Positions 1 to 64,000 of a stretch of 64,000 nucleotides of DNA are shown piece after piece. Positions within the stretch are counted from its first letter, which is position 1; each line of letters begins with the position of its first letter. The stretch is from an uncultured Nitrospirales bacterium (GTDB lineage Bacteria; Nitrospirota; Nitrospiria; Nitrospirales; NS-4). The position numbers and the translations under genes were made by a program. The DNA lies in NCBI GenBank assembly GCA_964472655.1, contig CAYYLQ010000012.1, forward strand, positions 5,124 to 69,123, written 5' to 3'. The notes under the pieces are model-generated. The model had not been told where the DNA came from and made no database searches. It was given only the letters and a program-made list of their open reading frames with translations.

Positions 1-285
1 GTCACGAACCCGAACCTCAAACTCAAGCCTGAGATGTTCGCACGGGTCCGCCTCAAGATCGGGCCGGGGAACCCGGTGCTGGTCCTCCCCAGGGAAGCCG
101 TGCTGGAGGTGGGGGGGCAGGAGTTCGTGTTCGTGCAGGCCGCCGACGGTCGGTACGTGCGGCGGCCCGTGGTGACCGGCGTGGCCTCCGGCGAGACCGT
201 GCAGATCCGGCAAGGACTGGAGCCCGGCGAGCGGGTCGTCGTCAAGGGAGCACTCCTGCTCAAGGGAGAGCAAGAGAAAGGATAG
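1..285 (+). CDS. RND efflux periplasmic adaptor (HlyD/CusB/CzcB-like), C-terminal fragment; 5' end lies upstream of the window
   Basis: Frame 1 is open from nt 1 (VTNPNLKLKPEM...) and ends at TAG 283-285. The sequence '...VLVLPREAVLEVGGQEFVFV...VVTGVASGETVQIRQGLEPGERVVVKGA' is typical of membrane-fusion protein C-termini. The stop abuts the pump ATG at 286. Confidence 0.75.
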   Translation, partial: VTNPNLKLKPEMFARVRLKIGPGNPVLVLPREAVLEVGGQEFVFVQAADGRYVRRPVVTGVASGETVQIRQGLEPGERVVVKGALLLKGEQEKG

Positions 286-3200
286 ATGGTCGCCAAGATC
301 GTCGAACTCGCCCTCAGCGAGCGGGTCTTCGTCCTGACGCTGGGGGTGGTCCTCCTCGTCGGCGGGCTCTACGCGTTCCACGTTCTCGACGTCGTGGCCT
401 ACCCGGACCCCTCGCCGCCGATGGTCGAGGTGATCACCCAATATCCCGGCTGGTCGGCCGAGGAGATCGAGCGACAGATCACCATTCCCTTGGAAACGGT
501 GCTGAACGGCACACCGGGGCTGACCGATCTCCGTTCCATTTCGATCTTCGGCCTCAGCGACATCAAGGTCTACTTCGACTTCAAGACGGACTACTACTTC
601 GACCGCCAGGAAGTCCTGAACCGGCTCCAACTCGTCAACCTGCCGAACGGGGTTCTGTCCCAGCTTTCCCCCTGGTCCGCCGTCGCGGAGATCTACCGCT
701 ACGAACTGGTCGGTCCGCGGGAGCTGTCGCTCAGCGACCTGAAAGCCATTCAGGACTGGCAACTCCAGCGCAAGTTCAAGCAGGTCCGGGGCGTGATCGA
801 CGTCACGGCCTATGGGGGAACGACGAAGGAATACCACGTGGACGTGGACCCGCGGAGCCTGACCCAGTACAACGTGACGCTGGGGCAAGTCCTCAATGCG
901 CTGAGCAACAGCAATGCGAATGTGGGGGGCAACTATCTGACGATCGGGCCGCAGAGCTTCAACGTCCGCGGGGTCGGCCTGATTCGTGACCTCGACGACA
1001 TCGAGGACGTCGTCGTAGCCGAGAAGACCGGCGCGCCGATCTACGTCAAGAACGTCGCCAAGGTCTCAGTCGGCAAGCGGGTGCGGCTGGGCAAGGTCGG
1101 CATCGACGACCGCGACGATGTGCTCGAGGGAGTCGTCCTGCTCCAGCGGGGCGCCAAGGCCATTCCGACGCTGGAACGTGTCAGGAAGAAAATCGAACAA
1201 TTGAATAATGGGCAACTCCCGCCGGGCGTTCAGATCAAGGCGTTTTACGACCGGACGGACCTGATCCAGATCACGATCAGGACCGTACTCGAAATTCTCG
1301 CCGGCGGCATGATTCTGGTATTTATGATTTTGTTCGTCTTTCTGGGCCACATGCGCGCCGCCCTCATCGTGGCGTTGACGGTGCCGATGGCGCTCCTCTT
1401 CACCTTCTCGATGATGGTGAGCGTGGGCGAGTCGGCGAACCTCATCTCGCTCGGCGCAATCGACTTCGGGATCATCGTGGACGCGGCCCTGATTATGGTC
1501 GAGGCGATCTTCCTCCAACTCAGCCACCAGACAGCGCAGCTCCGCCCCTCCCAGATGACCATCGTGCGGGCGGCGCGGCACGTCGGCCGGCCGATTTTCT
1601 TTTCGACGCTCATCATCCTGGTCGCGTTCGTCCCGTTGTTTACGATGACCGGTGTGCCGGGGAAGATCTTTGCCCCGATGTCGGTGACATACGGATTCGC
1701 CCTTCTGGGGGCGCTCCTGATCGCCGTCACGCTGTCTCCCGTTCTGTGCCTGCTTCTGCTGAAGCCGCCGCTGCGCGAGGGAGACACGCGGTTCGTCGCC
1801 TGGCTTAAACGGAGATACCTGCAGGTGCTCCGGCTGGCCATGGCGCGCGGGTGGCTGACGGTCGCGCTGGCCGTTGGCTTGTTTGCCGTCGCCCTGGCGG
1901 CATTGCCGCTCATCGGCGGCGAGTTCATGCCGGCGCTGGAAGAGGGCAACCTCTGGGTCCGTGCCACGATGCCGGTGGATATCTCATTCGATGAGGCGGC
2001 CCGGATCACCACCGAGATCCGCGGAGTCTTTCGCGCCCATCCGTCCGTCCAGTCCGTCGCGTCCCAGCTCGGTCGTCCCGACGACGGGACCGATCCCACG
2101 AGCTTCTTCAACGCGGAGTTTTTCGTCAACCTCAAGTCGCGGGAAGACTGGCCGCCGGGTCTCGACAAGGAAGGGATCATCCGTCAGATCGAAGAGAGAC
2201 TGAAGGTCTTCCCCGGCATCACGTTCAATTTCTCGCAAGCCATCCAGGACAACGTGGAAGAGGCCATGTCCGGCGTCAAGGGCGAAAACTCCATCAAACT
2301 GTTCGGTCGGGAACTGGCGCAACTCGAGTCCACGGCCCTTCAAATTGAGAGAGTCATGAAGCCCATCCGCGGCGTTAGAGACCTGGGCGTCTTCCGCCTG
2401 CTGGGCCAGCCCAACCTGTTGATTGAAGTGGACCGGAACGCGTGCGCGCGCTACGGTGTGCTGGTGGCGGACGTGAACGCCGTCGTGCAGGCGGCGATCG
2501 GCGGACAGGCGGTCACGCAGGTCCTCGAAGGCGAGCGCCGGTTCGATCTGGTCATCAGGTTCCTGCCGCAGTACCGGCAGGATGTCGAGGCGATCAGCGA
2601 GATTCAGGTCAGCACGCCGGACGGCCCGCGCATCCCCCTCAAGCAGCTCGCGAAGATCTCCACCCAGACGGGCGCATTCATCATCTATCGCGAAAACAAC
2701 GAGCGGTACATCCCCATCAAATTCAGCGTGCGAAACCGGGATTTGCAGAGCACGGTGCGCGAAGTCTTGGCCAGCATCCAGGCAACGGTTCCGCTGCCCG
2801 AAGGTCTGCGGTTCGAAATCGCCGGCCAGTACGATCAGCTCCAGGACGAGCGGCGCCGCCTGTCGGTCATCGTGCCCGTGATTCTGCTTGCGATCCTGTT
2901 CCTGCTCTACCTGACATTCGACTCCTTCAAGGACGCCTTTCTGGTGATGGCCACCGTGCCGTTCGCGTTCGTCGGTGCGATCTTCTCTCTGGTCCTTACG
3001 GGCACGCACTTCAGCATCTCGGCGGCGGTGGGCATCATCTCACTGCTGGGCGTGGCGATCCTCGGAGGCGTGCTGCTGATCTCGCGCATCGACGAGCTGT
3101 TGCGGGAGGGAGCCCGGGTCGAGGAGGCGATCATGAGCGCGGCGGAATCGCAGATGCGGCCCATTTTGATGGCGACGCTCGGGGCCGCGATCGGTCTCCT

Positions 3201-3414
3201 GCCCGCTGCCGTGTCAACCGGAATAGGCGCCCAGGCCCAGCAGCCGCTCGCCCGGGTGGTCGTAGGCGGGATGATCACGGCGGCCGTGCTGATCCTGGTC
3301 GTGCTGCCGGTGCTCTATTCGATGTTCGGTCCGAGGCCCAGGTCGAGCCGGGAGGCGGGTTTCCCGCCGGATGAGCCGCCGTTGAAATCGAAGGCAGGGG
3401 AACATGTGGTTTAA
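286..3414 (+). CDS. CusA/CzcA-family heavy-metal efflux RND pump
   Basis: 1042-aa ORF with a multi-TM RND layout and two large periplasmic loops. It carries the conserved segment 'SLGAIDFGIIVDAALIMVEAI' and directly follows the adaptor gene. Confidence 0.9.
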   Translation: MVAKIVELALSERVFVLTLGVVLLVGGLYAFHVLDVVAYPDPSPPMVEVITQYPGWSAEEIERQITIPLETVLNGTPGLTDLRSISIFGLSDIKVYFDFKTDYYFDRQEVLNRLQLVNLPNGVLSQLSPWSAVAEIYRYELVGPRELSLSDLKAIQDWQLQRKFKQVRGVIDVTAYGGTTKEYHVDVDPRSLTQYNVTLGQVLNALSNSNANVGGNYLTIGPQSFNVRGVGLIRDLDDIEDVVVAEKTGAPIYVKNVAKVSVGKRVRLGKVGIDDRDDVLEGVVLLQRGAKAIPTLERVRKKIEQLNNGQLPPGVQIKAFYDRTDLIQITIRTVLEILAGGMILVFMILFVFLGHMRAALIVALTVPMALLFTFSMMVSVGESANLISLGAIDFGIIVDAALIMVEAIFLQLSHQTAQLRPSQMTIVRAARHVGRPIFFSTLIILVAFVPLFTMTGVPGKIFAPMSVTYGFALLGALLIAVTLSPVLCLLLLKPPLREGDTRFVAWLKRRYLQVLRLAMARGWLTVALAVGLFAVALAALPLIGGEFMPALEEGNLWVRATMPVDISFDEAARITTEIRGVFRAHPSVQSVASQLGRPDDGTDPTSFFNAEFFVNLKSREDWPPGLDKEGIIRQIEERLKVFPGITFNFSQAIQDNVEEAMSGVKGENSIKLFGRELAQLESTALQIERVMKPIRGVRDLGVFRLLGQPNLLIEVDRNACARYGVLVADVNAVVQAAIGGQAVTQVLEGERRFDLVIRFLPQYRQDVEAISEIQVSTPDGPRIPLKQLAKISTQTGAFIIYRENNERYIPIKFSVRNRDLQSTVREVLASIQATVPLPEGLRFEIAGQYDQLQDERRRLSVIVPVILLAILFLLYLTFDSFKDAFLVMATVPFAFVGAIFSLVLTGTHFSISAAVGIISLLGVAILGGVLLISRIDELLREGARVEEAIMSAAESQMRPILMATLGAAIGLLPAAVSTGIGAQAQQPLARVVVGGMITAAVLILVVLPVLYSMFGPRPRSSREAGFPPDEPPLKSKAGEHVV

Positions 3415-5218
3415 GCGCTGGCTGCTCGGTCACCCCCTGAAGACGACTCAGGCCGCCCACGAACGGCTGTCCAATCCCATCGCGTTAGCGGTTTTTTCCT
3501 CCGATCCGCTCTCGTCCGTCGCTTACGCCACTGAAGAAATTCTCCTCGTCCTGGTCCTCGCGGGAACAGCCGCCCTGCACTACTCCATCGGGATCAGCCT
3601 CGTGATCGTCGGATTGGTGGCCATTCTCACGGCGTCCTATCGGCAGACGATTTACGCCTATCCCTCGGGAGGAGGGGCCTTTGTCGTGGCGAAGGCCAAC
3701 CTCGGGGAAGCGCCAGGGTTGGTCGCCGCCGCGGCGCTGCTGATTGACTATGTGCTGACCGTCGCGGTGAGCGTCGCGGCTGGAATCGACGCGATTACGT
3801 CCGCGGTGCCGGAGCTGCATGAGCATCGCGTAGGGTTGGGCCTGCTGGCGATCGCCATCTTGACCTGGGGCAACCTGCGGGGCGTTCGCGAATCAGGCAA
3901 GATCTTCGCCCTGCCGACGTATATGTTCGTCGGCGGTCTGGGTCTGGTCATCATTGCCGGCCTGGGGCGGGCGCTCTTCGGCGCTCCGGCGGAACAGACC
4001 CTGCCGTCCGTTCCGGCCGTGGAAGGGCTCACCCTGTTTTTGCTGCTCCGCGCATTCTCCTCCGGCTGCACCGCCTTGACCGGCATTGAAGCGATCTCGA
4101 ACGGCGTGCCGGCCTTTCGGGACCCGGCGTCCAAGAATGCCTCGACCACCATGATCTGGATGGCCTGTATGTTAGGGGGCCTGTTTTTCGGCCTCACGAT
4201 CCTGGCCCATATCTACGGGCTCGTGCCGCGCGAGAACGAGACCCTGATCTCTCAGATCGCACGAATCGCGCTCGGCGGGGGCGCCCTGTATTATTTCATG
4301 CAGGTCGCGACGATGCTGATCCTGATCCTGGCGGCGAACACGAGCTACAACGGGTTCCCCCGCCTGGCTTCCCTGCTGGCTCAGGACAGCTTTCTGCCGC
4401 ACCAGATGCGCAGTGTCGGTGACCGGTTGGCCTTCTCGAACGGGATTTTCATCCTGGGGGGGAGCGCGGCGCTCCTGCTGATCATCTTCCAAGGCGACAC
4501 GCACGCGTTGATCCCTCTCTATGCCATCGGAGTCTTTCTTTCGTTCACGCTCTCGCAGGCGGGCATGGTCCGGCATTGGCAGGACCGGAAAGGCCGCGGC
4601 TGGCGGAAGAAGTTCTCAATCAATCTGGCCGGAGCCGTTGCGACCGGCGTGGCCACGGTGGTCCTGGCCGTCACCAAATTCACGCACGGTGCCTGGGTGG
4701 TGATCTTTCTGATCCCGCTCCTCATCGGCATGTTCAAGAAAATCCAATGGCATTACAAGATGGCCGACTGGCAGCTGGCGTTGACCATGTACGAGCGGCC
4801 GAAGAACCCGCCGCCGAACATCGTCGTGATGCCGATCGGCAGTGTCAATCGCGCGGTCGTCATTGCCATGGACTACGTCCGGCAGCGGGCGCAGGACATC
4901 CGCGTGGTCCATGTGGACGTCGATTCCGACGAAACGGCCAAGGTCAAAGAAGACTGGGAAAAGTGGGGCATGGGCCTGCCCCTCGTGATCCTGCCCTCCC
5001 CGTATCGGTCATTCCTGACGCCGTTGCTCGACTACATCGAAAAAGTCCGCGAGGAGAACCCCGGCGGGTGGGTCACGGTGGCGCTGGCGGAGGTCCTGCC
5101 GGCGCGCTGGTGGGAGAACCTGCTGCATAACCAGCATGCCTTGCTGATCAAGGCGGCGGTGCTCTTCAAATTCCGCGTTATCGTCACCGACGTTCCCTAT
5201 CATTTGGGACCGTATTAG
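3404..5218 (+). CDS. APC-superfamily permease with C-terminal soluble domain
   Basis: 604 aa. 'LSNPIALAVFSSDPLSSVAYATEEIL' plus about 12 hydrophobic segments is typical of APC/amino-acid-permease-like transporters. The ATG overlaps the pump gene end by 11 nt. Confidence 0.75.
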   Translation: MWFKRWLLGHPLKTTQAAHERLSNPIALAVFSSDPLSSVAYATEEILLVLVLAGTAALHYSIGISLVIVGLVAILTASYRQTIYAYPSGGGAFVVAKANLGEAPGLVAAAALLIDYVLTVAVSVAAGIDAITSAVPELHEHRVGLGLLAIAILTWGNLRGVRESGKIFALPTYMFVGGLGLVIIAGLGRALFGAPAEQTLPSVPAVEGLTLFLLLRAFSSGCTALTGIEAISNGVPAFRDPASKNASTTMIWMACMLGGLFFGLTILAHIYGLVPRENETLISQIARIALGGGALYYFMQVATMLILILAANTSYNGFPRLASLLAQDSFLPHQMRSVGDRLAFSNGIFILGGSAALLLIIFQGDTHALIPLYAIGVFLSFTLSQAGMVRHWQDRKGRGWRKKFSINLAGAVATGVATVVLAVTKFTHGAWVVIFLIPLLIGMFKKIQWHYKMADWQLALTMYERPKNPPPNIVVMPIGSVNRAVVIAMDYVRQRAQDIRVVHVDVDSDETAKVKEDWEKWGMGLPLVILPSPYRSFLTPLLDYIEKVREENPGGWVTVALAEVLPARWWENLLHNQHALLIKAAVLFKFRVIVTDVPYHLGPY

Positions 5219-5281
5219 CCTCTTTCGCATTCCCTGCACAGGGTGGTAGAGTAGGGGCCTTTCGTGAAGGAGGCTCCCGTG

Positions 5282-6931
5282 ATGCATCGTCTTCTTGTGA
5301 TCGTTCCCGGATTGGCCCTGTGCGTCGCGCTGGGGCTTGGGGCGCTTGGTTCCGCGCAGGCCGCGCAGACTTCGAAAAAGAGCAAACAGCCGCCGGCGCT
5401 CGCCGCCGCGCAGCGTTACGCCGAGGCCGTTGCGTCGGGCGACCGTGTCGCGGCGGGTCGCCTGGACTTCGCCTGTCAGTTTGAAATGGTCGCCAGGAGC
5501 GACAAGCCGCTGGCGACGTTCCCCCCCGACGCCGACCCGATCTATGCCGCATGCTGGGACCGGCTGACGAAGGCCCACGAAACGGCGATTCAACAGCAGG
5601 ACCTGGGCGTGAACGCTCTGTGGCCGGGCAAGGGGACTCTGGTGTTCTTCAGAGAGGACCTTGCCGAATACGCACCGTCTTTTTTCGTGATGGATCAACT
5701 GGGGCTCTCGCCTCCCGGCGGCGGCCTCAGGGTCGAGCCCGTCGCCAGCGCGCCCCTTCCGGCCGCATCCTTCAGGATCCGTGAAAAGGAGGGGCTCGTC
5801 GCCGCGCCGGCTTCGCGCGTCGTGCTGTCGGTGACGTACAAAGACCCCTTAACGTCTCCGGTCACCTATGCGCCCAGCGAGGACAACGTGGCCAGGGGGA
5901 CGAAAAGAGCGCGGTTGGCGTTGCAGGGCGTGACCGTCAAGTGGGTGGTGCTGACGGGGCTCCGAAAGCTCGGCTTTCCCGGCGATGCCGCCGTGCTCAA
6001 TCTGCCGGTGACGGGCGCCGACGGCGCCGCCGTTCCGTTCGTGACCGAGAGAGGCGGCTACCAGCACGACACGCGCCGGTGGTGGAATCCGGCCGACATC
6101 TCCGGCACGTTGACCGCCGCCATTGGCCGTATCGGACAGTACCCGGAGCAGCGCGACCGCGTGGCGATGCTCAACCGGATTCTGCTCATTGACCCCGCCA
6201 AGTCAGAGGCCTTATCCCTGCTCGCCAACGAAATGTACCAGACCCTCTTGGCCCTGGGGGCCGCCGCCCACAAAGTGCCCCTCGACGATGCGGTCTTGGC
6301 CGTCCGGTTCAATGAGCTGTATTGGAACACGGTGGCGCAGACGACCAGGATGGAGATTGCGGAACCTTCTTTCCTAGCCCAACGCGGCCAGCTGATGCCA
6401 GCGGATTTCCTTTACCGGATGCTGTCGGCCAGGGAAGCGCTGGCCCGGTCGGCCCCCGAGGACCGCGAAAACCGGCTGAAGCTGGGCATAGGCTACCGCT
6501 GGAACCGGGACCATGAGAACGCGATCGCCGTGCACGAGCAGCTCGTGAAGGAGCTCCCGTCGGAGCGGTCCGCCCTCCGCGTGCGTGCCTTGCTGGAGCT
6601 GGCTTGGTCGCGGATCGCCAAGGTGGAGTGGAGCCGGCGGCTCGATGACCCGGGCATCCGGACTGCATATCGAGAGGCGGAGGAAGCCTTCCAGCTGGCG
6701 GAGAGCCCGCTGGACAAATTCACGGCCGCGTATGCCATGGCCTACAGCTGGGCGTTCACCCCGGGCCGCGACAACAAGAAGATGCTGGAGCTGCTGACCG
6801 AGGCGCGGCGCTGGTACCGGCAGGTGCCCGGCGCCTCGCAGGACTCCTGGCAGTTCCTGCTCCTGAACGACACGCTCAAGGGCATCACCAGAGCCGACCC
6901 GTCCTTCCAGTCCCTGTTTGTGTCGTCGTAA
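5282..6931 (+). CDS. Secreted hypothetical protein (signal peptide, helical-repeat C-terminal half)
   Basis: Track ORF 5264..6931. I prefer ATG 5282 (AAGGAGG at 5267-5273, 8-nt spacer), which gives the signal peptide MHRLLVIVPGLALCVALGLGALGSAQA. No family recognised. Confidence 0.55.
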   Translation: MHRLLVIVPGLALCVALGLGALGSAQAAQTSKKSKQPPALAAAQRYAEAVASGDRVAAGRLDFACQFEMVARSDKPLATFPPDADPIYAACWDRLTKAHETAIQQQDLGVNALWPGKGTLVFFREDLAEYAPSFFVMDQLGLSPPGGGLRVEPVASAPLPAASFRIREKEGLVAAPASRVVLSVTYKDPLTSPVTYAPSEDNVARGTKRARLALQGVTVKWVVLTGLRKLGFPGDAAVLNLPVTGADGAAVPFVTERGGYQHDTRRWWNPADISGTLTAAIGRIGQYPEQRDRVAMLNRILLIDPAKSEALSLLANEMYQTLLALGAAAHKVPLDDAVLAVRFNELYWNTVAQTTRMEIAEPSFLAQRGQLMPADFLYRMLSAREALARSAPEDRENRLKLGIGYRWNRDHENAIAVHEQLVKELPSERSALRVRALLELAWSRIAKVEWSRRLDDPGIRTAYREAEEAFQLAESPLDKFTAAYAMAYSWAFTPGRDNKKMLELLTEARRWYRQVPGASQDSWQFLLLNDTLKGITRADPSFQSLFVSS

Positions 6932-6940
6932 CTGTAGAGT

Positions 6941-7453
6941 CTAATGGTGCAGGTGTTTGAGGGTGGAGGCCATGAGGACGATGAAGATGCCGAACCAGAA
7001 GGCCGCGCGGAGGAAGGGAATGCCCTCGGGGTCCGCCTCTTCACCCTCGGCCGTGCCCTTCTCCTCGGGCGCTGGCGGAAACATGATGTTGTAGAGGAAC
7101 AGCGTCATGATGCACATGACAAAGAACAGCTTGACGCCGAGTGCGATCAAATACGGGTTGGTGAACCCTTCGCCGTTGACCGCCTTCATCAGCTTGTTGA
7201 CGTAGGCGATGTTGATCCCGCCGGTGACCAGGATGATCAGCATGAGGCCGCCGATGATCCGCTGGTACTTCTGGTAGATGGCGTTGGCGAGCGGCTTGAC
7301 GAGCTCGCCCGGCACCGATTTCCGCAACGCCGGCACGACCGCCATCATCAGCAGGCCCAGCCCGCCGATCCAGAGGATGGCCGACATCAGGTGGAGCCAG
7401 TGGTTCACGATGGGAATCCACTGGTTGACGAATGCGTCGATGAACTTGTCCAT
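6941..7453 (-). CDS. Small 4-TM membrane protein, CopD/HemJ-like
   Basis: Starts at an internal ATG of track ORF 6941..7858 (aa 136, MDKFIDAF...). The ATG overlaps the upstream gene's TGA by 1 nt (TGATG). 'HWLHLMSAILWIGGLG' resembles the His/Trp/Gly first helix of CopD/HemJ-type proteins (recollection; needs an HMM check). Confidence 0.6.
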   Translation of the reverse strand: MDKFIDAFVNQWIPIVNHWLHLMSAILWIGGLGLLMMAVVPALRKSVPGELVKPLANAIYQKYQRIIGGLMLIILVTGGINIAYVNKLMKAVNGEGFTNPYLIALGVKLFFVMCIMTLFLYNIMFPPAPEEKGTAEGEEADPEGIPFLRAAFWFGIFIVLMASTLKHLHH

Positions 7454-8814
7454 CAGAATTTGAAGACCGGCTTCTCGTTGCCGAAGCGCGCCTTGCGGAG
7501 CTCCTCCATGAACTCGGGCGTGATCACGGTCAGGCCGCGTTCCCGGGCCTTGGCCTCGACGCTCTTCTTGACCATCGCCTGCATGAAGTAGGGGATGCGC
7601 TTGAAGCGCGCCGTGGCCTCGTCGTCCCAGCGCAGTTCGAACATTCCCGGCGTCTCGTCCACGCCGATCTCGTGGACCTTGATCTTGGGTCCGCCCTTCG
7701 GCTGGTAGAGGCACCATTCGTCGGCGTCGAGCCAGTCGCCGTGATCGGCATAGGGCCGGGCGCGGCAGCCGCCGCAGATGTCGGAGTACTCGCAGTCGGC
7801 GCACTTGCCCTTGAGCTTCGGCTCGCGGAAGGAATCGAACACCTCCGAACGCTCCCACAGGTCCACGAAGCTGATCTCCCGCACGTTGCCCGCGCTCAGC
7901 GGCATGTAGGGACAGGGTGTGAGGTTGCCCTCCGGCGTCACGCGCGCGTAGTTCGTGCCGGCGAGACAGCCGCCGCCCATGTAGCCGGTGGCCTTGGTGA
8001 TCGGGGAATTAGGGTCGCGCTCGTAGGCGATGCGCTTGAAGTGCGGCGCGCAACGGGCGCGCACCAGCATGTCCGGGTACTGCTTCTGCTGGTCCACGAG
8101 GTACGTCAGCACCTCCTCGTACTGCTGGGGCGTGATGTCCGTCATCTCCTCGCCGCGGCCGGTGCAGACCAGGAAGAACAGATTGAGCACCCGCGCGCCC
8201 AGTTGATGGGTGAAGGCGACCATCTCGGGCACTTCGCGGTAGTTCATCGGCGAGACGCTGAAGTGGACCTGGAACTGGAGCCCGTGGCGCTTGCAGGCTT
8301 CGATGCCGGCCATCGTGCGCGCCCATGCGCCAGGCAGCCCTCGGAAGGCGTCGTGCTTGGCCGGGTCCGTGGAGTCGATGCTGATGCCCATGCCCATCAC
8401 GCCGATCTCGACCAGCTCCTTGGCCAGCGCGTCGTCGATCAGCATCCCGTTGGTGCCGAACACCACCATGAAGCCGAGCGAGACGGCATGCCGCGCGATG
8501 TCCTTGATGTCGGGGCGGGTCAGCGGCTCGCCGCCGGTGATGACGACGATGGAATGTTTGTTCACCACCGCCATCTGGTTCAGGAGTGTGAAGACCTCCG
8601 GCGTCGTCAGTTCGTCGGCCGCGCCGGACGCCCGCGTCGTCGCGTCGAGGTAGCAGTGCCCACAACGCAGGTTGCAGCGTTTGGTGAGGTTCAGGGCGAT
8701 GAGATACGGCTTCCAGTCGTTCTGCGGCGTCGGCTTCCGCCCGGCCGGCAGGAGGCCGGGCCGGTCCACGTACCGCAGGGGAATCGGATTGATGAGCTGG
8801 AGGGTCTCGTTCAC
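7453..8814 (-). CDS. Radical SAM/SPASM protein (NirJ/AhbD-like) with C-terminal PCP_red-like domain
   Basis: GTG 8814 overlaps the upstream TGA (GTGA). Has CX3CX2C 'CNLRCGHC', the SPASM cysteine cluster 'CADCEYSDICGGC', and a C-terminal 'LRWDDEATARFKRIPYFMQAMVKKSVEAKARERGLTVIT'. The upstream part of track ORF 7453..9894 is an alternative frame of the USP gene. Confidence 0.85.
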   Translation of the reverse strand: MNETLQLINPIPLRYVDRPGLLPAGRKPTPQNDWKPYLIALNLTKRCNLRCGHCYLDATTRASGAADELTTPEVFTLLNQMAVVNKHSIVVITGGEPLTRPDIKDIARHAVSLGFMVVFGTNGMLIDDALAKELVEIGVMGMGISIDSTDPAKHDAFRGLPGAWARTMAGIEACKRHGLQFQVHFSVSPMNYREVPEMVAFTHQLGARVLNLFFLVCTGRGEEMTDITPQQYEEVLTYLVDQQKQYPDMLVRARCAPHFKRIAYERDPNSPITKATGYMGGGCLAGTNYARVTPEGNLTPCPYMPLSAGNVREISFVDLWERSEVFDSFREPKLKGKCADCEYSDICGGCRARPYADHGDWLDADEWCLYQPKGGPKIKVHEIGVDETPGMFELRWDDEATARFKRIPYFMQAMVKKSVEAKARERGLTVITPEFMEELRKARFGNEKPVFKF

Positions 8815-10856
8815 GACGGCTTGTTGCCGATCAAACTCTCGATGATGTCCTTGAGGTTGCCGGTCTTCATGGCCTCTTCCATGTAGCCCTTGGCCTGCTC
8901 GATCCCCTCTTCCGCGATCTCGTGGGTGATCGTCGTCGCGGCGATCTTCGCGGCGTGCTTCTCGATCAGGGCTTTCGTGCAGTCGCGCATGTAGCCGGCG
9001 GGCGCGCGCTCCAGACGGGCCACGGCGTCGGCGGTCCAGGTGTAGAGGGAGGAGGCCGGTTTGGATTCGGCCGGCGCCGCCTTCTGCTCGGCAGGGGGAA
9101 ACGCGCCGGTGCCCTTGTTGGCGAAGATCGGGGTGTACTCCTCGCTGGCCGCCTCGTCGATGTGGGGCTTGGCGTACTCCAGCGTGATCGTCGTCATACC
9201 CATCTTGCGGGCCGTCTTCTCGATCTTGGCCTTGGCGCGGCGCCGCTGGAATCCGGCCGGAACCGCGCGGATCGCCTCCTTCGCGTCCTTCGTCCATTGC
9301 ATCGGCACGTCGTCGTAGGCCAGCTCGGTCTCGAGCACGCCTTCGGTCTTGGCGGCCGCTTCGAACATGCTCTTGTCGATCAGCTTGAATTTGCCGCCTG
9401 CCGCCTTGCAGATCGGGCATGCGACCGGCTGGTCGCCCTTGGCCGTATAGCCGCACCCGCCGCACAGGTAGTAGTTTTGCTTCATCCGGTCGAGGTAGGC
9501 CTGCGTGCCGGGGCTGACGGCCGGTTTCTCTTCCACGATGCCGCTCATCATGCCCGACAGGGTGGAGCCGATCATGTCGCGGGCCACGCCCTCGTCGGCC
9601 TTCATCTTGTTGCGGTCGATGCCCTGCTCGTCGAGCGTGGAGCCAAGCTGCTTCATGGCCTCCATGGCGCCCTTGGGGAGAATGTGCCCGACGGCCGCGT
9701 CCACCACCGAGTTGCTGATGATCGTATGGCCCTTCTCGATCGCGTAGCGGTGAATGGCGGTCTTGGCCACGCCGCGGGCGAACACGGGGATCTTCTCCAT
9801 CCGCCGCAGGGCTTCCTCGGTCCAGGCGATGGTGTATTCGGCCTGCTGGTCGATCGGCGGCACGTACTTCTTGTTGGAGATCATCACGTGGCACTCGGAC
9901 ATCCGGAGCAGATTTTCGGCGTTCGAGCCGATGTCCATGTCCTCGTCGCTGTGGACGCCGATGCGGCCCATCACGAGCATCCAGGGCTTCTCCCGGCGGA
10001 CGAACTGGAGGACCTTCTCGAAGGCCTTGCCGTCGAGGAGCGTCGTCTTGATGTCCTGGCCCTCGGCCTGGGCGATCTCGCGGGCGATGTCCAGGTGCGC
10101 CTGGTAGATCTTGGCCAGTCCGCTGTCGATGATCTCCTCGTGCAGCTTCTCCTGTTCCTTGAAGCGGAAGACCTTGCCGGCTTCCTCGTTGAGGACGCCG
10201 GAGATGCTGTGGAAGGCGGCGTAGTGGAAATAGGGATCGAAGGCGGAGATGGCCTCCACCGGTTTGTTCATGGCCTTGCCGAGCGCCAGCGCGGTCTTGA
10301 GGCCGCCGAAGGAATAGTGGCTGCCGTCCAGCGCGACCACGATGGAGCCGCCGTTCATCGGGTGGGTGTTCTTGATGATGAGCATGTCCGACGTGCGCAC
10401 GCGGCGGACGACGCGCTCGGTGACGCCCCCGATGACGCTGTCCTTGACGGCGCCGACGCCCAGGGCGCCCATGATGACGAGGTCGTAGGCGTTGGTGTTG
10501 ATGTCCTCGACGAGGACCTTGAAGTTGCGGCCTTCCAGGGACCGGCGTTCGACCGGAATGTTCGCTTCGGCAGTCTTCTTGTCCACGATGTCGAGGTAGG
10601 AGTCGGTGATGATCTGGAGGCCGCGGGTGATCAGCGAATCGTGGATCTGACGCTGCCGCTCCAACTCGTTCTCGTCGTGGTATTCCTCGGGGAGGCCCGC
10701 TTCCATCTGCTTGAAGCGTTTGTCGTGCATCTTGGCCGCATACACGTGGCTGCCCACGAGTTTGGCCCCGAAGGTTTTGGCCAACGAGACTCCGACGTCC
10801 AGCGCCATGTTGGAGTAGTCGGAGTTGTCAACCGGGACGTAGATCGTCTTGTACAT
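8811..10856 (-). CDS. Multidomain protein: two universal-stress-protein domains, a zinc ribbon and three PCP_red-like repeats
   Basis: 681 aa. USP-type starts 'IYVPVDNSDYS' and 'IVVALDGSHYS'; ribbon 'CGGCGYTAKGDQPVACPIC'; repeats 'AWTEEALRRMEKIPVFARG', 'QWTKDAKEAIRAVPAGFQR' and 'TWTADAVARLERAPAGYMR'. AAGGAG lies 5 nt before ATG 10856. Confidence 0.85.
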   Translation of the reverse strand: MYKTIYVPVDNSDYSNMALDVGVSLAKTFGAKLVGSHVYAAKMHDKRFKQMEAGLPEEYHDENELERQRQIHDSLITRGLQIITDSYLDIVDKKTAEANIPVERRSLEGRNFKVLVEDINTNAYDLVIMGALGVGAVKDSVIGGVTERVVRRVRTSDMLIIKNTHPMNGGSIVVALDGSHYSFGGLKTALALGKAMNKPVEAISAFDPYFHYAAFHSISGVLNEEAGKVFRFKEQEKLHEEIIDSGLAKIYQAHLDIAREIAQAEGQDIKTTLLDGKAFEKVLQFVRREKPWMLVMGRIGVHSDEDMDIGSNAENLLRMSECHVMISNKKYVPPIDQQAEYTIAWTEEALRRMEKIPVFARGVAKTAIHRYAIEKGHTIISNSVVDAAVGHILPKGAMEAMKQLGSTLDEQGIDRNKMKADEGVARDMIGSTLSGMMSGIVEEKPAVSPGTQAYLDRMKQNYYLCGGCGYTAKGDQPVACPICKAAGGKFKLIDKSMFEAAAKTEGVLETELAYDDVPMQWTKDAKEAIRAVPAGFQRRRAKAKIEKTARKMGMTTITLEYAKPHIDEAASEEYTPIFANKGTGAFPPAEQKAAPAESKPASSLYTWTADAVARLERAPAGYMRDCTKALIEKHAAKIAATTITHEIAEEGIEQAKGYMEEAMKTGNLKDIIESLIGNKPS

Positions 10857-10922
10857 ACCGTCTCCTTACCGAAACACCCGGCTGGGCCGCCGCAGTAGGA
10901 AAATTAGGGAAAGCGAGGGCGT

Positions 10923-10952
10923 ATCCTAACACCGGAATTTGAGCGATTGCAA
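10923..10952 (-). promoter_or_regulatory. Candidate sigma-70 promoter for the USP/radical-SAM/membrane operon
   Basis: The minus strand reads TTGCAA (10952-10947), an 18-nt spacer, then TAGGAT (10928-10923), about 65 nt upstream of ATG 10856. Sequence match only. Confidence 0.3.
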
Positions 10953-10965
10953 CAGTTTTCCTGGG

Positions 10966-12636
10966 TCAATGGACCTGATTTCCCGCCGATTTGCGGGAAC
11001 TGAGAATCTCGTCCAGGGTCAGCAGGACGTCTCTGCCGGAGTTCAGTTCCACCCCGCGCAGGAGATTCTCGTCGGCGTAGTGACTTTCACACCCTCCCGC
11101 CCCGGACTCTATTGCACCCGCCCGCCCCGAGCCTGCCAAGACAGGCTCTTTTCCCGTGGGACGAGTCCTTTTCCCGGTCCCCCAGGGACGCGGGTCGCGG
11201 CTGCCCGTGCGAGGACCCTGCTTCCGATTCCACGCGGCCAGACAGGCCTTGCCGATCAGCTTGTTGAGCGGGGCGGGGTTGTACAGCAGCTTCCGGATGC
11301 TGGCCGGGTTGAGCATCAGCGGGTTATAGCCAGACGTCAGATAGCCTTCTTCCAACAGCCGGTGCTCGAGGTCGGTGTTGGGCTGGATGCCGAGGAAGAA
11401 CATCATGGGGAAGACCCGTTCCTCACCCAAAAGAGCTACGACCTTCTTGTAGGATTCAATGGAGTCCCGGAGCGTCGCTTCCGTTTCGTCCGGCGCGTTG
11501 AGCGAGTAGTTCAGGATGATCTTGCCCTTGAAGCCCGCCTCGGCCAGGTAGCGGCAGCCGTCGTAGAGGCGGTCCAGCATGAAGCCCATGTGCAGGCCGT
11601 TCAGGACCTCCTGCGAGCCGGAGGTGATGGCGACTTCCAGGTCGCCGACGCCGGAGCGGACCATGAGTTTGGCGAAGTCCGCGGTGATGAGCGACGTGCG
11701 GATGTAGCCGGACCATTCGAGCTCCAGCTTGTCGGCGATGATTCGCTCCATGATCTCGGTGCATTGGGGGTAGGAGGCCTTGCCGGTGATGAACTGGGCG
11801 TCGGTGAACCAGAACCGCCGCGTGCCCCACCGGTGATAATGCTCCGAGATGTCCTTGACGACCAGCGCAGCCGGGCGGTAGCGGACAGACTTGCCTTCGA
11901 GGTACGGGTAGAGACAGAAGGCGCAATCATACGGGCACCCGCGCTTGCTCTGCACGCCGATGCAGTCATTTGTATAAGTCATGTATTGAGGAAAGATGGT
12001 CGTGAGGTAGGGCAGGTCTATGGATTGGTCGGTGAGGTCCCTGTAGCTTTGCCCCATGCCCTTGATCGTCTTCCCGTTCTGTCGCGTGATGAAGCGCTCG
12101 CCGTCGAGAGGTTTGCCTTCGACGACTTTCAGCACGGCCTCTTCGCCTTCGCCGAGAATGCCGATCGTGCCCTCCGGCAGCTTTTCGATGAGCTGGTCGG
12201 CGAAGGCGCCGAAGGCCCCGCCGCCGATCATGATCTGCGCGTCGGGGCAGGTCTTGCGGATCAGCCAGGCGTGCGCGAGGTTGGCCCGGATGCCGGAGTA
12301 GTACTGGTAGAGCGATTTGACACCGGAGAGCGAGGCGGCGAGTTTCTTGAACGGATTGTTTGAGTAGTAGAAGGTGAAGGCCTGCTCCAGCGAGGCGTCC
12401 CCTTCGTGCGGCGAGAAGATCTGGATGTCGCGCCAGGAGAAGCAGACGAGGTCGGGGCGGAAGGCCTCGGCGGTCTCGCGGACGACCTGCGCGCGCTCGC
12501 CGGGCGGGACCTGCGACAGGTCGAGGATGCGCTGGCGGACTTCCGGGTGGCGCTTGTGGATGTAGTCCGCCAGATAGGTGCAGCCGACCGGGTAGATCTG
12601 CTTGCAGGGCAGGAAGATGTAGAGGATGCTGGTCAT
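10966..12636 (-). CDS. B12-binding-domain radical SAM protein (class B-like)
   Basis: Starts at an internal ATG (aa 125 of track ORF 10966..13008, MTSILYIFLPCKQ...) that overlaps the ubiE stop (ATGA). Has an N-terminal Rossmann-like B12-type domain and CX3CX2C 'CPYDCAFC'. Confidence 0.85.
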   Translation of the reverse strand: MTSILYIFLPCKQIYPVGCTYLADYIHKRHPEVRQRILDLSQVPPGERAQVVRETAEAFRPDLVCFSWRDIQIFSPHEGDASLEQAFTFYYSNNPFKKLAASLSGVKSLYQYYSGIRANLAHAWLIRKTCPDAQIMIGGGAFGAFADQLIEKLPEGTIGILGEGEEAVLKVVEGKPLDGERFITRQNGKTIKGMGQSYRDLTDQSIDLPYLTTIFPQYMTYTNDCIGVQSKRGCPYDCAFCLYPYLEGKSVRYRPAALVVKDISEHYHRWGTRRFWFTDAQFITGKASYPQCTEIMERIIADKLELEWSGYIRTSLITADFAKLMVRSGVGDLEVAITSGSQEVLNGLHMGFMLDRLYDGCRYLAEAGFKGKIILNYSLNAPDETEATLRDSIESYKKVVALLGEERVFPMMFFLGIQPNTDLEHRLLEEGYLTSGYNPLMLNPASIRKLLYNPAPLNKLIGKACLAAWNRKQGPRTGSRDPRPWGTGKRTRPTGKEPVLAGSGRAGAIESGAGGCESHYADENLLRGVELNSGRDVLLTLDEILSSRKSAGNQVH

Positions 12637-13379
12637 TTGATTGCGACGTGGATGGCGACGATGCCGCCGCTCAGGTTGTGATAGTCGACTTGCTTGAATC
12701 CTGTTTCGCGCATCAGACGCGCCAGGTCTTCCTGATTGGGAAAGGTGCGGATCGAGGCGGGCAAGTATTGATAGACGCCGGTTGTGTCGCCGGACACTCT
12801 GGTCCCGATCCATGGCAGCAGGGTGAAGGAGTACCAGTCGTACAGTCGCCGGAGCCAGCTCACGACGGGACGCGAGAATTCCAGGCAGATGAGGCGGCCT
12901 CCGGGTTTCAGCACGCGCTTGATCTCCTGGAGGGCCTGCGACAGATCGGCGACGTTCCTCATGCAGAAGCCGGTTGTCACGGCGTCGAACGAGGCGTCTG
13001 GCACGCACAAGCGCTCGGCATTAGCCTGTACGCACACGATCTGGCGCTGCAATGTCGCCGCTCGCACCTTCTCCACTCCGATCGCCAGCATGGGTTTGTT
13101 CAAATCGGCCGCGATGATCCGGGCTTTCCCGCCAAGATGTTGCGCCGTCAGCAGAGCGAGGTCAGCGGTACCGGCTCCGACGTCCAGTACACTGCAGTCG
13201 TTAGGCGAGAGAAAGCCGACTGCCTTGCGTTTCCAGGAGTGATGCAGGCCGAGGCTTAGCAGCGAATTGTTCAGGTCGTAGTAGCGAGCGATCGACGAGA
13301 ACATCCGTTGAACGGCCTGCTCCTTCTCCGAGCCTGCCCCCGCCGGCGCCGCCTGCGTCTGTTCTTCCACTGTCAACAT
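12633..13379 (-). CDS. ubiE: Demethylmenaquinone/ubiquinone C-methyltransferase (UbiE/MenG family)
   Basis: 248 aa. Contains 'VQRMFSSIARYYDLNNSLLSLGLHHSWKR', SAM motif 'VLDVGAGTADLA', and 'NVADLSQALQEIKRVLKPGGRLICLEFS', all characteristic of UbiE/MenG. Confidence 0.9.
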   Translation of the reverse strand: MLTVEEQTQAAPAGAGSEKEQAVQRMFSSIARYYDLNNSLLSLGLHHSWKRKAVGFLSPNDCSVLDVGAGTADLALLTAQHLGGKARIIAADLNKPMLAIGVEKVRAATLQRQIVCVQANAERLCVPDASFDAVTTGFCMRNVADLSQALQEIKRVLKPGGRLICLEFSRPVVSWLRRLYDWYSFTLLPWIGTRVSGDTTGVYQYLPASIRTFPNQEDLARLMRETGFKQVDYHNLSGGIVAIHVAIK

Positions 13380-13451
13380 GGAAGCGCCATCGTATCACCC
13401 GCTGAAGACGCCGGGCAAGCAAATGAAATCTATGGTGTTTTGAAAAATCCT

Positions 13452-13480
13452 TTGCAGGATCTTTTGGGGCTATGCATAAT
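13452..13480 (+). promoter_or_regulatory. Candidate sigma-70 promoter of the nuclease gene
   Basis: TTGCAG (13452-13457), a 17-nt spacer, then CATAAT (13475-13480), followed by GGGAGG and ATG 13503. Confidence 0.4.
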
Positions 13481-13502
13481 GCCTCCCTTTGGGAGGGGGG
13501 AC

Positions 13503-14156
13503 ATGCCTGCAAAGAAGTTCCCTTATGCCAAAATAAAAAAGGCATACGTCCAGCCAAGTGTAAGGGGTCGAATTGAAGCCTTATTTCTTGATAATGTGAG
13601 GAAGATTGTTACGCGCGAACAAATACTGCAGGTCGCAAAGGATCCCAATACAGGCAAAATTCCTGAGAATTGGCATCAACGTTTATCCGAATTAAGAACA
13701 GATTCTGGTTATACAATACTCTCCTCTAGGGACACACCTGATCTGAAAGTCAGCGAATATGTTTTAAGGAGCAAGAAGAAACGAAAAACCGCTGGTCGGA
13801 GGCTTCAAATCAGTCAATCGGCCTGGAAAGTAGTTTTACTGCGCGCCAACCAAAGATGCGAATGGACTGAAAGAGGTTTAGTGTGTGGGCTAGCGGAAGG
13901 AGAACAAGATCCAATTGGAGGCGGAACTGTAAGGTTAACCCCTGATCATAAACAGCCGCATTCTGTTAATCCTAATCCCAATCCGGATATACCAGATGAT
14001 TGGCAGGCATTATGCGGACGCCATCAGGTAATGAAAAAGAACTATTGGGATGATTCTACAGGCTGGCTCAATGTGTTAGCTATAATCCAGGCAGCATCAG
14101 CAAAAGAAAAATTAAGAGTCTATACATTTCTCAAAAAATACTTTAAGGGACTCTAG
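13503..14156 (+). CDS. HNH (beta-beta-alpha-Me)-like endonuclease, probable Type II restriction enzyme
   Basis: Track ORF 13308..14156. I prefer ATG 13503 (GGAGG at 13492-13496, 6-nt spacer); ATG 13479 lies inside the predicted -10. Has Cys pairs plus 'RLTPDHKQPHS...NPNPNP...ALCGRHQVMKKN'. AT-rich, and convergent with a DNA methyltransferase 2 nt away. Confidence 0.6.
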   Translation: MPAKKFPYAKIKKAYVQPSVRGRIEALFLDNVRKIVTREQILQVAKDPNTGKIPENWHQRLSELRTDSGYTILSSRDTPDLKVSEYVLRSKKKRKTAGRRLQISQSAWKVVLLRANQRCEWTERGLVCGLAEGEQDPIGGGTVRLTPDHKQPHSVNPNPNPDIPDDWQALCGRHQVMKKNYWDDSTGWLNVLAIIQAASAKEKLRVYTFLKKYFKGL

Positions 14157-14158
14157 GA

Positions 14159-14926
14159 TTACCTCTGCCTTCTGAGTCCGAGGCGCTTTTCGGTTAACTG
14201 AATATATTCCTCAGAACAGTCGCAGAGAATGGCGCGCCGGTTTAGTAGCCTGCAAACTTCTCCCGTTGTTCCTGAGCCGCACATTGGATCGAACACTAGG
14301 TCATCTGGTTTCGTCGTCATCAAGATAAGAGGCTCAAAAACCTTTATCGGTTTTTGAGCTGGATGACCTGTCTGTTCAGCACGCCCAACGAAGCCAATAT
14401 TTAAAGGCACTTCTATCACGCTTGGAGGCCCTGGCATATAACGCAGTTTTCCTTCATTTAGTTTCTGTGTCTGCGCCCCATTCAGAAAATGTTCTGGATA
14501 CAATTTGGCATCATTTTTAGCCAGGTGAAGACAGGTATATTGTGCGGAACGCCACCCTCGGATTACTGAAGGACAATTCTTGTAGTACCAGGTTAACCAA
14601 GCTACTAGATTAAAACCAGCGGGCAAGCGGCTCAGTATTTCATAAACGATCTCTGGAAACCCCCAAAGGAAAATGTGGTCTGAAAACTCTGCAGTCTTCG
14701 AGACCACCGCAGATAACCATTCGATATAATTTTTTTGAACCCCACCTACTCCCTTGTTATACCAGGGATCAAGAATAGTAGCGGTAACAGGCTTTTGAAT
14801 TTGGGAGAGAGCTTTTATTACATCCTGAGGCGGAAGGATTAGAATTTGATTGGAGGATTTGCGTTGTTTTTTCATCCAGAAACTCTGTTGTGATGTAACT
14901 ATAGGCGTTAAAGGCATCTGAGTCAA
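14159..14926 (-). CDS. Site-specific DNA methyltransferase, beta-class (N6-adenine or N4-cytosine)
   Basis: The motif IV-like 'ILDPWYNKG' precedes SAM motif I 'FDPMCGSGTT' near the C-terminus, a circular permutation typical of beta-class amino-MTases. The track start 14926 is TTG; ATG 14917 is an alternative. Confidence 0.85.
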   Translation of the reverse strand: MTQMPLTPIVTSQQSFWMKKQRKSSNQILILPPQDVIKALSQIQKPVTATILDPWYNKGVGGVQKNYIEWLSAVVSKTAEFSDHIFLWGFPEIVYEILSRLPAGFNLVAWLTWYYKNCPSVIRGWRSAQYTCLHLAKNDAKLYPEHFLNGAQTQKLNEGKLRYMPGPPSVIEVPLNIGFVGRAEQTGHPAQKPIKVFEPLILMTTKPDDLVFDPMCGSGTTGEVCRLLNRRAILCDCSEEYIQLTEKRLGLRRQR

Positions 14927-14967
14927 TTACCTCCATGTGCGGAAGCCGATGCGGCGGGGTGGGGTGC

Positions 14968-15297
14968 TTAGGTTCGAATCGTCCGACTGAGATCGGTTGG
15001 TTTGGCTCCTAGGACGAGAAGCGAGCTAACCAGCAGGTCCATCGAGACGGACGGATCGCTCGCTTCCATCTTGGCTACTCTGGACTGGCTGGAACGCAGG
15101 CGTTTTGCGAGGTCAACCTGCGAAAGGCCGTGCCGTTGGCGGCGCTCGCGAAGGCTGCGGCTCAAGGAGAGCTTCAACTCGATGAGCGCGGCGTCGGCAT
15201 CCGACAAGCCCAGAAACTCCTGCACCGAGCCGACAGCCCATCCGGCCGCTTTGAGTTTCTCGCGCTTGCTCTTTTTCACGCCGTCGGCCCTTGCCAA
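14968..15297 (-). CDS. XRE-family HTH protein (HigA-antitoxin-like)
   Basis: 'GWAVGSVQEFLGLSDADAALIELKLSLSRSLRERRQRHGLSQVDLAKRLRSSQSRVAKMEA' matches the HigA-type XRE antitoxin family. The track start is TTG 15297, only 3 nt after the predicted -10, so in-frame GTG 15279 may be the real start. Confidence 0.8.
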   Translation of the reverse strand: MARADGVKKSKREKLKAAGWAVGSVQEFLGLSDADAALIELKLSLSRSLRERRQRHGLSQVDLAKRLRSSQSRVAKMEASDPSVSMDLLVSSLLVLGAKPTDLSRTIRT

Positions 15298-15299
15298 AT

Positions 15300-15328
15300 A
15301 CTATATGTCAAATTTGACATAATGTCAA
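15300..15328 (-). promoter_or_regulatory. Sigma-70 promoter with embedded palindromic operator
   Basis: The minus strand reads TTGACA (15328-15323), a 17-nt spacer, then TATAGT (15305-15300). The perfect 16-bp palindrome ATGTCAAATTTGACAT (15305-15320) fills the spacer, and an extra half-site ATGTCAA sits at 15322-15328. Confidence 0.55.
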
Positions 15329-15421
15329 TCGTCATCTTTTCGGCATCGCAATATTCCTTTTGACACGTAGTTGCCGGCAAAGGTTACTTTCGGCAGGACT
15401 ACTGGCGGAAGCAGATGCGAG

Positions 15422-15844
15422 CTATTCCTTGACTTCCCAGTGAGGATTCCAGGCGATTTCCCAGAGGTGGCCGTCTAAATCCTGGAAGTACCCGGCGTAG
15501 CCTCCCCAGAAGCGATCGTGCGCAGGGTCGGTGATCGTGGCGCCTGCTTTGGCGGCCTGCGCCATGACCGCATCGACTTCCTGTTTGGATTTGACGTTAT
15601 GGCCGAGGGAGAATTCCGTCGGGCTTGGCGGACTCACGGCGATCTTGGCGTCCTTGGCTAGGGATTTTTTAGGCCACAGCGCCAGGATCAAATCGTCGTT
15701 CATTTCAAAGAAGACGACGGCACCGTCCTCGAATTCCGTGCCGATGATCCCTTCCGTCGCCAGGCCCATCCCGTCGCGGTAAAAAGCCAGCGACTTTTCC
15801 AAATCCCTGACGCCCAACGTGATGAGTTTAATCCGCGGTTTCAT
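15422..15844 (-). CDS. VOC-family (glyoxalase/bleomycin-resistance fold) protein
   Basis: 140 aa. '[24 protein letters not shown]' and the C-terminal '[17 protein letters not shown]' are typical of VOC proteins. Confidence 0.85.
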
Positions 15845-15910
15845 AGCCTCCTCCGGAGCCGCCGCCTGGGGCTTGTGGCCTTGCGTGGCCTCAGCTTAGA
15901 ATGACGCATT

Positions 15911-18463
15911 ATGCCTGATCCTCGATCCATCGTCATCAAGGGCGCGCGGGAGCACAACCTCAAGAACCTCGACCTGGCGATCCCCCGCGACCAGCTCGTC
16001 GTGATCACCGGGCTGTCCGGCTCCGGCAAATCCTCGCTCGCCTTCGACACGATCTACGCCGAGGGCCAGCGCCGCTATGTCGAATCGCTCTCGGCCTACG
16101 CCCGCCAGTTCCTCGAACAGATGGACAAGCCCGACGTGGACTCCATCGAAGGGCTCTCGCCGGCCATCGCCATCGAACAGAAGACCACGTCGCGCAACCC
16201 CCGCTCCACCGTGGGGACCGTCACCGAGATCTACGACTATCTCCGGCTGCTCTTCGCCCGCATCGGCAAGCCACACTGCCCCCAGTGCGGCGATCCCATC
16301 ACGGCCCAGACGGTTCAGCAAATGGTGGACGCGCTGATGGCCCTGCCGTCAGGCTCGAAGCTCTCGATCCTGGCGCCCATCGTGCGCGACCGCAAGGGTG
16401 AGTATCGCAAGGAACTTCAAGATTCGCGCCGCAGCGGGTTCATCCGCGCGCGGGTGGACGGCAAGCCGCACGACCTCGCGGACGAGATTGCGCTGGACAA
16501 GCAGAAGAAACACACGATCGAGATCGTGGTGGACCGTGTCGTCCTCAAGGACGACGAGCCGACGATGCGCCGGCTGGCGGATTCGCTCGAGATCGCGCTC
16601 AAGCAGGCCCACGGCCTGGTTGTGATCGATCTGGACGGGAAGAAAGACCTCATCTACAGCGAGAAGCTGGCCTGCGTGCGCTGCGGCTTCAGCTATTCGG
16701 AATTGACGCCGCGCCTCTTTTCCTTCAACAGCCCCCACGGTGCCTGTCCCGCCTGCGACGGGCTCGGCCACGAGCCGCCCAGAGGCTGTCCGGTGTTCGA
16801 TGAGGATGACGCATATGAAGAAGAGGACTACGGGTCGCTGACGCTCTGTTCCATCTGCAAGGGCGACCGCCTGAAACCCGAAAGCCTCTCGGTCCTGATC
16901 GACCGCAAGTCCATCGCCGCGGTCACGCGGCTGTCCATCCGGGACGCGGCCGGGTTCTTCCAGAAACTGAAGCTCACAGAGCGCGAACAGTTCATCGCGC
17001 ACCGCATCCTGAAAGAGATCCGGGAGCGCCTGGGCTTTCTCATCAACGTCGGCCTGGACTACCTGACGTTGGATCGGGCCGCGGCCACGCTCTCTGGCGG
17101 CGAAGGCCAGCGCATCCGCCTGGCCACGCAGATCGGGTCCGGGCTGGTCGGTGTCCTCTATATCCTGGATGAGCCGTCCATCGGGCTGCACCAGCGGGAC
17201 AACAAGCGGCTGCTCGACACGTTGCTCCGGCTGCGCGATCTCGGCAATACGGTGATCGTGGTCGAGCATGACGCCGAGACCATGCGGCACGCGGATTACA
17301 TTCTCGACCTCGGCCCAGGCCCAGGCGTGCACGGGGGCTTCGTTGTCGCCAAAGGTTCGCCGGCCGAGGTCATGGCCAGCACGGAATCGCTGACCGGACA
17401 GTACCTGCGCGGGGATATGAACATCACGCTCCCGCACCGGGCGCGGCAGGCCGGCCGCGCCCTCACCGTCGTGAGCGCCAAAGAGCACAACCTCAAGAAT
17501 GTGACGGTGAAGATTCCGCTGGGCCTGCTGACCTGCGTGACTGGCGTGTCGGGGTCTGGCAAGAGCACCCTGCTCTTCGACGTCCTCTACCGGAGCCTAC
17601 GCGAGCTGCTCTATGGCGAAAAAGTGCGCGGTGTGCCCAAGCGGCCGTGGATCGCAGGCTGCTCGGACATCAAGGGCATCGAGCACATCGACAAGATCGT
17701 CAACATCGATCAGTCGCCGATCGGGCGCACGCCGCGCTCCAACCCGGCGACCTACACCGGCCTGTTCACCTACATCCGCGACCTCTTTGCGAGCCTGCCC
17801 GAGTCGCGGGTGCGCGGCTACAAAGCGGGACGCTACTCGTTCAACGTGAAGGGCGGGCGCTGCGAAGCCTGCGGGGGCGACGGCATGATCAAGATCGAGA
17901 TGCACTTCCTGCCGGACGTCTACGTGACCTGCGAAGTCTGCAAGGGCCGGCGCTACAACCGGGAGACGCTCGACGTGCGCCACAAGGAGAAGAGCATCGC
18001 CGACGTCCTGGACATGACTGTCGAGGAAGCGCTGGCCTTCTTCCAGCACCTGCCGCTCATCAAGGCCAAGCTGGCGACGCTCAACGACGTGGGGCTCGGC
18101 TACATCAAGCTCGGCCAGTCGGCCACGACGCTGTCGGGAGGCGAAGCGCAGCGGGTGAAGCTGTCACGCGAACTGTCGAAGCGGGCGACCGGCCGCACCC
18201 TCTATATCCTGGATGAGCCCACCACCGGCCTGCACTTTGCGGACATTCAGAAGCTGCTCGAGGTGCTCAATCGCCTGGTGGAGTCCGGCAACAGCGTCGT
18301 GGTGATCGAGCACAACCTCGACGTGATTCGCAACGCCGACTGGATCATCGATCTGGGGCCGGAAGGCGGAGACCGCGGCGGCGAGATCGTCGCCGTCGGC
18401 CCACCCAAAGAAGTGGCGGGCGTCAAGGCCTCCCATACCGGAGGCGTGTTGCGCGGGCGTTAG
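15911..18463 (+). CDS. uvrA: Excinuclease ABC subunit A, atypically short (insertion domain missing)
   Basis: 850 aa. Two ABC modules ([18 protein letters not shown]; LSGGE signatures), zinc modules, and a UvrB-binding-type segment. Only about 27 residues link 'CPACDGLG' to 'CSICKGDRL'. Confidence 0.9.
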
Positions 18464-18464
18464 A

Positions 18465-18728
18465 TTACAGCTTGTTTTCGATGGCGTAACGGACCATCTG
18501 CGCCACGTTTCGGATGCCCAGTCGGCGGCCGATGTTGACGCGATGGGTTTCTGCCGTGCGGGGGCTGATGCCCAGTTTTTCGCCGATCTCTCGGCTGGTG
18601 TAGCCATGGGCCACCAGGCTCAACACTTGGCGTTCCCGCGGGGTCAGACGGGGAGTCACTCTCCGTGCGTGTCTCATATCTGCTGCGTGGGCGTTATATT
18701 TGGCTTTCCCGGTCCTGCGTGCGGCCAT
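18465..18728 (-). CDS. LuxR/GerE-type HTH protein (stand-alone DNA-binding domain)
   Basis: 'LTPRERQVLSLVAHGYTSREIGEKLGISPRTAETHRVNIGRRLGIRN' is a GerE-type HTH. Start set at ATG 18728; the track start 18800 is TTG. The start is uncertain. Confidence 0.7.
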   Translation of the reverse strand: MAARRTGKAKYNAHAADMRHARRVTPRLTPRERQVLSLVAHGYTSREIGEKLGISPRTAETHRVNIGRRLGIRNVAQMVRYAIENKL

Positions 18729-18871
18729 GATGTGAATGAACCTCCTTGGTCCTGAACGTATGATACCTGCATCATAGCCTGATCGTCGGGAAAACTGCAA
18801 CCCATGGAAACCCCGAGCATAATTTTATTTTTTACCTTTGATGACATGGCGTGTCTCAAGAAGTATAGAGA

Positions 18872-19435
18872 ATGACGCAGGCGGGCGAGGACGGGATGGC
18901 GGAGTCGGATTACCAGTTGTTGGACCGCTACGGCGCCGGCGACGAGGCGGCCTTCGAAGAGCTGGTCAAGCGCCATCAGAAGACCATCTACGATCTGGCA
19001 TACCGGATGCTGGAGAGCCATGCCGACGCGGCGGATCTGGCGCAGAAGACGTTCGTACAGGCGTTTTTGCATCACCGGTCCTTCAGGCGCGAGTCGAGCT
19101 TCCGCACCTGGCTCTATCAGATCGGCATGAACCTCTGCCGCAACGCCATTCGCGATCGGGCGCGCCGGATGCACGAGGACATCCAGGAACTACCGCTGGC
19201 GGACCCACGGGACATCTTTGCGGAGGTCGCCGGCGCCGAGCTTCAAGATATCCTGGGCCGCGCGATCCGGACTCTGCCGACGCGGCAACGGGAAGCCCTG
19301 GTGCTGCGGGTCTATCACAACCACGCCTTCGCGGAAATCGGGACGATCATGAGCTGCTCCGAAGGGACCGCGAAGGCCAATTACCATCACGCGGTGGACA
19401 GGCTCCGCCGCGTCCTGGTGGCGGGCGAGGGATGA
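18872..19435 (+). CDS. ECF-type RNA polymerase sigma-70 family factor
   Basis: 187 aa. Region 2 'DLAQKTFVQAFLH...FRTWLYQIGMNLCRN' and region 4 'REALVLRVYHNHAFAEIGTIMSCSEGTAKANYHHAVDRLR'. Confidence 0.9.
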   Translation: MTQAGEDGMAESDYQLLDRYGAGDEAAFEELVKRHQKTIYDLAYRMLESHADAADLAQKTFVQAFLHHRSFRRESSFRTWLYQIGMNLCRNAIRDRARRMHEDIQELPLADPRDIFAEVAGAELQDILGRAIRTLPTRQREALVLRVYHNHAFAEIGTIMSCSEGTAKANYHHAVDRLRRVLVAGEG

Positions 19436-19956
19436 CTATGACGTGCACTGAGATCAAGGAATTGACTGTGCCGTATCTCGAGCTGGATTTGGAGCCGTCG
19501 CGGGTGCGGGCCGTCACGGCTCATCTGGAGGAGTGCGCGGGGTGTCGCGCCGAAATGGAGGCGGTCCGACAGGTCCTGGTCAGGGTGAAGGGCGTGGCGG
19601 TGCCGGACCCTGGCGACCGGTTCTGGAACGAATTTCCCGGGCGGGTTCGCCTGGAGTTGGCGCGTGAACGTTCCCCCATCCCATCTTGGCAGTGGACGGG
19701 AATAGCGGGGTGGCCGATGGCCCTTGCGGCGTCGGTCCTGCTGCTCATCGGCGCCTGGTCTCTCAAGGGACTGTTCGAGCAGGGGCCGGCGCCGTCCGGA
19801 CAGTCCGGGGCGAATATTCCGCAAGCTGTGGAGCTGTCGAGTCTGGGCGATGCGGGCTGGGAGGCATCCTGGGAGGATGATCCCGATACGGTTTTGGCCG
19901 AGATGGCATCTCGCCTGGACCGGCGGACCGTGGAGCAATTGTTCCGGGATATCTAA
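19432..19956 (+). CDS. Anti-sigma factor (zf-HC2, single TM)
   Basis: ATG 19432 overlaps the sigma gene stop (ATGA). HX3CX2C 'HLEECAGC'; TM segment 'WPMALAASVLLLIGAW'. Confidence 0.75.
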   Translation: MTMTCTEIKELTVPYLELDLEPSRVRAVTAHLEECAGCRAEMEAVRQVLVRVKGVAVPDPGDRFWNEFPGRVRLELARERSPIPSWQWTGIAGWPMALAASVLLLIGAWSLKGLFEQGPAPSGQSGANIPQAVELSSLGDAGWEASWEDDPDTVLAEMASRLDRRTVEQLFRDI

Positions 19957-19967
19957 GGGGAGAAACT

Positions 19968-20594
19968 ATGTGCCGAAACGTTTGGCATCAGAGTAGCCTG
20001 TCGGTTGTGCTGGTTGTCGCGCTGTCGGCTCCAGCAGGCGCGCAGGAGATGGAGCGGCCGGGCGGCCCCAAGCCGACACCGCCGGTCATGGAAGAGCTGG
20101 ACCGCATGACGGCTCCGGACCGCGGCGGCAAGGATGTGGAGGAACGCATCCGGCAGTTCGAAACCCAAAGGAGAGAGAAGCTGCTGCAAGCCTTGCAACT
20201 GGACGAGGCCACCCATTCCAGGCTCAACCAACGGCTGGAGCAGCTGGACCGGAAGGGGGAGGACCTGCGACGTCAACGGAAGGAAGCGATTCAGGCTTTG
20301 CGGGAACAGGCCAAGGGTCTGCGCAACGAGATGCGCCGGGGGCCACGGAACGGCGGCAGGCGGGGCCAGGAGGAAGCGCCGCCGTCTGCCGGAGGCAGTC
20401 CGGCCGATAGCGGGGCGCTGAAGCAAGCCTTGGAACGGGTCTATGTGGTGGAAGATTCCATGGCAGGCTTGCGGCGGGAGCGCCTGCAAGTGGCGCGCGA
20501 CTTGCTGACGCCCGAGCAGCAAGCGAAGTTCCTCCTCTTTAGCGCGAGGTTTCGAAAAGAGATGCAGGAGCGGATGCTGCGGGAACGGCCCTAA
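19968..20594 (+). CDS. Periplasmic Spy/CpxP-like protein (LTXXQ motif)
   Basis: Signal peptide, a charged coiled-coil sequence, and 'LLTPEQQAKF' (LTXXQ). Third gene of the sigma/anti-sigma set. Confidence 0.6.
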   Translation: MCRNVWHQSSLSVVLVVALSAPAGAQEMERPGGPKPTPPVMEELDRMTAPDRGGKDVEERIRQFETQRREKLLQALQLDEATHSRLNQRLEQLDRKGEDLRRQRKEAIQALREQAKGLRNEMRRGPRNGGRRGQEEAPPSAGGSPADSGALKQALERVYVVEDSMAGLRRERLQVARDLLTPEQQAKFLLFSARFRKEMQERMLRERP

Positions 20595-20638
20595 ACCCTC
20601 GTTTGACCCCTCTTCCGTGGTTCTGCTAGGCTCCTCGC

Positions 20639-20905
20639 ATGTGGCGGTTTTTCGTCCTCGGCGTCCTGCTGGCCATCGTGTACTTCATGGTGCGAAGCGC
20701 CCTGCGCGGCTTGTTGGGACGGGATAAAGAAGGTGCGCGGTCGGTGGGGTCATCGGGGAGTCCGGCCGACATGATCCAAGACCCGGTCTGCGGCATGTTC
20801 GTGCCGAGGGAGGGCGCGTTCTTTCTCCAGCAGGGCGACCGGACGTACTTCTTTTGCAGCGAAACCTGCCGCGCCAACTATCAGAAGAAGCTCAGCTCGG
20901 CGTAG
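20639..20905 (+). CDS. Membrane-anchored YHS/TRASH-domain protein
   Basis: N-terminal TM segment, then 'DPVCGMFVPREGAFFLQQGDRTYFFCSETCRANY', the YHS/TRASH metal-binding pattern. Confidence 0.7.
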   Translation: MWRFFVLGVLLAIVYFMVRSALRGLLGRDKEGARSVGSSGSPADMIQDPVCGMFVPREGAFFLQQGDRTYFFCSETCRANYQKKLSSA

Positions 20906-20909
20906 CCCG

Positions 20910-21218
20910 TCAGCAGCCGGACGAATAGTTGTAGTCGTCCAGCTTGCCGTCCTTGTCGAAGAACAGCTCGATCTCGCACTGGTGGGGATTGATGCCGCCG
21001 AGGATCCGGGCGGTGCCGCCGGCAATGCGATAGTAGGTCCATTTTTCGCCGCCCCAGAAGCGCTTCGAGGTGCCGGAAGGCTTGCCCCATTCCTTCTCGA
21101 ACCACTCCTTGGCTTCGTGGCGCTGAGCCGCCGGCTTGAGGGACTGGTCCAAGTAGGGATTGCTCGCGCACCCGACCGTGAGCGCCGCGAGTCCCAAGAT
21201 CATCGCCCAACGTTTCAT
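20910..21218 (-). CDS. Lipoprotein, unknown function
   Basis: Signal peptide with lipobox 'LAALTVGC'; 102 aa. Confidence 0.6.
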   Translation of the reverse strand: MKRWAMILGLAALTVGCASNPYLDQSLKPAAQRHEAKEWFEKEWGKPSGTSKRFWGGEKWTYYRIAGGTARILGGINPHQCEIELFFDKDGKLDDYNYSSGC

Positions 21219-21238
21219 AAATGACCTCGTGTTCGTGT

Positions 21239-21267
21239 TTGCAATGACCGCAGTGTTCTCCTAGAAT
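21239..21267 (+). promoter_or_regulatory. Candidate sigma-70 promoter upstream of the transaldolase gene
   Basis: TTGCAA (21239-21244), a 17-nt spacer, then TAGAAT (21262-21267). GGAGG lies before ATG 21315. Confidence 0.35.
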
Positions 21268-21314
21268 ACCACAAATATCCCATTCTGCCTGACCCTCATG
21301 GAGGACGACCACCC

Positions 21315-21968
21315 ATGCTTATCTTCTTAGACACCGGAAACACGAAAGAGATAAAAGAGGCCGCCGGCTGGGGCGTGCTGGACGGCGTCACGACCAACCC
21401 GTCCCTGGTGGCCAAGGAAGGGCGCAGTTTCAAGGACCTGCTCGTGGAAATCTGCTCCATCGTGGACGGGCCGATCAGCGCGGAAGTCGTCAGCGTCGAG
21501 GCCGGCGCGATGATCAAGGAAGGCAAGGACCTGGCGAAGATTCACAAGAACATCGTGGTGAAGGTCCCGCTGATTCCCGAGGGGCTCAAAGCCTGCAAGG
21601 CCCTGGCCTCCGAGGGGATCAAGGTCAACGTCACCCTCTGCTTCTCGCCGACCCAGGCCCTGCTGGCGGCCAAGGCCGGCGCCTGGTGCGTCAGCCCATT
21701 CGTCGGGCGGCTGGACGACATCAGCGAGCACGGGATGGGGCTCATCCAGGACATCGTGACCATCTACCGAAATTATCAATACAAGACCAAGGTGCTGGTC
21801 GCCAGCGTGCGCCACCCGCAGCATGTGGTGGAGGCCGCCAGGATCGGCGGCGACATCTGCACGATGCCGTTCGCCGTGTACAAGCAGCTCGTGCAGCACC
21901 CGCTGACCGACAGCGGCCTCAAGAAGTTCCTGTCGGACTGGGAAAAACAGAACGTCCCCAAAGGCTAA
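21315..21968 (+). CDS. tal: Short-type transaldolase / fructose-6-phosphate aldolase family
   Basis: 217 aa. '[16 protein letters not shown]...GVTTNPSL' and '[15 protein letters not shown]...[11 protein letters not shown]' are diagnostic of the Tal/Fsa subfamily. Confidence 0.9.
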
Positions 21969-21986
21969 CGGCGGGCCCCGCCGGTT

Positions 21987-22766
21987 GTGATTGCTTGGAC
22001 CGGAAGGAAAACGGTCGAGGGCGTCGCCTATGTGGCGGCGGTTCTCGACCTGGGCGTTCGCGCCTTTCGCGAACTCTTCTCGCTCGCGCGGCGTGGGCGG
22101 GGGGAAGCCTTCCGAGTCATCGCCAGCCAGATCCTGTTCACCGGCGTCGATGCACTGCCGGTCGTCGGCGCGATTGCTCTGATGCTGGGCCTCATCATCA
22201 TCATCCAGGCCGGGATCACGCTCCCGCAGGTCGGAGCGGGCGCCTTTCTCGCCAAGATCATCGAGTTGACGGTGGTCCATGAGCTGGGCCCGCTCATTAC
22301 GGCTTTCATCGTGATCTGGCGGTCAGGGACTGCCATCTGCACGGAGTTGGGTAACATGCAGGTCGGCCAGGAGATCGCCGCGCTCGAGGCGATGGGCATC
22401 AGCCTGATCCGCTTCCTGGTGATGCCGCGCGTGGCCGGAATGATCGTGGCCATGGTCTGCTTGACGATCTATTTCGACTTCATCGCGATCGTGGGCGGGT
22501 TCCTGGTAGCCAAGGTCCACCTCACCATTCCCGTCCTGGTCTACCTGGAGGAGATTCAGGATGCGCTCACGGTTTCCGACGTCCTGATCACCGTCATCAA
22601 GAGCGTCCTGTTCGGATTCACCATCGCCGTCATCTGCTGCCATCACGGGCTCTCCGTCGTGGGCGCCACCACCGAGGTGCCCCAGCAGACGACGCGGGCG
22701 ATGCTCAACACGGTCACCGTTTGCCTGGTCCTCGACATCATCGTGTCGGTCGGCTTTTACCTGTGA
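21987..22766 (+). CDS. mlaE: MlaE-family ABC transporter permease
   Basis: 259 aa with a GTG start. Typical MlaE/YrbE sequence ('ILFTGVDALPVVG', 'ELGPLITAFIV..RSGTAICTELGNMQV.QEI.ALEAMGI'). Confidence 0.85.
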   Translation: MIAWTGRKTVEGVAYVAAVLDLGVRAFRELFSLARRGRGEAFRVIASQILFTGVDALPVVGAIALMLGLIIIIQAGITLPQVGAGAFLAKIIELTVVHELGPLITAFIVIWRSGTAICTELGNMQVGQEIAALEAMGISLIRFLVMPRVAGMIVAMVCLTIYFDFIAIVGGFLVAKVHLTIPVLVYLEEIQDALTVSDVLITVIKSVLFGFTIAVICCHHGLSVVGATTEVPQQTTRAMLNTVTVCLVLDIIVSVGFYL

Positions 22767-22768
22767 CC

Positions 22769-23503
22769 ATGGCGGAAGCGGTGATCACATTGGACCGCGT
22801 TTCGGCGAGCGAAGGGAAGCAGACGCCCGTCGAGGACATCAGCTTGACCGTACAGCGGGGCGAGGCCGTCGCCCTGGTTGGGCCCAATGCGTCGGGCAAG
22901 GGCCTCGTGCTCAGGCTCTGCGCGGGACTGGAGGAACCCGCGTCCGGAACGGTGCGGGTGCTGGAAGTGGACCCGGCCCGCGCGACGGAAGAGCAGCGCC
23001 TGGCGCTGCGCCAGCGGGTGGGATTCGTCTTTGCCAAACCCGCGCTGATCAGCAACATGACTGTCTTCGACAACGTCGCGCTCCCGCTTCGCTATCATGC
23101 CGTCTTTCCGGAGATCGAGCTCCGCGAACGGGTACTGACGCGCTTGGCGGAGTGCGGCGTGGACGCCTTTCGCGACCGGATGCCGGCCGACTTGGCGTTG
23201 GGTGATGCGCGCCAGGCGGCGATCGCACGGGCCATGGTGATGGACCCGGATCTCCTGTGCGTGGAAGAGGTGCTGGTCGGATTGGACGCCGATGATCTCA
23301 TCCGCGTCCGCAAACTCCTGGAGCGCTACCGACGGGAACGGGGGCTGACGATCGTCACCACGATCAACGCGCCCACCGGTCTGTTCCGCATGATGGACCG
23401 CCTGGCCCTCATCCGGGACGGCCGTCTCGTGGCCGTGTGCCCGCCGGCCGAGGCGCCGCTGGTGGTTGATCCGATGGTGCAGGATTTTTTTGGATCCCAG
23501 TAA
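22769..23503 (+). CDS. MlaF-like ABC nucleotide-binding subunit with degenerate catalytic motifs
   Basis: Starts at an internal ATG (aa 17 of track ORF 22721..23503). ABC fold, but Walker A is 'GPNASGKG', the Q-loop position is K, the signature is 'LALGD', Walker B is 'LLCVEE' and the H-loop is 'TTIN'. Confidence 0.75.
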   Translation: MAEAVITLDRVSASEGKQTPVEDISLTVQRGEAVALVGPNASGKGLVLRLCAGLEEPASGTVRVLEVDPARATEEQRLALRQRVGFVFAKPALISNMTVFDNVALPLRYHAVFPEIELRERVLTRLAECGVDAFRDRMPADLALGDARQAAIARAMVMDPDLLCVEEVLVGLDADDLIRVRKLLERYRRERGLTIVTTINAPTGLFRMMDRLALIRDGRLVAVCPPAEAPLVVDPMVQDFFGSQ

Positions 23504-23516
23504 AGGAGAAACAGCC

Positions 23517-24518
23517 ATGCATTACTCTCACCGCCTCTCGCAGACCCGTCTCCATCAGATCGTTGGCTGGTTTGTGCTGGTGCCGATCCTTGTCCTCGTC
23601 GGCGTGCTGGTGCTGGTGGCCCAAAGCGAGAACCTGTTCGAAGAAAAATATCACGTGACCACCCTTTTCAGTGAAAGCTTCGGCTTGAAGCCCGGCAAGC
23701 CGGTGATGCTCTTGGGGATCCAGATCGGCAAGGTCACTAAGGTCGAGGTGACCGCGCAGAACGACGCCGAGGTGACCATGGAGATACTGAAGAAGTATCA
23801 GGACAAGATCCGGCAAAACTCCGTCGCAAAGACCGGCAAGTCCGGAGGCTTCGTGGGCGAGCCGCAGGTCGAGATCACGGTGGGCAACAAGAGCAAACCG
23901 GTTGTCGAGGAGGGAGGGCACATCGAAGCGGAGGAACCGTTCAACATCGCCGACTTCATGACCGAGGTCAAGCCGCTGGTGGAGACCGTCAAGAGGACGC
24001 TCGTCCGGGTGGAAGAGATCACCCAGGACGTGCATGCGACGGTGAAGACCGGCAACGAGACTCTCGGCCACGTGCGGGAGGCGTCCACCCGGCTGCCCGC
24101 CGTGCTGGAGAACGTGAAGGAAACGACGGCGACGATCCGCGAAGCCGCGCTGAGCACGGCCGAACAGCTCCCGGCCATCGTGGCCGGCGTGCGCGTGAGT
24201 GTGGATCGGGCCGGCGAGGCGGCGAAGGACGTGAGGACCGCGACCGCCAAGCTGCCGGCGCTCGTCGAGTCGGTTCAGGGCTCCGCGGACAACGTCAAGG
24301 CGATCACGGGCGATCTCCGGAGCACGGTCCATCAGGATATGTCGCCGCTGGTGCGGTCGGCGCAGGATATGGTGGACGATGTCGGCGAGGTTGTGACCGG
24401 CGCGAAAAAAACCTTCCCGGTCAGTGTCTTCGCGGCCAAGGGGCGCGCGGCGCGGGCAGAGGAGCGGGCCGCCGTCGTGCCCAGGAGTCTACGCGCCGAT
24501 GAGGTGGGCAAGGAATGA
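23517..24518 (+). CDS. mlaD: MlaD/MCE-domain protein
   Basis: ATG 23517 lies after AAAGGAGA. N-terminal TM, then the MCE domain 'YHVTTLFSESFGLKPGKPVMLLGIQIGKVTKVEV', then a long helical C-terminus. Confidence 0.8.
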   Translation: MHYSHRLSQTRLHQIVGWFVLVPILVLVGVLVLVAQSENLFEEKYHVTTLFSESFGLKPGKPVMLLGIQIGKVTKVEVTAQNDAEVTMEILKKYQDKIRQNSVAKTGKSGGFVGEPQVEITVGNKSKPVVEEGGHIEAEEPFNIADFMTEVKPLVETVKRTLVRVEEITQDVHATVKTGNETLGHVREASTRLPAVLENVKETTATIREAALSTAEQLPAIVAGVRVSVDRAGEAAKDVRTATAKLPALVESVQGSADNVKAITGDLRSTVHQDMSPLVRSAQDMVDDVGEVVTGAKKTFPVSVFAAKGRAARAEERAAVVPRSLRADEVGKE

Positions 24519-25438
24519 GACGAGCCGCGCCGGTCATCCTGCTGCTCGCGCTCCTGGCGGGCGGGTGCGTCGGCGGCGCCGCGGGTCCCGAACTGCCCCC
24601 GCTGGCCTCGAAGGTCCGGGACCTCCGTGATAAGGGGCACCTCGCGCTGGCCCGCGGGGATGTGGCGCGGGCCGGGATGATCTTTGATGAGGCGCGACGT
24701 CTGGCGGAGAGCCTGGACGACCGGTCTGGCCTTGCCGTGGCGCTCAACGATTTAGGCACGGTGGCGGCTCTCCAAGGCGAGTATCCCGCGGCGGCCGAAT
24801 TCCATCGCCGGGCCTATGGGATTGCGGTGGAGATCGGCGATCAGGCGCTTGCCGTCGAGGGTCTTAGCTATCGCGGGCAGGCGGCGCATCTTATGGGGGA
24901 TCCCGCGGCGGCGCTCGGCCATTACTCGCAGGCGCTCGCCCTTGCCCGCGAGATCAAGGATCGCCGGGGCGAGGCCGTTGTTCTGAACAACCTGGGTCTG
25001 CTCCAACAGGCGCGCGGCGAGCTGGACCGGGCGGAGCAGAGCTTTCAGCAGGCCCTGGCGATCAACACCGACCTCGCCGAGCGGCGAGCCATGGCCAGCA
25101 ACCACAGCAACCTCGGCGCGCTGTCGGAGAAGCGGGGCCGCCGCGCCGAGGCCCGCAGCCGCTATGAGCAGGCGCTGACTCTCGACAAGGAGACGGAGAG
25201 CCGTCCGGCGATCGAGGCCGACCTTGTCAACCTCGGCCGGCTCTCGGAAGAGGAAAATCATTCGGAAGAGGCCGTGGGCTTTTACGAGCGCGCCTACCGC
25301 GGCTACCTCGCGCTGAATCACGTTCAGAAGGCGATGGATGCCGGGAAGCGTCTGGTCCGGGCCGCGAAGGCCGCCGGGAGAGACGCCGTTGCCGCGGCCT
25401 ACCAGGCCGAACTGAACGCCCTGAGCCCGCAACCCTAG
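24515..25438 (+). CDS. TPR-repeat lipoprotein
   Basis: The ATG overlaps the mlaD stop (ATGA). Lipobox 'LLAGGC'; repeated 'A..Y.QAL.L' TPR units. Confidence 0.8.
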   Translation: MRRAAPVILLLALLAGGCVGGAAGPELPPLASKVRDLRDKGHLALARGDVARAGMIFDEARRLAESLDDRSGLAVALNDLGTVAALQGEYPAAAEFHRRAYGIAVEIGDQALAVEGLSYRGQAAHLMGDPAAALGHYSQALALAREIKDRRGEAVVLNNLGLLQQARGELDRAEQSFQQALAINTDLAERRAMASNHSNLGALSEKRGRRAEARSRYEQALTLDKETESRPAIEADLVNLGRLSEEENHSEEAVGFYERAYRGYLALNHVQKAMDAGKRLVRAAKAAGRDAVAAAYQAELNALSPQP

Positions 25439-25572
25439 GCCCGGACAATTCTGTCCGGCCACGTCCTTCGCACTATCTCCCCCTGTTCATTTTCGAACGG
25501 AGTTCCATGCCCCTCACGCGGAAGGCCTGGCCAGGCTTTCCGTTCTTGGTCAACGCATAGACAGGTTCGGGG

Positions 25573-25588
25573 CTGGCACCGCCCTTGC
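25573..25588 (+). promoter_or_regulatory. Sigma-54 (-24/-12) promoter
   Basis: TGGCAC-cgccc-TTGCT is an exact match to the TGGCAC-N5-TTGCW consensus. It lies 64 nt upstream of ATG 25652, in a 213-nt intergenic region. Confidence 0.6.
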
Positions 25589-25651
25589 TATGTCTTTACC
25601 TATAGGCGCCCCTTGCGGTGCCGCCAAGGGAATACACAACAAGGTATCAAC

Positions 25652-25831
25652 ATGGAAACGGTGAGCGTGATGGTGGTGATCTTCCTGCTAGGCGGGTTCC
25701 TTCGCCGCTTGAGCGGCGACCGCGACCGGGCGCGCCGGTTGGGGCCCGGAATGCCGGCCAGCTTTCTGTATTTCACGGGAAGGCGGTTGGTGATCTCCAA
25801 GCGCACCCATGCACATCCGCCGGAGGAATAG
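25652..25831 (+). CDS. Small membrane protein (59 aa), paralogue of 30991..31152
   Basis: Starts at an internal ATG of track ORF 25613..25831. N-terminal TM, a basic linker, and a conserved 'GPGMPASFLYFTGRRLVISKRT' shared with the second copy. Weak SD. Confidence 0.5.
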   Translation: METVSVMVVIFLLGGFLRRLSGDRDRARRLGPGMPASFLYFTGRRLVISKRTHAHPPEE

Positions 25832-25843
25832 GGAGGAAGGGAT

Positions 25844-26227
25844 ATGGAGAAAATGGAGCCGATCAACAGGGCTGGAGGGACGATGGTTCGCGAGCGTCGG
25901 AAGGCGCGGCGCTACCACCTTCTGACGCGCGTGGATATCCTCGCGGCCGGTGACGCCAACGTCTATTGGGGGAGCATGAGCAACCTGAGCTGGACCGGCG
26001 TAGCTCTCTGCGCCAAGCAGTACCTGAAACCGGGCCAGACGGTCACGATCCGCTTCCGGTTCCACGGTGAGGAGGGATGCGAAACGACGGAATCGCTGAC
26101 CGCGCAGGTCATCTGGCGGAACGGCGACAACACGGGGCTGGAATTCGCTCCGCCGCTGACCACCGGTTCCCCCACGCTGCGGCAGGCGTCGTTTCTTGTC
26201 GAGTATCTCATGATGAAGGAATCGTGA
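25844..26227 (+). CDS. PilZ-domain protein (c-di-GMP receptor motifs), copy 1
   Basis: 'RERRKARRY' (RxxxR) and 'SNLSWTG' (D/NxSxxG). GGGAGGAAGG lies before ATG 25844. Confidence 0.8.
   Translation: MEKMEPINRAGGTMVRERRKARRYHLLTRVDILAAGDANVYWGSMSNLSWTGVALCAKQYLKPGQTVTIRFRFHGEEGCETTESLTAQVIWRNGDNTGLEFAPPLTTGSPTLRQASFLVEYLMMKES
25883..26227 (+). repeat. Direct repeat copy 1 (345 nt, PilZ coding)
   Basis: Aligns without gaps to 32880..33224, with identical runs of 38 and 34 nt (hand-checked). Confidence 0.85.
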
Positions 26228-26254
26228 CGGTCATCGGCAGGGTCGAGGCGCACC

Positions 26255-27664
26255 TTAATCCTGAGACGGGTCGCGTTGAGGCGCCTCCACGGGGGAGGCC
26301 GCTTTCTCTTCCTTGGCGTCTCCGGGGTGGAGGCCGTGTTTCCTGAGCAGCTTGTAGAAGTCGGCGCGGTACCGGCCGGCGATCTGGGCGGCGCGCGAGA
26401 CGTTGCCGCCGGTCAGTTGTAAGACTTCCTTCAGGTATTCCCGCTCGAAATCCTCCCGGGCCTCGGTGAGAGGCTTCACCTGGTTCTCCGCAGGCTGGCT
26501 GACGGCAGGAAGCAGATCGGCCGTGATCATGTCCTGCGTGGAGAGGACCACAGCTTTTTCAATCGTGTTCTCCAGCTCGCGGACGTTGCCGGGCCAGCGG
26601 TGGAGCATCAGCTTCTGCATGGCCTCCGGCAAAAACCCCCGGATGTCCTTGCGCATCCGTTTGGTGCTCTGTTTCAGAAAATGCTGGGCCAGCGGCGGAA
26701 CATCGTCCCGCCGTTCCCGGAGTGGAGGGACAACCAGCGGAACGACCTGGATCCGATAGTAGAGATCCTCCCGGAACGTCCCGGCCCGGACCGCCTGTTC
26801 GAGATCCTTGTTCGTCGCGATGATGATCCGGGCGTCGATCTTCGTCGGGCGCTCGGCGCCGACCTCCAGGACTTCGCGTTCCTGGAGGGCGCGAAGGAGC
26901 TTGGCCTGCAGGGCCAGGGGCATTTCGCTGACCTCGTCCAAGAAGAGAGTCCCCCCGGCGGCGCTCTGAAAGAGCCCGCGTTTCGCATACTGGGCGCCGG
27001 TGAACGCCCCCTTGACGTGACCGAAGAGTTCGCTCTCGAAGAGGGTTTCCGGGATAGCGCTGCAGTTCAGCGCGACGAACGGTCCCCGCGCCCGCGGGCT
27101 GTTGCAGTGGATCACGCGGGCGATCACTTCCTTGCCGGTGCCGGTCTCGCCGGAGAGGCAGACCGTGGCGTCGGTCTCGGCGATGCGCGCGACCTGTTGG
27201 AGCAGGGTCCGCATCTTGGCGCTTCGGGCCACCACGTTTTCCAGTCCATAGAGTTCCGCGACCAGCGAGCGGAGCCGCTCGATCTCGCGGCTCATCCGTT
27301 GCTGAGCCAGGGCCTTCCCGATCACGATCTTGAACTCCCTGTCGTCGAAGGGCTTCGTGAGATAGCCGTAAGCCCCTTTTTGCATGGCCTCGACGGCATT
27401 GGGGATGCTCCCATGGGCGGTGAGGATCAGGATCGGCAGGGACGGATGGATGAGCAGGAGTTCCTCCATGACCGTCAACCCATCCCGGTCCGGGAGCCGG
27501 AGGTCGGTGACGGCCAGGTCGAAGACCTCCCGCTTGGCGACGTCGATGGCCTCTTCGCCGGTCGCGCAGGCGGTGACGGCGAAGCCCATGGCCGTCAGGC
27601 GCATCTTGAGGAGCTGGAGCAGGCCCTGATCATCGTCCACTACGAGTATGCGTTCCTGTGCCAT
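26255..27664 (-). CDS. Sigma-54-dependent response regulator (REC + AAA+ EBP + Fis-type HTH)
   Basis: 'ILVVDDD...DLAVTDLRLPD' receiver domain, Walker A 'GETGTGKE', 'GAFTGA', and C-terminal 'GGNVSRAAQIAGRYRADFYKLLRKHGL'. ATG 27664 is preceded by GAGGA. Confidence 0.9.
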   Translation of the reverse strand: MAQERILVVDDDQGLLQLLKMRLTAMGFAVTACATGEEAIDVAKREVFDLAVTDLRLPDRDGLTVMEELLLIHPSLPILILTAHGSIPNAVEAMQKGAYGYLTKPFDDREFKIVIGKALAQQRMSREIERLRSLVAELYGLENVVARSAKMRTLLQQVARIAETDATVCLSGETGTGKEVIARVIHCNSPRARGPFVALNCSAIPETLFESELFGHVKGAFTGAQYAKRGLFQSAAGGTLFLDEVSEMPLALQAKLLRALQEREVLEVGAERPTKIDARIIIATNKDLEQAVRAGTFREDLYYRIQVVPLVVPPLRERRDDVPPLAQHFLKQSTKRMRKDIRGFLPEAMQKLMLHRWPGNVRELENTIEKAVVLSTQDMITADLLPAVSQPAENQVKPLTEAREDFEREYLKEVLQLTGGNVSRAAQIAGRYRADFYKLLRKHGLHPGDAKEEKAASPVEAPQRDPSQD

Positions 27665-27672
27665 CGGTATCC

Positions 27673-28269
27673 TCAAGGATGACTGTCTTTGTCGGCCGCG
27701 GACGGCATTCTGGTCGGCGGCCGCGTGGGCCGGCTCTTTTCTTTCATTTCCTGATCGATCCGTTTCAGCGCATCAAGCTGTTGCGTCAATTCTTCCACCT
27801 TTTTGTCCCGCGCCTTCACCTCGCGTTGGAACACCAGAGCCGACGAGAACTCCAGATCCAGCAAGTCACGAACGAGGCGGTCCGTGGCCTCGGCGAACGC
27901 ACTATGCTGCGCGAAAAAGATCGGAGGATTTTGCAAGAACTGCAGCCAGAACTGGCTTGAAGCGGCCAGGCGGCTTTGGGGAGCCACGGCGATGACGTCC
28001 TGGAAGTGCTTGGCCGCGACCGTTTGGTCTTCGTACAGGGCCACCAGCGCGCGGGTGAAGTGCGCGCGGTCACAGATGTGGGTTTCGGCGCAGGCGGCCA
28101 GCGAGGCGTCCTGCTCGCGGGCCAGGGCCTGGTAGCGCTGAGCGTCGCGCGGGTCCAGGCTGAAGAGAGGAGCGGACGGAATAGGATGGCTCCGCAGCGG
28201 CGCGCAGGCTCCCGTGCTGGCGATGAGCGCCAACAGGAACCCTCCGATCCATGGTCCCTCGAGTCTCAT
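27673..28269 (-). CDS. Lipoprotein with coiled-coil C-terminus, embedded between kinase and regulator genes
   Basis: Starts at an internal ATG (aa 124 of track ORF 27673..28638) that overlaps the kinase stop (ATGA). Lipobox 'LIASTGAC'. Confidence 0.65.
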   Translation of the reverse strand: MRLEGPWIGGFLLALIASTGACAPLRSHPIPSAPLFSLDPRDAQRYQALAREQDASLAACAETHICDRAHFTRALVALYEDQTVAAKHFQDVIAVAPQSRLAASSQFWLQFLQNPPIFFAQHSAFAEATDRLVRDLLDLEFSSALVFQREVKARDKKVEELTQQLDALKRIDQEMKEKSRPTRPPTRMPSAADKDSHP

Positions 28270-29807
28270 GCGTTGCCTCCCGAGCGCGCCAGGGGAAGGA
28301 TGAAGCGAACCGCCGTGCCTTTGCCGAGGTCGCTTTCGACCCAAATCTGTCCCCCGTGCGCTTCGACCACTTTCTTGGCCAGCGCCAACCCGAGACCGCT
28401 GCCGGCCACGGCAGGCCGCGCTTGCATGCGTCCTTGGTAGAAACGCTCGAAGATATGGGGGAGGTCTTCGGCAGAAATCCCCGGCCCCGTATCCGACACG
28501 GAGATCCGGATGACGCCTGTCCTGGCGTCCGGCTCCATGTGGAGGTTGACCGTCGCCCCTTCCGGACTGAACTTGAGGGCGTTTGAAAGAAGATTGTCCA
28601 GAACCTGTTCGAGCCGGGGACCGTCGGCCGGAACCCACAATCGTCCGGGCGGAGTCTCGGTCAGGATCCGGATGCGCTTGCCCTCCGCCAACAGCCGGAC
28701 CTTGTTCACCGAGGTCTCCGCAATACGCGTCAAGTCGGTGGGGGCGATCCGGTATTCCATCATCCCGGCTTCCATCTTCGAGAGATCGAGCAGGGTGGAG
28801 ATCAAGTGGATCAATCGCTCGCTGCTGTCCATGATGATCCGGAGCGTCTCGCGCTGTTCCTGGCTCAGGGGGCCGGGCACCTCATCCAGAAGGAGTTGCG
28901 TGCCTTCCCGGATGGAGGCCAGCGGGGTGCGCAACTCATGGGAGACATGCGCCAGAAACTCGGCTTTCATGTCGTCCAGCTCCTGGAGTTTTCTGGCCAG
29001 CCCGTTCACGGTGTCCACCAGCTCTCGCAGGTCGTAGGGCGCGGCGACGTCCACGGACTGTCCGAACTGTCCCTGACCGATCCGTCGGATGTGCTCCTGC
29101 AGCTGACGCAAGGGATACAGAATGCTGTAGGTCGCGATGCCGGCCAGACCCAATCCGAGAAGGATGGCCGCGATCACGAGTTGTTGCGTCATGATTTCGG
29201 CGCGGGCCGACCGCGCACGAGAGTCACTGACAAGCGCGCCCACCCGTTCCTCGTGCAGGTTGACATAGGCGTCCAGCGCCGCGGTCATCCGGACCATGAG
29301 CGTGTCCCGCTGCACCTCGTAGCTGACCGGCTTGGGGTTGTGGCTGGAGCGTCGATCGGCCGCGCCGTGGAATAGAGTCTCGTATTCCTGGTGGAGTCGC
29401 TCGAGCCCTTTCAGGAGTCGCTGCGTGTCGGCGGCGGATTCCTGCTCCAGCAGGGCCGCAAGCGTCCGGCGAAAGTCCTCCGCTTCCCCGTCGAAATCGC
29501 CCAGAAAAATGGGATCGGGAACCGCCAGGTATTTCTTCTCGCTCCGGAGCTGGGTCATGAGACTGGCGAGGAGGCGCTTGGCGGTGTCAATGGCGGGGTA
29601 GTGATAGGAGACCAGTTCCGTGCTTAAGACCGTGAGTTGCTGGAGTTGGTTGAGCGCGTAGAAATTGACCCCCGCCATGACCGCGATGATGGCTAGGCAG
29701 CTGAGCGCCAATCGCCAGAAGATCGAAAGCTTCACCGAAGGCCTTCCTTTTTCGAAGGAAACCTTTGAATCAACCCGGCTAGTTTTCCCTACTGTAGGAG
29801 AATCCAT
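28266..29807 (-). CDS. Sensor histidine kinase (2 TM, periplasmic helical sensor, HAMP, HisKA, HATPase_c)
   Basis: H-box 'FLAHVSHELRTPL', N-box 'LDNLLSNALKFS', and G-boxes 'DTGPGI' and 'GSGLGLA'. Confidence 0.9.
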   Translation of the reverse strand: MDSPTVGKTSRVDSKVSFEKGRPSVKLSIFWRLALSCLAIIAVMAGVNFYALNQLQQLTVLSTELVSYHYPAIDTAKRLLASLMTQLRSEKKYLAVPDPIFLGDFDGEAEDFRRTLAALLEQESAADTQRLLKGLERLHQEYETLFHGAADRRSSHNPKPVSYEVQRDTLMVRMTAALDAYVNLHEERVGALVSDSRARSARAEIMTQQLVIAAILLGLGLAGIATYSILYPLRQLQEHIRRIGQGQFGQSVDVAAPYDLRELVDTVNGLARKLQELDDMKAEFLAHVSHELRTPLASIREGTQLLLDEVPGPLSQEQRETLRIIMDSSERLIHLISTLLDLSKMEAGMMEYRIAPTDLTRIAETSVNKVRLLAEGKRIRILTETPPGRLWVPADGPRLEQVLDNLLSNALKFSPEGATVNLHMEPDARTGVIRISVSDTGPGISAEDLPHIFERFYQGRMQARPAVAGSGLGLALAKKVVEAHGGQIWVESDLGKGTAVRFILPLARSGGNA

Positions 29808-29840
29808 ACAGGACCAGTCAATTGTAAATCAATAAGATCC

Positions 29841-29860
29841 GGGTTTTCACGTGGAAACCC
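29841..29860. promoter_or_regulatory. Near-palindrome, candidate enhancer (UAS) for the sigma-54 activator
   Basis: GGGTTTTCAC/GTGGAAACCC (one mismatched pair) lies about 100 nt upstream of the -24 element at 29953. A second inverted repeat, AATGTCCC-N17-GGGACATT, sits at 29913-29945. Confidence 0.3.
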
Positions 29861-29952
29861 TGAATACAACGTCCTTCAGTGTACACCTTCCTGACGCCGG
29901 AATTGGGCTGACAATGTCCCCCATCATGTTTGAATGAGGGACATTTCTGCTA

Positions 29953-29968
29953 TGGCCTCCGCCTTGCT
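29953..29968 (+). promoter_or_regulatory. Sigma-54 (-24/-12) promoter
   Basis: TGGCCT-ccgcc-TTGCT, with GG and GC at canonical spacing, about 100 nt upstream of ATG 30069. Divergent from the kinase operon. Confidence 0.55.
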
Positions 29969-30068
29969 CACAAGCAAAAAAGACGTATGCCAGGAGCCTG
30001 GTGAAGGTTCTGCCCGGGGGGTTAGCCGGCGACGGCATGAAAGAAATGAAGAGAAAGGAGGCTCTGCG

Positions 30069-30404
30069 ATGAAGATACTCGTCGTCACACTGTTCAGCTT
30101 GGCGTTGGTGATGGGCCTGGTCGTTACATCCAGCCACGCTGCTTCACCCAACCAGACCGATCCGACCCTCGCCAAGTTTGTCGGCGGCACGGTTGAGGGG
30201 ATTGATCCGATGCAGAAAATCGTCAGCGTCCAATCCGAAGAAAAAGGCGAAGTGCGGCTCCTCGCATTTACGGATGCCGAAATGGTGAAGGGACTGACCA
30301 AAGGGGATCGTGTGGTGATCGAGCTGGACGAGCGTGGCATGGCCAAGAAGATAGTCAAGGCAGAACCTTCTTCAAACGGCACGCCCGATTCGACGAAGAA
30401 TTGA
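30069..30404 (+). CDS. Small secreted protein (111 aa)
   Basis: Starts at an internal ATG after AAAGGAGG (7-nt spacer). Signal peptide MKILVVTLFSLALVMGLVVTSSHA. The upstream part of the track ORF overlaps the sigma-54 promoter. Confidence 0.6.
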   Translation: MKILVVTLFSLALVMGLVVTSSHAASPNQTDPTLAKFVGGTVEGIDPMQKIVSVQSEEKGEVRLLAFTDAEMVKGLTKGDRVVIELDERGMAKKIVKAEPSSNGTPDSTKN

Positions 30405-30433
30405 GCCGGCCCTTTGCAGAGCGAAAGGAGCGA

Positions 30434-30724
30434 ATGATACCGGAGAACAGCTGGCACCCGTGGAGGATGACGACCGTCGGTCTGTTGCTGGTAGGCGCGA
30501 CGGTCTTCGTGACCACGCTGGTGATGGGATACCGGAACAGTCTGCAGGAGGCCCCGACGCCACGGGCGACGATGCACTCGTCCGGCTCGGTCCGGAAGGC
30601 CTCGGTGCCGAGCCAGAGCGATGTGGATGCGTGCAAGGCTTACGCCCAGCAGCGCTCGGGGGCGGGGGGCGATACCGAATACCGGACCGCCTACCGTTCC
30701 TGCATGCGTCAGAAAGGGCACTGA
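30434..30724 (+). CDS. Single-TM protein with Cys-containing C-terminal domain (96 aa)
   Basis: ATG 30434 lies after AAAGGAG. TM segment 'TTVGLLLVGATVFVTTLVMG'. No family recognised. Confidence 0.5.
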   Translation: MIPENSWHPWRMTTVGLLLVGATVFVTTLVMGYRNSLQEAPTPRATMHSSGSVRKASVPSQSDVDACKAYAQQRSGAGGDTEYRTAYRSCMRQKGH

Positions 30725-30739
30725 AGGAGGTGAGGGAGC

Positions 30740-30928
30740 GTGGAACAATTGGTTGACGGGCTGCAACTCGTGGGCTTTTTAGTGGTGGGCGTAACCGTCC
30801 TCGCCGCCCTGGTGGCGGGCGTCATCTGTATCGCGGTCTTCCTGTACATGACCGATCGGAAGATCGTGATCGTCCAGGGCCAGCTGCGTCCCCATGAGAC
30901 CGATGTGCCCGCTGAAATTCGATCGTGA
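30740..30928 (+). CDS. Small TM protein (62 aa) carrying the 'FLYMTDRKIVIV' motif
   Basis: GTG start after GAAGGAGG. One long hydrophobic helix followed by the motif shared with neighbouring small proteins. Confidence 0.45.
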   Translation: MEQLVDGLQLVGFLVVGVTVLAALVAGVICIAVFLYMTDRKIVIVQGQLRPHETDVPAEIRS

Positions 30929-30990
30929 GGCAGCGCGTTGATTGGCGCGGTCGTGGGGAGTCCCGTAAGCAAGGCTTTTGGAGGAATGAG

Positions 30991-31152
30991 ATGGAGGACA
31001 TAGGCGCGTTCTTTGTCTTCGCCGTTGCCATGGGCGTCGTCCTTCGCACGGCGGTCAGGGGCAAACGGACGCGACGGCGGGGGCCGGGAACGCCGGCCCG
31101 TTTCGTTCACTTCACGGGCCGGCGGCTCAGAATCATCACGCGAACCGACTGA
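30991..31152 (+). CDS. Small membrane protein (53 aa), paralogue of 25652..25831
   Basis: ATG 30991 lies after GGAGGA (5-nt spacer). 'GPGTPARFVHFTGRRLRIITRT' aligns with copy 1. Confidence 0.55.
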   Translation: MEDIGAFFVFAVAMGVVLRTAVRGKRTRRRGPGTPARFVHFTGRRLRIITRTD

Positions 31153-31592
31153 TGAGCTCGAGGAGGAAACCGATGCGAACGATGATGCGACGGACAGTGT
31201 TCGTGCAGGTGTTGATATGGACCTTGGCCGTGACGACCCTTCTGACCGGGATTGTTCCGCCGGACGCCCGGGCGATGCTGGCCCCGCCCACGGCGGCCGG
31301 TGAGCCGGGCGCCGGCCTGAATCGAGCCGTTGATCTCCAAACGGTGCAGAGCGCCTTGGAGACCAAAGTGGTCAGTCAACGATTGGCGGACTACGGCTTG
31401 AACCAGGAGGAGATCAGCGCGCGCGTGAATCGGTTGTCGGACGCCCAGTTACATCAACTGGCCACGCAAATCGACGCGATGATGCCCGCCGGTGATGCGG
31501 GCTTTGGCATCGTGATCGCGCTGCTGGTTATCGCGATTCTGGCAGTCATTCTGATCTATCTGCTGGACCACCGAATCGTGATCACGAAGTAG
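31152..31592 (+). CDS. PA2779-family-like protein (N-terminal signal/TM, C-terminal TM)
   Basis: 'RLADYGLNQEEISARVNRLSDAQLHQLATQIDAMMPAGDAG' followed by a C-terminal TM matches my recollection of the PA2779 family. It lies adjacent to a C39-like peptidase. Confidence 0.65.
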   Translation: MSSRRKPMRTMMRRTVFVQVLIWTLAVTTLLTGIVPPDARAMLAPPTAAGEPGAGLNRAVDLQTVQSALETKVVSQRLADYGLNQEEISARVNRLSDAQLHQLATQIDAMMPAGDAGFGIVIALLVIAILAVILIYLLDHRIVITK

Positions 31593-31612
31593 CGGCGACG
31601 ACCACATCCACG

Positions 31613-32239
31613 ATGCGAGGACGAACCATGTGTACAGGGCGCCGGGGGATCGGTCGAGGGGCGGCGAGGCTGAGCGTGAGCATATGGAGTCTCGTGATGG
31701 TCCTCGGGTGCGCGGGTCCGCCGCTTGCGGACCGCGCGACTGGCGTCCCGACGCAGTCTGAAGCGTCCGCCCACCGAGTCGCCGTGCCGTTCTTCCCGGA
31801 CGATACGGACCAATGCGGGCCCGCGGTCCTTGCCAGCGTTCTGACCTATTGGGGTTTCAGAACCGACCCCGTGGCGTTGAAGGAAGAAATCTATCTGCCG
31901 CGGCTGAAGGGCACCCTGCCGCTTGATCTCCTGTTGGCCGCGCAGGCGCGAGGCCTTGAGGCCGAAATCTATGAAGGCGGGCTCAACGATCTGAAATCCG
32001 AACTGGAAGCCGGCCGTCCGCTGGTGGCGTTGCTGGACCTGGGATTCGCAATCTTTCCTCAAGGCCATTACGTGGTGGTGACCGGCTATGACGACCGGCG
32101 CCAGGGCGTGTACGTCCACTCGAGCCTGGAGCAGGACGTGTTTATTCCTTACGAGCGGTTCCTCCGGAGCTGGGACAAGACCGGCCGGTGGACCCTCCTG
32201 GTGTCGCCGCCTGAAAGCCGTCTTCGGAGTCACGCATGA
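31613..32239 (+). CDS. C39-like (PA2778-type) cysteine peptidase lipoprotein
   Basis: Lipobox 'VMVLGCAG', catalytic-type 'QCGPAVLASVL', and 'GHYVVVTGYD'. Confidence 0.8.
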   Translation: MRGRTMCTGRRGIGRGAARLSVSIWSLVMVLGCAGPPLADRATGVPTQSEASAHRVAVPFFPDDTDQCGPAVLASVLTYWGFRTDPVALKEEIYLPRLKGTLPLDLLLAAQARGLEAEIYEGGLNDLKSELEAGRPLVALLDLGFAIFPQGHYVVVTGYDDRRQGVYVHSSLEQDVFIPYERFLRSWDKTGRWTLLVSPPESRLRSHA

Positions 32240-32835
32240 GCAGACGAAGACCGTCGTGGGGGGGAGCGCTGCTGCTGATGGCTTTGCTGGGAAGCGTGCC
32301 GGCCTGTTCGAGCCTTCCACGGATTGTGATCCTGCACGATCCGTTGACGCCCCAAGAGCACGTGACGCTGGGGGAAGCGTATCAGGCGCAGGGCGATCGG
32401 GAGATGGCGGGGCGAGAATTCGCGATCGCGTTGCGTCAACGGCCGGAATACGTCCCGGCCCTCATCGGGATAGGCAACCTTTCGTTTGAACGGGAAGCGC
32501 TGGAAGAAGCCGAAGCGTTCTATCGGCGGGCTTTGGATGCCGCGCCTGATCATCCCGGCGCCAGCAATAACCTTGCGATGGTGTATCTGGCGCGCGGCGA
32601 TCGGTTGGATGAGGCGGAACGGATGGCCCGCAACGCCTTGGAACGTGGAGGTTCCCTCCGACCCTATGCGCTGGATACCTTGGCTAGGATTTACATGCTG
32701 CAGGGACGCTACCGTGAGGCCCGGCGTGCTCTCACACTGGCCGAAGCGATAGTTCCTCCGGAAGACACCCATTTTCACCAGTGGCTGAGCCGGTCGCGCC
32801 GCGAACTGGCCGCCGTTTATCCGTCGGACGAATGA
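32236..32835 (+). CDS. TPR-repeat lipoprotein
   Basis: The ATG overlaps the peptidase stop (ATGA). Lipobox 'LGSVPAC'. TPR units such as 'LGEAYQAQGDREMAGREFAIAL' and 'EAEAFYRRALDAAP'. Confidence 0.8.
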   Translation: MSRRRPSWGGALLLMALLGSVPACSSLPRIVILHDPLTPQEHVTLGEAYQAQGDREMAGREFAIALRQRPEYVPALIGIGNLSFEREALEEAEAFYRRALDAAPDHPGASNNLAMVYLARGDRLDEAERMARNALERGGSLRPYALDTLARIYMLQGRYREARRALTLAEAIVPPEDTHFHQWLSRSRRELAAVYPSDE

Positions 32836-32849
32836 GGAGGGCACAAAGC

Positions 32850-33224
32850 ATGGAGCCAGCGAGAAGGACCGTAGGGACAATGGTGGGCGAGCGTCGGAAG
32901 ACGCGGGGCTACCACCTTCTGACGCGCGTGGATATTCTGGTGGCCGGTGATTCCAACGTTTATTGGGGGAGCATGAGCAACCTGAGCTGGACCGGCGTGG
33001 CTCTCTGCGCCAAGCAGTACCTGAAACCGGGCCGGACGGTCACAATCCGTTTTCGGTTCCATGGCGCGGAAGGACGCGAGGTGACGGAATCGCTGGCGGC
33101 GGAGGTCATTTGGCGGAACGGCGACAACACGGGCCTGGAATTCACCCCGCCGTTGGCCACCGGTTCTCCGGCTCTGCAGCAGGCACCGTTTCTTGTCGCA
33201 CATCTCATGATGAAAGGAGCGTGA
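32850..33224 (+). CDS. PilZ-domain protein, copy 2
   Basis: 'GERRKTRGY' and 'SNLSWTG'. 94 of 114 aligned residues are identical to copy 1 (hand count). Confidence 0.8.
   Translation: MEPARRTVGTMVGERRKTRGYHLLTRVDILVAGDSNVYWGSMSNLSWTGVALCAKQYLKPGRTVTIRFRFHGAEGREVTESLAAEVIWRNGDNTGLEFTPPLATGSPALQQAPFLVAHLMMKGA
32880..33224 (+). repeat. Direct repeat copy 2 (345 nt, PilZ coding)
   Basis: See 25883..26227. Confidence 0.85.
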
Positions 33225-33235
33225 CGAACGTGGAT

Positions 33236-33451
33236 ATGAATTTAACCATGGAGCGACCGAAGCTTTCGACCGTGCAGGAGGTAGCCACCTACTTGGCCGT
33301 CAACAAACGGACCGTCTATCGCCTGCTGAAAGACCGCCGGCTGCCTGCTTACAGAGTCGGCGGACAGTGGCGATTCAAGCTGGAGGTCATCGAAGACTGG
33401 ATGCGCCGGCAGGGCGACCTGAAACACAGAAAGGCTCTCGCCAACGTTTGA
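33236..33451 (+). CDS. Excisionase-family (MerR-superfamily) HTH DNA-binding protein
   Basis: 'LSTVQEVATYLAVNKRTVYRLLKDRRLPAYRVGGQWRFKLEVIEDWM' is the canonical excisionase-type HTH. The start may instead be 33230 (GTG) or 33248. Confidence 0.8.
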   Translation: MNLTMERPKLSTVQEVATYLAVNKRTVYRLLKDRRLPAYRVGGQWRFKLEVIEDWMRRQGDLKHRKALANV

Positions 33452-33489
33452 AGTGCAAGTGCGACGGTCCGGGATAGAGCAGGAGAGTC

Positions 33490-34314
33490 GTGATGAAGTG
33501 CGCGCGGTCTATTGGAGTAGGGGCGTTGGTCGCCCTGTTAGGGGTCTGGTGCGGAGTGGCAGTGACGGCTAATGCGCTTGGGACGGAGAAACAGGACTGG
33601 CAACTCAGCTCGGCGTTGACGTATGAAAGCGGGACGTATGGGACGGGGACTCGGACGGAAACGTACTACGTCCCGTTTACGTTGAAGCGGTTCTTTGACC
33701 AGGCGGACCTCTCGCTGACCGTCCCCTTCCTGGCCATGCGGACGACGGGAGAGACGACCCTGGTCGACGGAAGACCGCAAAGAATCCGCCTGGGAAGAAC
33801 CGGTTTGGCTCCGACGGGGACAGTGACCAAGGAAGGGTTGGGCGACACGGTACTCAAAGGCCGGTATTATGCCGTGGACGAGCACGGCTTGCTGCCGACC
33901 ATCGCGCTGGTGGCCAAGGTCAAGTTCCCCACGGCGGATGAGTCCCAAGGATTGGGAACCGGCAAGTTCGATGAGGGCTTCGGCGTGGAGGTCAGCCGGC
34001 GGTTTCTTGAACGGTTCATCGGGTATTTTGATCTGAGCTACACGATCATCGGCAGTCCCGCCGGAGTCGACCTGAAAAATCAGACTACATACGACGTCGG
34101 CCTTGGCTATCAATGCACGCCCCAGGCGCTGGGCAGTCTCTTCTATGAAGAGCGCACCGCGCTCCTCGCCGGCACGCAGAACCCGCGCTCGTTGCTGGCC
34201 CTCTGGGACTATAAGCTGACGCCGAGCTTCAGGCTGAACGCGGTTGGAGAAATCGGCCTTTCATCGGGCGCGCCGGATTACGGCTTCACCGTCGGAGTGG
34301 CGATGCGCTTCTAA
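33490..34314 (+). CDS. Outer-membrane beta-barrel protein (MetA-pathway/phenol-degradation-like transporter family)
   Basis: Signal peptide, alternating beta-strand pattern, 'GLGDTVLKGRYY', and a terminal aromatic 'VGVAMRF'. Confidence 0.7.
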   Translation: MMKCARSIGVGALVALLGVWCGVAVTANALGTEKQDWQLSSALTYESGTYGTGTRTETYYVPFTLKRFFDQADLSLTVPFLAMRTTGETTLVDGRPQRIRLGRTGLAPTGTVTKEGLGDTVLKGRYYAVDEHGLLPTIALVAKVKFPTADESQGLGTGKFDEGFGVEVSRRFLERFIGYFDLSYTIIGSPAGVDLKNQTTYDVGLGYQCTPQALGSLFYEERTALLAGTQNPRSLLALWDYKLTPSFRLNAVGEIGLSSGAPDYGFTVGVAMRF

Positions 34315-34334
34315 TTGTGTCAGAATACCAACTC

Positions 34335-34589
34335 ATGGATAGGTTATCGGGACGCGTCCTGTGTGTGTTGATTGCGGCAGCGCTGGTCTGCTCTTCTGCC
34401 CTGGCTCCGATCGCGGTGTCTTACGCCGCGGAGCAGAAGAAGGAGGGGGAAGAGTCGAAGAAGAATTTCGAAGAGACAAAGCGCGATCTGAAGAAGGCCG
34501 GCGAGAAGACCGAAAAGGCGATCTCGGAAGGGGCCAGCGCCGTGGCCCAAAAGGTCAAGAAAGCGTTCGAACGGGACCAGAAAAAGTAA
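34335..34589 (+). CDS. Small secreted Lys/Glu-rich protein
   Basis: Signal peptide 'VLCVLIAAALVCSSALAPIAVSYA', then a charged helical region. Ends ...AAA AAG TAA. Confidence 0.55.
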   Translation: MDRLSGRVLCVLIAAALVCSSALAPIAVSYAAEQKKEGEESKKNFEETKRDLKKAGEKTEKAISEGASAVAQKVKKAFERDQKK

Positions 34590-35047
34590 TCTTCCGCGGC
34601 GTTCTTCTCGCCCTTCTTGCGCTTACCGCCTGCGCGCCGCCATACCATGTTCTTACCAAGCAGGCCAACAGCCTGAGCGCCGCCTGTAACCAAGCCGTTG
34701 CGCGCTTTGCCGCCGCTCCCGGCAGCGGGACGCGTCAGGATGTCCTGGGTCAGCTCAAAGAGTTGAACGCGGCGCTGATCGAGACGGCGGGGTACGAGAA
34801 AGAAGCCCGGCGCACGAACTCCGTGGACCTCATTGACGCCAACCGCGCGTTCCGGGAAACGGGCCACGCGTGGGCGAGCTGTTCCCTCAAGTACAACAAG
34901 GTTCTCGTGGACATCGGAGGGCGTGAGGCGGCGCGGTACAACTACCAGGGATTGCTCGCTCGGCTCACCGCCCCCCAATTCGTCGCCGAGCGTCGCCTGG
35001 TTCAGGCGGCCCTCAACGAGCTCGGGCCAGCGCCTTCCTCGCCGTAG
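34589..35047 (+). CDS. Lipoprotein-like ORF with no canonical start codon (possible -1 frameshift fusion or ATC start)
   Basis: The frame reads 'IFRGVLLALLALTAC...' (lipobox), followed by a plausible 130-aa domain. There is no ATG/GTG/TTG between the lipobox and the upstream gene's end. The frame is -1 relative to the upstream ORF, at G-AAA-AAG-TAA. Confidence 0.4.
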   Translation: MFRGVLLALLALTACAPPYHVLTKQANSLSAACNQAVARFAAAPGSGTRQDVLGQLKELNAALIETAGYEKEARRTNSVDLIDANRAFRETGHAWASCSLKYNKVLVDIGGREAARYNYQGLLARLTAPQFVAERRLVQAALNELGPAPSSP

Positions 35048-35702
35048 CGAAGATCGACTCGAACATCCGTTTCGTCAATTTCCCTGTAAACGTGTTTTGC
35101 TGCGATGGGTGGTACGACCCGATCAGCGTGACGCCCCACGGCAGGCGATGAACCCGCCCGTGCCCGAACGCCGGGAGCGGGCGCGGCACCGGACGGCCGA
35201 GTTCCCGGCACGCCTTCAGATAGCCCTCGAACGCGATCTTGCCCAGCGCGACTACCACGCATGCCCGACGCAGGAGCCGCAGCTCTTCCACGAGAAAAGG
35301 CCGGCAGCGGTCGAACTCCGCCGGGAGCGGTTTGTTTCCCGGAGGGGCGCAGCGGACCGTCGCCGTGATGTAGCAATCGATCAGCCGCATCCCGTCGTCC
35401 CGCGACACCGAGCGAGGCTGGTTGGCGAAACCTGCGGCATAGAGCGCGCGGTAGAGCCAGTCGCCGCTGCGGTCGCCCGTGAAGATTCTCCCGGTGCGGT
35501 TGCCGCCGTGCGCGGCCGGCGCGAGGCCGACGATCAACAGGCGAGCGTTCGCGTCGCCGAGCCCGGGCACGGGTTTCCCCCAGTAGTCCCAGTCGAGAAA
35601 GCGGCGCACTTTGACGCGGGCCGTTTCCTCGCAGTGGGCGACGAGACGCGGACATTGGCGGCACGCGGTGATGGTTTTTTGAAGCGCGGCCAGGCGGGAC
35701 AT
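35013..35702 (-). CDS. Uracil-DNA glycosylase, family 4/5 (UdgB-like)
   Basis: 'CRQCPRL', 'LLIVGLAPAAHGGNRTGRIFTGD' and 'GSYHPSQQN'. Confidence 0.85.
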   Translation of the reverse strand: MSRLAALQKTITACRQCPRLVAHCEETARVKVRRFLDWDYWGKPVPGLGDANARLLIVGLAPAAHGGNRTGRIFTGDRSGDWLYRALYAAGFANQPRSVSRDDGMRLIDCYITATVRCAPPGNKPLPAEFDRCRPFLVEELRLLRRACVVVALGKIAFEGYLKACRELGRPVPRPLPAFGHGRVHRLPWGVTLIGSYHPSQQNTFTGKLTKRMFESIFATARKALARAR

Positions 35703-35789
35703 CGACCGATTTTACCAGAATTGCCTTGCTCGCTCGGCGCAACCCCTGTAGAATTTCACCCAGATGCGGGAGGAGGAGGGAACGGTGCA

Positions 35790-36797
35790 ATGAGCCATGA
35801 ACGAACGAAGCAAGGAGCCCGATTTCTGCTGGCGGCCGGGTTGATCCTGGCCGTGCCGCTGGCGACCGATACCAGGAGCGATCAGTCCCCGCTTGCGGCG
35901 CCCGCCGCGGAGGCGCCTCAGCCGCCGCCTGCTCCCGCCACCCGCAGCTTGCAGGCCGGGACCAAGCTTTTCCTCAGCACGTACCGGCTCCCCGACAACA
36001 TGACGTTCGCCGGCGCGCCCGTTCCGGTGGATGTCTGGCAGGTCCGGGAGCGGATCGAGTACGAGTTCTACCGTTTTCTTGAAGACGAGGGCGACAGCAT
36101 CATCCTCGCTAAGCGGACCGGCCGGTGCTTTCCGCCCGCCGAGCGGCAACTGGCCGAGGCCGGGCTGCCGGACGACCTGAAGTATATTCTGCTGGTGGAG
36201 AGCAAATGCATCTCCGCCGCCTATTCGCGGGCCAAAGCCTCGGGCCCGTGGCAGTTCATTCCCTCGACCGGCCGGCTGTTCTCACTACAGAACAATCAAT
36301 GGAAGGATGATCGCCGCAACCTGGAGCTCTCGACCGAGGCCGCCGTCAAGTACCTCAAAAAGCTGCATGACACCTTCGATGACTGGTATCTGGCCATGGC
36401 GGCCTACAATGCCGGCAACGTTCCCATTCTCAAGGCCATGCGCGAGCAGAAAGTCAAAGACTACTGGAAACTGCACTCTGTGACGGAGACGATGCGCTAT
36501 GTCCCCCGCATCATTGCCAGCAAGGAGATATTCTCCCAGCCCGACAAATACCTGGGCATCGCCAAGGCCGACCTCTATTCTCCTCTGGACACCGAGGTAG
36601 TGACGGTCACCGTTAAGGAGAGCCAGCGTCACCTTGCGTCGGTCGCGGAGCAATACGGGTCGTACTTCCTGGAGCTGAAGTTGCTCAATCCCGAAATAAG
36701 GAAGGACTTCCTGCCCCGCGGGACCCATCGCATCAAAGTGCCCCGGCGGAGCGAAGAGTGTCCGACGCTCTGCTACAAGGCGGACGTGCCGCGCTGA
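35790..36797 (+). CDS. Lytic transglycosylase (SLT domain, MltD-like)
   Basis: Starts at an internal ATG (aa 320 of track ORF 34833..36797) after GGAGGAGGAGG. Signal sequence; 'LLVESKCISAAYSRAKASGPWQFIPSTG'; 'AAYNAG'. Confidence 0.85.
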   Translation: MSHERTKQGARFLLAAGLILAVPLATDTRSDQSPLAAPAAEAPQPPPAPATRSLQAGTKLFLSTYRLPDNMTFAGAPVPVDVWQVRERIEYEFYRFLEDEGDSIILAKRTGRCFPPAERQLAEAGLPDDLKYILLVESKCISAAYSRAKASGPWQFIPSTGRLFSLQNNQWKDDRRNLELSTEAAVKYLKKLHDTFDDWYLAMAAYNAGNVPILKAMREQKVKDYWKLHSVTETMRYVPRIIASKEIFSQPDKYLGIAKADLYSPLDTEVVTVTVKESQRHLASVAEQYGSYFLELKLLNPEIRKDFLPRGTHRIKVPRRSEECPTLCYKADVPR

Positions 36798-38152
36798 CCC
36801 TCCCTCCTGTACCTGTTCGCGCTGCATTGCGTGCCATCCTGCGGGCGGCGCTGGACGCCGCCGATCCGTCGGTCGCCATCCGCGGCGCGCTCTCCCTCAA
36901 ACGCCATCGCCTCCTCGCGGCAGGGCTGGCCTATGACTTGCGCCGCATCCGTCGTGTGACGGTCGTCGGGGCCGGCAAGGCCGCCGCCCCCATGGTGCGG
37001 GCCGTCGCAGGGGTGCTTCGCGGGCGGCTCGATGCGGCCTTTGTCGTGACGTTCGGAACCGCGAAGGCCGGACCGACGTCGCGCGTGCAGGTCATTCAAG
37101 CTGGTCATCCGGTCCCCGACCGGCGCGGCCTGCGGGCAGCGCAACGGGTGCTGGAGATCGCATCGTCGCTCGGATCGGAGGATCTCCTGATCGTGCTGCT
37201 CTCCGGGGGCGCCTCCAGCCTGCTGCCTCTGCCGGATGAGGGGCTGACGCTGGCGGACAAGCAGCGCGTGACGCGCCTGCTGTTGCGCTCGGGCGCGACG
37301 ATCGCCGAGCTGAATGCCGTCCGCAAGCACCTCTCCGCGATCAAGGGCGGGCGGCTCGCGGCTGCGACGCGCGCGCAGGTCCTGACGCTCATTCTCTCGG
37401 ACGTCGGCGGGGATGATCTGGGCGTGATCGGGTCGGGTCCGACGGCGCCGGACCGGACCACCTTCCTTGATGCGGTCCGGATCATCCGCCGGTACGGACT
37501 CTGGAATCGCCTGCCGACGCCGGTGCGCATTCACCTGGTCGAAGGGCTGGCGGGCTGGCGGCCTGAGACGCCGAAACCGCGGAGCCGGGTTTTCCGGCGG
37601 GTCCAGCACGTGGTCGTCGGCAACAACCGGCTCGCGCTGGAGGCTGCGGCGAAGGCCGCCCGTGCGGCCGGCTATGAAAGCGTCCGCATCGAGGAGTTCG
37701 TGACCGGCGAGGCGTCCCTGGTCGGGCGCTGGATGGGGGAACTGGGGAAGAACCTTGCGAGCCGGACGGCGCTTCCCGGCCGAGTGTGCGTGCTTGCGGG
37801 TGGGGAACTCACCGTCACGGTACGAGGGTCGGGCAAGGGGGGCCGCGCGCAGGAGTTCGCGCTGGCGGCCGCGCTGGCAGTGCAAGGCTCGTCGGGTGTT
37901 TGGGCGGTGGGATTCGGCACCGATGGTCGTGATGGGCCGACGAGCGTGGCTGGCGCCGTCGTGGATGGGAACACGGTGGCGCGCGGCGCGAGCAAACGTC
38001 TCGGCGCCGCGTCGTACCTCAAGAAAAACGACAGTTACACTTTCTTCAGGAAGGTGGGAGGCCACATCAGGACCGGTCCTACCGGCACCAACGTCAACGA
38101 CTTATACCTACTCTTCGTTCACCTGCCAAAACAGAAAACCAAGAGGCTTTAA
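36758..38152 (+). CDS. Glycerate 2-kinase / hydroxypyruvate reductase family (DUF4147 + MOFRL)
   Basis: 'VTVVGAGKAAAPM', 'LLSGGASSLL', 'LSAIKGG', 'GGELTV...GKGGRAQE' and 'GTDGRDGPT'. The GTG start overlaps the preceding gene; the start is uncertain. Confidence 0.85.
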   Translation: MSDALLQGGRAALTLPPVPVRAALRAILRAALDAADPSVAIRGALSLKRHRLLAAGLAYDLRRIRRVTVVGAGKAAAPMVRAVAGVLRGRLDAAFVVTFGTAKAGPTSRVQVIQAGHPVPDRRGLRAAQRVLEIASSLGSEDLLIVLLSGGASSLLPLPDEGLTLADKQRVTRLLLRSGATIAELNAVRKHLSAIKGGRLAAATRAQVLTLILSDVGGDDLGVIGSGPTAPDRTTFLDAVRIIRRYGLWNRLPTPVRIHLVEGLAGWRPETPKPRSRVFRRVQHVVVGNNRLALEAAAKAARAAGYESVRIEEFVTGEASLVGRWMGELGKNLASRTALPGRVCVLAGGELTVTVRGSGKGGRAQEFALAAALAVQGSSGVWAVGFGTDGRDGPTSVAGAVVDGNTVARGASKRLGAASYLKKNDSYTFFRKVGGHIRTGPTGTNVNDLYLLFVHLPKQKTKRL

Positions 38153-38205
38153 ATTGTCGGTGGAGTTGCTCATAATACGGCATCATCCAGTAGGGAGGGC
38201 ATATC

Positions 38206-38382
38206 GTGGCGGAGACGGAAGACGCGACGAAGACAGAGACGTCGGTAGAGACGGCGAGCGATAAGGGAAAAGGCCTGATTGAAAGCCCCGGTGACAAGTG
38301 GTGGTGGGCGATCACGCTCGGCATCCTGCTGTGGATCGGGTTCTGCAGCGTGGCCGTGCTGATCTACTTATCGCGGCACTAG
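38206..38382 (+). CDS. Small single-TM protein (58 aa), below the ORF-track size cut-off
   Basis: AGGGAGGG (38192-38199) lies 6 nt before GTG 38206. Acidic N-terminus, then 'WWWAITLGILLWIGFCSVAVLIYL'. TAG at 38380-38382. Confidence 0.45.
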   Translation: MAETEDATKTETSVETASDKGKGLIESPGDKWWWAITLGILLWIGFCSVAVLIYLSRH

Positions 38383-38419
38383 AGAATAGTCGCTCCGTTC
38401 CCGCCCGAGCATCGGCAGG

Positions 38420-39430
38420 TTAGAGCTTCTCTTCGCCCTTCAGATACTTGCGGAAACGGTCCATCAGCTCGGCGCCGAGGGTGCCGCCTTCCGGCTTCTT
38501 GGTGGTAGGGTCCTTGAAGTGCCGGCGGATCTCTTCCAGGCGCTTCTCGGCCTGCGGGTTGCCCTGGAGGCGTTTCGTCTTTTCGAGGGCTGTGTCGAAG
38601 GCGTCGAAAGTCAGCTCGTTGTAGCCGAATGAGCGTATGCGCTTGACCGCCTTCATCATCGCCTCGTTGCGGAACACCGTGAGGTGTTCGGAGTCGATCT
38701 CCTTAAGCCCCAGCTTGCGGGCGCGGCGCTCGGCAGCCTTGCGGATGCCGCTGCGGACGAAGTCGGGCGAGGTGAGCAGGCGCTTCCAGGCCTCGTCGCT
38801 CCAGGTGACGGGCGACAGCGGCGCGTCCCAGATGGCGGTCAGGGCCGCCTCGTCGATGACGGTGAGCCCCAGCTCGCGGGCCCGCTCTTCCGTGTCCCGC
38901 TTCACCATGTCCGCCACAAAGTCCATGGCGATGGGAGGCGACTGCGCGATCTTCTGCCGGAGCCGCGCCCGCGCGCCCTCCGACCAGGGCAGCGGAGCCG
39001 TCTCGTGCAATTTTTCGTCTCCGAGCGCTTCCACTTTCTGGAAGAGCTCGATGTTGACCTCCATGTGGCCACGCTCGCGCGCCACGTCCTCGGCGATCTG
39101 CCGGATCATGTGCCGCATGAATTCGGGGATGGTTTCCAGCCGCGCTTTGGCCTCGGCCGTCCAGGGAATGCGGCCGGCGGCCATGGCGCCCGCGGCCTCC
39201 TGCAGGCCGGCCGCGCCACCCATCTTGCCCATCATTTGGCTTTTGAATTGGGTGAGGATGTCTTCGGTGATCTCACGATAGCCCAACTCGCGCGCCTTCT
39301 TCTCGGCCAGCCGCTGCACCATACCCCGGAGGAAGGCGGGAGCCCGCTCCATGCGCTGGCGCGCGCCCTCGGTCCATACGATCTCCGCGGCGTCTTGCGC
39401 GTCCGCGGTCTTGGTTTCAGATTCTCCCAC
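38420..39430 (-). CDS. Protein built of four PCP_red-like repeats
   Basis: GTG 39430 lies 8 nt after the ihfB stop (aa 179 of track ORF 38420..39964). Repeats: 'VWTEGARQRMERAPAFLRG', 'PWTAEAKARLETIPEFMRH', 'PWSEGARARLRQ...' and 'TWSDEAWKRLLTSPDFVRS', each followed by '...ARE(L/R)G...I'. Confidence 0.75.
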   Translation of the reverse strand: MGESETKTADAQDAAEIVWTEGARQRMERAPAFLRGMVQRLAEKKARELGYREITEDILTQFKSQMMGKMGGAAGLQEAAGAMAAGRIPWTAEAKARLETIPEFMRHMIRQIAEDVARERGHMEVNIELFQKVEALGDEKLHETAPLPWSEGARARLRQKIAQSPPIAMDFVADMVKRDTEERARELGLTVIDEAALTAIWDAPLSPVTWSDEAWKRLLTSPDFVRSGIRKAAERRARKLGLKEIDSEHLTVFRNEAMMKAVKRIRSFGYNELTFDAFDTALEKTKRLQGNPQAEKRLEEIRRHFKDPTTKKPEGGTLGAELMDRFRKYLKGEEKL

Positions 39431-39438
39431 CGGGCGCC

Positions 39439-39717
39439 CTATCGGTTGACGATTTCCTTGAGTTCCTTGCCGGCCTTGAAGAAGGGGACGCGCTTGGCGG
39501 GAACGGAGACCGTCGTGCCGGTCTTCGGATTGCGCCCTTCCTTCATGCGGCGGTTGCGCAGGCGGAAGCTCCCGAAGCCGCGGATTTCGATCTTGTCGCC
39601 CTTGGCCAGCGCCGTCCGGATGCCGTTGAAGATGGTGTTGACGACCACCTCGGCCTGGCGCTTGGTCAGGGTGGGGACCTTCTCGGACAGATTTTCGATG
39701 AGCTGCGCTTTCGTCAT
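39439..39717 (-). CDS. ihfB: Integration host factor beta / HU-family DNA-binding protein
   Basis: 92 aa. 'IEIRGFGSFRLRNRRMKEGRNPKTGTTVSVPAKRVPFFKAGKELK' is the IHF/HU arm signature. Confidence 0.8.
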   Translation of the reverse strand: MTKAQLIENLSEKVPTLTKRQAEVVVNTIFNGIRTALAKGDKIEIRGFGSFRLRNRRMKEGRNPKTGTTVSVPAKRVPFFKAGKELKEIVNR

Positions 39718-39728
39718 GGGTTCGCCTC

Positions 39729-40607
39729 CTAAAACGCCAACAGGTATTTGAGATTGATGCCGGACGGGATGAGCGGGGAGACCTTCCCGTCGAAGATATT
39801 GCCGAGGAGATCGCGCAACGAGAAACGTTTGCGGATCTCGACCACACGAGGCTCGCCTGCGATCCCTCCCATTTTCCCGGCCAGCTTGATCGCGTCCTGC
39901 AGGTCGCCCAGTTCGTCCACGAGCTTGGCCGTCCTCGCCTGCCGCCCGGTGAAGATGCGGCCATCCGCCAGATCGCGCACCTGGTCCACTTTCAGGGCGC
40001 GCCCCGCGGCCACGGCTTGAATGAACTGGTCATGCACGTCGTCCAGCACGGTCTGCAGAATGGCGCGATCCTCCACGGACATGGTCCGGAACGGCGAGGC
40101 CAGGTCCTTGTGCTTTCCGCTCTTGATGACCACGCTCTGCACACCTACCTTCTCCAGCAGGCCCTGCACGTTGGCCAGTTCCATGATCACGCCGATGCTG
40201 CCCGTCAGCGTGCCGGGGTTGGCGACGATCCTGTCGGTCGCCGCGGCGATGTAATACCCGCCCGAAGCGGCCAGGTTGCCCATTGACGTTACGACCTTGA
40301 TTTTCCCCTCGGCGCGCGCCTTGAGCACTTCCGAATAAATCTCCTGAGAGGGCACCACCCCGCCGCCCGGGCTGTCGATACGGAGCACGATGGCCTTGAT
40401 ATTGGGATTTTCCCGGAACCTCCGCAGTTCCTCGATCACGTCGCGGGAGTCGACGATGACCCCTTCGATCCGCACGACCGCGATTTTCTCCCCGCCGAGC
40501 CAAGCGTTGTCCAGCATAAGCGGGACCAGCGCGGACAACACGACGGCGGCAATGACCAGCACTCCGATCACGGCCAGAACGGTCCGGAATGTCCGTTTCT
40601 TCTCCAC
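39729..40607 (-). CDS. sppA: Signal peptide peptidase SppA, 36K type
   Basis: N-terminal TM, 'IKAIVLRIDSPGGGV', 'GNLAASGGYYIA' and 'GSIGV'. Confidence 0.9.
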   Translation of the reverse strand: MEKKRTFRTVLAVIGVLVIAAVVLSALVPLMLDNAWLGGEKIAVVRIEGVIVDSRDVIEELRRFRENPNIKAIVLRIDSPGGGVVPSQEIYSEVLKARAEGKIKVVTSMGNLAASGGYYIAAATDRIVANPGTLTGSIGVIMELANVQGLLEKVGVQSVVIKSGKHKDLASPFRTMSVEDRAILQTVLDDVHDQFIQAVAAGRALKVDQVRDLADGRIFTGRQARTAKLVDELGDLQDAIKLAGKMGGIAGEPRVVEIRKRFSLRDLLGNIFDGKVSPLIPSGINLKYLLAF

Positions 40608-40615
40608 CCAGTCCG

Positions 40616-42364
40616 TTACTCCTCGTCCTTGTCTTCGTGCTTTTTGTTCTTGCGGGCCGCGCGGCCCAGGGATTGATCCACTTTGCCCTGGTTGGCGTGA
40701 AAGTCTTGCATCTGCTGGCGCTCGCTGTCGCGGTGGTGTTCCCGCAGGCTCAGCGCGATCTTTCGTTCATCGCGGTCGACCTTGATGATCTTCGCGTCGA
40801 CGTTCTCGCCCACCTTGAACCGATCCTCCATCCTGGTAGCGGAATCCAGGCCCGTCTCGCTGACGTGAATGAGGCCTTCCACGCCGCCGTCGAGTTCCAC
40901 GAAAATTCCGAAGTCGGTGAGTTTCGTAACCTTGCCGCGCGTCGGGTTGCCGACTTGGTGCATTGCGGGAATCTCATGCTCCCACGGATCGGGCGTGAGC
41001 TGCTTGTAGCCGAGCGAGAGCCGTTCTTTCTCCTTGTCGATCTTGAGGACCACCACCACCACCGGCTGGCCCTTTTTGAGGATTTCGGAGGGATGCTTCA
41101 CGTGCTTGGTCCAGGACATGTCCGAAATGTGGATCAGGCCGTCCACGCCTTCGTCCAGGCCGATGAAGGCCCCGAAGTCCGTGAGGCTCTTGACCTTGCC
41201 CTCGATCTTGGTCCCGACGGGGTATTTCGTCTCCACCAGGTCCCAGGGATTCGGCGCCACCTGTTTCATGCCGAGGGAGATCTTGCGGGCGCCTTCATCC
41301 ACGTTGAGCACCTGGGCGTCCACCTGCGCGCCGACCGACACGATCTTGGAGGGGTGCCGGACTTCGTGCGACCAGGTCATTTCGGAAACGTGCACCAGCC
41401 CTTCGACGCCCGGTTCCAGTTCGATGAAGGCGCCGTAGTCGGTCAGGCTTACGACGCGTCCCTTGATCCGGGTGCTGGCGGGGTATTTCGCGGCGACGCC
41501 CATCCAGGGGTCCGCGCTCTTCTGCTTCAGCCCCAGCGACACACGGCCGGTTTCGCGGTCGTACTTGAGGACCATCACCTCGACCCGATCGCCGACCATG
41601 AAGATCTCCGACGGGTGGCCGATGCGCCCCCAGGACATGTCGGTGATGTGCAGGAGCCCGTCGATGCCGCCGAGGTCCACGAAGGCGCCGTAATCGGTGA
41701 TGTTCTTGACGGTGCCGTGCACGAGCTGGCCTTCCGTGAGATTCGCCAGGGTCCGCTGCCGGCGCTGGTCGCGCGACTCCTCGAGCAGGAGGCGGCGGGA
41801 GACGACCACGTTGCCGCGTCGCTGGTTGATCTTGATGATCTTCATGGGGAAGGACTTGCCGATCAGCTGTTCGGGGTCGCGGATCGGGTGGAGGTCGATC
41901 TGGGAACCGGGCAGGAAGGCCTTGACGCCGATGTCCACCATCATGCCGCCCTTGATGCGGCTGATGATCTTGCCCTCGACGATGGCTTCCTCGTTGAAGA
42001 TCTTTTCGAGGTCTTCCCAGACCTTCATCTTGTCCGCTTTCTCCTTGGACAGGATGAGGTTCCCTTCGCTGTCTTCGCGCTCCTCGATGTAGACGGGCAG
42101 GCGGGTGCCGGGGGAAAGCGCGGCCAGTTCCTGCGGGGAGAACTCCTCGGTGGAGATGATGCCTTCCGATTTATAGCCGATGTCCACGACGATCTTATCT
42201 TTTTTGACCGAGATGACCGTCCCTTCGATGACCGATCCTTCCTCGAAATTCTGGAAGGTCTGCTCGTACAGCGAGGCCATGGCGGCCTTTTCCGCCGATC
42301 CTGATTTCATTTGTTCCAAGGTTTCCATTCGCGTTTTGATTCCTCCCGATTTATGACCTGACAT
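40616..42364 (-). CDS. rpsA: 30S ribosomal protein S1
   Basis: Six S1 (OB-fold) repeats such as 'G.V..I.DFGAFV.L'. The alternative start ATG 42328 (METLEQ...) is possible. Confidence 0.9.
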   Translation of the reverse strand: MSGHKSGGIKTRMETLEQMKSGSAEKAAMASLYEQTFQNFEEGSVIEGTVISVKKDKIVVDIGYKSEGIISTEEFSPQELAALSPGTRLPVYIEEREDSEGNLILSKEKADKMKVWEDLEKIFNEEAIVEGKIISRIKGGMMVDIGVKAFLPGSQIDLHPIRDPEQLIGKSFPMKIIKINQRRGNVVVSRRLLLEESRDQRRQRTLANLTEGQLVHGTVKNITDYGAFVDLGGIDGLLHITDMSWGRIGHPSEIFMVGDRVEVMVLKYDRETGRVSLGLKQKSADPWMGVAAKYPASTRIKGRVVSLTDYGAFIELEPGVEGLVHVSEMTWSHEVRHPSKIVSVGAQVDAQVLNVDEGARKISLGMKQVAPNPWDLVETKYPVGTKIEGKVKSLTDFGAFIGLDEGVDGLIHISDMSWTKHVKHPSEILKKGQPVVVVVLKIDKEKERLSLGYKQLTPDPWEHEIPAMHQVGNPTRGKVTKLTDFGIFVELDGGVEGLIHVSETGLDSATRMEDRFKVGENVDAKIIKVDRDERKIALSLREHHRDSERQQMQDFHANQGKVDQSLGRAARKNKKHEDKDEE

Positions 42365-42403
42365 ACAGGACTACAGGGTTAAGGGTTAACTGCGTGCGGG
42401 CCG

Positions 42404-43042
42404 TCATGCGGGTGAAGGGGATGCGACCCCCTCCAGTGCCGCGATGCGGTCCATGATCTCCTGACTGATCTGCTGGTACACGTCCTTCTTCTTGCTCTCG
42501 CCGTCCAACTCCTTCAGGAGCGCCGCGAAATCCATCGGCGCTCCGTACGTCACCCGGATCGGCCGCAGCCGGATCCACTTGGCCCCTGGCGGCAGCACGT
42601 CGAACGTGCCCGCCAGGTAGGCGGGGACCACGGGACACCCTGTCGCCGCGACGATCATCCCGATGCCCGGCTTGCCGAGCTGGAGTTGCCCGTCCTCCGT
42701 GCGGCCTCCCTCCGGGTAGATGACGACCGCCCGTCCGGCCTTGATGCGGGTGATGGCTTCTTCGAACCCGCCGCGGTCCACGCGCTCCCGGCGGATCGGA
42801 ATCCAGCCCAGGTAGCGCATCAGCCAGCCCACCGACCCGTCGAAGAGATCCATCCGGCCCATGAACGACGCCTGCCGGCGCATCCCGCATCCCAAAATCG
42901 GGATGTCGAGGTAGCTGGCGTGGTTCGCGGCGATCAGCACGCCCCCGGTCCTCGGGATGTGATGCTGCCCGGACACCTTCAAGCGAAACAGCGCCGTCGC
43001 ACCCAGCCGGACGATGACCCACGTCACCCAGTAAAGCAACAT
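42404..43042 (-). CDS. plsC: 1-acyl-sn-glycerol-3-phosphate acyltransferase
   Basis: Starts at an internal ATG (aa 29 of the track ORF) 1 nt after the cmk stop. HX4D 'NHASYLD'; 'IYPEGGRT'. Confidence 0.85.
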   Translation of the reverse strand: MLLYWVTWVIVRLGATALFRLKVSGQHHIPRTGGVLIAANHASYLDIPILGCGMRRQASFMGRMDLFDGSVGWLMRYLGWIPIRRERVDRGGFEEAITRIKAGRAVVIYPEGGRTEDGQLQLGKPGIGMIVAATGCPVVPAYLAGTFDVLPPGAKWIRLRPIRVTYGAPMDFAALLKELDGESKKKDVYQQISQEIMDRIAALEGVASPSPA

Positions 43043-43043
43043 C

Positions 43044-43793
43044 TCAGCGCAGGGCGGCTGCTTTGCGCTCGATGACGCGCGCCATCCGTTCGACGACTTC
43101 CTCGACCGTGAGCCGGCTCGTATCAATGAGCACGGCGTCCGGGGCAGCCGCCAGCGGAGCGGCCCCCCTGGTCCGATCGCGCCCGTCCCGAAGCTCCATC
43201 TCCCGGCGCGTCTCCGTCAAATTCGCCGGCCCGCCCGAGGCCGCGAGTTCTTCGTGGCGCCGGCGCGCCCGTTCCTGCGGCGCGGCCTCCAGGAAAAACT
43301 TCACCGGCGCATGGGGGAATACGCGCGTTCCCATGTCCCGGCCCTCGGCGACCATGCCGCGGACTCCCGGCTCTCGCCCGAAAGTCTGCTGCACCGGCAG
43401 CAGCCAGGCCCGCACGTCCGGCAGGGCAGCCACCTGAGAAGCCGCGCGACTCACCTCCGGCGTCCTCAACTCCGCCGTGAGGACGCGTCCATCCATTTCG
43501 ACGCCCATCCCGCCGCCGGCCCGGGACGACACCTTCAGCGTCGTCTTTTCGCAGAGACGCCGTATGGCTGCCGGCTCTGTCGGATCGGTCCCTGTGGTCA
43601 GGGCCTTCCACGCGACGGCCCGGTAGAGGGCACCGGAGTCGAGATACGTGTAGCCGAGTCGAGAGGCGATCAGCTTGGCGACGGTGCTCTTGCCTACCCC
43701 GGAAGGGCCGTCAATCGCAACGACCATCGGCGGGGTTCTGTCGTCGCCCCCTTGCGGGGGCTTCGCGTCCCACGAAGTTGGTATTGTATTCAT
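43044..43793 (-). CDS. cmk: Cytidylate kinase
   Basis: 'VVAIDGPSGVGKSTVAKLIASRLGYTYLDSGALYRA'. ATG 43793 overlaps the aroA stop (ATGA). ATG 43727 is an alternative start. Confidence 0.9.
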   Translation of the reverse strand: MNTIPTSWDAKPPQGGDDRTPPMVVAIDGPSGVGKSTVAKLIASRLGYTYLDSGALYRAVAWKALTTGTDPTEPAAIRRLCEKTTLKVSSRAGGGMGVEMDGRVLTAELRTPEVSRAASQVAALPDVRAWLLPVQQTFGREPGVRGMVAEGRDMGTRVFPHAPVKFFLEAAPQERARRRHEELAASGGPANLTETRREMELRDGRDRTRGAAPLAAAPDAVLIDTSRLTVEEVVERMARVIERKAAALR

Positions 43794-45064
43794 CCTTGCC
43801 CCGAGGGTGTCAATAACCCTCTCAATTTCTTGTCGAATTCCGGGAACGATGTCGCCACACAGGCCCTATCCTCGACCCGCGTTTTGCCGCGCGCCGCCAG
43901 CCCCGCGATCGTCATGGACATGGCCACCCGATGGTCACCGTGGCTCTGGCAGACGGCTCCTTTCAGGGGCCGGCCGCCGGCAATGCGCATGCCATCGGAG
44001 CGTTCTTCGATTTCGGCGCCCAGGCGGCGCAGCTCCGTGGCCATGGTCGCGATCCGGTCGCTCTCTTTGACGCGGAGTTCGCGCGCTCCCGAGATTACGG
44101 TTTCGCCCTCCGCGCAGGCGGCCGCGACACAGAGGATCGGAAACTCGTCGATTGTCTGCGGGATGCGGCTGGGTCCGATCGCAATCCCGCGGAGCGGCGC
44201 CGAGCGGACCCGCAGGTCCGCCACCGGCTCGCCGGCCTGCACGCGGGGATTCACCAGCTCGATCTTGGCGCCCATGTCCCGCAGCACATCCAAGATTCCC
44301 GTCCGCGTCGGGTTGACCCCCACGCCCGTGATCGTGACATCGGAGTTGGGCACCAGCGAAGCGCCGACGAGAAAAAACGCGGCCGCCGAGAGGTCGCCCG
44401 CCACGGCGATATCCTTGGCCGCGAACGGGTGCGGTCCGGTGAAGCTGACGGTGAGGCCGTGCCTAGTCAGCGGGATGCCGAGATAGTCGAAGAGGCGTTC
44501 CGTGTGGTCCCGCGAGAGGGCCGGCTCGGTCACGCTCGTCGCGCCCTTCGCGAAGAGGCCGGCCAGGAGCACGGACGATTTAACCTGTGCGCTGGCGATC
44601 GGGGACCGGTAGGCGATCCCCCGCAGGCGCGTCCCGGTGATGGCCAGCGGTGCGAGCTCGCCCCCCTGGCGGCCGGTGATCAATGCACCCATTTCGCGGA
44701 GCGGCCCGACCACACGGCCCATGGGACGCCGCCGAGTGGATTCGTCGCCGGTCAACATGGAAAAGAAATCCTGCCCGGCCAGCACGCCGGCGAGCAGGCG
44801 GATGCCCGTGCCGGAGTTCCCGCAGTCCACGATCGAGTCGGGTTCACGCAGGCCTCTGAGGCCCTTCCCCGCGACGCGCAGGCGGTCTGGTCCGATGTCG
44901 ATCGAAACGCCCATCGCCCGGAACGCGGACGCGGTGTGCAGGCAGTCTTGGCCGTGGCAGTAGTTGGAGATCACGGCCTCGCCGTCCGCGAGCGCACTGA
45001 GGATGATCGCACGGTGCGTGATGGACTTGTCGCCCGGAACGGTCACTGTGCCGCGCAGGGCCAT
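43790..45064 (-). CDS. aroA: 3-phosphoshikimate 1-carboxyvinyltransferase (EPSP synthase)
   Basis: Starts at an internal ATG (aa 55 of the track ORF) that overlaps the tyrA TAA (TAATG). 'VPGDKSITHRAIILSALA', 'NSGTGIRLLAG', 'RPMGR'. Confidence 0.9.
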   Translation of the reverse strand: MALRGTVTVPGDKSITHRAIILSALADGEAVISNYCHGQDCLHTASAFRAMGVSIDIGPDRLRVAGKGLRGLREPDSIVDCGNSGTGIRLLAGVLAGQDFFSMLTGDESTRRRPMGRVVGPLREMGALITGRQGGELAPLAITGTRLRGIAYRSPIASAQVKSSVLLAGLFAKGATSVTEPALSRDHTERLFDYLGIPLTRHGLTVSFTGPHPFAAKDIAVAGDLSAAAFFLVGASLVPNSDVTITGVGVNPTRTGILDVLRDMGAKIELVNPRVQAGEPVADLRVRSAPLRGIAIGPSRIPQTIDEFPILCVAAACAEGETVISGARELRVKESDRIATMATELRRLGAEIEERSDGMRIAGGRPLKGAVCQSHGDHRVAMSMTIAGLAARGKTRVEDRACVATSFPEFDKKLRGLLTPSGQG

Positions 45065-45936
45065 TACGTGATCTTCTCCCGCAGGTCTTTCGCCTGTGCA
45101 AACTCGCGGGCGAGGCCCTCGCCGTCGCCAGCCTTGACCAGCGCCTTGAGGCGTTCGAGACGCGCCCGGTAGATGTCGATCTGGCTCACGAGGTTGTCGC
45201 GGTTCCAGAGGCAGATGTCGCGCCACATCTCGGGCGACGAGGCGGCAACGCGGGTGATGTCCTTGTACCCCCCTCCGGAATAGAGTTGCAGGTCGAGGCC
45301 CGGCGTCTGCGTCTCCTGGATGGACGCCACGGCGTTCACCAACGCGAAGGCGGCTATGTGTGGCAGGTGGCTGATCGCGCCCAGCACGCGGTCGTGCAGG
45401 TCCGGCTCCATCTCCGTGATCCGCGCGCCGGTCGCTTCCCAGAGCCGGCGGACCAGGCTCAAGGCGGCGGGATCGGTCTTCGGGGTCGGCGTCAGGATGC
45501 AGAGAGCGCCGCGGTACAGTTCGAGGCTTGCCGCGCCCACGCCGGTCTTCTCTTTGCCGGCGATCGGATGTGCGCCGACCACCCGCGCGCCGGCCGGCGC
45601 GAGCGCTTCCATGCGCGACACCAGCGGGCCCTTGACGCTGCCGACGTCGGTGATCACGGCGCCGGCCGCCAACCTGGGCGCGCAGGTCTTCAGCGCCGCT
45701 TCGAAGGTGTCCACCGGTGTGGCCAGCACGAGCAGATCCGAGCCCGACGCCGCCTCTGCCAGGTCGGTCGTATAGCGGTCGATGGCTTTGAGTGCAACGG
45801 CCTTCTTGAGGTTCTCGATCCGCCGGCCGGTGCCGACGACGGCGCCGACGAGGCCCTGCTGCTTGCAGATCATCCCGAGGGAGCCGCCGATGAGGCCCAC
45901 CCCGACGATGGTCATCTGCTTGAACAACATCCCCAT
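45064..45936 (-). CDS. tyrA: Prephenate dehydrogenase
   Basis: Starts at an internal ATG (aa 86 of the track ORF) that overlaps the aroF TGA. 'MTIVGVGLIGGSLG', 'GAHPIAG', 'HDRVLGAISHLPH'. Confidence 0.85.
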   Translation of the reverse strand: MGMLFKQMTIVGVGLIGGSLGMICKQQGLVGAVVGTGRRIENLKKAVALKAIDRYTTDLAEAASGSDLLVLATPVDTFEAALKTCAPRLAAGAVITDVGSVKGPLVSRMEALAPAGARVVGAHPIAGKEKTGVGAASLELYRGALCILTPTPKTDPAALSLVRRLWEATGARITEMEPDLHDRVLGAISHLPHIAAFALVNAVASIQETQTPGLDLQLYSGGGYKDITRVAASSPEMWRDICLWNRDNLVSQIDIYRARLERLKALVKAGDGEGLAREFAQAKDLREKIT

Positions 45937-46949
45937 CAGATCTCGCGCCCGACCGCCTCCGCGATTTTTTTCAGGTCCTTCATCAGCTCCTTGAACTTGG
46001 CAGGCTTGAGCGACTCCTCGCCGTCGCAGAGCGCGCACTCGGGGTTGGAATGGACTTCGATCAGCAGGCCGTCCGCGCCGGCCGCAATGGCGGCCTTGGC
46101 CATCGGCGCCACCAGCGCCCATTTGCCCGTGGCGTGGCTCGGGTCCACGATGACGGGGAGGTGCGACAGTTCCTTGAGGGTCGGCACGCACGAGAGGTCC
46201 AGCGTGTTGCGGTACTGGGACTCGAAGGTCCGGATGCCGCGCTCGCAGAACATCACGTTCTTATTGCCCCGCGACATGATGTATTCCGCTGACAGGAGCC
46301 ATTCCTTGATCGTCGCCGAGAGGCCGCGCTTGAGCAGCACCGGCTTGTCGTACGCGCCGACTTCCTTCAGCAGCTCGAAGTTCTGCATGTTGCGCGCGCC
46401 GATCTGGATGATGTCCGTCTTCGCGAGAAAAAACTCGATGTCGCGCGGATCGAGGATCTCGCTGACGACGGGCAGGCCGGTCTGCCGCTTGGCCTCCGCC
46501 AGAAAGTCCAGGCCCTCGTTGCCGAGACCCTGGAAGGCGTACGGCGAGGTGCGGGGCTTGTACGCGCCGCCGCGGAGGATGTTGGCGCCGGCGGCCTTCA
46601 CTTCCTGCGCGATCCCCACCGTCAGCTCTTTCTTCTCCACGGCGCAGGGGCCGGCCATGATCGCCAGCTTCTTGGCGCCGACCTTGACGCCGCTCACGTC
46701 GACGATCGTGTCGTCTTTCTTGAATTCGCGTCCCGCCAGTTTCCAGGGCGCCAGGATCGGCACCACGTCTTCGACTCCGGGGATCGCCCGGAACGGCTGG
46801 TTGGCGATCAGGCGGTCGTCGCCGATCACGCCGATGATGGCCCGCTCCTGCCCTTTGGACAGGTGCGGGGTCAGGCCCAGCTCCTTGATGCGGTCCATCA
46901 CGTGGTCGATTTCTTTTGCGGTGGCATCGGGTTTCAACACGATAATCAT
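45936..46949 (-). CDS. aroF: 3-deoxy-7-phosphoheptulonate (DAHP) synthase, type I-beta with N-terminal regulatory domain
   Basis: 'MAGPCAVE', 'LRGGAYKPRTSPYAFQGLG', 'IGARNMQNF' and 'VDPSHATG'. The N-terminal about 70 aa form a ferredoxin-like extension. Confidence 0.9.
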   Translation of the reverse strand: MIIVLKPDATAKEIDHVMDRIKELGLTPHLSKGQERAIIGVIGDDRLIANQPFRAIPGVEDVVPILAPWKLAGREFKKDDTIVDVSGVKVGAKKLAIMAGPCAVEKKELTVGIAQEVKAAGANILRGGAYKPRTSPYAFQGLGNEGLDFLAEAKRQTGLPVVSEILDPRDIEFFLAKTDIIQIGARNMQNFELLKEVGAYDKPVLLKRGLSATIKEWLLSAEYIMSRGNKNVMFCERGIRTFESQYRNTLDLSCVPTLKELSHLPVIVDPSHATGKWALVAPMAKAAIAAGADGLLIEVHSNPECALCDGEESLKPAKFKELMKDLKKIAEAVGREI

Positions 46950-46970
46950 GAACAGGATCTCCTTAAATCT

Positions 46971-48050
46971 TTATGAATGCAGCACTGCCTGGAGCGCTGT
47001 GATGAATCGTTCATTTTCCTGGGGCAAGCCGATCGTGACCCGGAGAAAGGCGCCTCCCAGGTGCCGGACGATGACACCTTGCCTGAGCAGGGCTTCGAAC
47101 ACGGCCTTGCCGTCTCGCTTCACGTTGAAGTAGAGGAAGTTGGCCTGGCTGGGGACGACGCGCAGCCCCAGGGCCTTCAGACGTTCCGTGAGGATGCCCA
47201 GGCCCTCGGTATTCAGTCGTCGGCTCTCGCGGACATGCTCCTCGTCACCAAGGGCGGCCAGCGCGGCCTTCTGGGCGAGGCTGTTGGTGTTGAACGGCGG
47301 GCGGATGCGGTTCAAGTGCTCGACGATCTCCGGCGTTGTCAGGCCGTAGCCGATCCGCAGGCCGGCCAGCCCGTAGATCTTCGAGAAAGTCCGCAGCAGC
47401 ACGACGTTACGGCCGGACTTGAGGATTGCCAGGGTATCCGGGTAATCGGCGGCCGTCACGTATTCGTAGTAGGCTTCGTCGAAGACGACGATCACGTCGG
47501 GGGGGATCGCCTGCAGGAAGGCCGATACTTCGGCGGCCGTGACGTACGTGCCGGTCGGGTTGTTCGGGTTGCACACGAACACCAGCCGGGTCTTCTTGGT
47601 CACGGCCTTCGCCATGGCGGGCAGGTCGTGACGGAAATCTTTCAATGGCACCTGCACCAGCTTGCCGTGGGCGGCCGTGACGTCGATCTTATAGACGACG
47701 AAGCTGGGATCGGCCATCACCGCCTTGTCCCCCGGCTCCAGGAAGGCTTTGGTCAGCATGGTGATGATCTCGTCCGAGCCGTTGCCGAGAATGATCTGGT
47801 CCGGGGAAACCTTCCAGCGGTCCGCCAGGGCCCGGCGGAGGTAGTGGCCGCCGCCGTCCGGATAGCGGTGCAGGGTCTTCGCGGCTTCGTTCAGGACGGC
47901 CAGCGCCTTGGGCGACGGCCCGCGCGGGTTCTCGTTCGACGCCAGCTTGATCGAGCCGGTGATGCCGAACTCGCGCTCCAGTTCCTCGATCGGCTTGCCG
48001 GGCGAGTAGGGGGTGATACCGGCGATGTCGGGGCTGATTCGAATGGCCAT
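46971..48050 (-). CDS. hisC: Histidinol-phosphate/aromatic aminotransferase
   Basis: 'LASNENP', 'CNPNNPTG' and 'RTFSKIYGLAGLRIGY'. Embedded in the aromatic amino-acid operon. Confidence 0.9.
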   Translation of the reverse strand: MAIRISPDIAGITPYSPGKPIEELEREFGITGSIKLASNENPRGPSPKALAVLNEAAKTLHRYPDGGGHYLRRALADRWKVSPDQIILGNGSDEIITMLTKAFLEPGDKAVMADPSFVVYKIDVTAAHGKLVQVPLKDFRHDLPAMAKAVTKKTRLVFVCNPNNPTGTYVTAAEVSAFLQAIPPDVIVVFDEAYYEYVTAADYPDTLAILKSGRNVVLLRTFSKIYGLAGLRIGYGLTTPEIVEHLNRIRPPFNTNSLAQKAALAALGDEEHVRESRRLNTEGLGILTERLKALGLRVVPSQANFLYFNVKRDGKAVFEALLRQGVIVRHLGGAFLRVTIGLPQENERFITALQAVLHS

Positions 48051-48059
48051 GGGTGTCTC

Positions 48060-49142
48060 TCAGCCGTGCGCGGGATAGGAGCCCAGGATCTTGAAGAACA
48101 GACACCGGGATTTGAGCTCGGCCAGGGCTTTCTTGATCCGGTCTTCGTCCACGTGGCCCTCGATGTCGATGAAGAAGATGTATTCCCAGGCTTTGCGGCG
48201 CGACGGCCGCGATTCGATTTTGCTGAGGTTCACGCCGGAGGAAGCGAAGGGACGCAATAAATCGTAGAGAGCGCCGACCTTGTCCTTGACCGACAGCATG
48301 ATGGAGGTCTTGTCCTTGCCGGTCCGCTCCGCGGGTTTGAGGGAGAGCACCAGGAACCGGGTGAAGTTGTTGATGTTGTCCTCGATCCGTGCCTTCAAGA
48401 CCTTCAAGCCGTACAGCTGCCCCGCCAGTTCCGACGCGATGGCTGCGGCCGTGGGATCGTCGGCGCAGATCTCGGCCGCGCGGGCCGTGCTGTGCACTTC
48501 CGAGGTCGGCACGCCCGGCAGGTTGGTCTCCAGCCAATTCCGGCACTGGGCGATCGCGTGCGGGTGCGAGTAGATTTTCTTGATCGCGCTCAACGAGCCT
48601 GCCTTCGAGAGCAGGTGGTGCGAGACCTCCTGGAGCACCTCGCCGTAAATCTGGAGGTTGGAGTCGATGAACATGTCGAGGGTGTGGTTGACCACGCCTT
48701 CGGTAGAATTCTCGATCGGCACCACGCCGAAATCGGCCCGGCCCCGCTCGACCTCGTTGAAGACTTCCTTGATGGAGGTCATCGGCACGTACTGGGCCGA
48801 CGAGCCGAATTTGCGGATGCAGGCCAGGTGCGTGAACGTGGCGGAGGGGCCCAGGTAGGCCACCTTCAGCGGCCCTTCCAGGGCCAGCGATCCGGACATG
48901 ATCTCGCGGTACACGGCCCGCAGGGCGTCGCTGGGGAACGGGCCGGGATTGTTCTTGACGATCCGGTCGAGAATCTCGGCCTCACGGGCGGGCGTGTGCA
49001 GATTGGCCTGCGAGTCCTGGGCCTTCTTGAATTTGCCGATCTCGATGACGTAGCGGGCGCGTTCGTTCAGCAGACGAATGACCTCGTCATCGATCTTGTC
49101 GATTTCCTTGCGATAGCTCTGCAGCGACTTAGGGTCTTTCAT
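48060..49142 (-). CDS. pheA: Bifunctional chorismate mutase / prephenate dehydratase
   Basis: CM 'LQSYRKEIDKIDDEVIRLLNERA', PDT 'VAYLGPSATFTH', and ACT 'TSIMLSVKDKVGALYDLL...ESRPS'. ATG 49142 is preferred over the track GTG 49172. Confidence 0.9.
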   Translation of the reverse strand: MKDPKSLQSYRKEIDKIDDEVIRLLNERARYVIEIGKFKKAQDSQANLHTPAREAEILDRIVKNNPGPFPSDALRAVYREIMSGSLALEGPLKVAYLGPSATFTHLACIRKFGSSAQYVPMTSIKEVFNEVERGRADFGVVPIENSTEGVVNHTLDMFIDSNLQIYGEVLQEVSHHLLSKAGSLSAIKKIYSHPHAIAQCRNWLETNLPGVPTSEVHSTARAAEICADDPTAAAIASELAGQLYGLKVLKARIEDNINNFTRFLVLSLKPAERTGKDKTSIMLSVKDKVGALYDLLRPFASSGVNLSKIESRPSRRKAWEYIFFIDIEGHVDEDRIKKALAELKSRCLFFKILGSYPAHG

Positions 49143-49214
49143 GAAATCCGCCGTCCAAAAGGGAAAAAGCACTATACCGGACGGCGGCTAATTTTGCAAG
49201 GATTTCAACAGGTA

Positions 49215-50228
49215 CTACGCCAGCAGGTCTTTTTGTTTGCCGAAGTGCTGAAACGCGAGGCGAGTGGAGACCCGGCCGCGGGAGCTCCGTTCAAGGTAGC
49301 CGGCCTGGATCAGGTAAGGTTCGTACACGTCTTCCACGGTGCCTTTGTCTTCCCCCATGGCTGCGGCGAGGGATTCGAGGCCCACCGGCCCACCGCCGAA
49401 CTTCTCGATGATCGTCAGGAGCAGCTTGCGGTCCATGTCGTCGAAGCCGGCGCTGTCCACGCCGATCCAGGCCAGGGCCGCGTCGGCGATCTCGCGGGTA
49501 ACGCGCCCGTCGGCCTTCACCTGGGCGAAGTCACGCACGCGCCGGAGGAGGCGGTTGGCGATGCGGGGCGTGCCGCGGGAGCGGCGGGCCACTTCGGCCG
49601 CGCCGGACTCGTCGATCACCATCTTCAGGATGCGGGCGGAGCGCCTGACGATGATCTCCAGTTCTTCCGGAGTGTAGAAGTCCAGCCGCTGGACCAAGCC
49701 GAACCGGTCTCTCAAGGGGGACGTGAGCGAGCCGGCGCGCGTTGTCGCCCCGACCAGCGTGAACCGAGGCAAATCGAGCTTGATCGTCCGGGAAGACGGT
49801 CCCTGGCCGATGATGAGGTCGAGCTGGTAATCCTCCATGGCGGGATAGAGCGCCTCCTCGACGGGAGCCGGCAGGCGGTGGATCTCGTCGATGAACAGCA
49901 CGTCGCCCCGCTGGAGGTTCGTCAGGATGGCGGCGAGGTCGCCCGCGTGGTTCAGCACAATGCCGGAAGTGGATTGGATGGCCACGCCCATCTCCCTGGC
50001 GATGATGTGGGCAATGGTGGTTTTGCCGACGCCGGGCGGGCCGTAGAAGATGCAGTGGTCGAGTGCGTCGCCGCGCTGCTTCGCCGCGTCCATGCAAATG
50101 CGCAGCGATTCCTTCATCCGCGCCTGGCCGACGTACTCGTCGATCGTCTGCGGCCGCAGCGAGGCCTCGAAGCTCTTCTCATCGTCCGCCGGCTGCGTCG
50201 CGATGATGCGATCCGGGTGCTCAGGCAT
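49215..50228 (-). CDS. ruvB: Holliday junction branch-migration helicase RuvB
   Basis: '[12 protein letters not shown]', Walker A 'GPPGVGKTT', and 'LFIDEIHRL'. Confidence 0.95.
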
Positions 50229-50234
50229 GGTCCG

Positions 50235-50840
50235 CTACTTCGCCAGTTCTTTCAGGGCCGAGCGGATGATATCGGGAAGGTGGGTCTCACCGTTGCGGCC
50301 GGCCAGCACCTGTTTGACGACGTCCTTCACGTCGCCGGCCTTGTAGCCGAGGTTCACGAGGGCCGAGAGAGCGTCGTCCATGAGTTTGCCGGAGGGCTCG
50401 GCGGCCTTCGCAGCGCGGTGATCGGCGGCCGCGCCCAGCTTGTCGACCTTGTCCTTGAGTTCCAGCGCCAGGCGCCCGGCCGACTTTTTGCCGATCCCCG
50501 GAACGGACGCCAACGTCTTCTGGTCGTCGTTGCGGACGGCCGCCGCGAGGTCGTCCACGCTCAGCGAGGAGATCACGCTCAAGGCCAGCTTGGGCCCGAT
50601 GCCGGACACGCTGAGCAGCATCAGGAATGCGTCTTTCTCGCGTTGCGTGGAAAAGCCGAACAACTGGATGGCGTCCTCGCGGACGTGGGTATGGATGGTG
50701 AGAGAAACGGATTGATCGGCGTCGGGGAGCCGATAGTAGGTGCTGAGCGGGATCAGGACATCGTAGCCGACGCCCTGCACATCGATGACGACTCCTCCCG
50801 GGTGCTTTGATGCGAGGCGGCCGGTGAGCGAAGCGATCAT
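50235..50840 (-). CDS. ruvA: Holliday junction DNA-binding protein RuvA
   Basis: 'MIASLTGRL...VVIDVQGVGYDV', HhH motifs 'VSGIGPKLAL' and 'VPGIGKKSAGRL'. Confidence 0.95.
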   Translation of the reverse strand: MIASLTGRLASKHPGGVVIDVQGVGYDVLIPLSTYYRLPDADQSVSLTIHTHVREDAIQLFGFSTQREKDAFLMLLSVSGIGPKLALSVISSLSVDDLAAAVRNDDQKTLASVPGIGKKSAGRLALELKDKVDKLGAAADHRAAKAAEPSGKLMDDALSALVNLGYKAGDVKDVVKQVLAGRNGETHLPDIIRSALKELAK

Positions 50841-51592
50841 CCTGCCGCCGCGACCTTCTCCATAATCTCTTCCGGAATGTCGAAGTTGGCGTGGACCTTC
50901 TGCACGTCGTCGTGGTCCTCCAGCGCGTCGATGAGCTTCAGCGTGTGCTCCGCGTTCTTTTCGTCCAGTTTGATGTAGTTCTCCGGGATGAAAGTGATCT
51001 CGGCCAGCGACGTCTGGATCTTGGCGTCGGCCAGGGCCTTCTTCACCGCTTCGAACTCGTGCGTGCCGGTGATGACTTCGTAGGTCTTCTCGTCCGTCTT
51101 CATGTCTTCGGCGCCGGCGTCCAGCGCCAGGCTCATGAGCTTGTCCTCGTCCACCTTGCCCTTTTCCACCACGAGCAGGCCCTTTTTATGGAACTGCCAG
51201 GAGACGGCGCCGGCCTCGGCCATGCTGCAGTTCTGCTTGGTGAAGAGGTTGCGGATCTCGGCCACCGTCCGGTTCCGGTTGTCGCTGGTAATGTCGATCA
51301 GCAGGGCGCAGCCCCCCGGGCCGTAGCCTTCCAACTGAAATTCTTCGTAGTGGACGCCCGGGAGCTCGCCGGTGCCGCGCTGGATCGCCTTCTTGAGGTT
51401 ATCCCCCGGCATGTTGGCGTCTTTGGCCTTGAGGATCGCGAGTCTGAGGCGGGGGTTGCCGTTCGGGTCGCCGCCGCCGAGACGCGCGGCGATGGTGATT
51501 TCACGGATGATCTTGGTGAAGATTTTGCCGCGCTTGGCGTCTACAGACGCCTTGTGCCGCTTCGTGGTCGCCCAGTGACTATGGCCGCCCAT
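50837..51592 (-). CDS. YebC/PmpR-family transcriptional regulator
   Basis: 'GGHSHWATTKRHKASVDAKRGKIFTK'. Its stop overlaps the ruvA start. Confidence 0.95.
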   Translation of the reverse strand: MGGHSHWATTKRHKASVDAKRGKIFTKIIREITIAARLGGGDPNGNPRLRLAILKAKDANMPGDNLKKAIQRGTGELPGVHYEEFQLEGYGPGGCALLIDITSDNRNRTVAEIRNLFTKQNCSMAEAGAVSWQFHKKGLLVVEKGKVDEDKLMSLALDAGAEDMKTDEKTYEVITGTHEFEAVKKALADAKIQTSLAEITFIPENYIKLDEKNAEHTLKLIDALEDHDDVQKVHANFDIPEEIMEKVAAAG

Positions 51593-51724
51593 GACCTCGC
51601 TCCTTCATGCTGTGAATGGTAGTTCATAATGATGTGAGAGTGGATTGTGACACAGGGTCAAAAGGGTGTCAATGCGAAGAAGCCAAGGGAAGCAGGGCAA
51701 TCTGCAGAAGCTGACACTGACTTA

Positions 51725-52780
51725 TTACCGTTTTTCGCGTTCCTGTCTACGGCGTTCCTTTCTGTTCATTGGTGCTGGCTTCGGCTCAGCTGGCGGCGGC
51801 CCAGCCTGGCTTCCCTGTACCACTATTTGATGCACCATGTTCACTTTTCTGCGACCGAGGTTGTTCTCGATTAACTTAGCCGCAGGGGTGAAATTGAGGG
51901 TGAGGTCGTAGGCGTGATAGACGCTCAATACGGCGTCCTGTAAATCAGCATCTTCCTCTAAGCGTCTTACTCGGAGCCCCTGGCCTCTAAGTTCAGGAAG
52001 GCGAATCGGTCTGGCATGGCTCCTGAAGCGATCATACGATTCCTCTGAGCCGAACCAATCCGCTATCTCGTTAGCTTTCTGTTGTCGGCCTTCCTCAGCA
52101 ATTCCTAAGTCAGGATGCCTCAGCATGTATTGGGCGAGCCACTTCTCAACAACGTCGATCGAGAGCTGGACCTGTTGATTACAGAACTCTATTAGGCCGC
52201 CCGCATAGGACCGAAGAATTGGAGTCCACGCCGGCAACGCGCCGATATCGTTTTTGCACTCTTCTTTTGCTCTGGCAAAATCCCTTAGAATGGCGTGGGC
52301 TGGGGCTAGTCGCATTCCTTCGGGCGTTGGAACAAAGATTTGGGGGTCCGTGGGGCCTAGCTCCGAATGTTCTCCCATAACGATCTCGTCGCAACCCAGC
52401 GCCATCATCGTAGCAGCCGATTTCGCTTGTAAGGGCACAATTGCCCTGATGTCATCAAACTGTGTTCGGAGATATTCCATTATTTGTTCGGCGGCCTCCG
52501 CCGATCCACCTGGGCTGTGGAGGATCAGATCAAGTCTGCGCTCTTCAACCTGGTAGCAAACCTCCATAAATCCGTGAACGTCAGCGGTTTGAACTTCAAT
52601 GCCGGGAGCACCCTGTTTTTGTAGCCAGCCACTTACGTATGCAATGACTGTCCGACCAGTTTTCTTTTGGAGGTTCTGCAAATACTTCAGGCGGAGGCCG
52701 TCCATGTCAGGCCCAAGCTGCGGACCGCGCTCCTGAGCACTGGCTTGTACCTCCTTAAGGATTTCTCCCCAAGTTGGCAC
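51725..52780 (-). CDS. SDH-family (SppA/ClpP-fold) serine proteinase
   Basis: 'DLILHSPGGSAEAAEQI' and 'AKSAATMMALGCDEIVMG' fit the Clp-fold serine protease pattern of the SDH (PF01972-like) family. Basic C-terminal tail. GC is lower than the flanks. Confidence 0.75.
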   Translation of the reverse strand: MPTWGEILKEVQASAQERGPQLGPDMDGLRLKYLQNLQKKTGRTVIAYVSGWLQKQGAPGIEVQTADVHGFMEVCYQVEERRLDLILHSPGGSAEAAEQIMEYLRTQFDDIRAIVPLQAKSAATMMALGCDEIVMGEHSELGPTDPQIFVPTPEGMRLAPAHAILRDFARAKEECKNDIGALPAWTPILRSYAGGLIEFCNQQVQLSIDVVEKWLAQYMLRHPDLGIAEEGRQQKANEIADWFGSEESYDRFRSHARPIRLPELRGQGLRVRRLEEDADLQDAVLSVYHAYDLTLNFTPAAKLIENNLGRRKVNMVHQIVVQGSQAGPPPAEPKPAPMNRKERRRQEREKR

Positions 52781-52786
52781 GTTATT

Positions 52787-52975
52787 TTAGGAAGGGTTTG
52801 TAGAGTTGGAAACGTGCGAGGTGACAATCCCAGCCATCATTGCAGCACGGTACGACTGTTCGATGGACTCATAGATTTCCATCATTGTAGAAGCCGTGTC
52901 TGGAGTGGCCTGAGAAAGCAGTTCTTCCGGCAATTGTGTCTCACGGACAGGGACTGATTTGAGTCGTGTCTTCAC
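52787..52975 (-). CDS. Small hypothetical protein (62 aa) upstream of the protease
   Basis: GTG 52975 is preceded by AAAGAGGA (6-nt spacer). It ends 6 nt before the protease ATG. The track start 53014 has no SD. Confidence 0.45.
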   Translation of the reverse strand: MKTRLKSVPVRETQLPEELLSQATPDTASTMMEIYESIEQSYRAAMMAGIVTSHVSNSTNPS

Positions 52976-53119
52976 TTGGTGTCCTCTTTGTGAGTTGAGG
53001 TATAACCCTAGCATAAGCCTGCGGGTAAGGGCAATAAGAAAGCTTAGGACAAGTTGATATGGTCTCTCATATGTAAGCTCGTGGTAAACATCAAGTTTTT
53101 GAGATTTCTAAACCGACTC

Positions 53120-54985
53120 CTACCCGGCTAGGGCCTTGCGGATTTCGCGGGCGGTGCGCGGGCCGACGCCGCCCACGCGCTGGAGATCGGCCTCGCTGGC
53201 GGCCGCCAGGGCCTCGACCGACCCAAAATAACGCAGCAGATCACGCCGCTTGGCCGGACCGACGCCCGCAATGTCGTCCAGCTTGGACGAGAGGAGCGCC
53301 CGGCTCCGCAGCTTCCGGTGATAGGTGATCGCGAACCGGTGCGACTCGTCGCGAATCCGTTGCAGGAGGTGCGTGGCCGGCGAGGACGGCCTCAGGATCA
53401 CCGGGTTCTTCCGGCCGGGGAGAAAGATCCGTTCCTCCTTCTCGCCTTTCGCTTTGGCGAGCGCGATGATGTCGATCCGCGAGAGCCCCAGTTCCCGCAG
53501 GGCGTCCATGGCGGCGCCCAACTGCCCGATGCCGCCGTCGATCAGGATCAGGTCGGGGAGCGGCCGCTGATCCTCCTTGACACCGGAGTAATGGCGCAGG
53601 ACCACCTCGCGCATGCTGGCGAAGTCGTCGGCGCCCTCGACGGTCTTGATGCGGAACTTGCGGTACTCCGAGCGTTTCGCCCCGCCGGCTTCCCAGACCA
53701 CCATGGAGGCGACGCCCTGGTTGCCCTGGATGTTGGAGATGTCGAACCCTTCGATGCGGGCCGGCGCCTTTTTCAGGTGCAGCAGCTTCTGGAGTTCTTC
53801 CACGGCGGCGCGCGCCGTGGCTTCGTCGCGCAGGTGATCTTTCAAGGCGGCGGCGGCGTTCTCCTCCGCCAGCTGCACGAGGTGGTGCTTCGTCCCGCGC
53901 TCCGGCGCCAGGACCTGTACTTTTTCTCCTTTTTTCTCCGACAGCCACCGGCTGATGAGGTCGGCTTCCGGCAGCGCGAGCGGCAGCAGCACCTGTTTGG
54001 GCGGGAGGACATCCTTGTTGTAGAACTGCTCGATCACCGAGCGGACCAGTTCCTCATCGGGCTGTTCCTGCACCTGCCCCCAGTGGAAGTCTTTGCGGCC
54101 CACCAGCAGGCCGCCCCGCACGAACAGCAGCTGAATGTCCGCGGCCGTTCCGTCCCGGACCATGCCGACGACGTCCTGATCCACGATCTCGGTCTGGGCC
54201 ACCCGCTGGCGCTCGAGGGTCCGTTCGATCTTGAAGATGCGGTCGCGCATGCGGGCGGCTTCCTCGAAGTCTTCGCGTCCGGCGGCCGAGTCCATCTGCG
54301 CGCGGTAGCCTTCAAGCAGCTCGGTGTCGCGGCCCTCGAGGAACATCCGCGCCTGCTTGACGATCTCGTGATACTCCTTGGAGGTCTGGTAGCCGACGCA
54401 GGGTCCCATGCAGCGCTTGATCTCGTACTCGATGCAGGGGCGCTCGGCCTTGCCGTCGATCTCGATCTCGCAGGTGGCAAGGGGAAACACCTTCCGGATG
54501 ACGCGCAGGGTCTCCCGCAGCGCGCCTGCTGGGACGTACGGGCCGTAATAGAGCGCTCCATCGTTCTGCACTTTGCGCACGATGGTGAAGCGGGGAAAGG
54601 CCTCCTTGATCGGCAGGCGCAGGTAGGGGTAGTTCTTGTCGTCGCGCAGGATGACGTTGAAGCGCGGCCGGTGCCGCTTGATGAGGTTGTTCTCGAGGAT
54701 CAGCGCTTCCAACTCGGACCGCGTGACCATGGTCTCCAAGTCCGTCACGTGCGTGACCAGGAGGCGGTTCTTCGGAGTGAGGTCCGCGCCTTTTTGAAAG
54801 TAGGATCGGACCCGGTCGGCCAGAACGTTGGCCTTGCCGATGTACAGGACCTCTCCGCCCTTGCCCTTCATCAGGTACACGCCGGGCTTCTCGGGAAGGC
54901 GTTCGAGCTTGGTAAGAAACGAAGTGGGCGTGGGAGGCGCGCTCTTAGCGGGCCCCCCTCCCGCTTGAATGCTATCCGACGGCAT
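53120..54985 (-). CDS. uvrC: Excinuclease ABC subunit C
   Basis: GIY-YIG 'GVYLMKGKGGEVLYIGKA', a UVR domain, an RNase H-like endonuclease domain, and a C-terminal (HhH)2. Confidence 0.95.
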   Translation of the reverse strand: MPSDSIQAGGGPAKSAPPTPTSFLTKLERLPEKPGVYLMKGKGGEVLYIGKANVLADRVRSYFQKGADLTPKNRLLVTHVTDLETMVTRSELEALILENNLIKRHRPRFNVILRDDKNYPYLRLPIKEAFPRFTIVRKVQNDGALYYGPYVPAGALRETLRVIRKVFPLATCEIEIDGKAERPCIEYEIKRCMGPCVGYQTSKEYHEIVKQARMFLEGRDTELLEGYRAQMDSAAGREDFEEAARMRDRIFKIERTLERQRVAQTEIVDQDVVGMVRDGTAADIQLLFVRGGLLVGRKDFHWGQVQEQPDEELVRSVIEQFYNKDVLPPKQVLLPLALPEADLISRWLSEKKGEKVQVLAPERGTKHHLVQLAEENAAAALKDHLRDEATARAAVEELQKLLHLKKAPARIEGFDISNIQGNQGVASMVVWEAGGAKRSEYRKFRIKTVEGADDFASMREVVLRHYSGVKEDQRPLPDLILIDGGIGQLGAAMDALRELGLSRIDIIALAKAKGEKEERIFLPGRKNPVILRPSSPATHLLQRIRDESHRFAITYHRKLRSRALLSSKLDDIAGVGPAKRRDLLRYFGSVEALAAASEADLQRVGGVGPRTAREIRKALAG

Positions 54986-55035
54986 AAAACCTAGTGTAGA
55001 CTAGAGGTCTCGGCTCGACAAGGGAGGCCAAGCGG

Positions 55036-56142
55036 GTGGGCGGACAATCGTGGCAAATCGGGCGAGTCTTCGGGATCCCGTTGCGTGTCCATGTCTCTTG
55101 GTTCCTGGTGTTCGCGCTCGTGGTGTGGTCGGGCCGGAGTTACTTTCCATACGTGCTGCCGCGGGCTCCCTCATGGGAATACTGGACGATGGGGGCGGTA
55201 GCGGCCCTGCTGCTGTTTGCCTCGGTGCTGGTGCACGAGCTCGGCCATTGCCTCGTCGCCATGCGGTACCGGATTCCGATCGCCCAGATCACGCTGTTCA
55301 TCTTCGGCGGCATGGCGCAGATCAAGCGCGAGGCGCCGACGCCAAAGGCGGAGTTCCTCATCGCCATCGCGGGCCCGCTCGTGTCGGTCGCGCTCGGCTT
55401 CGGATTCTGGGGCCTCGCCGTTTTGCCCGAGGCGCCCCCCGCGTTGGTCGCCCTGTCGGAGCACCTCCGGAATATCAACCTGATGCTGGCGATCTTCAAC
55501 CTCGTGCCGGGGTATCCGCTGGACGGGGGGCGCGTCCTCCGTGCGGGGCTCTGGGCCTGGTCCAAGAACTTTCACCAGGCCACGCGTTACTCGGCGCGCG
55601 TGGGGCAGGGGTTCGCCGTGCTGCTCATGCTCTTCGGGGTCTATGACGTGGTCGCGGGGCTGCAGATCGGCGGCGTGTGGTTTCTGCTGATCGGCGCCTT
55701 TCTCTACACGGCCGCCCACAGCACGTACCGCCAGATCTCGTTTCAGGAATCGCTCATCGGCCTCCGGGTGGGCGATGTCATGACGGCGGACGTCGTCGCA
55801 CTGGAGGCGGCGTTGACTCTGGACGAGGCGGTCAACAACTACTTCCTGCGTTTGGGCTACGGGGGGTTCCCGGTGGTGGACGGCGGGCGGCTGGTGGGGA
55901 TGCTCTCGCTCAAGGAGCTCAAGGCGATCCCGCGCGAGCAGTGGGGCGTCATAACTGTCGGCCAGGTGATGGTCCCCCACGGGTACCATGCGGAGATCCA
56001 TCCGGACGAGCCGATCACCGCGGCCATGGAGCGCATCTTCCACGACGACCGCAGCCGGCTGGTCGTGATGGACGGCGACAAGGTGCTGGGCCTCGTCACG
56101 CGCTCCGGCATCGCGCGCTTCCTCGACCTCCGCCAGCGCTAA
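55036..56142 (+). CDS. Site-2 (M50) metalloprotease with tandem CBS domains
   Basis: GTG lies after AGGGAGG. 'HELGHCLVA', 'NLVPGYPLDGGRV', and a C-terminal CBS pair. Confidence 0.85.
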   Translation: MGGQSWQIGRVFGIPLRVHVSWFLVFALVVWSGRSYFPYVLPRAPSWEYWTMGAVAALLLFASVLVHELGHCLVAMRYRIPIAQITLFIFGGMAQIKREAPTPKAEFLIAIAGPLVSVALGFGFWGLAVLPEAPPALVALSEHLRNINLMLAIFNLVPGYPLDGGRVLRAGLWAWSKNFHQATRYSARVGQGFAVLLMLFGVYDVVAGLQIGGVWFLLIGAFLYTAAHSTYRQISFQESLIGLRVGDVMTADVVALEAALTLDEAVNNYFLRLGYGGFPVVDGGRLVGMLSLKELKAIPREQWGVITVGQVMVPHGYHAEIHPDEPITAAMERIFHDDRSRLVVMDGDKVLGLVTRSGIARFLDLRQR

Positions 56143-56148
56143 CTTCTT

Positions 56149-56544
56149 CTACGCCCCTTCGTCGAGTGAGAGTATGCGGCGGTTGCCGTCGGCGTCCATC
56201 TGGACGGTCATGTGGATGGAGGTGCCGAGCTTCAGCTTCCGGAAGAAGTCCATCATGCCGGCGTCGCGCGGGAGCACTTTGAACATCATCTCGCGTTGAT
56301 TGCGCAGGTCCCGCCAGCCGGTGCCGTCGTGGACGTGCGTCCAGTCGATCCAGATCGCATCTTCGTAGCCGTCAAAGGACCGTAGTCGGCCCACGATGCG
56401 GGTCGGCTTCTCGAATTTCATCTGCTGGATGACGTCTTCGAACTCTTTCGGCTGCTGTCCCGGCGGAAACGGTTGCGCGAGGGCTAGCGCGCCGACGAAG
56501 AAGAACATGCCGGCTGCGAACAGAAAGGGTTTCGTGGGAGCCAT
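56149..56544 (-). CDS. Secreted hypothetical protein
   Basis: Signal peptide 'FLFAAGMFFFVGALALA'. 131 aa with flank-like GC. No family recognised. Confidence 0.55.
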   Translation of the reverse strand: MAPTKPFLFAAGMFFFVGALALAQPFPPGQQPKEFEDVIQQMKFEKPTRIVGRLRSFDGYEDAIWIDWTHVHDGTGWRDLRNQREMMFKVLPRDAGMMDFFRKLKLGTSIHMTVQMDADGNRRILSLDEGA

Positions 56545-56606
56545 AAGGCTATTGTAAGCCTCTGCCCGCAGATGGTCGAGGCTATAGTCAGGATCAACAG
56601 AAGAAA

Positions 56607-57212
56607 TTAGGGATACCGAAATTGAAGGTACTCGGCGAATTCTTGTTCGGTGAGTAGCTGCTTCTTCAGTCTCAGGTTAACCCACTTCAATCCTATGTTT
56701 AAGATGTAAAGGCCGAATGCTGTAACTGCCACGGCTTTTAGAACGCTCCAGCCACCCACCTCACCGCTACGTGTGATATCAGCCCAAAATACAAGCAGAC
56801 CAACATAAACCATCAAAATTCCGTGATAGACGGAGATGCAAACTAACCAGCCCCACTTGAATGTCTTTAGCTTTTTCACATCGTGACCTTCCTCTGCGAT
56901 CCAATTGTAAACATGGCGGTATCGAAGGGCTTGGTATAGGTACACGAGACTCGTTAAGAAGAGGATCATAAATTTAGGTTTCTGGGACAGCATAGCGAAA
57001 TCAAGATTTATTGGCATAAGCAGGGTTTGGAAAACTATCGCACTAACTGCTAGCGTGAGAAATACTCTCCAGCCTCCTAGGTAAAGAAATACAAGCGGGC
57101 CGCCGAGGGCGAGAATTAGGGTTAGCGCCATGCTCTTTTTCTTAGAGATTCCTCGTTGGAGCTGTGACCCTTGCGAGGACTGGCTCAGGGGCTCAAAGTC
57201 CTTATCAGACAT
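56607..57212 (-). CDS. 5-TM membrane protein, unknown family (AT-rich cassette)
   Basis: 201 aa with about five hydrophobic helices after a polar N-terminus. Starts 15 nt after the HEPN-like gene. Confidence 0.6.
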   Translation of the reverse strand: MSDKDFEPLSQSSQGSQLQRGISKKKSMALTLILALGGPLVFLYLGGWRVFLTLAVSAIVFQTLLMPINLDFAMLSQKPKFMILFLTSLVYLYQALRYRHVYNWIAEEGHDVKKLKTFKWGWLVCISVYHGILMVYVGLLVFWADITRSGEVGGWSVLKAVAVTAFGLYILNIGLKWVNLRLKKQLLTEQEFAEYLQFRYP

Positions 57213-57227
57213 CGGAGTTTGTGTCCT

Positions 57228-57782
57228 CTAGCCTTTATCACTTGTCAAGGAGAGCGCCTTGGCAAGAATGATCTCCAGGGGAAGTATTGCGTTGCTTATT
57301 ATCTCTTTATCATCACCAGATTCGGTTTTGCTTCCATGGACAAGGTTGCATCTAACGAGATACAAAAATTTACCAAGTGCTACCAATCTGTCAATAGACG
57401 AAGCCCCTTCCTTCCTAAGCATCTTCTGCAAATTGCTGCCTTCTTGATCGTCCCCTCTATGGGGGTTCTTCGCAGTTCGCTTGTCCATTCTTTGGATGGG
57501 TGGGCGTTTTGAGAAATAGTTCACCGCCTGCGAAAGAGCTTTTAGGATTTCCTTGGCAGTGCTCTCGTCAAATTTTCTGAGGAGGTGTGCGATCTGTTTT
57601 ACTTCGCTGACGCGCTTTCCTTTGTCGTCCTTCAAGTCGTCTATAACTGCCTCAAGAAAATATAGAGCATTGAACCCGGAAAAGTAGAAGAAAAACTTGG
57701 CAAATGTATCTTCAGAAGCCTTGCCTTTAGAGAGCCAGCGCTTAGCTATGTTGGTCTGAAATGAAATTAAGTCGTTGAACAT
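57228..57782 (-). CDS. HEPN-like protein (Rx4H motif)
   Basis: 184 aa and all-helical in appearance. 'FLYLVRCNLVHGSK' gives R144-x4-H149 near the C-terminus, and there is an N-terminal 'FFFYFSGFNALYF' helix. The family was not identified with certainty. Confidence 0.55.
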   Translation of the reverse strand: MFNDLISFQTNIAKRWLSKGKASEDTFAKFFFYFSGFNALYFLEAVIDDLKDDKGKRVSEVKQIAHLLRKFDESTAKEILKALSQAVNYFSKRPPIQRMDKRTAKNPHRGDDQEGSNLQKMLRKEGASSIDRLVALGKFLYLVRCNLVHGSKTESGDDKEIISNAILPLEIILAKALSLTSDKG

Positions 57783-57815
57783 GTGTTGTCGATTTTGTTT
57801 CCTTGCATGGAGGAA

Positions 57816-57852
57816 CCCCTCACCCTGGCCCTCTCCCGCAAGGGGCGAGGGG
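57816..57852. repeat. GC-rich REP-like imperfect hairpin downstream of nuoN
   Basis: CCCCTCACCCT...AGGGGCGAGGGG. It resembles a widespread intergenic palindromic element and could act as the nuo terminator. No T-tract. Confidence 0.35.
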
Positions 57853-57860
57853 AAATGGAA

Positions 57861-59339
57861 TTACTTCAACGGCAGGATGGCGCTTTGGGCGGCTTTGACG
57901 AGCGGGTCGGGGAAGACGCCGAGGACGATGACGCCGATGGCCGCGACGAGCAAGACTGCGATCGTTGCCGGCGAGGCCACGACCCGCACGTTGTGCCCCG
58001 GCGTGCCCGCCGTCTCGCCCGGTTCACGCATGTACATCACCATGACCACGCGCAGGTAGAAGTAGGCTGACACGGCGGCGAAGACGACCGCCAGCACCGC
58101 GAGGCCCGTCATGTTCGCGCCCACGGCCGCCATGAAGACGTAGAACTTGGCGATGAATCCTCCCGTCGGCGGGATGCCCGCGAGCGAGAACATGAAGAGC
58201 AGCATCACCAGTGCCGCCCATTTGTTCCGCCGGGCCAATCCGGTAAAGTCCTCGATCTCGTCTCCCTCCAGCCCACCGCGCCGCAGCATCGTCACTACGG
58301 CGAAGGCGCCCAGGTTCATGAAGGCGTAGATGGCCAGGTAGAGCATGACGCTGGCCGTGCCGAAGGCGTCGGCAACGATCAGGCCGATCAACGCGTAACC
58401 CGCGTGCGCGATGCTGGAGTAGGCCAGCATGCGCTTGATGTTGGTCTGGACGATCGCGACGACGTTGCCCAGGATCATGGTCGCCACGCAGACCGCGACG
58501 AGCAGCATCTGCCAGCTATCCTTCATCCCGCCCAGCGCCTCCAGAAAGACGCGGAGGAACGCCGCGAAGCTGGCGGCCTTGGACGCCACGGCCATGTAGG
58601 CCGTCACTGACGTGGGCGAACCCTCGTACACGTCCGGCGTCCACATGTGGAACGGGACCGCCGCGACCTTGAAGCCGAACCCCACAACCAGGAGCCCCAT
58701 CGCCAGGAGGAGGATCGGATCGCCGGTCGGGAGCCCTGCGATGCCGTCCCGGATGCCCGCGAGCGTGGTGCTGCCGGTGCGGCCGAAGAGCAGCGAGATG
58801 CCGTAGAGGAGGATGCCGGAGGAGAACGAGCCCAGGATAAAGTATTTCGCCGCGGCCTCCAAAGGGCGCAGCTCGTACCGTTTGAAGCCGGCCATCACGT
58901 AGAGAGAGAGCGACATCAGCTCCAGGCCCAGGTAGATGACCAGCAAGTCCGTGCCCGACACCATCACCATCATGCCGGAGAGCGAGAGCAGGATGAAGGC
59001 GTAGAACTCCGGCAGGTCGATCTCCTCCAGTTTCAGGTGCGCCTTCGCCAGCAGGATGACAAGGCCCGAGACGGCGATCAGCAGCAGCTTCCAGAAGGTG
59101 CCGTACGCGTCCAGGACATAGAGCCCGCTGAACGCCGGGCGCGGCGAGCCGGTGAGGGGCCCCATGAACCAGTACTCCACTACGAAGGCCGCGCCCAGTA
59201 CGGCCAGGCTGAAGTACGCCAGCCAGCCCTTGCGGTCCTGGGAGGTCAAGGGGTCGAGGACCAGCACCAGGCAGCCGCCCGCCATGACCAGCAACTCGGG
59301 CAGGATCGCAATCAGATCGGCCGTCGAGATGATCGTCAT
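57861..59339 (-). CDS. nuoN: NADH-quinone oxidoreductase subunit N
   Basis: Starts at an internal ATG (aa 46 of the track ORF) that overlaps the nuoM stop (ATGA). 14-TM antiporter-like subunit; last gene of the nuo row. Confidence 0.9.
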   Translation of the reverse strand: MTIISTADLIAILPELLVMAGGCLVLVLDPLTSQDRKGWLAYFSLAVLGAAFVVEYWFMGPLTGSPRPAFSGLYVLDAYGTFWKLLLIAVSGLVILLAKAHLKLEEIDLPEFYAFILLSLSGMMVMVSGTDLLVIYLGLELMSLSLYVMAGFKRYELRPLEAAAKYFILGSFSSGILLYGISLLFGRTGSTTLAGIRDGIAGLPTGDPILLLAMGLLVVGFGFKVAAVPFHMWTPDVYEGSPTSVTAYMAVASKAASFAAFLRVFLEALGGMKDSWQMLLVAVCVATMILGNVVAIVQTNIKRMLAYSSIAHAGYALIGLIVADAFGTASVMLYLAIYAFMNLGAFAVVTMLRRGGLEGDEIEDFTGLARRNKWAALVMLLFMFSLAGIPPTGGFIAKFYVFMAAVGANMTGLAVLAVVFAAVSAYFYLRVVMVMYMREPGETAGTPGHNVRVVASPATIAVLLVAAIGVIVLGVFPDPLVKAAQSAILPLK

Positions 59340-60835
59340 GGCAGGACCACTCCCCGGTCCATCACGTCGAAGATATGCGCGACGCTGGCGTGCATCGGTG
59401 TCAGGAAGGGATTCGGGAAGACGCCGATCCAGAAAATGAGAATGACAAGAGGCACCAGCGTGGCCATCTCGCACCAGTTCAAGTCGGGCAACTTCGCCGT
59501 CTTCTCATTCGGCACGCCGAACGCGATCCGCTGGACCATCCAGAGCAAATAGACCGCCGCGAGAATGATGCCGAGCGTGGCCAGCACCGCGACGGCCTTG
59601 TTGTAGATGAAGCTCCCCACCAGCACCAGGAACTCCCCGATGAAGCTGTTCGTGCCGGGGAGGCCGAGCGAGGAGAGGGCGAAAATCACCAGGCAGGTGG
59701 CGTAGCGGGGCATGGGCTTCGACAGGCCGCCGTTGTCCGTGATCTGCCGGCTGTGCGTACGCTCGTAGATGAGGCCCACGCAGAGGAACAGCCCGCCGGT
59801 CGTGATGCCGTGATTGAGCATCTGCAGGAGCGCGCCCTCGATGCCCTGGGTGTTGAACACGAAGATACCCAGCGTCACGAACCCCATGTGGCTCACGCTG
59901 GAGTAGGCGATCAACTTCTTGAGGTCGCTCTGGGCCAGGGCCATGTAGGCTCCGTAGAGGATGGCGATGATGGAGAGCGTCAGGACGATCGGCGTGAACC
60001 GCAGCGACGCATCGGGCAGCATCGGCAGGCTGAACCGCAGGAAGCCGTAGGCGCCCATCTTCAGGAGGACGCTGGCCAGGATCACGCTGCCGGCGGTCGG
60101 CGCCTCGACGTGCGCGTCCGGCAGCCAGGTATGGAAGGGGAACATGGGGACCTTGACCGCGAAGGCGACGAAGAAGGCCCAGAAGAGCCAGTCCTGGAGC
60201 GTTTCGCTATAGTGCGTGCGGCTCAGTGCCAGGATGTCGAAGGTCTCGCCGCCCTGGAAGTAGAGCACGATGATGGCGATCAGCAGCAGAAGGCTGCCGG
60301 CCAGGGTGTAGAGGAAGAACTTGATCGCGGCGTAGATGCGGTTGGGGCCGCCCCAGACGCCGATGAGGAGGTACATGGGGATCAGCATGGCCTCCCAGAA
60401 GACGTAGAAGAGCACGAAGTTGAGCGCGCAGAAGACGCCCACCAGCGCAGTCTCCATGACCAGCAGCGCGATCATGAACTCCCGCACGCGGTTCTTGATC
60501 GCGGTCCAGGAGCAGACCACGCAGATCGGCGTGAGCAGCGTCGTCAGGAGCACCAGCCACAGGCTGATCCCGTCGATGCCGACGGCGTAGCTGATCGGGG
60601 GCGCGGTGATCCACGGGACGACCTCGCCGAATTGCATCCGGTGTCCGGACGGGTCGAACCAGAGATAGAGCGGGAGCGACAGGATGAATTCGATGCCCGC
60701 CGTCCAGAAGGCGACGTGCTTGGTGGCCGCTTCCTCCGTGACGAAGGCCATCATCGCCACGCCCACGAGCGGCAGGGCGATCAGGAGCGTGAGCAGGTGC
60801 GGCAGGGCCGTCGTATTGAGGATGACGTCTTGCAT
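59336..60835 (-). CDS. nuoM: NADH-quinone oxidoreductase subunit M
   Basis: Starts at an internal ATG (aa 58 of the track ORF) that overlaps the nuoL stop. 'PFHTWLPDAHVEAPTAGSVILA'. Confidence 0.9.
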   Translation of the reverse strand: MQDVILNTTALPHLLTLLIALPLVGVAMMAFVTEEAATKHVAFWTAGIEFILSLPLYLWFDPSGHRMQFGEVVPWITAPPISYAVGIDGISLWLVLLTTLLTPICVVCSWTAIKNRVREFMIALLVMETALVGVFCALNFVLFYVFWEAMLIPMYLLIGVWGGPNRIYAAIKFFLYTLAGSLLLLIAIIVLYFQGGETFDILALSRTHYSETLQDWLFWAFFVAFAVKVPMFPFHTWLPDAHVEAPTAGSVILASVLLKMGAYGFLRFSLPMLPDASLRFTPIVLTLSIIAILYGAYMALAQSDLKKLIAYSSVSHMGFVTLGIFVFNTQGIEGALLQMLNHGITTGGLFLCVGLIYERTHSRQITDNGGLSKPMPRYATCLVIFALSSLGLPGTNSFIGEFLVLVGSFIYNKAVAVLATLGIILAAVYLLWMVQRIAFGVPNEKTAKLPDLNWCEMATLVPLVILIFWIGVFPNPFLTPMHASVAHIFDVMDRGVVLP

Positions 60836-62727
60836 CAGAACCACAGGTACAGGCCGAGTATCGCCACCGCCCCAAGGGCCATGGCCAGCGCGTAATGCTG
60901 GACCTGGCCGCTCTGGACGAGCCGCATGGCCTGTCCCCACCTCACAGTGGCGGAGGCCACGCCGTTCACCATCGCGTCGATCACCGCGACATCCACCCTG
61001 CGCCACAGACCGGTCGCGAGGTCCACCGTGGGTGTGACGACCGTCCGGTCATAGAGCTCGTCCACGTACCACTTGTTGAAGGAGAGGGCATAGGCCTGCT
61101 TCCACTTCTCGGCAAGCCGCTGGGACAGCCCCGGCGATTGCACATACACGACGTAGGCGGCGGCGATGCCGCCGATCCCCATCGCGACGGCGGCGAGCAT
61201 GAGCAGGAGCGGGCCTTCGTGCGCCTCCATGCCTGCCGGGCCTTTCAAGACCGGCTCGATGAAGTGAGGGATGCCGAAGTAGCCGGCGACGACGGACAGA
61301 ACGGCCAGGATGATCAACGGCACAGTCATCGTCGGAGATGGTTCGTGGATGTGGCCGGCATGGTGCGGCTCCACCCGCGACTCGCCCCAGAAGGCCACGA
61401 ACACGAGGCGGAAACTGTAGAAGGCCGTCATGAACGCCGTGACCAGCCCGACGACCGCCAGCGTCTTGCCCAACGCGCCGGCTGCCCAGGCCCCCGCCAG
61501 AATTTCCTCCTTGCTGAAAAAGCCTGAGAATCCCGGGAAGCCGGCCAGGGCCAACGAGCCGATCACCATGGTCCAGTACGTCACCGGCAGCTTGTCCTTG
61601 AGTCCGCCCATGCGGCGCATATCCTGCTCGTGGTGCAGCGCGATGATGATCGAGCCGCAGCAGAGGAACAGGAGGGCCTTGAAGGCCCCGTGGGTCAGGA
61701 GGTGGTACATGCCGGCCGTGTAGGCCCCGAGGCCGCAGGCCATCATCATGTAGCCGAGCTGGCTGACGGTCGAATAGGCCACGACGCGCTTGATGTCGTT
61801 CTGGGTCAGGGCGATGGTCGCGGCGAAGATCGCAGTGAGACTGCCCGTCACGGCCACCACGTCCATCGCGCCGGGCGCCAGGTTATAGAGCGGCGCGAAG
61901 CGCGCCACCATGAAGACACCGGCGGTCACCATCGTGGCGGCGTGGATCAGGGCCGAGATCGGGGTGGGGCCTTCCATGGCGTCCGGCAGCCAGACGTGCA
62001 GCGGCACCTGGGCCGACTTGCCGACGGCGCCGGCGAACAGCAGGAGGCAGATCATCGTGAGCGTGGGCACCAGCCACTCGCCGCCGAGCGGCCTCAGGAC
62101 GTTGATCGTCTGACTCTCCGCCAGGACCGCGTGGCCGAAGACCGCGTCATATTGCAGAGAGCCGAACGTGACGAAGATCAGCATGATGCCCAGGCCGAAC
62201 CCGAAGTCGCCCACCCGGTTCACCACGAAGGCCTTGACCGCGGCGTCGCAGGCGGACTTGCGGTCGTACCAGTGTCCGATCAACAGGTAGGAGCAGAGGC
62301 CCACCGCCTCCCAGAATACGTAGAGCTGGAGGAAGTTGTCGGCCATCACGAGCATCAGCATCGAGAAGGTGAAGAGCGCGATGTAGCCGAAGAAGCGGGC
62401 GTAGCCTGGCTCGCCTCGCATGTAGCCGATGGTGTAGACGTGCACGAGCCCGCTGACGATGGTGACGAGGAGGAGCATGGCGGCCGTCAGCCGGTCGATG
62501 TAGAAACCGATGTTGACGTCGAAGGCGCCGGAGGTGATCCAGGAGTAGAGGGTCAGGCGGATGGGCTCGCCCGTTGCGATGTCCATGAACGTCGAGAGGG
62601 ACAGGAGGAACGACAGGCCCACGGCCGGCACGGCGATCCAGTGCGCATGTTCTTTGATCCAGTAGCCGCACAAGCCGATCACCAGGAACGCGGCAAACGG
62701 CAGCAAGGGGATGAGCGCGTACTTCAT
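60835..62727 (-). CDS. nuoL: NADH-quinone oxidoreductase subunit L
   Basis: 630 aa. 'PLHVWLPDAMEGPTPISALIHAATMV' and a C-terminal lateral-helix region. Confidence 0.9.
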   Translation of the reverse strand: MKYALIPLLPFAAFLVIGLCGYWIKEHAHWIAVPAVGLSFLLSLSTFMDIATGEPIRLTLYSWITSGAFDVNIGFYIDRLTAAMLLLVTIVSGLVHVYTIGYMRGEPGYARFFGYIALFTFSMLMLVMADNFLQLYVFWEAVGLCSYLLIGHWYDRKSACDAAVKAFVVNRVGDFGFGLGIMLIFVTFGSLQYDAVFGHAVLAESQTINVLRPLGGEWLVPTLTMICLLLFAGAVGKSAQVPLHVWLPDAMEGPTPISALIHAATMVTAGVFMVARFAPLYNLAPGAMDVVAVTGSLTAIFAATIALTQNDIKRVVAYSTVSQLGYMMMACGLGAYTAGMYHLLTHGAFKALLFLCCGSIIIALHHEQDMRRMGGLKDKLPVTYWTMVIGSLALAGFPGFSGFFSKEEILAGAWAAGALGKTLAVVGLVTAFMTAFYSFRLVFVAFWGESRVEPHHAGHIHEPSPTMTVPLIILAVLSVVAGYFGIPHFIEPVLKGPAGMEAHEGPLLLMLAAVAMGIGGIAAAYVVYVQSPGLSQRLAEKWKQAYALSFNKWYVDELYDRTVVTPTVDLATGLWRRVDVAVIDAMVNGVASATVRWGQAMRLVQSGQVQHYALAMALGAVAILGLYLWF

Positions 62728-62734
62728 ACAATCA

Positions 62735-63037
62735 TTACCATTTCATCAAGTTCAACTCGGCGACGTTCACGGTCGCCTTGCTTCTATAGAGCGCGATGAT
62801 GATGGCGAGGCCGACCGCCACCTCCGCCGCCGCAACCGTGAGCGCGAAGAAGACGAACACCTGCCCCGCGATGTTGTCCAGATAGTACGAGAAGGCCACG
62901 AAGTTGATGTTCGTGGCGTTCAGCATCAGCTCGATGGAGAGCAGCAACATGATGATGTTCCGCCGGATCAGCACTCCGACGACGCCGGTGGTGAACACGA
63001 TCGCGCTGAGGATCATGTAATAGGACAGGGGAATCAT
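62735..63037 (-). CDS. nuoK: NADH-quinone oxidoreductase subunit K
   Basis: 100 aa, 3 TM, '[20 protein letters not shown]'. Confidence 0.9.
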
Positions 63038-63039
63038 GA

Positions 63040-63582
63040 CTATTTAGACTCCCTGAGGGGCCCGGGCTCTATGATCCCCTTCTTGGCCATGATGATGGCG
63101 CCGATCATGGCGACCAGGAGGATCAGCGAGGCCACTTCGAAGGGAAAGAGATACGTGGTGTAGAGCGCCTTCCCGACCGTTTCGGTATTGCCGACGGCGG
63201 CCGCCGCGGCCGCCTCGCCTGCGGCGGCGGCGGTGCGCGCCGGCTCCTCCGGCAGCGCCACTTTGCTGACGATGTAAATGACTTCCGCGAGCGCGAGCAG
63301 GCCGAGCCCCAGCCCCAGCTTCACTTGTTTTTGGTAGGAGTCGTCCTGCTGGAGGTTCAGGATCATCACGACGAAGAGGTACAACACGAGGATGGCGCCC
63401 GCGTATACGATCAGCTGGACCGCCGCCAGGAACTCGGCATGCAGGGTGACAAACAGGCCCGCGATGTGGAAGAACATCACCAGCAGCGCGATGACACTGT
63501 ACACCGGGTTGCGTAGCGCGACCACGAGGAGGGCGCACAGAACGATAACGCTCCCGAAATAGAAGAAGGACAGGGTGGCCAC
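63040..63582 (-). CDS. nuoJ: NADH-quinone oxidoreductase subunit J
   Basis: 180 aa. '[39 protein letters not shown]'. Confidence 0.9.
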
Positions 63583-63597
63583 GATCGCGCCGGGTCC

Positions 63598-64000
63598 CTA
63601 TGAGGCTTTGGGAGGCAGGCTTTTGTGGCCGATGTTGAAGTAGGCCACGTTGGGATGCTGGAACGCCAGCTTCTTTTCGCGTTCCGCAAAGTTGCGGTCA
63701 CCGAGCGCCAGCAATTGCGGCTTGTCGAGCCGGAGGTCTCGCTTGTTGTACCGGGCCCACTCGTACTCCTTCGTCATGGCCAGGGCGTCCACCGGGCAGG
63801 CGTCCACACAGAGGCCGCAAAAGAGACAGCGGGTCATGTCCATGTAGTATTCCTTGGCGTACCGTTTCATCGGCTCACCCTCGACCTCGGCGCTGATGAC
63901 CGTGATGACGCGGGACGGGCAGGCGGCCTCGCAGAGGTCGCAGCCCACGCACTTCTCAACCCCGTCGTCGTACTTCAGTAGCGCGATCATCCCGCGGTAG
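63598..64000 (-). CDS. nuoI: NADH-quinone oxidoreductase subunit I, 3' part (N-terminus beyond the window)
   Basis: Two 4Fe-4S motifs, 'CVGCDLCEAACP' and 'CLFCGLCVDACP'. The frame stays open to the window edge (...YRGMIALL). Confidence 0.85.
   Translation of the reverse strand, partial: YRGMIALLKYDDGVEKCVGCDLCEAACPSRVITVISAEVEGEPMKRYAKEYYMDMTRCLFCGLCVDACPVDALAMTKEYEWARYNKRDLRLDKPQLLALGDRNFAEREKKLAFQHPNVAYFNIGHKSLPPKAS

What the first reader, a model, noticed from the sequence alone, without database searches (positions are those of the whole stretch)
25573..35047. Sigma-54-wired envelope/c-di-GMP locus: kinase-lipoprotein-EBP operon divergent from a long operon of small membrane proteins, a PA2779/PA2778-like pair, PilZ, an HTH and an OMP
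Seen in the sequence:
- The minus-strand operon is a histidine kinase, a lipoprotein (ATGA-coupled) and a GAFTGA-containing enhancer-binding response regulator.
- Two -24/-12 promoters point away from it, one on each side (25573 and 29953).
- The right-hand promoter heads up to twelve co-oriented genes with short gaps or overlaps. They are a secreted 111-aa protein, three small TM proteins, a PA2779-like protein, a C39-like cysteine peptidase lipoprotein, a TPR lipoprotein, PilZ, an excisionase-type HTH, an outer-membrane barrel, a Lys-rich secreted protein and a lipoprotein-like ORF.
- The left-hand promoter heads a mini version: a small TM paralogue followed by a PilZ paralogue.

Inference: this is one regulon in which an envelope signal (through the kinase and accessory lipoprotein) switches on a set of envelope proteins whose output is tied to c-di-GMP sensing. 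None of the structural genes has a defined function, so the ensemble is a candidate uncharacterised envelope system.
Basis: partly seen in the sequence, partly recalled or inferred. Interest (0 to 1): 0.7.

Follow-up and report, generated by a model that had tools for sequence, protein, structure and literature searches.

The report
Sigma-54 envelope-stress regulon in Nitrospirota
A Nitrospirota sensor kinase, helper lipoprotein and sigma-54 activator sit beside a conserved 230-bp promoter cassette that drives a mosaic operon of uncharacterised envelope proteins, so the locus is a real and testable regulon but a variant of known designs, not a new kind of machine.

Summary
All genes and both -24/-12 sites are present, with one correction: the left promoter reads towards the activator gene (convergent), not away from it.

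- **Signalling module.** The kinase-lipoprotein-activator trio is conserved across Nitrospirota. It has the gene order of E. coli QseE-QseG-QseF. The activator is 48% identical to GlrR/QseF, but the lipoprotein is not a detectable QseG homologue.
- **Right promoter.** It lies in a ~230-bp cassette holding a TGT-N12-ACA element (the QseF UAS consensus), a CTGAA-N10-TTCAG dyad, the -24/-12 site and a conserved leader. All 29 closer relatives with enough upstream DNA have it beside the kinase. Extra copies precede other genes.
- **Cargo.** It varies: the same envelope block, osmoprotectant and mechanosensitive-channel genes, small-membrane-protein/PilZ sets, or PilZ alone. I infer an osmotic or envelope-stress regulon.
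- **Mosaic operon.** DUF6627-C39-TPR (PA2779/PA2778, here split into two genes) is an independent triad found in at least six phyla, often beside MlaEFD.
- **Left promoter.** It is conserved but lacks the cassette, so its link to this activator is unproven.

Protein functions remain inferred. Interest is moderate.

The parts
21987..25438 (+). Neighbouring MlaE / ABC ATPase / MlaD / TPR-lipoprotein operon (context)
   Evidence: Pfam MlaE, ABC_tran, MlaD and TPR. The same operon abuts the activator gene in L096 and L100, and MlaEF(D) abuts the DUF6627 triad in about 12 other genomes.
25574..25589 (+). Left sigma-54-type -24/-12 promoter, TGGCACcgcccTTGCT
   Evidence: Perfect consensus match. Conserved in L086 and L100 together with upstream blocks. 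Not matched by the right-hand cassette model.
25652..25831 (+). 59-aa small TM protein (sTM family), paralogue of the one at 30991-31152
   Evidence: 44% identity. The family is tiny: 54 clusters, no Pfam match. Conserved TPARF..TGRRL.I..R tail.
25844..26227 (+). PilZ protein, 127 aa
   Evidence: PF07238, 44.1 bits. RRKAR and NLSWTG motifs present. 81% identical to the right-hand PilZ.
26255..27676 (-). Sigma-54 enhancer-binding response regulator, GlrR/QseF-like
   Evidence: Pfam domains. Best NCBIfam hit is GlrR at 490.8 bits, below the 763 cut-off. 48% identical to E. coli GlrR over the full length.
27673..28269 (-). 198-aa accessory lipoprotein: lipobox, helical N-domain, 56-residue C-terminal helix
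   Evidence: 857 homologues. Found between kinase and activator in 80 loci. AF2 pLDDT 80. No detectable homology to QseG.
28266..29807 (-). Sensor histidine kinase: two TM segments, ~155-aa periplasmic domain, HAMP-HisKA-HATPase
   Evidence: 34% identical to GlrK over HAMP to CA.
29778..29994 (+). ~230-bp sigma-54 promoter cassette. Contains TGTAGGAGAATCCATACA (29793-29810, overlaps the kinase start codon), ATTG-N5-CAAT (29821-29833), CTGAA-N10-TTCAG (29860-29879), the -24/-12 site TGGCCTccgccTTGCT (29953-29968) and a conserved leader.
   Evidence: Alignment of 25 distinct orthologous regions. nhmmer E=7e-42, one copy in the window and 2 or more in several relatives. Repeated before other genes.
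30069..30404 (+). 111-aa secreted protein, weakly CusF-like
   Evidence: Signal peptide in the translation. PF11604 E=0.0016, below cut-off. Homologues follow a cassette copy in L004, L006, L007 and L165.
30401..30724 (+). 107-aa TM protein with Cys pair; relatives carry a glycine-zipper insert
   Evidence: Homologues in L006, L007, L087 and L106-110. The L007 homologue shows a weak Gly-zipper_YMGG match.
30740..30928 (+). 62-aa TM protein
   Evidence: Homologues at 54-73% identity.
30991..31152 (+). 53-aa small TM protein (sTM family)
31173..31592 (+). DUF6627 / PA2779-family protein: signal peptide, two periplasmic helices, G-G-D juxtamembrane motif, TM helix, HRIVITK tail
   Evidence: NF033919 78 bits, PF20332. 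Alignments. AF2 helices at low confidence.
31613..32239 (+). C39-like cysteine peptidase lipoprotein (N-terminal half of the PA2778 model)
   Evidence: NF033920 137 bits over model positions 4-149; PF13529 and PF03412. Lipobox Cys33 is conserved in 97% and Cys68 and His152 in 100% of 59 relatives. Nearest solved structures are the ComA and LahT double-glycine peptidases.
32236..32835 (+). TPR lipoprotein (C-terminal half of the PA2778 model)
   Evidence: NF033920 model positions 155-253, plus many TPR families. A separate gene in 51 of 53 loci.
32850..33224 (+). PilZ protein, 124 aa
   Evidence: PF07238 36.6 bits. RRKTR and NLSWTG motifs. The same position after the TPR gene in L007 and L165.
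33248..33451 (+). Excisionase-type HTH protein, 67 aa
   Evidence: PF12728 63 bits and TIGR01764 64 bits. Absent at this position in L007 and L165.
33493..34314 (+). Outer-membrane beta-barrel, Phenol_MetA_deg family
   Evidence: PF13557 37.8 bits. 73% identical orthologue in L007; 41% copies near the triad in L019, L022 and L023.
34317..34589 (+). Lys/Glu-rich secreted ORF, 90 aa
   Evidence: No homologue detected in related loci, so it may be lineage-specific.
34586..35047 (+). Lipoprotein-like ORF, start codon uncertain
   Evidence: 67-68% identical orthologues in L006 and L007. The L006 orthologue starts at TTG and has a lipobox. No canonical start codon here.

Best explanation
**What it is.** This is a three-component envelope-signalling system with its sigma-54 regulon.

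**Signalling path (inferred).**
1. A kinase with a ~155-aa periplasmic domain is modulated by a periplasmic lipoprotein encoded between the kinase and the regulator.
2. The kinase phosphorylates a GlrR/QseF-like enhancer-binding protein.
3. That protein binds the upstream part of a ~230-bp cassette: TGT-N12-ACA at 29793-29810, and probably the CTGAA-N10-TTCAG dyad at 29860-29879.
4. It then activates the -24/-12 promoter at 29953.
5. One transcript covers up to twelve envelope genes.

**Likely signal (inferred).** Sister lineages put glucosylglycerate and trehalose synthesis genes and a mechanosensitive channel under the same cassette. The likeliest input is therefore osmotic or envelope stress.

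**The operon is a mosaic.**
- (a) A CusF-like periplasmic protein plus small membrane proteins.
- (b) The widely distributed DUF6627-C39-TPR triad.
- (c) A small-TM/PilZ pair that the triad has split.
- (d) An HTH, an outer-membrane barrel and lipoproteins.

**The triad (inferred).** I propose that the catalytically intact lipoprotein peptidase, helped by the TPR lipoprotein, acts on the membrane-anchored DUF6627 protein at its conserved G-G-D juxtamembrane motif.

**PilZ (inferred).** The PilZ proteins would add c-di-GMP input, perhaps through the conserved cytoplasmic tail of the small TM proteins.

**Shown versus inferred.**
- Shown: gene content, conservation, promoter and cassette architecture, and homologies.
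- Inferred: the signal, the DNA binding, the proteolysis and the c-di-GMP coupling.
For: **Module conservation**
- The kinase-lipoprotein-activator order is found in 80 loci.
- The activator is 48% identical to GlrR, including the HTH, and GlrR is its top NCBIfam hit.
- The kinase is 34% identical to GlrK from HAMP to CA.
- The lipoprotein model has a helical N-domain plus a long C-terminal helix. This is the architecture described for QseG (PMC12691602).

**Promoter**
- A -24/-12 site lies at a fixed distance, divergent from the kinase, in 29 of 29 closer loci with at least 475 nt of upstream DNA. Background is 0.115 sites per kb per strand.
- The alignment shows invariant GG and CTTGCT flanked by variable bases.
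- A cassette model finds one copy in the window at E=7e-42 and extra copies in relatives.
- Those copies precede a CusF-like gene, a glycine-zipper gene, MPGP, PilZ and an RlpA-like gene. In L013 and L021 the upstream element and a -24/-12 site sit directly before DUF6627.
- The QseF UAS consensus is TGTN12ACA (PMC6075780).

**Cargo in relatives**
- MPGP, GpgS-like, GT2, Msc, DUF5752, TreT, OtsA and OtsB.
- The full envelope block recurs in L007 and in L165/L166.

**Triad**
- 70 species genomes, with fixed gene order.
- Cys68 and His152 are invariant and the lipobox Cys33 is conserved in 97% of 59 relatives.
- The nearest solved structures are double-glycine peptidases.
- DUF6627 has a conserved G-G-D motif just before its TM helix.

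**PilZ**
- Binding motifs are intact.
- The small TM gene is always followed directly by PilZ, or by the triad and then PilZ.
Against: - There are no expression or binding data. Everything rests on sequence comparison.
- The lipoprotein shows no homology to QseG (hhalign probability 0.3%; no QseG among the Foldseek hits shown).
- The kinase sensor domain does not align with GlrK.
- About half of the orthologous cassettes read TGC rather than TGT in the first half-site.
- In kinase-proximal copies the element overlaps kinase coding sequence, which could account for part of its conservation.
- The left promoter lacks the cassette.
- More distant kinase modules (lipoprotein 36-41% identical) have no such promoter nearby: 0 of 18.
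- DUF6627 matches no double-glycine leader family. The spacing of its hydrophobic residues before GG differs from canonical leaders.
- The C39 protein lacks the canonical Gln at -6 and the Asp after the His that ComA and LahT have.
- The window itself carries no osmoprotectant genes.
Confidence: 0.6

Rival explanations
1. The right operon is only a string of unrelated cassettes that happen to be co-transcribed. There is no common function beyond shared regulation, and the triad, the PilZ pair and the outer-membrane protein each act on their own.
For: - The triad occurs in 70 genomes, mostly without the kinase, PilZ or the outer-membrane protein.
- The kinase module occurs with other cargo.
- p2-p3-p4-PilZ exists without the triad in L098, L106-110 and L163.
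- The genes downstream of PilZ differ between the window, L007 and L165.
Against: - The block from p1 to PilZ and the outer-membrane protein recurs in order in at least three lineages that differ at 64-76% identity.
- In L013 and L021 the triad itself is directly preceded by the conserved upstream element and a -24/-12 site.
Confidence: 0.3
2. The C39 lipoprotein and the TPR lipoprotein form a cell-wall or lipoprotein-processing pair analogous to MepS-NlpI. DUF6627 would be an inner-membrane regulator and not the substrate. The module would remodel peptidoglycan or the outer membrane during stress.
For: - Both proteins are lipoproteins, and the lipobox Cys is conserved in 97%.
- One cassette copy in L004 drives an RlpA-like DPBB gene.
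- An SLT lytic transglycosylase lies just downstream in both the window and L007.
- The triad lies next to MlaEFD in about 12 genomes.
Against: - The nearest solved relatives are double-glycine leader peptidases, not NlpC/P60 enzymes.
- The strict 1:1 adjacency with DUF6627 fits a dedicated partner or substrate.
Confidence: 0.2
3. The C39 protein and its small neighbour form a toxin-immunity or bacteriocin-processing pair, as was suggested in passing for PA2778 in a T6SS TraDIS screen.
For: - Preprint 10.1101/733030 lists PA2778 as a candidate toxin next to a small gene that was depleted for insertions.
- C39 domains usually process bacteriocin leaders.
Against: - The peptidase has a Sec/lipoprotein signal, which does not fit a T6SS cargo.
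- There is no ABC exporter, bacteriocin precursor or T6SS gene nearby.
- The triad sits among housekeeping genes in many phyla.
- The pair was never characterised.
Confidence: 0.05
4. The two -24/-12 matches are chance, and the operons are transcribed from sigma-70 promoters.
For: - The loose motif count in the window is at chance level.
- The right site deviates from TGGCAC at two positions.
Against: Both sites are conserved in position and sequence in orthologous loci while the flanking bases vary. They also sit beside a sigma-54 activator gene.
Confidence: 0.03

Closest known systems
QseE(GlrK)-QseG-QseF(GlrR) three-component system of Enterobacteria with its sigma-54 target glmY (PMC6075780, PMC12691602)
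   Same: - Gene order kinase-lipoprotein-activator.
- The activator is 48% identical.
- The kinase cytoplasmic part is 34% identical.
- The sensor layout is TM, ~150-aa periplasmic domain, TM, HAMP.
- The lipoprotein has a helical N-domain and a long C-terminal helix.
- A sigma-54 target lies next to the kinase gene with a TGT-N12-ACA element.
   Different: - The lipoprotein is not detectably homologous to QseG.
- The sensor domain does not align.
- The target is a divergent protein-coding operon and not an sRNA (no Rfam hit).
- One clear TGT-N12-ACA copy instead of three.
- The phylum is Nitrospirota, whereas the qseEGF survey reported Pseudomonadota only.
ZraP / ZraS-ZraR of E. coli (from my own knowledge)
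   Same: A sigma-54 two-component system is transcribed divergently from a sigma-54 promoter whose first product is a small periplasmic protein. It is an envelope-stress theme.
   Different: - There is no lipoprotein between kinase and regulator in zraSR.
- ZraR scores lower than GlrR here: 392 against 491 bits.
- The first gene here is CusF-like and not CpxP-like.
PA2779 / PA2778 gene pair of Pseudomonas aeruginosa (NCBIfam NF033919 and NF033920; uncharacterised)
   Same: A DUF6627 protein is followed by a C39-like peptidase with TPR repeats, in the same order.
   Different: - Here, and in 51 of 53 related loci, the peptidase and the TPR repeats are separate ATGA-coupled lipoprotein genes.
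- Here the pair is embedded in a sigma-54 operon with PilZ.
Double-glycine peptidase domains of PCAT/ComA exporters (PDB 3k8u, 6mpz)
   Same: The papain-like C39 fold and the Cys motif DCGPAVLASV and the His are shared. The putative substrate has a Gly-Gly motif after an amphipathic helix.
   Different: - The enzyme is a free periplasmic lipoprotein and not a cytoplasmic domain of an ABC exporter.
- The Gln at -6 and the Asp are not conserved.
- The motif lies before a C-terminal TM helix, not after an N-terminal leader.
LapD-LapG control of LapA (from my own knowledge)
   Same: A periplasmic cysteine protease in a locus tied to c-di-GMP sensing. It is an analogy for how PilZ and the peptidase might be linked.
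   Different: - LapG is a BTLCP/C93 enzyme, not C39.
- The c-di-GMP receptor there is the membrane protein LapD, not a PilZ protein.
- No adhesin substrate is present here.

Membership tests
QseEGF (GlrK-QseG-GlrR) system | Operon order kinase, lipoprotein, sigma-54 response regulator | tested here: met
   Conserved in 80 loci.
QseEGF (GlrK-QseG-GlrR) system | Regulator is a GlrR/QseF equivalog | tested here: inconclusive
   Best NCBIfam hit is GlrR at 490.8 bits, but the cut-off is 763. 48% identity over the full length.
QseEGF (GlrK-QseG-GlrR) system | Lipoprotein homologous to QseG | tested here: not met
   No Pfam or NCBIfam hit. hhalign probability 0.3%. QseG structures are in the PDB but do not appear among the Foldseek hits shown.
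QseEGF (GlrK-QseG-GlrR) system | Kinase homologous to GlrK, including the 4HB sensor domain | tested here: inconclusive
   34% identity over residues 208-509 only. The periplasmic part does not align. GlrK is not among the top 25 NCBIfam hits.
QseEGF (GlrK-QseG-GlrR) system | UAS with consensus TGTN12ACA upstream of a sigma-54 promoter | tested here: met
   TGTAGGAGAATCCATACA at 29793-29810, about 160 nt upstream of -24. Conserved, though about half of the orthologues read TGC. Consensus taken from PMC6075780.
QseEGF (GlrK-QseG-GlrR) system | Target is the sRNA glmY | tested here: not met
   No Rfam family reaches its gathering score anywhere in the window. The promoter heads a protein-coding operon.
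Sigma-54-dependent promoter | GG at -24 and GC at -12 with canonical spacing, upstream of a gene and near an activator gene | tested here: met
   Conserved in orthologues.
Sigma-54-dependent promoter | Transcription depends on RpoN and an activator | not testable with these tools
   Needs RNA or genetic data.
PA2779 family (NF033919 / DUF6627) | Score above the curated cut-off | tested here: met
   78 bits against a cut-off of 40; PF20332 38.8 bits against 27.
PA2778 family cysteine peptidase (NF033920) | One protein with a C39 domain and TPR repeats scoring above 150 bits | tested here: not met
   The C39 gene scores 137.1 bits over model positions 4-149. The TPR gene scores 39.2 bits over positions 155-253. 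It is split into two genes, as in 51 of 53 relatives.
PA2778 family cysteine peptidase (NF033920) | Catalytic Cys and His present | tested here: met
   Cys68 and His152 are invariant in 59 relatives and align with the ComA and LahT catalytic residues.
PilZ c-di-GMP receptors (PF07238) | Domain score above cut-off, plus the RxxxR and (D/N)xSxxG motifs | tested here: met
   44.1 and 36.6 bits against a cut-off of 22.5. RRKAR/RRKTR and NLSWTG are visible.
PilZ c-di-GMP receptors (PF07238) | Binds c-di-GMP | not testable with these tools
   Needs DRaCALA or ITC.

The most novel reading that the evidence does not exclude
DUF6627-C39-TPR would be a self-contained periplasmic proteolytic switch found in many phyla. 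An outer-membrane-anchored double-glycine-type cysteine peptidase, positioned by its TPR lipoprotein partner, would clip an inner-membrane-anchored helical-hairpin protein at its invariant G-G-D motif. This would release or inactivate a periplasmic factor linked to Mla-type lipid transport. In this Nitrospirales clade the switch would have been recruited, by a copy-and-paste 230-bp sigma-54 cassette, into an osmotic-stress regulon and coupled to c-di-GMP through a PilZ/small-TM pair.
Probability: 0.2. Interest if true: 0.7.

Novelty: new variant of a known kind. Interest (0 to 1): 0.45.

Why it matters
- **A wider design.** The accessory-lipoprotein two-component design known from QseEGF in Pseudomonadota would also exist in Nitrospirota, a phylum of environmentally important and mostly uncultured nitrifiers. 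It would use an unrelated lipoprotein there, which suggests the design arose or diverged beyond recognition more than once.
- **A regulon signature.** The 230-bp cassette can be searched for in Nitrospira genomes to list the regulon's members. It also shows how genes are recruited into a regulon by promoter duplication.
- **A concrete hypothesis.** The uncharacterised PA2779/PA2778 pair, which is also present in Pseudomonas aeruginosa, now has a testable hypothesis and conserved neighbours (MlaEFD).
- **Limit.** None of this is established biochemically.

Tried and rejected
- **DUF6627 structure.** The AF2 model had pLDDT 55.8, too poor for a fold search.
- **PDB profile searches.** DUF6627 and the lipoprotein gave nothing significant.
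- **Lipoprotein fold search.** Foldseek gave only weak TPR-like hits (E of 0.38 or higher) and no QseG among the hits shown.
- **QseG homology.** hhalign of the lipoprotein family against E. coli QseG was negative.
- **Double-glycine leader.** No such family matched DUF6627, even at E up to 10.
- **sRNA target.** An Rfam scan for a glmY-like sRNA or a riboswitch gave nothing. There are no tRNAs.
- **Sigma-54 control of DUF6627 in general.** Only 4 of 62 loci have a site within 400 nt upstream, against about 3 expected. It is not a family-wide property.
- **Osmoprotectant genes in the window.** None found.
- **Shared UAS at the two window promoters.** They share only the 9-mer ACGTCCTTC. The cassette model finds a single copy.
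- **Literature.** PA2778, PA2779 and DUF6627 have incidental mentions only.

Full report
**1. What is in the window**

The window is about 63% G+C. Its closest protein relatives are named Nitrospirae, Nitrospirales or Nitrospiraceae MAGs.

Minus strand:
- A histidine kinase lies at 28266-29807, with HAMP, HisKA and HATPase_c and a weak CHASE3 match.
- A 198-aa lipoprotein lies at 27673-28269. Its ATG overlaps the kinase stop codon.
- A response regulator lies at 26255-27676, with Response_reg, Sigma54_activat, AAA_lid_14 and HTH_8 domains and a GAFTGA loop.

Right side, plus strand, with gaps under 65 nt or overlaps:
- a 111-aa secreted protein with a sub-threshold CusF match;
- three small membrane proteins of 107, 62 and 53 aa;
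- a DUF6627/PA2779-family protein;
- a C39 lipoprotein;
- a TPR lipoprotein;
- a PilZ protein;
- an excisionase-type HTH;
- a Phenol_MetA_deg outer-membrane barrel;
- a Lys/Glu-rich secreted ORF;
- a lipoprotein-like ORF.

Left side, plus strand: a 59-aa membrane protein and a PilZ protein. They are paralogues of two right-hand genes at 44% and 81% identity.

Three details need correction:
- The left promoter reads towards the activator gene, so it is convergent.
- The PA2778 model is covered by two genes here.
- The last ORF has no canonical start codon near its lipobox.

**2. The signalling module**

The lipoprotein family has 857 detectable relatives. In 80 metagenome loci it always sits between a kinase 56-91% identical and an activator 65-88% identical to the window's.

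The order kinase-lipoprotein-activator is that of E. coli glrK-qseG-glrR. Comparison with the E. coli proteins gave these results:
- The activator is 48% identical to GlrR over its full length, including the HTH. GlrR is its best NCBIfam hit, although below the equivalog cut-off.
- The kinase is 34% identical to GlrK from HAMP to the ATPase domain, but the periplasmic part does not align.
- The lipoprotein model (pLDDT 80) has a four-helix N-terminal domain and a 56-residue C-terminal helix. This is the general architecture reported for QseG (PMC12691602).
- Profile comparison with E. coli QseG is negative. Foldseek does not list the QseG entries among the hits shown, although those entries are in the PDB.

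I therefore say the module works like QseEGF. I do not file it as a member.

**3. The right promoter is part of a conserved, repeated cassette**

- **Site conservation.** In every closer locus with at least 475 nt of upstream DNA (29 of 29; lipoprotein at least 44% identical), a site (T/C/A)GG(C/T)AC-N5-TTGCT lies 150-220 nt from the kinase start (about 390-420 nt in L106-L110, where the cassette is tandemly duplicated) and points away from it. The background rate is 0.115 sites per kb per strand.
- **Distant loci.** None of the 18 more distant loci has one.
- **Alignment.** In an alignment of 25 distinct sequences, GG and CTTGCT are invariant while the bases between them vary.
- **Conserved blocks.** Upstream lie TGTAGGAGAATCCATACA (29793-29810), ATTG-N5-CAAT (29821-29833) and CTGAA-N10-TTCAG (29860-29879). 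A leader block follows the promoter.
- **First block.** It fits TGT-N12-ACA, the consensus given for QseF binding sites (PMC6075780). About half of the orthologues read TGC.
- **Coding overlap.** In the kinase-proximal copy the first block overlaps the kinase start codon, so coding could explain part of its conservation.

The whole ~230-bp module also occurs where there is no kinase gene. A model built from the alignment finds one copy in the window (E=7e-42). It finds second copies within single loci of relatives, and the L093/L165 contig carries three.

Those copies sit in front of different genes:
- a CusF-like gene;
- a glycine-zipper membrane gene;
- a mannosyl-3-phosphoglycerate-phosphatase-family gene;
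- a PilZ gene;
- an RlpA-like gene.

In L013 and L021 the upstream element and a -24/-12 site sit directly in front of the DUF6627 gene. The cassette is therefore a portable cis-regulatory unit that marks a regulon.

A sigma-70-like -10 element (TACAAT) for the kinase operon lies inside the second block.

**4. The left promoter**

It is a perfect consensus match. It is conserved in L086 and L100 together with its own upstream blocks. It is not matched by the cassette model and shares only a 9-mer with the right region. It is very probably a sigma-54 promoter. Whether the adjacent activator serves it is open.

**5. Cargo and likely signal**

Behind the kinase-proximal cassette, relatives carry one of several gene sets:
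- a CusF-like gene, as here;
- an osmoprotectant set: MPGP-family phosphatase, GpgS-like synthase, GT2, mechanosensitive channel, DUF5752, TreT, and in some also OtsA and OtsB;
- the small-membrane-protein set followed by PilZ;
- PilZ alone.

In L165/L166 and L007 the osmoprotectant genes are followed, on the same strand, by further cassette copies and then by the same envelope block as in the window. That block runs from the CusF-like gene through the small TM genes, DUF6627, C39, TPR and PilZ, with one or two further genes before an outer-membrane barrel.

The window has no osmoprotectant genes. From this I infer an osmotic or envelope-stress regulon. That is an inference from gene content, not a measurement.

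**6. The operon is a mosaic**

- **Triad distribution.** DUF6627-C39-TPR was found in 70 species-level genomes. They come from Nitrospirota, Desulfobacterota-type lineages, Methylomirabilota, Omnitrophota, Elusimicrobiota and Aquificota. Gene order and spacing are fixed. The kinase, PilZ and the outer-membrane protein are usually absent.
- **Split peptidase.** C39 and TPR are separate genes in 51 of 53 loci.
- **Mla neighbours.** In about 12 genomes the triad directly adjoins MlaE-MlaF(-MlaD). In the window a MlaE-ABC-MlaD-TPR operon lies at 21987-25438, and in L096 and L100 it abuts the activator gene.
- **Small TM and PilZ.** The small TM family is tiny, with 54 clusters. Its gene is always followed directly by PilZ, or by the triad and then PilZ. 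The triad appears to be inserted into an older small-TM/PilZ pair.

**7. How the triad might work (inferred)**

- The peptidase is a lipoprotein with invariant Cys68 and His152.
- Its nearest solved relatives are the double-glycine peptidase domains of ComA and LahT. It shares the motif DCGPAVLASV with ComA.
- DUF6627 has a signal peptide, two periplasmic helices, a conserved G-G-D motif, a TM helix and a conserved HR(V/I)(V/I)(V/I)TK end.
- A dedicated protease-substrate pair, with cleavage at the juxtamembrane Gly-Gly, is the simplest reading.
- Against it, DUF6627 matches no double-glycine leader family, its hydrophobic spacing differs from canonical leaders, and the enzyme lacks the canonical Gln and Asp.
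- A MepS-NlpI-like envelope-remodelling pair is a serious rival.
- A toxin-immunity reading, raised in passing for PA2778, fits the lipoprotein signal and the housekeeping neighbours poorly.

**8. c-di-GMP**

Both PilZ proteins keep RxxxR and NxSxxG. Nothing else ties the locus to c-di-GMP: no GGDEF or EAL gene lies within it. The link is plausible but rests on two motifs.

**9. Verdict**

- The regulatory interpretation is well supported for the right operon.
- The idea of a single new envelope system is weakened by the mosaic structure.

What is new:
- a QseEGF-like system with an unrelated lipoprotein in Nitrospirota;
- a copy-and-paste sigma-54 cassette;
- a split PA2778 variant with conserved Mla neighbours.

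I rate it as a new variant of known kinds, of moderate interest.

Noticed in passing
window 21987-25438; L027, L034, L037, L039, L044, L047, L052, L054, L060, L063, L069: A MlaE / ABC ATPase / MlaD / TPR-lipoprotein operon lies just left of the locus. In about 12 other genomes MlaEF(D) directly adjoins the DUF6627-C39-TPR triad on the same strand, which suggests a functional link to MCE-type lipid transport.
   Followed up: partly
window 34586-34640: The last ORF has no ATG, GTG or TTG between the stop of the preceding ORF and its lipobox (VIFRGVLLALLALTAC). Its L006 orthologue starts at TTG. The start is either non-canonical or lies far upstream, overlapping the Lys-rich ORF.
   Followed up: partly
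L004 6728-7216, L005, L017: Two copies of the 230-bp cassette lie back to back. One drives an RlpA-like DPBB gene and the other a CusF-like gene, in genomes where the kinase module is not nearby.
   Followed up: partly
L106-L110, upstream of the kinase: The cassette is tandemly duplicated. The kinase-proximal copy has a degenerate -24/-12 site and the distal copy a perfect TGGCAC-N5-TTGCT.
   Followed up: partly
window 29821-29850 (- strand): A sigma-70-like promoter (GTGAAA, 18 nt, TACAAT) for the kinase operon lies inside a conserved cassette block. The -10 element ends about 13 nt before the first in-frame ATG of the kinase, so the mRNA may be nearly leaderless, and the promoter overlaps the putative activator sites.
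   Followed up: partly
window 25795-25843 and 32800-32849: Similarity between the two PilZ copies extends about 25 nt upstream into the 3' ends of the preceding genes (HPPEE* and YPSDE*). This marks the edge of the duplication.
   Followed up: partly
window 20491-20506: A third good sigma-54-like match, TGGCGCGCGACTTGCT, lies inside or at the end of an unannotated 208-aa ORF (19968-20594), about 800 nt upstream of a transaldolase gene.
   Followed up: no
window 14001-16000 and 56001-58000: Two segments have G+C of 0.52 against 0.63 elsewhere. They may be foreign or AT-rich islands.
   Followed up: no
window 15911-19956: A UvrA-like ABC protein (850 aa) and an ORF with a zf-HC2 anti-sigma-type zinc finger lie upstream of the region.
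   Followed up: no

Follow-up and report, generated by a model that had tools for sequence, protein, structure and literature searches.

The short tail that recurs at the C-termini of four small membrane proteins encoded within a 6-kb stretch of one Nitrospirota gene cluster is very probably a real motif and the tail of the PA2779/DUF6627 family. Judged from alignments, it is the juxtamembrane end with which the C-terminal membrane anchor terminates in the Nitrospirota members of this family. The bacterial family studied here appears to encode three additional mini-proteins with a PA2779-like tail, which we call sA, sB and sC. PA2779/DUF6627 is a widespread family of unstudied function.

We analyzed 64,000 nt of DNA (the window) from an uncultured Nitrospirales bacterium, NS-4 (GCA_964472655.1, contig CAYYLQ010000012.1, forward-strand positions 5,124-69,123). 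An initial annotation had interpreted the tail as a shared recognition or docking element, and this interpretation was partly supported. The coordinates and C-terminal sequences it gave for the four ORFs were correct, and the neighbours it named, a PA2779 family protein, a C39 peptidase, TPR proteins and two PilZ genes, were all found (Table 1).

Table 1. Features of the locus, in window coordinates.
Feature	Position	Strand	Evidence and remarks
MlaE	21987..22766	+	Pfam MlaE 213.6 bits
ABC ATPase	22721..23503	+	Pfam ABC_tran 80.5 bits
MlaD	23466..24518	+	Pfam MlaD 59.5 bits
TPR1, TPR lipoprotein-like	24515..25438	+	Pfam TPR_12 107.8 bits
Putative sigma-54-type promoter TGGCACCGCCCTTGC	25574..25588	+	exact consensus, 64 nt 5' of sA start codon
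sA, 59 aa	25652..25831	+	family alignments; 86 database clusters; median dN/dS 0.37 (sA/sB); tail 25769-25795
PilZ1, single-domain PilZ	25844..26227	+	Pfam PilZ 44.1 bits; starts 12 nt 3' of sA
NtrC-type sigma-54 activator (response regulator)	26255..27676	-	Pfam Sigma54_activat 236 bits, Response_reg 98 bits
Sensor histidine kinase	28266..29807	-	HAMP, HisKA, HATPase_c domains
Weak candidate sigma-54 element aTGGCctCCGCCTTGCT	29952..29968	+	5' of cassette 2; 3 mismatches to 17-mer
Small exported protein, head of cassette 2	30070..30404	+	ATG at 30070 preceded by AAGGAGG
Small membrane protein, Cys-containing C-terminal domain	30401..30724	+	orthologues 5' of sC in relatives
sC, 62 aa	30740..30928	+	Shine-Dalgarno GAAGGAGG upstream; median dN/dS 0.28; tail 30845-30871
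sB, 53-aa paralogue of sA	30991..31152	+	Shine-Dalgarno GGAGGA 6 nt upstream; tail 31108-31134
PA2779/DUF6627 protein	31152..31592	+	NF033919 78 bits (cut-off 40); PF20332 38.8 bits (cut-off 27); tail 31557-31583
C39-type cysteine peptidase, lipoprotein-like signal	31613..32239	+	NF033920 137.1 bits, profile 4-149 (cut-off 150)
TPR2	32236..32835	+	NF033920 39.2 bits, profile 155-253; many TPR models
PilZ2, 81% identical to PilZ1	32850..33224	+	Pfam PilZ 36.6 bits
HTH_17 DNA-binding protein, directly 3' of PilZ2	33248..33451	+	Pfam HTH_17 63.2 bits

Recurrence of the tail in the assembly

The C-terminal sequences are SFLYFTGRRLVISKRT for sA and VFLYMTDRKIVIVQG for sC (both continue beyond the stretch shown), RFVHFTGRRLRIITRTD for sB and LIYLLDHRIVITK for the PA2779-like protein. 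The tails themselves read YFTGRRLVI (sA), YMTDRKIVI (sC), HFTGRRLRI (sB) and YLLDHRIVITK (PA2779-like). We searched a six-frame translation of the entire 2.17-Mb assembly (4,336,236 residues) with regular expressions. The pattern [YFH][FMLIV]T[GD]R[RK][LIV].I gave three matches, namely sA, sB and sC, and a looser pattern admitting PA2779 gave four, namely all four ORFs; the full tail motif was absent elsewhere in this translation. The 7-residue core T[GD]R[RK][LIV].I was matched four times, three of them in this locus.

Since these patterns were composed after the sequences had been seen, we added regex-independent HMM tests against all 42,201 ORFs of the six-frame translation. The HMM of the PA2779 'GD + helix + tail' segment, made from proteins of 138 other genomes, ranked PA2779 first, sC second (E 2.6) and sA eighth, and did not report sB. 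The HMM of the sC tail, built from 8 relatives, ranked sC first, sA second (E 1.2) and PA2779 127th; again sB was not reported. With the HMM of the sA/sB tail (12 relatives), sB and sA were the only ones of the four among 1478 ORFs reported, and neither sC nor PA2779 was retrieved. The motifs aligned in register in every hhalign comparison, with a probability of 63% for sC and PA2779 (E 7e-5, 25 columns), 40% for sC and sA/sB, and 4.6% for sA/sB and PA2779. In view of the low hhalign probabilities, a common ancestry of sA/sB and the other two would be at most a possibility. Overall, the similarity among the four tails is real but weak; it is most pronounced in the pairs sC-PA2779 and sC-sA, and sB shows the least. 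Both kinds of assembly-wide test agreed with the earlier claim that the tag recurs beyond chance.

The tail of the PA2779/DUF6627 family

The protein encoded at 31152-31592 exceeded both curated cut-offs and is a member of the PA2779 family. It consists of a signal sequence, a helical periplasmic part, a conserved (G)GD, a C-terminal helix and the tail. Its start codon is probably the ATG at 31173, since a GAGGAGG Shine-Dalgarno sequence precedes this second ATG and the database copy has 139 aa.

The tail was found in 115 of 120 close PA2779 homologues, the other five being near-variants (pattern [TLMSA][GDEN][HRGKLQ][RKHE][VILM]x[VILMF], lying 1-7 residues before the C-terminus). Phylum-wide, a count by eye gave the tail in 31 of the 38 PA2779-type ORFs that 30 loci contained. 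The Nitrospirota consensus is the helix followed by L-[TL]-[GDN]-H-[RK]-[VI]-x-[VI]-(T)K; H140 and L137 were at least 90% conserved among 140 PA2779 sequences. The PA2779 proteins of loci L051 and L052 (130 bits, closest to the NCBIfam model) end otherwise (...LLGLTSVFPF...), therefore the tail is a Nitrospirota form and not a universal one. The initial annotation knew of no described motif of this kind. The tail does belong to a described family, as the C-terminus of Nitrospirota PA2779/DUF6627 proteins; on the other hand, we found no paper that discusses it. The sole mention of PA2779 in a functional context that we found says 'hypothetic protein'.

The small proteins sA, sB and sC

In sA, an N-terminal hydrophobic helix is followed by an Arg-rich linker, GPGxPAxF and the tail; in both sA and sB the Arg-rich linker between helix and tail comprises about 20 residues. 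The two had been proposed to be paralogues, and the alignments confirmed this, placing them in one conserved, lineage-restricted family that is under purifying selection. The small ORFs also seem to be genuine genes, as had been assumed: their frame was open at 16 places in 12 related genomes, the dN/dS values pointed in the same direction, and Shine-Dalgarno sequences precede sC and sB (Table 1).

In sC, (M)ExLxDGLQ is followed by a long hydrophobic helix, after which comes the tail. Variants in relatives read FLYMADRRIEI, and the tail in genome G011 is without basic residues (TDQEILI). The sC gene is located immediately 5' of PA2779 in genome G006, and both are found at the same locus in G011 and in the window. 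By tblastn, sC was aligned to the C-terminus of a PA2779 protein ending IYLLDRRIEIKK. A GDG-helix-tail module is common to sC and the PA2779 family, whereas sC, sA and sB are without the signal sequence and the periplasmic DUF6627 part; they are 53-62 aa long, with nothing N-terminal to the helix. None of the three matched a family at E <= 0.01 in NCBIfam and Pfam, and they are not PA2779 members. As judged from these alignments, sC would be at most a fragment-derived relative of PA2779, with the anchor module alone in common. We consider it fairly probable that sC was derived from the PA2779 anchor, with GDG, helix and tail retained and the signal sequence and periplasmic part lost.

PilZ cassettes and sigma-54-type elements

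Both PilZ proteins belong to the PilZ domain family (PF07238 cut-off 22.5 bits). The c-di-GMP motifs of PilZ are RxxxR and D/NxSxxG; the predicted counterparts ERRxxxR and NxSxxG were kept in 14 aligned PilZ sequences. At a threshold of 196 bits or more, we identified 22 orthologous PilZ genes in 21 genomes of the bacterial family. There was an sA/sB gene immediately 5' of 18 of the 22, and these 18 loci contained an intact sC in ten cases and a broken one in one case. Two of the 22 had no small gene upstream, and sA/sB occurred at none of the 11 loci of more distant PilZ paralogues. Gene order thus indicates that sC, sA/sB and the single-domain PilZ form a conserved cassette. PA2779 was present in 9 of 21 genomes of the bacterial family. 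No fused sA/sB-PilZ protein was found, which is weak evidence. Elsewhere in the phylum, no PF07238 match at E <= 1e-4 was obtained among 150 proteins near PA2779, which were the first of 248 picked ORFs and covered 12 loci fully and a 13th partly; PilZ is therefore excluded as a partner that PA2779 tails would have in general.

The MlaE, ABC ATPase and MlaD genes form the context 5' of cassette 1. The start codon of TPR1 overlaps the MlaD stop, and TPR1 orthologues (67-89% identity) precede the sC/sA/sB-PilZ cassette in relatives. Relatives retain the small exported protein at the start of cassette 2; it has a weak CusF-like match, below cut-off. The small membrane protein that follows it had no family match in NCBIfam and Pfam; its orthologues preceding sC in relatives are 41-54% identical.

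We also looked for sigma-54 -24/-12 elements (TGGCAC-N5-TTGC). The one upstream of sA was the sole exact match in the 64-kb window, and the NtrC-type activator gene adjoins the sA-PilZ1 cassette. The co-regulation assumed earlier is in accordance with this consensus, for sA-PilZ1 at least. The element 5' of cassette 2 is a weak candidate, as 3-mismatch matches were not enriched in the window; better elements occupy the equivalent position in L072, L002, L004 and L008. Of 15 related loci scanned, 7 had the same or a similar element 5' of a cassette, and the cassettes would thus often lie behind a putative sigma-54-type promoter.

The C39-type peptidase and TPR2

The C39 gene also matches Pfam Peptidase_C39_2 and Peptidase_C39. 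Together with TPR2 it represents the PA2778-type architecture split into two overlapping genes; with a score below the NF033920 cut-off (150 bits), it does not itself qualify as full-length PA2778-type. The split form is also present in L053-L055, L057, L059, L060 and L062, and the fused one in L051 and L052. Both genes lie directly 3' of the PA2779-like gene, the adjacency looked for in the PA2779 family, and C39 adjoins PA2779 in 10 of 12 fully scanned loci elsewhere.

C39 enzymes have Gly-Gly-directed specificity. The conserved PA2779 helical stretch LSDxQxHQLAxxxDxxxxGGD ends in Gly-Gly right before the helix, and the likely site of the enzyme would be this (G)GD, which precedes the helix on its outer side. 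Double-glycine leader peptides, which are cleaved by C39 peptidase domains, resemble PA2779 in this ending and in the adjoining C39 gene. However, the counterpart of the 'leader' in PA2779 would be a whole periplasmic domain, Sec-exported and about 80 residues long, the C39 protein would be a free lipoprotein and not part of an ABC exporter, and the spacing of conserved residues is not an exact match; such cleavage is hypothetical. The C-terminal sorting signals of the GlyGly-CTERM/rhombosortase, PEP-CTERM/exosortase and LPXTG/sortase systems are another parallel, as the PA2779 C-terminus has (G)GD as a short signature, then a hydrophobic helix, then a basic tail, with a dedicated peptidase gene adjacent. 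In contrast to these systems, the enzyme here is periplasmic and C39-type instead of intramembrane and sortase-like, the basic tail is of fixed sequence and not merely Arg/Lys, and sA/sB have no signature N-terminal to the helix; processing would again be hypothetical.

Possible function of the tail

Overall we prefer the reading that the tail would be a cytoplasmic docking or pairing strand; the explanation as a whole, from family tail to strand, we regard as an evenly balanced proposition. The basic residues would place the tail on the cytoplasmic face, where it might form a short element, strand or turn, and pair with a partner at the membrane surface. Candidates for this partner are the tails of the other small anchors or an edge strand of the soluble PilZ encoded next door. 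PilZ c-di-GMP sensing would thereby stay at the membrane, much as BcsE is retained there by the single-pass peptide BcsF through beta-sheet complementation, and the tail, if this is true, would help to hold a c-di-GMP sensor in place. That the tail is an interaction strand is a tentative possibility; that its partner is PilZ we consider doubtful. The 'PilZ-binding peptide or assembly strand' suggested by the initial annotation would agree with the gene order, in which sA/sB adjoin PilZ genes, and BcsF-BcsE is a precedent for it.

According to the published account, BcsF of the E. coli cellulose secretion system is a peptide of about 60 aa that passes the inner membrane once. Its C-terminal tail lies in the cytosol, contributes a beta-strand to the sheet of BcsE, a c-di-GMP sensor, and recruits BcsE to the membrane (PMC11470070). 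On that description, sA and sB equal BcsF in size and layout and likewise adjoin a c-di-GMP receptor gene. They have, however, no sequence relationship to it, the analogy being of function alone, and a PilZ barrel would take the place of BcsE as partner. Neither sA nor sB matched Pfam, including BcsF (PF11120), the Atlas neighbour 'BcsF' scored 0.76, which is chance level, and there were no bcs or cellulose genes at the locus.

It is also conceivable, although rather unlikely, that the tail was simply inherited as the stop-transfer and positive-inside element of the PA2779 helix and has no specific partner, sC and perhaps sA/sB being truncated or remodelled duplicates and the PilZ link gene order alone. 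The resemblance of sC to the PA2779 anchor (hhalign, HMM rank, tblastn) and the PA2779 loci elsewhere without PilZ (150 proteins scanned) agree with this. PA2779 genes are, moreover, often tandem duplicates in the phylum, with two tail types adjacent (L057, L062, L070), so spare copies open to truncation exist. AlphaFold2 monomer models also give the tail no defined structure: it is helix end and coil in PA2779 (mean pLDDT 58.7) and low-confidence coil in sA (pLDDT about 50), with no strand in either. On the other hand, the near-invariant His and the fixed [VI]x[VI] spacing would be needless for a plain positive-inside signal, and both small families are under purifying selection. Furthermore, sA/sB keep the tail despite the linker after the helix, so that it cannot be a stop-transfer element there.

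The proposal of the initial annotation that the tail is a recognition or substrate tag of the C39-like peptidase, which would process all four proteins, draws on the short distance (6 kb at most) between the four genes and the C39 gene, whose gene string includes three of the four, and on the PA2779-C39 adjacency described above. We rejected it as very improbable. As read from the sequences, the C39 and TPR2 proteins carry lipoprotein-type signals and so should be periplasmic, while the tail, on the basic side of the helix, should by the positive-inside rule face the cytoplasm. Moreover, sA/sB-PilZ cassettes were kept in five of five tested genomes without detected PA2779 or PA2778-type C39, one of them 98% complete, in which NF033920 was matched in the TPR part only and never in C39. 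The (G)GD before the PA2779 helix is also a better candidate for a Gly-Gly-directed C39.

Finally, chance or convergence of short basic beta-branched segments with no common origin or function is highly improbable: although the individual HMM matches were not significant alone (E 1.2-2.6), two of the three HMMs missed sB and the motif has merely 7-9 residues, the best match outside the query family was a neighbouring tail gene in two independent searches of 42,201 ORFs, the motifs were in register in three of three hhalign comparisons, both fuller patterns matched solely within the 6-kb stretch (4.3 million residues), and the tails are conserved within each family.

The shared C-terminal tail

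The initial annotation had proposed that four small membrane proteins share a C-terminal motif (Y-x-T-G/D-R-R/K-L/I-x-I, here called the tail): the paralogues sA (59 aa) and sB (53 aa), sC (62 aa) and a PA2779-like protein. We confirmed the four C-terminal sequences in the ORF translations. When all six reading frames of the entire 2.17-Mb assembly (4,336,236 residues) were translated, a strict motif pattern gave three matches and a loose one four, all of them these ORFs. Because the patterns had been derived from the sequences themselves, we built profiles that excluded the window and compared them with every ORF of 25 aa or more in the six frames of the genome (42,201 in total). A PA2779 profile of GD, helix and tail (138 sequences) ranked PA2779 first, sC second and sA eighth. 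The sC-tail profile (8 relatives) ranked sC first and sA second, with PA2779 only at rank 127. sB was absent from the matches of both profiles, and the sA/sB-tail profile retrieved sB and sA only. The motifs were in register in all three profile-profile pairings, with modest scores (sC vs PA2779, E 7e-5, probability 63%; sC vs sA/sB, E 3e-4, 40%; sA/sB vs PA2779, E 0.009, 4.6%). The recurrence of the tag withstood both pattern and profile tests. The resemblance is genuine, though short, and sC is the link that joins PA2779 and sA/sB.

Source of the tail

Of 151 genomes sampled across the phylum, 56 have genes of the PA2779/DUF6627 family (NF033919/PF20332). The encoded C-terminus consists of a conserved (G)GD, approximately 18-20 hydrophobic residues and L-[TL]-[GDEN]-H-[RK]-[VI]-x-[VI]-(T)K (for example ...GGDGLGVVIALLVIVILVIIILQLTGHKVIVTK). 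PA2779 proteins outside the window do carry the tail: it was recognized by eye in 31 of 38 ORFs (30 loci across the phylum), and the other seven had Gly/Tyr-rich or ...LLGLTSVFPF... ends. In the database, the tail expression matched 115 of the 120 nearest homologues, at 1-7 residues from the end, and the other five were one-residue variants. The two members nearest the NCBIfam model lacked the tail. This sampling covered Nitrospirota; metagenome-assembled genomes of this phylum (Nitrospirae) were also the source of the named PA2779 and sA/sB homologues.

Since the tail is the usual PA2779 C-terminus, the fourth case, initially regarded as partial, is the parent of the motif. On this comparison, the motif is very probably the C-terminal tail of PA2779/DUF6627 as it occurs in Nitrospirota, and it has apparently been put to use again in two small-protein families encoded alongside a PilZ gene and lacking a family model. 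The initial annotation was aware of no such motif. The motif is a conserved sequence of a known family and not a new signal, but the literature searched contained no study of the function of PA2779, PA2778 or DUF6627, although work in other journals is possible. One paper mentions PA2779 as a hypothetical protein.

Some PA2779 proteins of the window's family end with IYLLDRRIEIKK, which is near the sC variant FLYMADRRIEI, and tblastn paired this type of PA2779 end with sC unprompted. The start of sC, (M)ELLGDGLQLVGFL, recalls GGDGLGVVIALL of PA2779; the hydrophobic stretch is about 10 residues longer in sC. The sC gene lies just upstream of PA2779 in the compared genome G006 and in the same locus as PA2779 in G011 and in the window. 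We consider it rather probable that sC is a stand-alone copy of the PA2779 anchor.

Two variants were observed at PA2779 loci. PA2779 genes often form tandem pairs or triplets with two tail types adjacent (...ELTGHHVVI... and ...IYLLEGRIEIKK; loci L057, L062, L070 and G139:C18), which suggests hetero-oligomers. In locus L076 (G011:C9, 1942-3049, minus strand), sC is separated from PA2779 by two extra genes, one for a lipoprotein-like protein of 172 aa and one for a secreted Gly/Ser-rich protein of 189 aa, and the sC tail (TDQEILI) has lost its basic residues.

The small ORFs as genes

Within the window's own family, the sB query had 16 matches, spread over 12 genomes from two genera (E 1e-8 to 5e-16), and the frame was uninterrupted in each. 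The order has three other families, and in their 40 genomes no match was better than E 0.009. In a collection of 5.8 billion proteins, relatives of sA/sB formed 86 clusters (52-100 aa), all lacking a Pfam domain. When 1.84 billion representatives were searched exhaustively with an sA/sB profile, only seven matched and no distant family emerged. A search for longer or fused forms of sA/sB found none, which is weak evidence. The median pairwise dN/dS was 0.37 for sA/sB (89 pairs) and 0.28 for sC (36 pairs), and GAAGGAGG and GGAGGA precede the starts of sC and sB, respectively, at normal spacing. Within each family the tail was the best-kept part after the helix (PAxF..TGRRLxI..R in sA/sB; VFLYM[TA][DN]R[KR]IxI in sC). 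On this evidence, sA, sB and sC are genes.

The sA orthologue of locus L092 (G004:C3) has a 6-residue insertion (…PARSGRRADFLYFTGRRRVI…) directly before the tail, which reads RRRVI. Within the sB coding sequence (31081-31099) there is a GC-rich, terminator-like hairpin with 7 G-C pairs and a T-rich run after it; it is probably coincidental, though it could attenuate read-through into PA2779.

Layout of the locus and gene neighbourhoods

The 21.9-33.5 kb part of the window contains two related gene strings on the + strand and a divergent two-component pair between them (see table). In string 2 the intergenic gaps do not exceed 62 nt, or the genes overlap. The PA2778-type C39-TPR partner of PA2779 (NF033920) is split here into C39 and TPR2.

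Genes of the two strings and of the two-component pair between them
Feature	Position (nt)	Strand	Gene string
MlaE, ABC ATPase, MlaD (in this order)	21987-24518	+	1
TPR1, TPR lipoprotein-like	24515-25438	+	1
sA	25652-25831	+	1
PilZ1	25844-26227	+	1
NtrC-type sigma-54 activator	26255-27676	minus	
Histidine kinase	28266-29807	minus	
Small exported protein	30070-30404	+	2
Small membrane protein	30401-30724	+	2
sC	30740-30928	+	2
sB	30991-31152	+	2
PA2779/DUF6627 protein	31152 or 31173-31592	+	2
C39 peptidase	31613-32239	+	2
TPR2	32236-32835	+	2
PilZ2	32850-33224	+	2
HTH_17 protein	33248-33451	+	2

Elsewhere in the phylum, C39 and TPR genes were found 3' of PA2779 in 10 of 12 fully scanned loci; they were fused in L051 and L052, absent from L056 and L058 and separate in the remaining loci. 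The surroundings were housekeeping genes (alanine racemase; pyrH-frr-tsf-rpsB; aminotransferase-era-recO). No PilZ was detected near PA2779 there among 150 proteins scanned (the first 150 of 248 ORFs selected, with L063 partly covered).

For the single-domain PilZ proteins we defined an orthologue set at a threshold of at least 196 bits (22 genes like PilZ1 and PilZ2, from 21 genomes of the window's family). sA/sB genes were located directly upstream of 18 of these 22, and sC was intact in 10 of the 18 cassettes and broken in one. PA2779-C39-TPR2 took the place of sA/sB in two cases (PilZ2 of the window, and G011), and the remaining two genes had neither. No sA/sB was seen at 11 loci of more distant PilZ paralogues. 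Gene order therefore ties two of the three tail-bearing families to PilZ. PA2779 itself was present in only 9 of the 21 genomes; in five genomes with sA/sB cassettes and no PA2779 (completeness 90-98%), NF033920 was matched through its TPR part only.

Between sB and PilZ of G013 (L002/L093, G013:C125), approximately 200 nt correspond to the last ~67 residues of TPR2 at 56-58% identity; PA2779 and C39 are both missing. The remnant looks like a deletion scar, as if PA2779-C39-TPR2 had once stood between sB and PilZ. It points to a loss of PA2779-C39 in G013 and to the gene order of the window as the older one. In L006/L101 (G006:C129), a decayed sC with an in-frame stop (…VFLYRC*RR) precedes the sA-type gene; no sC remnant was found in three frames in the equivalent spacer of the window, between TPR1 and sA (25439-25651), from which the copy is lost altogether.

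MlaEFD genes shared a gene string with PA2779-C39-TPR in two distant lineages (L053 of G167 and L059 of G068), and in the window MlaEFD-TPR1 is directly upstream of sA. The PA2779 system may be connected in function with Mla lipid transport.

Regulation

The only exact TGGCAC-N5-TTGC of the window lies 64 nt before sA, and the gene of the NtrC-type activator adjoins. Of 15 related loci scanned, 7 have an identical or similar sigma-54-type element upstream of the cassette. The best element upstream of string 2 had three mismatches, no better than background. With the exact element before sA only, co-regulation of the two strings is plausible at most.

Topology and possible role of the tail

The tail is conserved in three families. 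All four proteins have basic residues after the helix and acidic or neutral ones before it, so by the positive-inside rule their tails would be in the cytoplasm. AlphaFold2 monomers of PA2779 (140-sequence alignment, mean pLDDT 58.7) and sA (14 sequences, 64.4) left the tail too uncertain for use, and the best ESM Atlas scores of sC and sA (0.83 and 0.81) were within the range of shuffled sequences.

We prefer a mechanism in which the tail forms a short cytoplasmic strand or turn that would pair with a partner at the membrane surface. Candidates for this partner in the window's lineage are the adjoining single-domain PilZ protein, the tails of other anchors, or both. There is a precedent for tail pairing with a c-di-GMP sensor at the membrane: the cytosolic C-terminal tail of BcsF adds a strand to a sheet in BcsE, a sensor of c-di-GMP, and brings this protein to the membrane (PMC11470070). 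By this analogy, a docking or assembly strand is plausible. As no PilZ was seen near PA2779 elsewhere, PilZ cannot be the general partner of the tail, and for the parent family self-association or another common partner must be considered. As the chief alternative, the tail may be an inherited anchoring element and nothing more.

The initial annotation had also considered a peptidase tag, a part of its interpretation that fared less well. The C39 protein and TPR2 have lipoprotein-like N-terminal signal sequences and so should be periplasmic, which would put a cytoplasmic tail beyond the reach of the peptidase; such a tag is therefore unlikely. C39 enzymes cut after Gly-Gly, and the conserved (G)GD, which lies on the outer face, is likely to be the C39 site. 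We also rejected the idea that sA/sB serve PilZ as a regulatory leader peptide, because the amino-acid sequence is conserved and not the frame alone.

A bolder proposal, which we regard as improbable, is that the working product of PA2779 is a membrane peptide of ~33 residues (helix and His/Arg tail) left once the periplasmic C39 lipoprotein has cut PA2779 at its conserved Gly-Gly, and not the periplasmic domain. As sC, sA and sB, such peptides would be encoded directly, without a leader, and all would belong to one class of adaptors in the membrane, with a cytoplasmic strand for the recruitment of soluble regulators (in this case a c-di-GMP receptor of the PilZ type). If so, a proteolytic signal in the envelope, often near Mla lipid-transport genes, would be linked to c-di-GMP output.

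PA2779/DUF6627 and its C39-TPR partner have named models and are widespread in the sampled genomes of the phylum; the parts most likely to matter are the near-invariant juxtamembrane His/Arg tail and the conserved Gly-Gly before the helix. In one lineage the tail appears to have been copied onto mini-proteins that stand alone and are linked with PilZ genes and sigma-54 control. If the tail is a docking strand, this would be a second case after BcsF of a tiny membrane peptide positioning a c-di-GMP sensor, and would open a first way into the function of the PA2779 family. If it is not, the gain is in annotation: two unannotated small-protein families (sA/sB; sC) and a tail assigned to a known family.

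Other features of the genome

The gene directly 3' of PilZ2 encodes an HTH_17 DNA-binding protein. On contig C9 of the same genome (G000; 71988-72221 and 72256-72636), a protein that resembles HTH_17 by eye is encoded directly 5' of a third close PilZ paralogue, without sA/sB; PilZ and an HTH_17-type gene may be a recurring pair. Two stretches of the window (14001-16000 and 56001-58000) have a G+C content of 0.515 and 0.524, compared with ~0.63 elsewhere, and could be islands or RNA genes.
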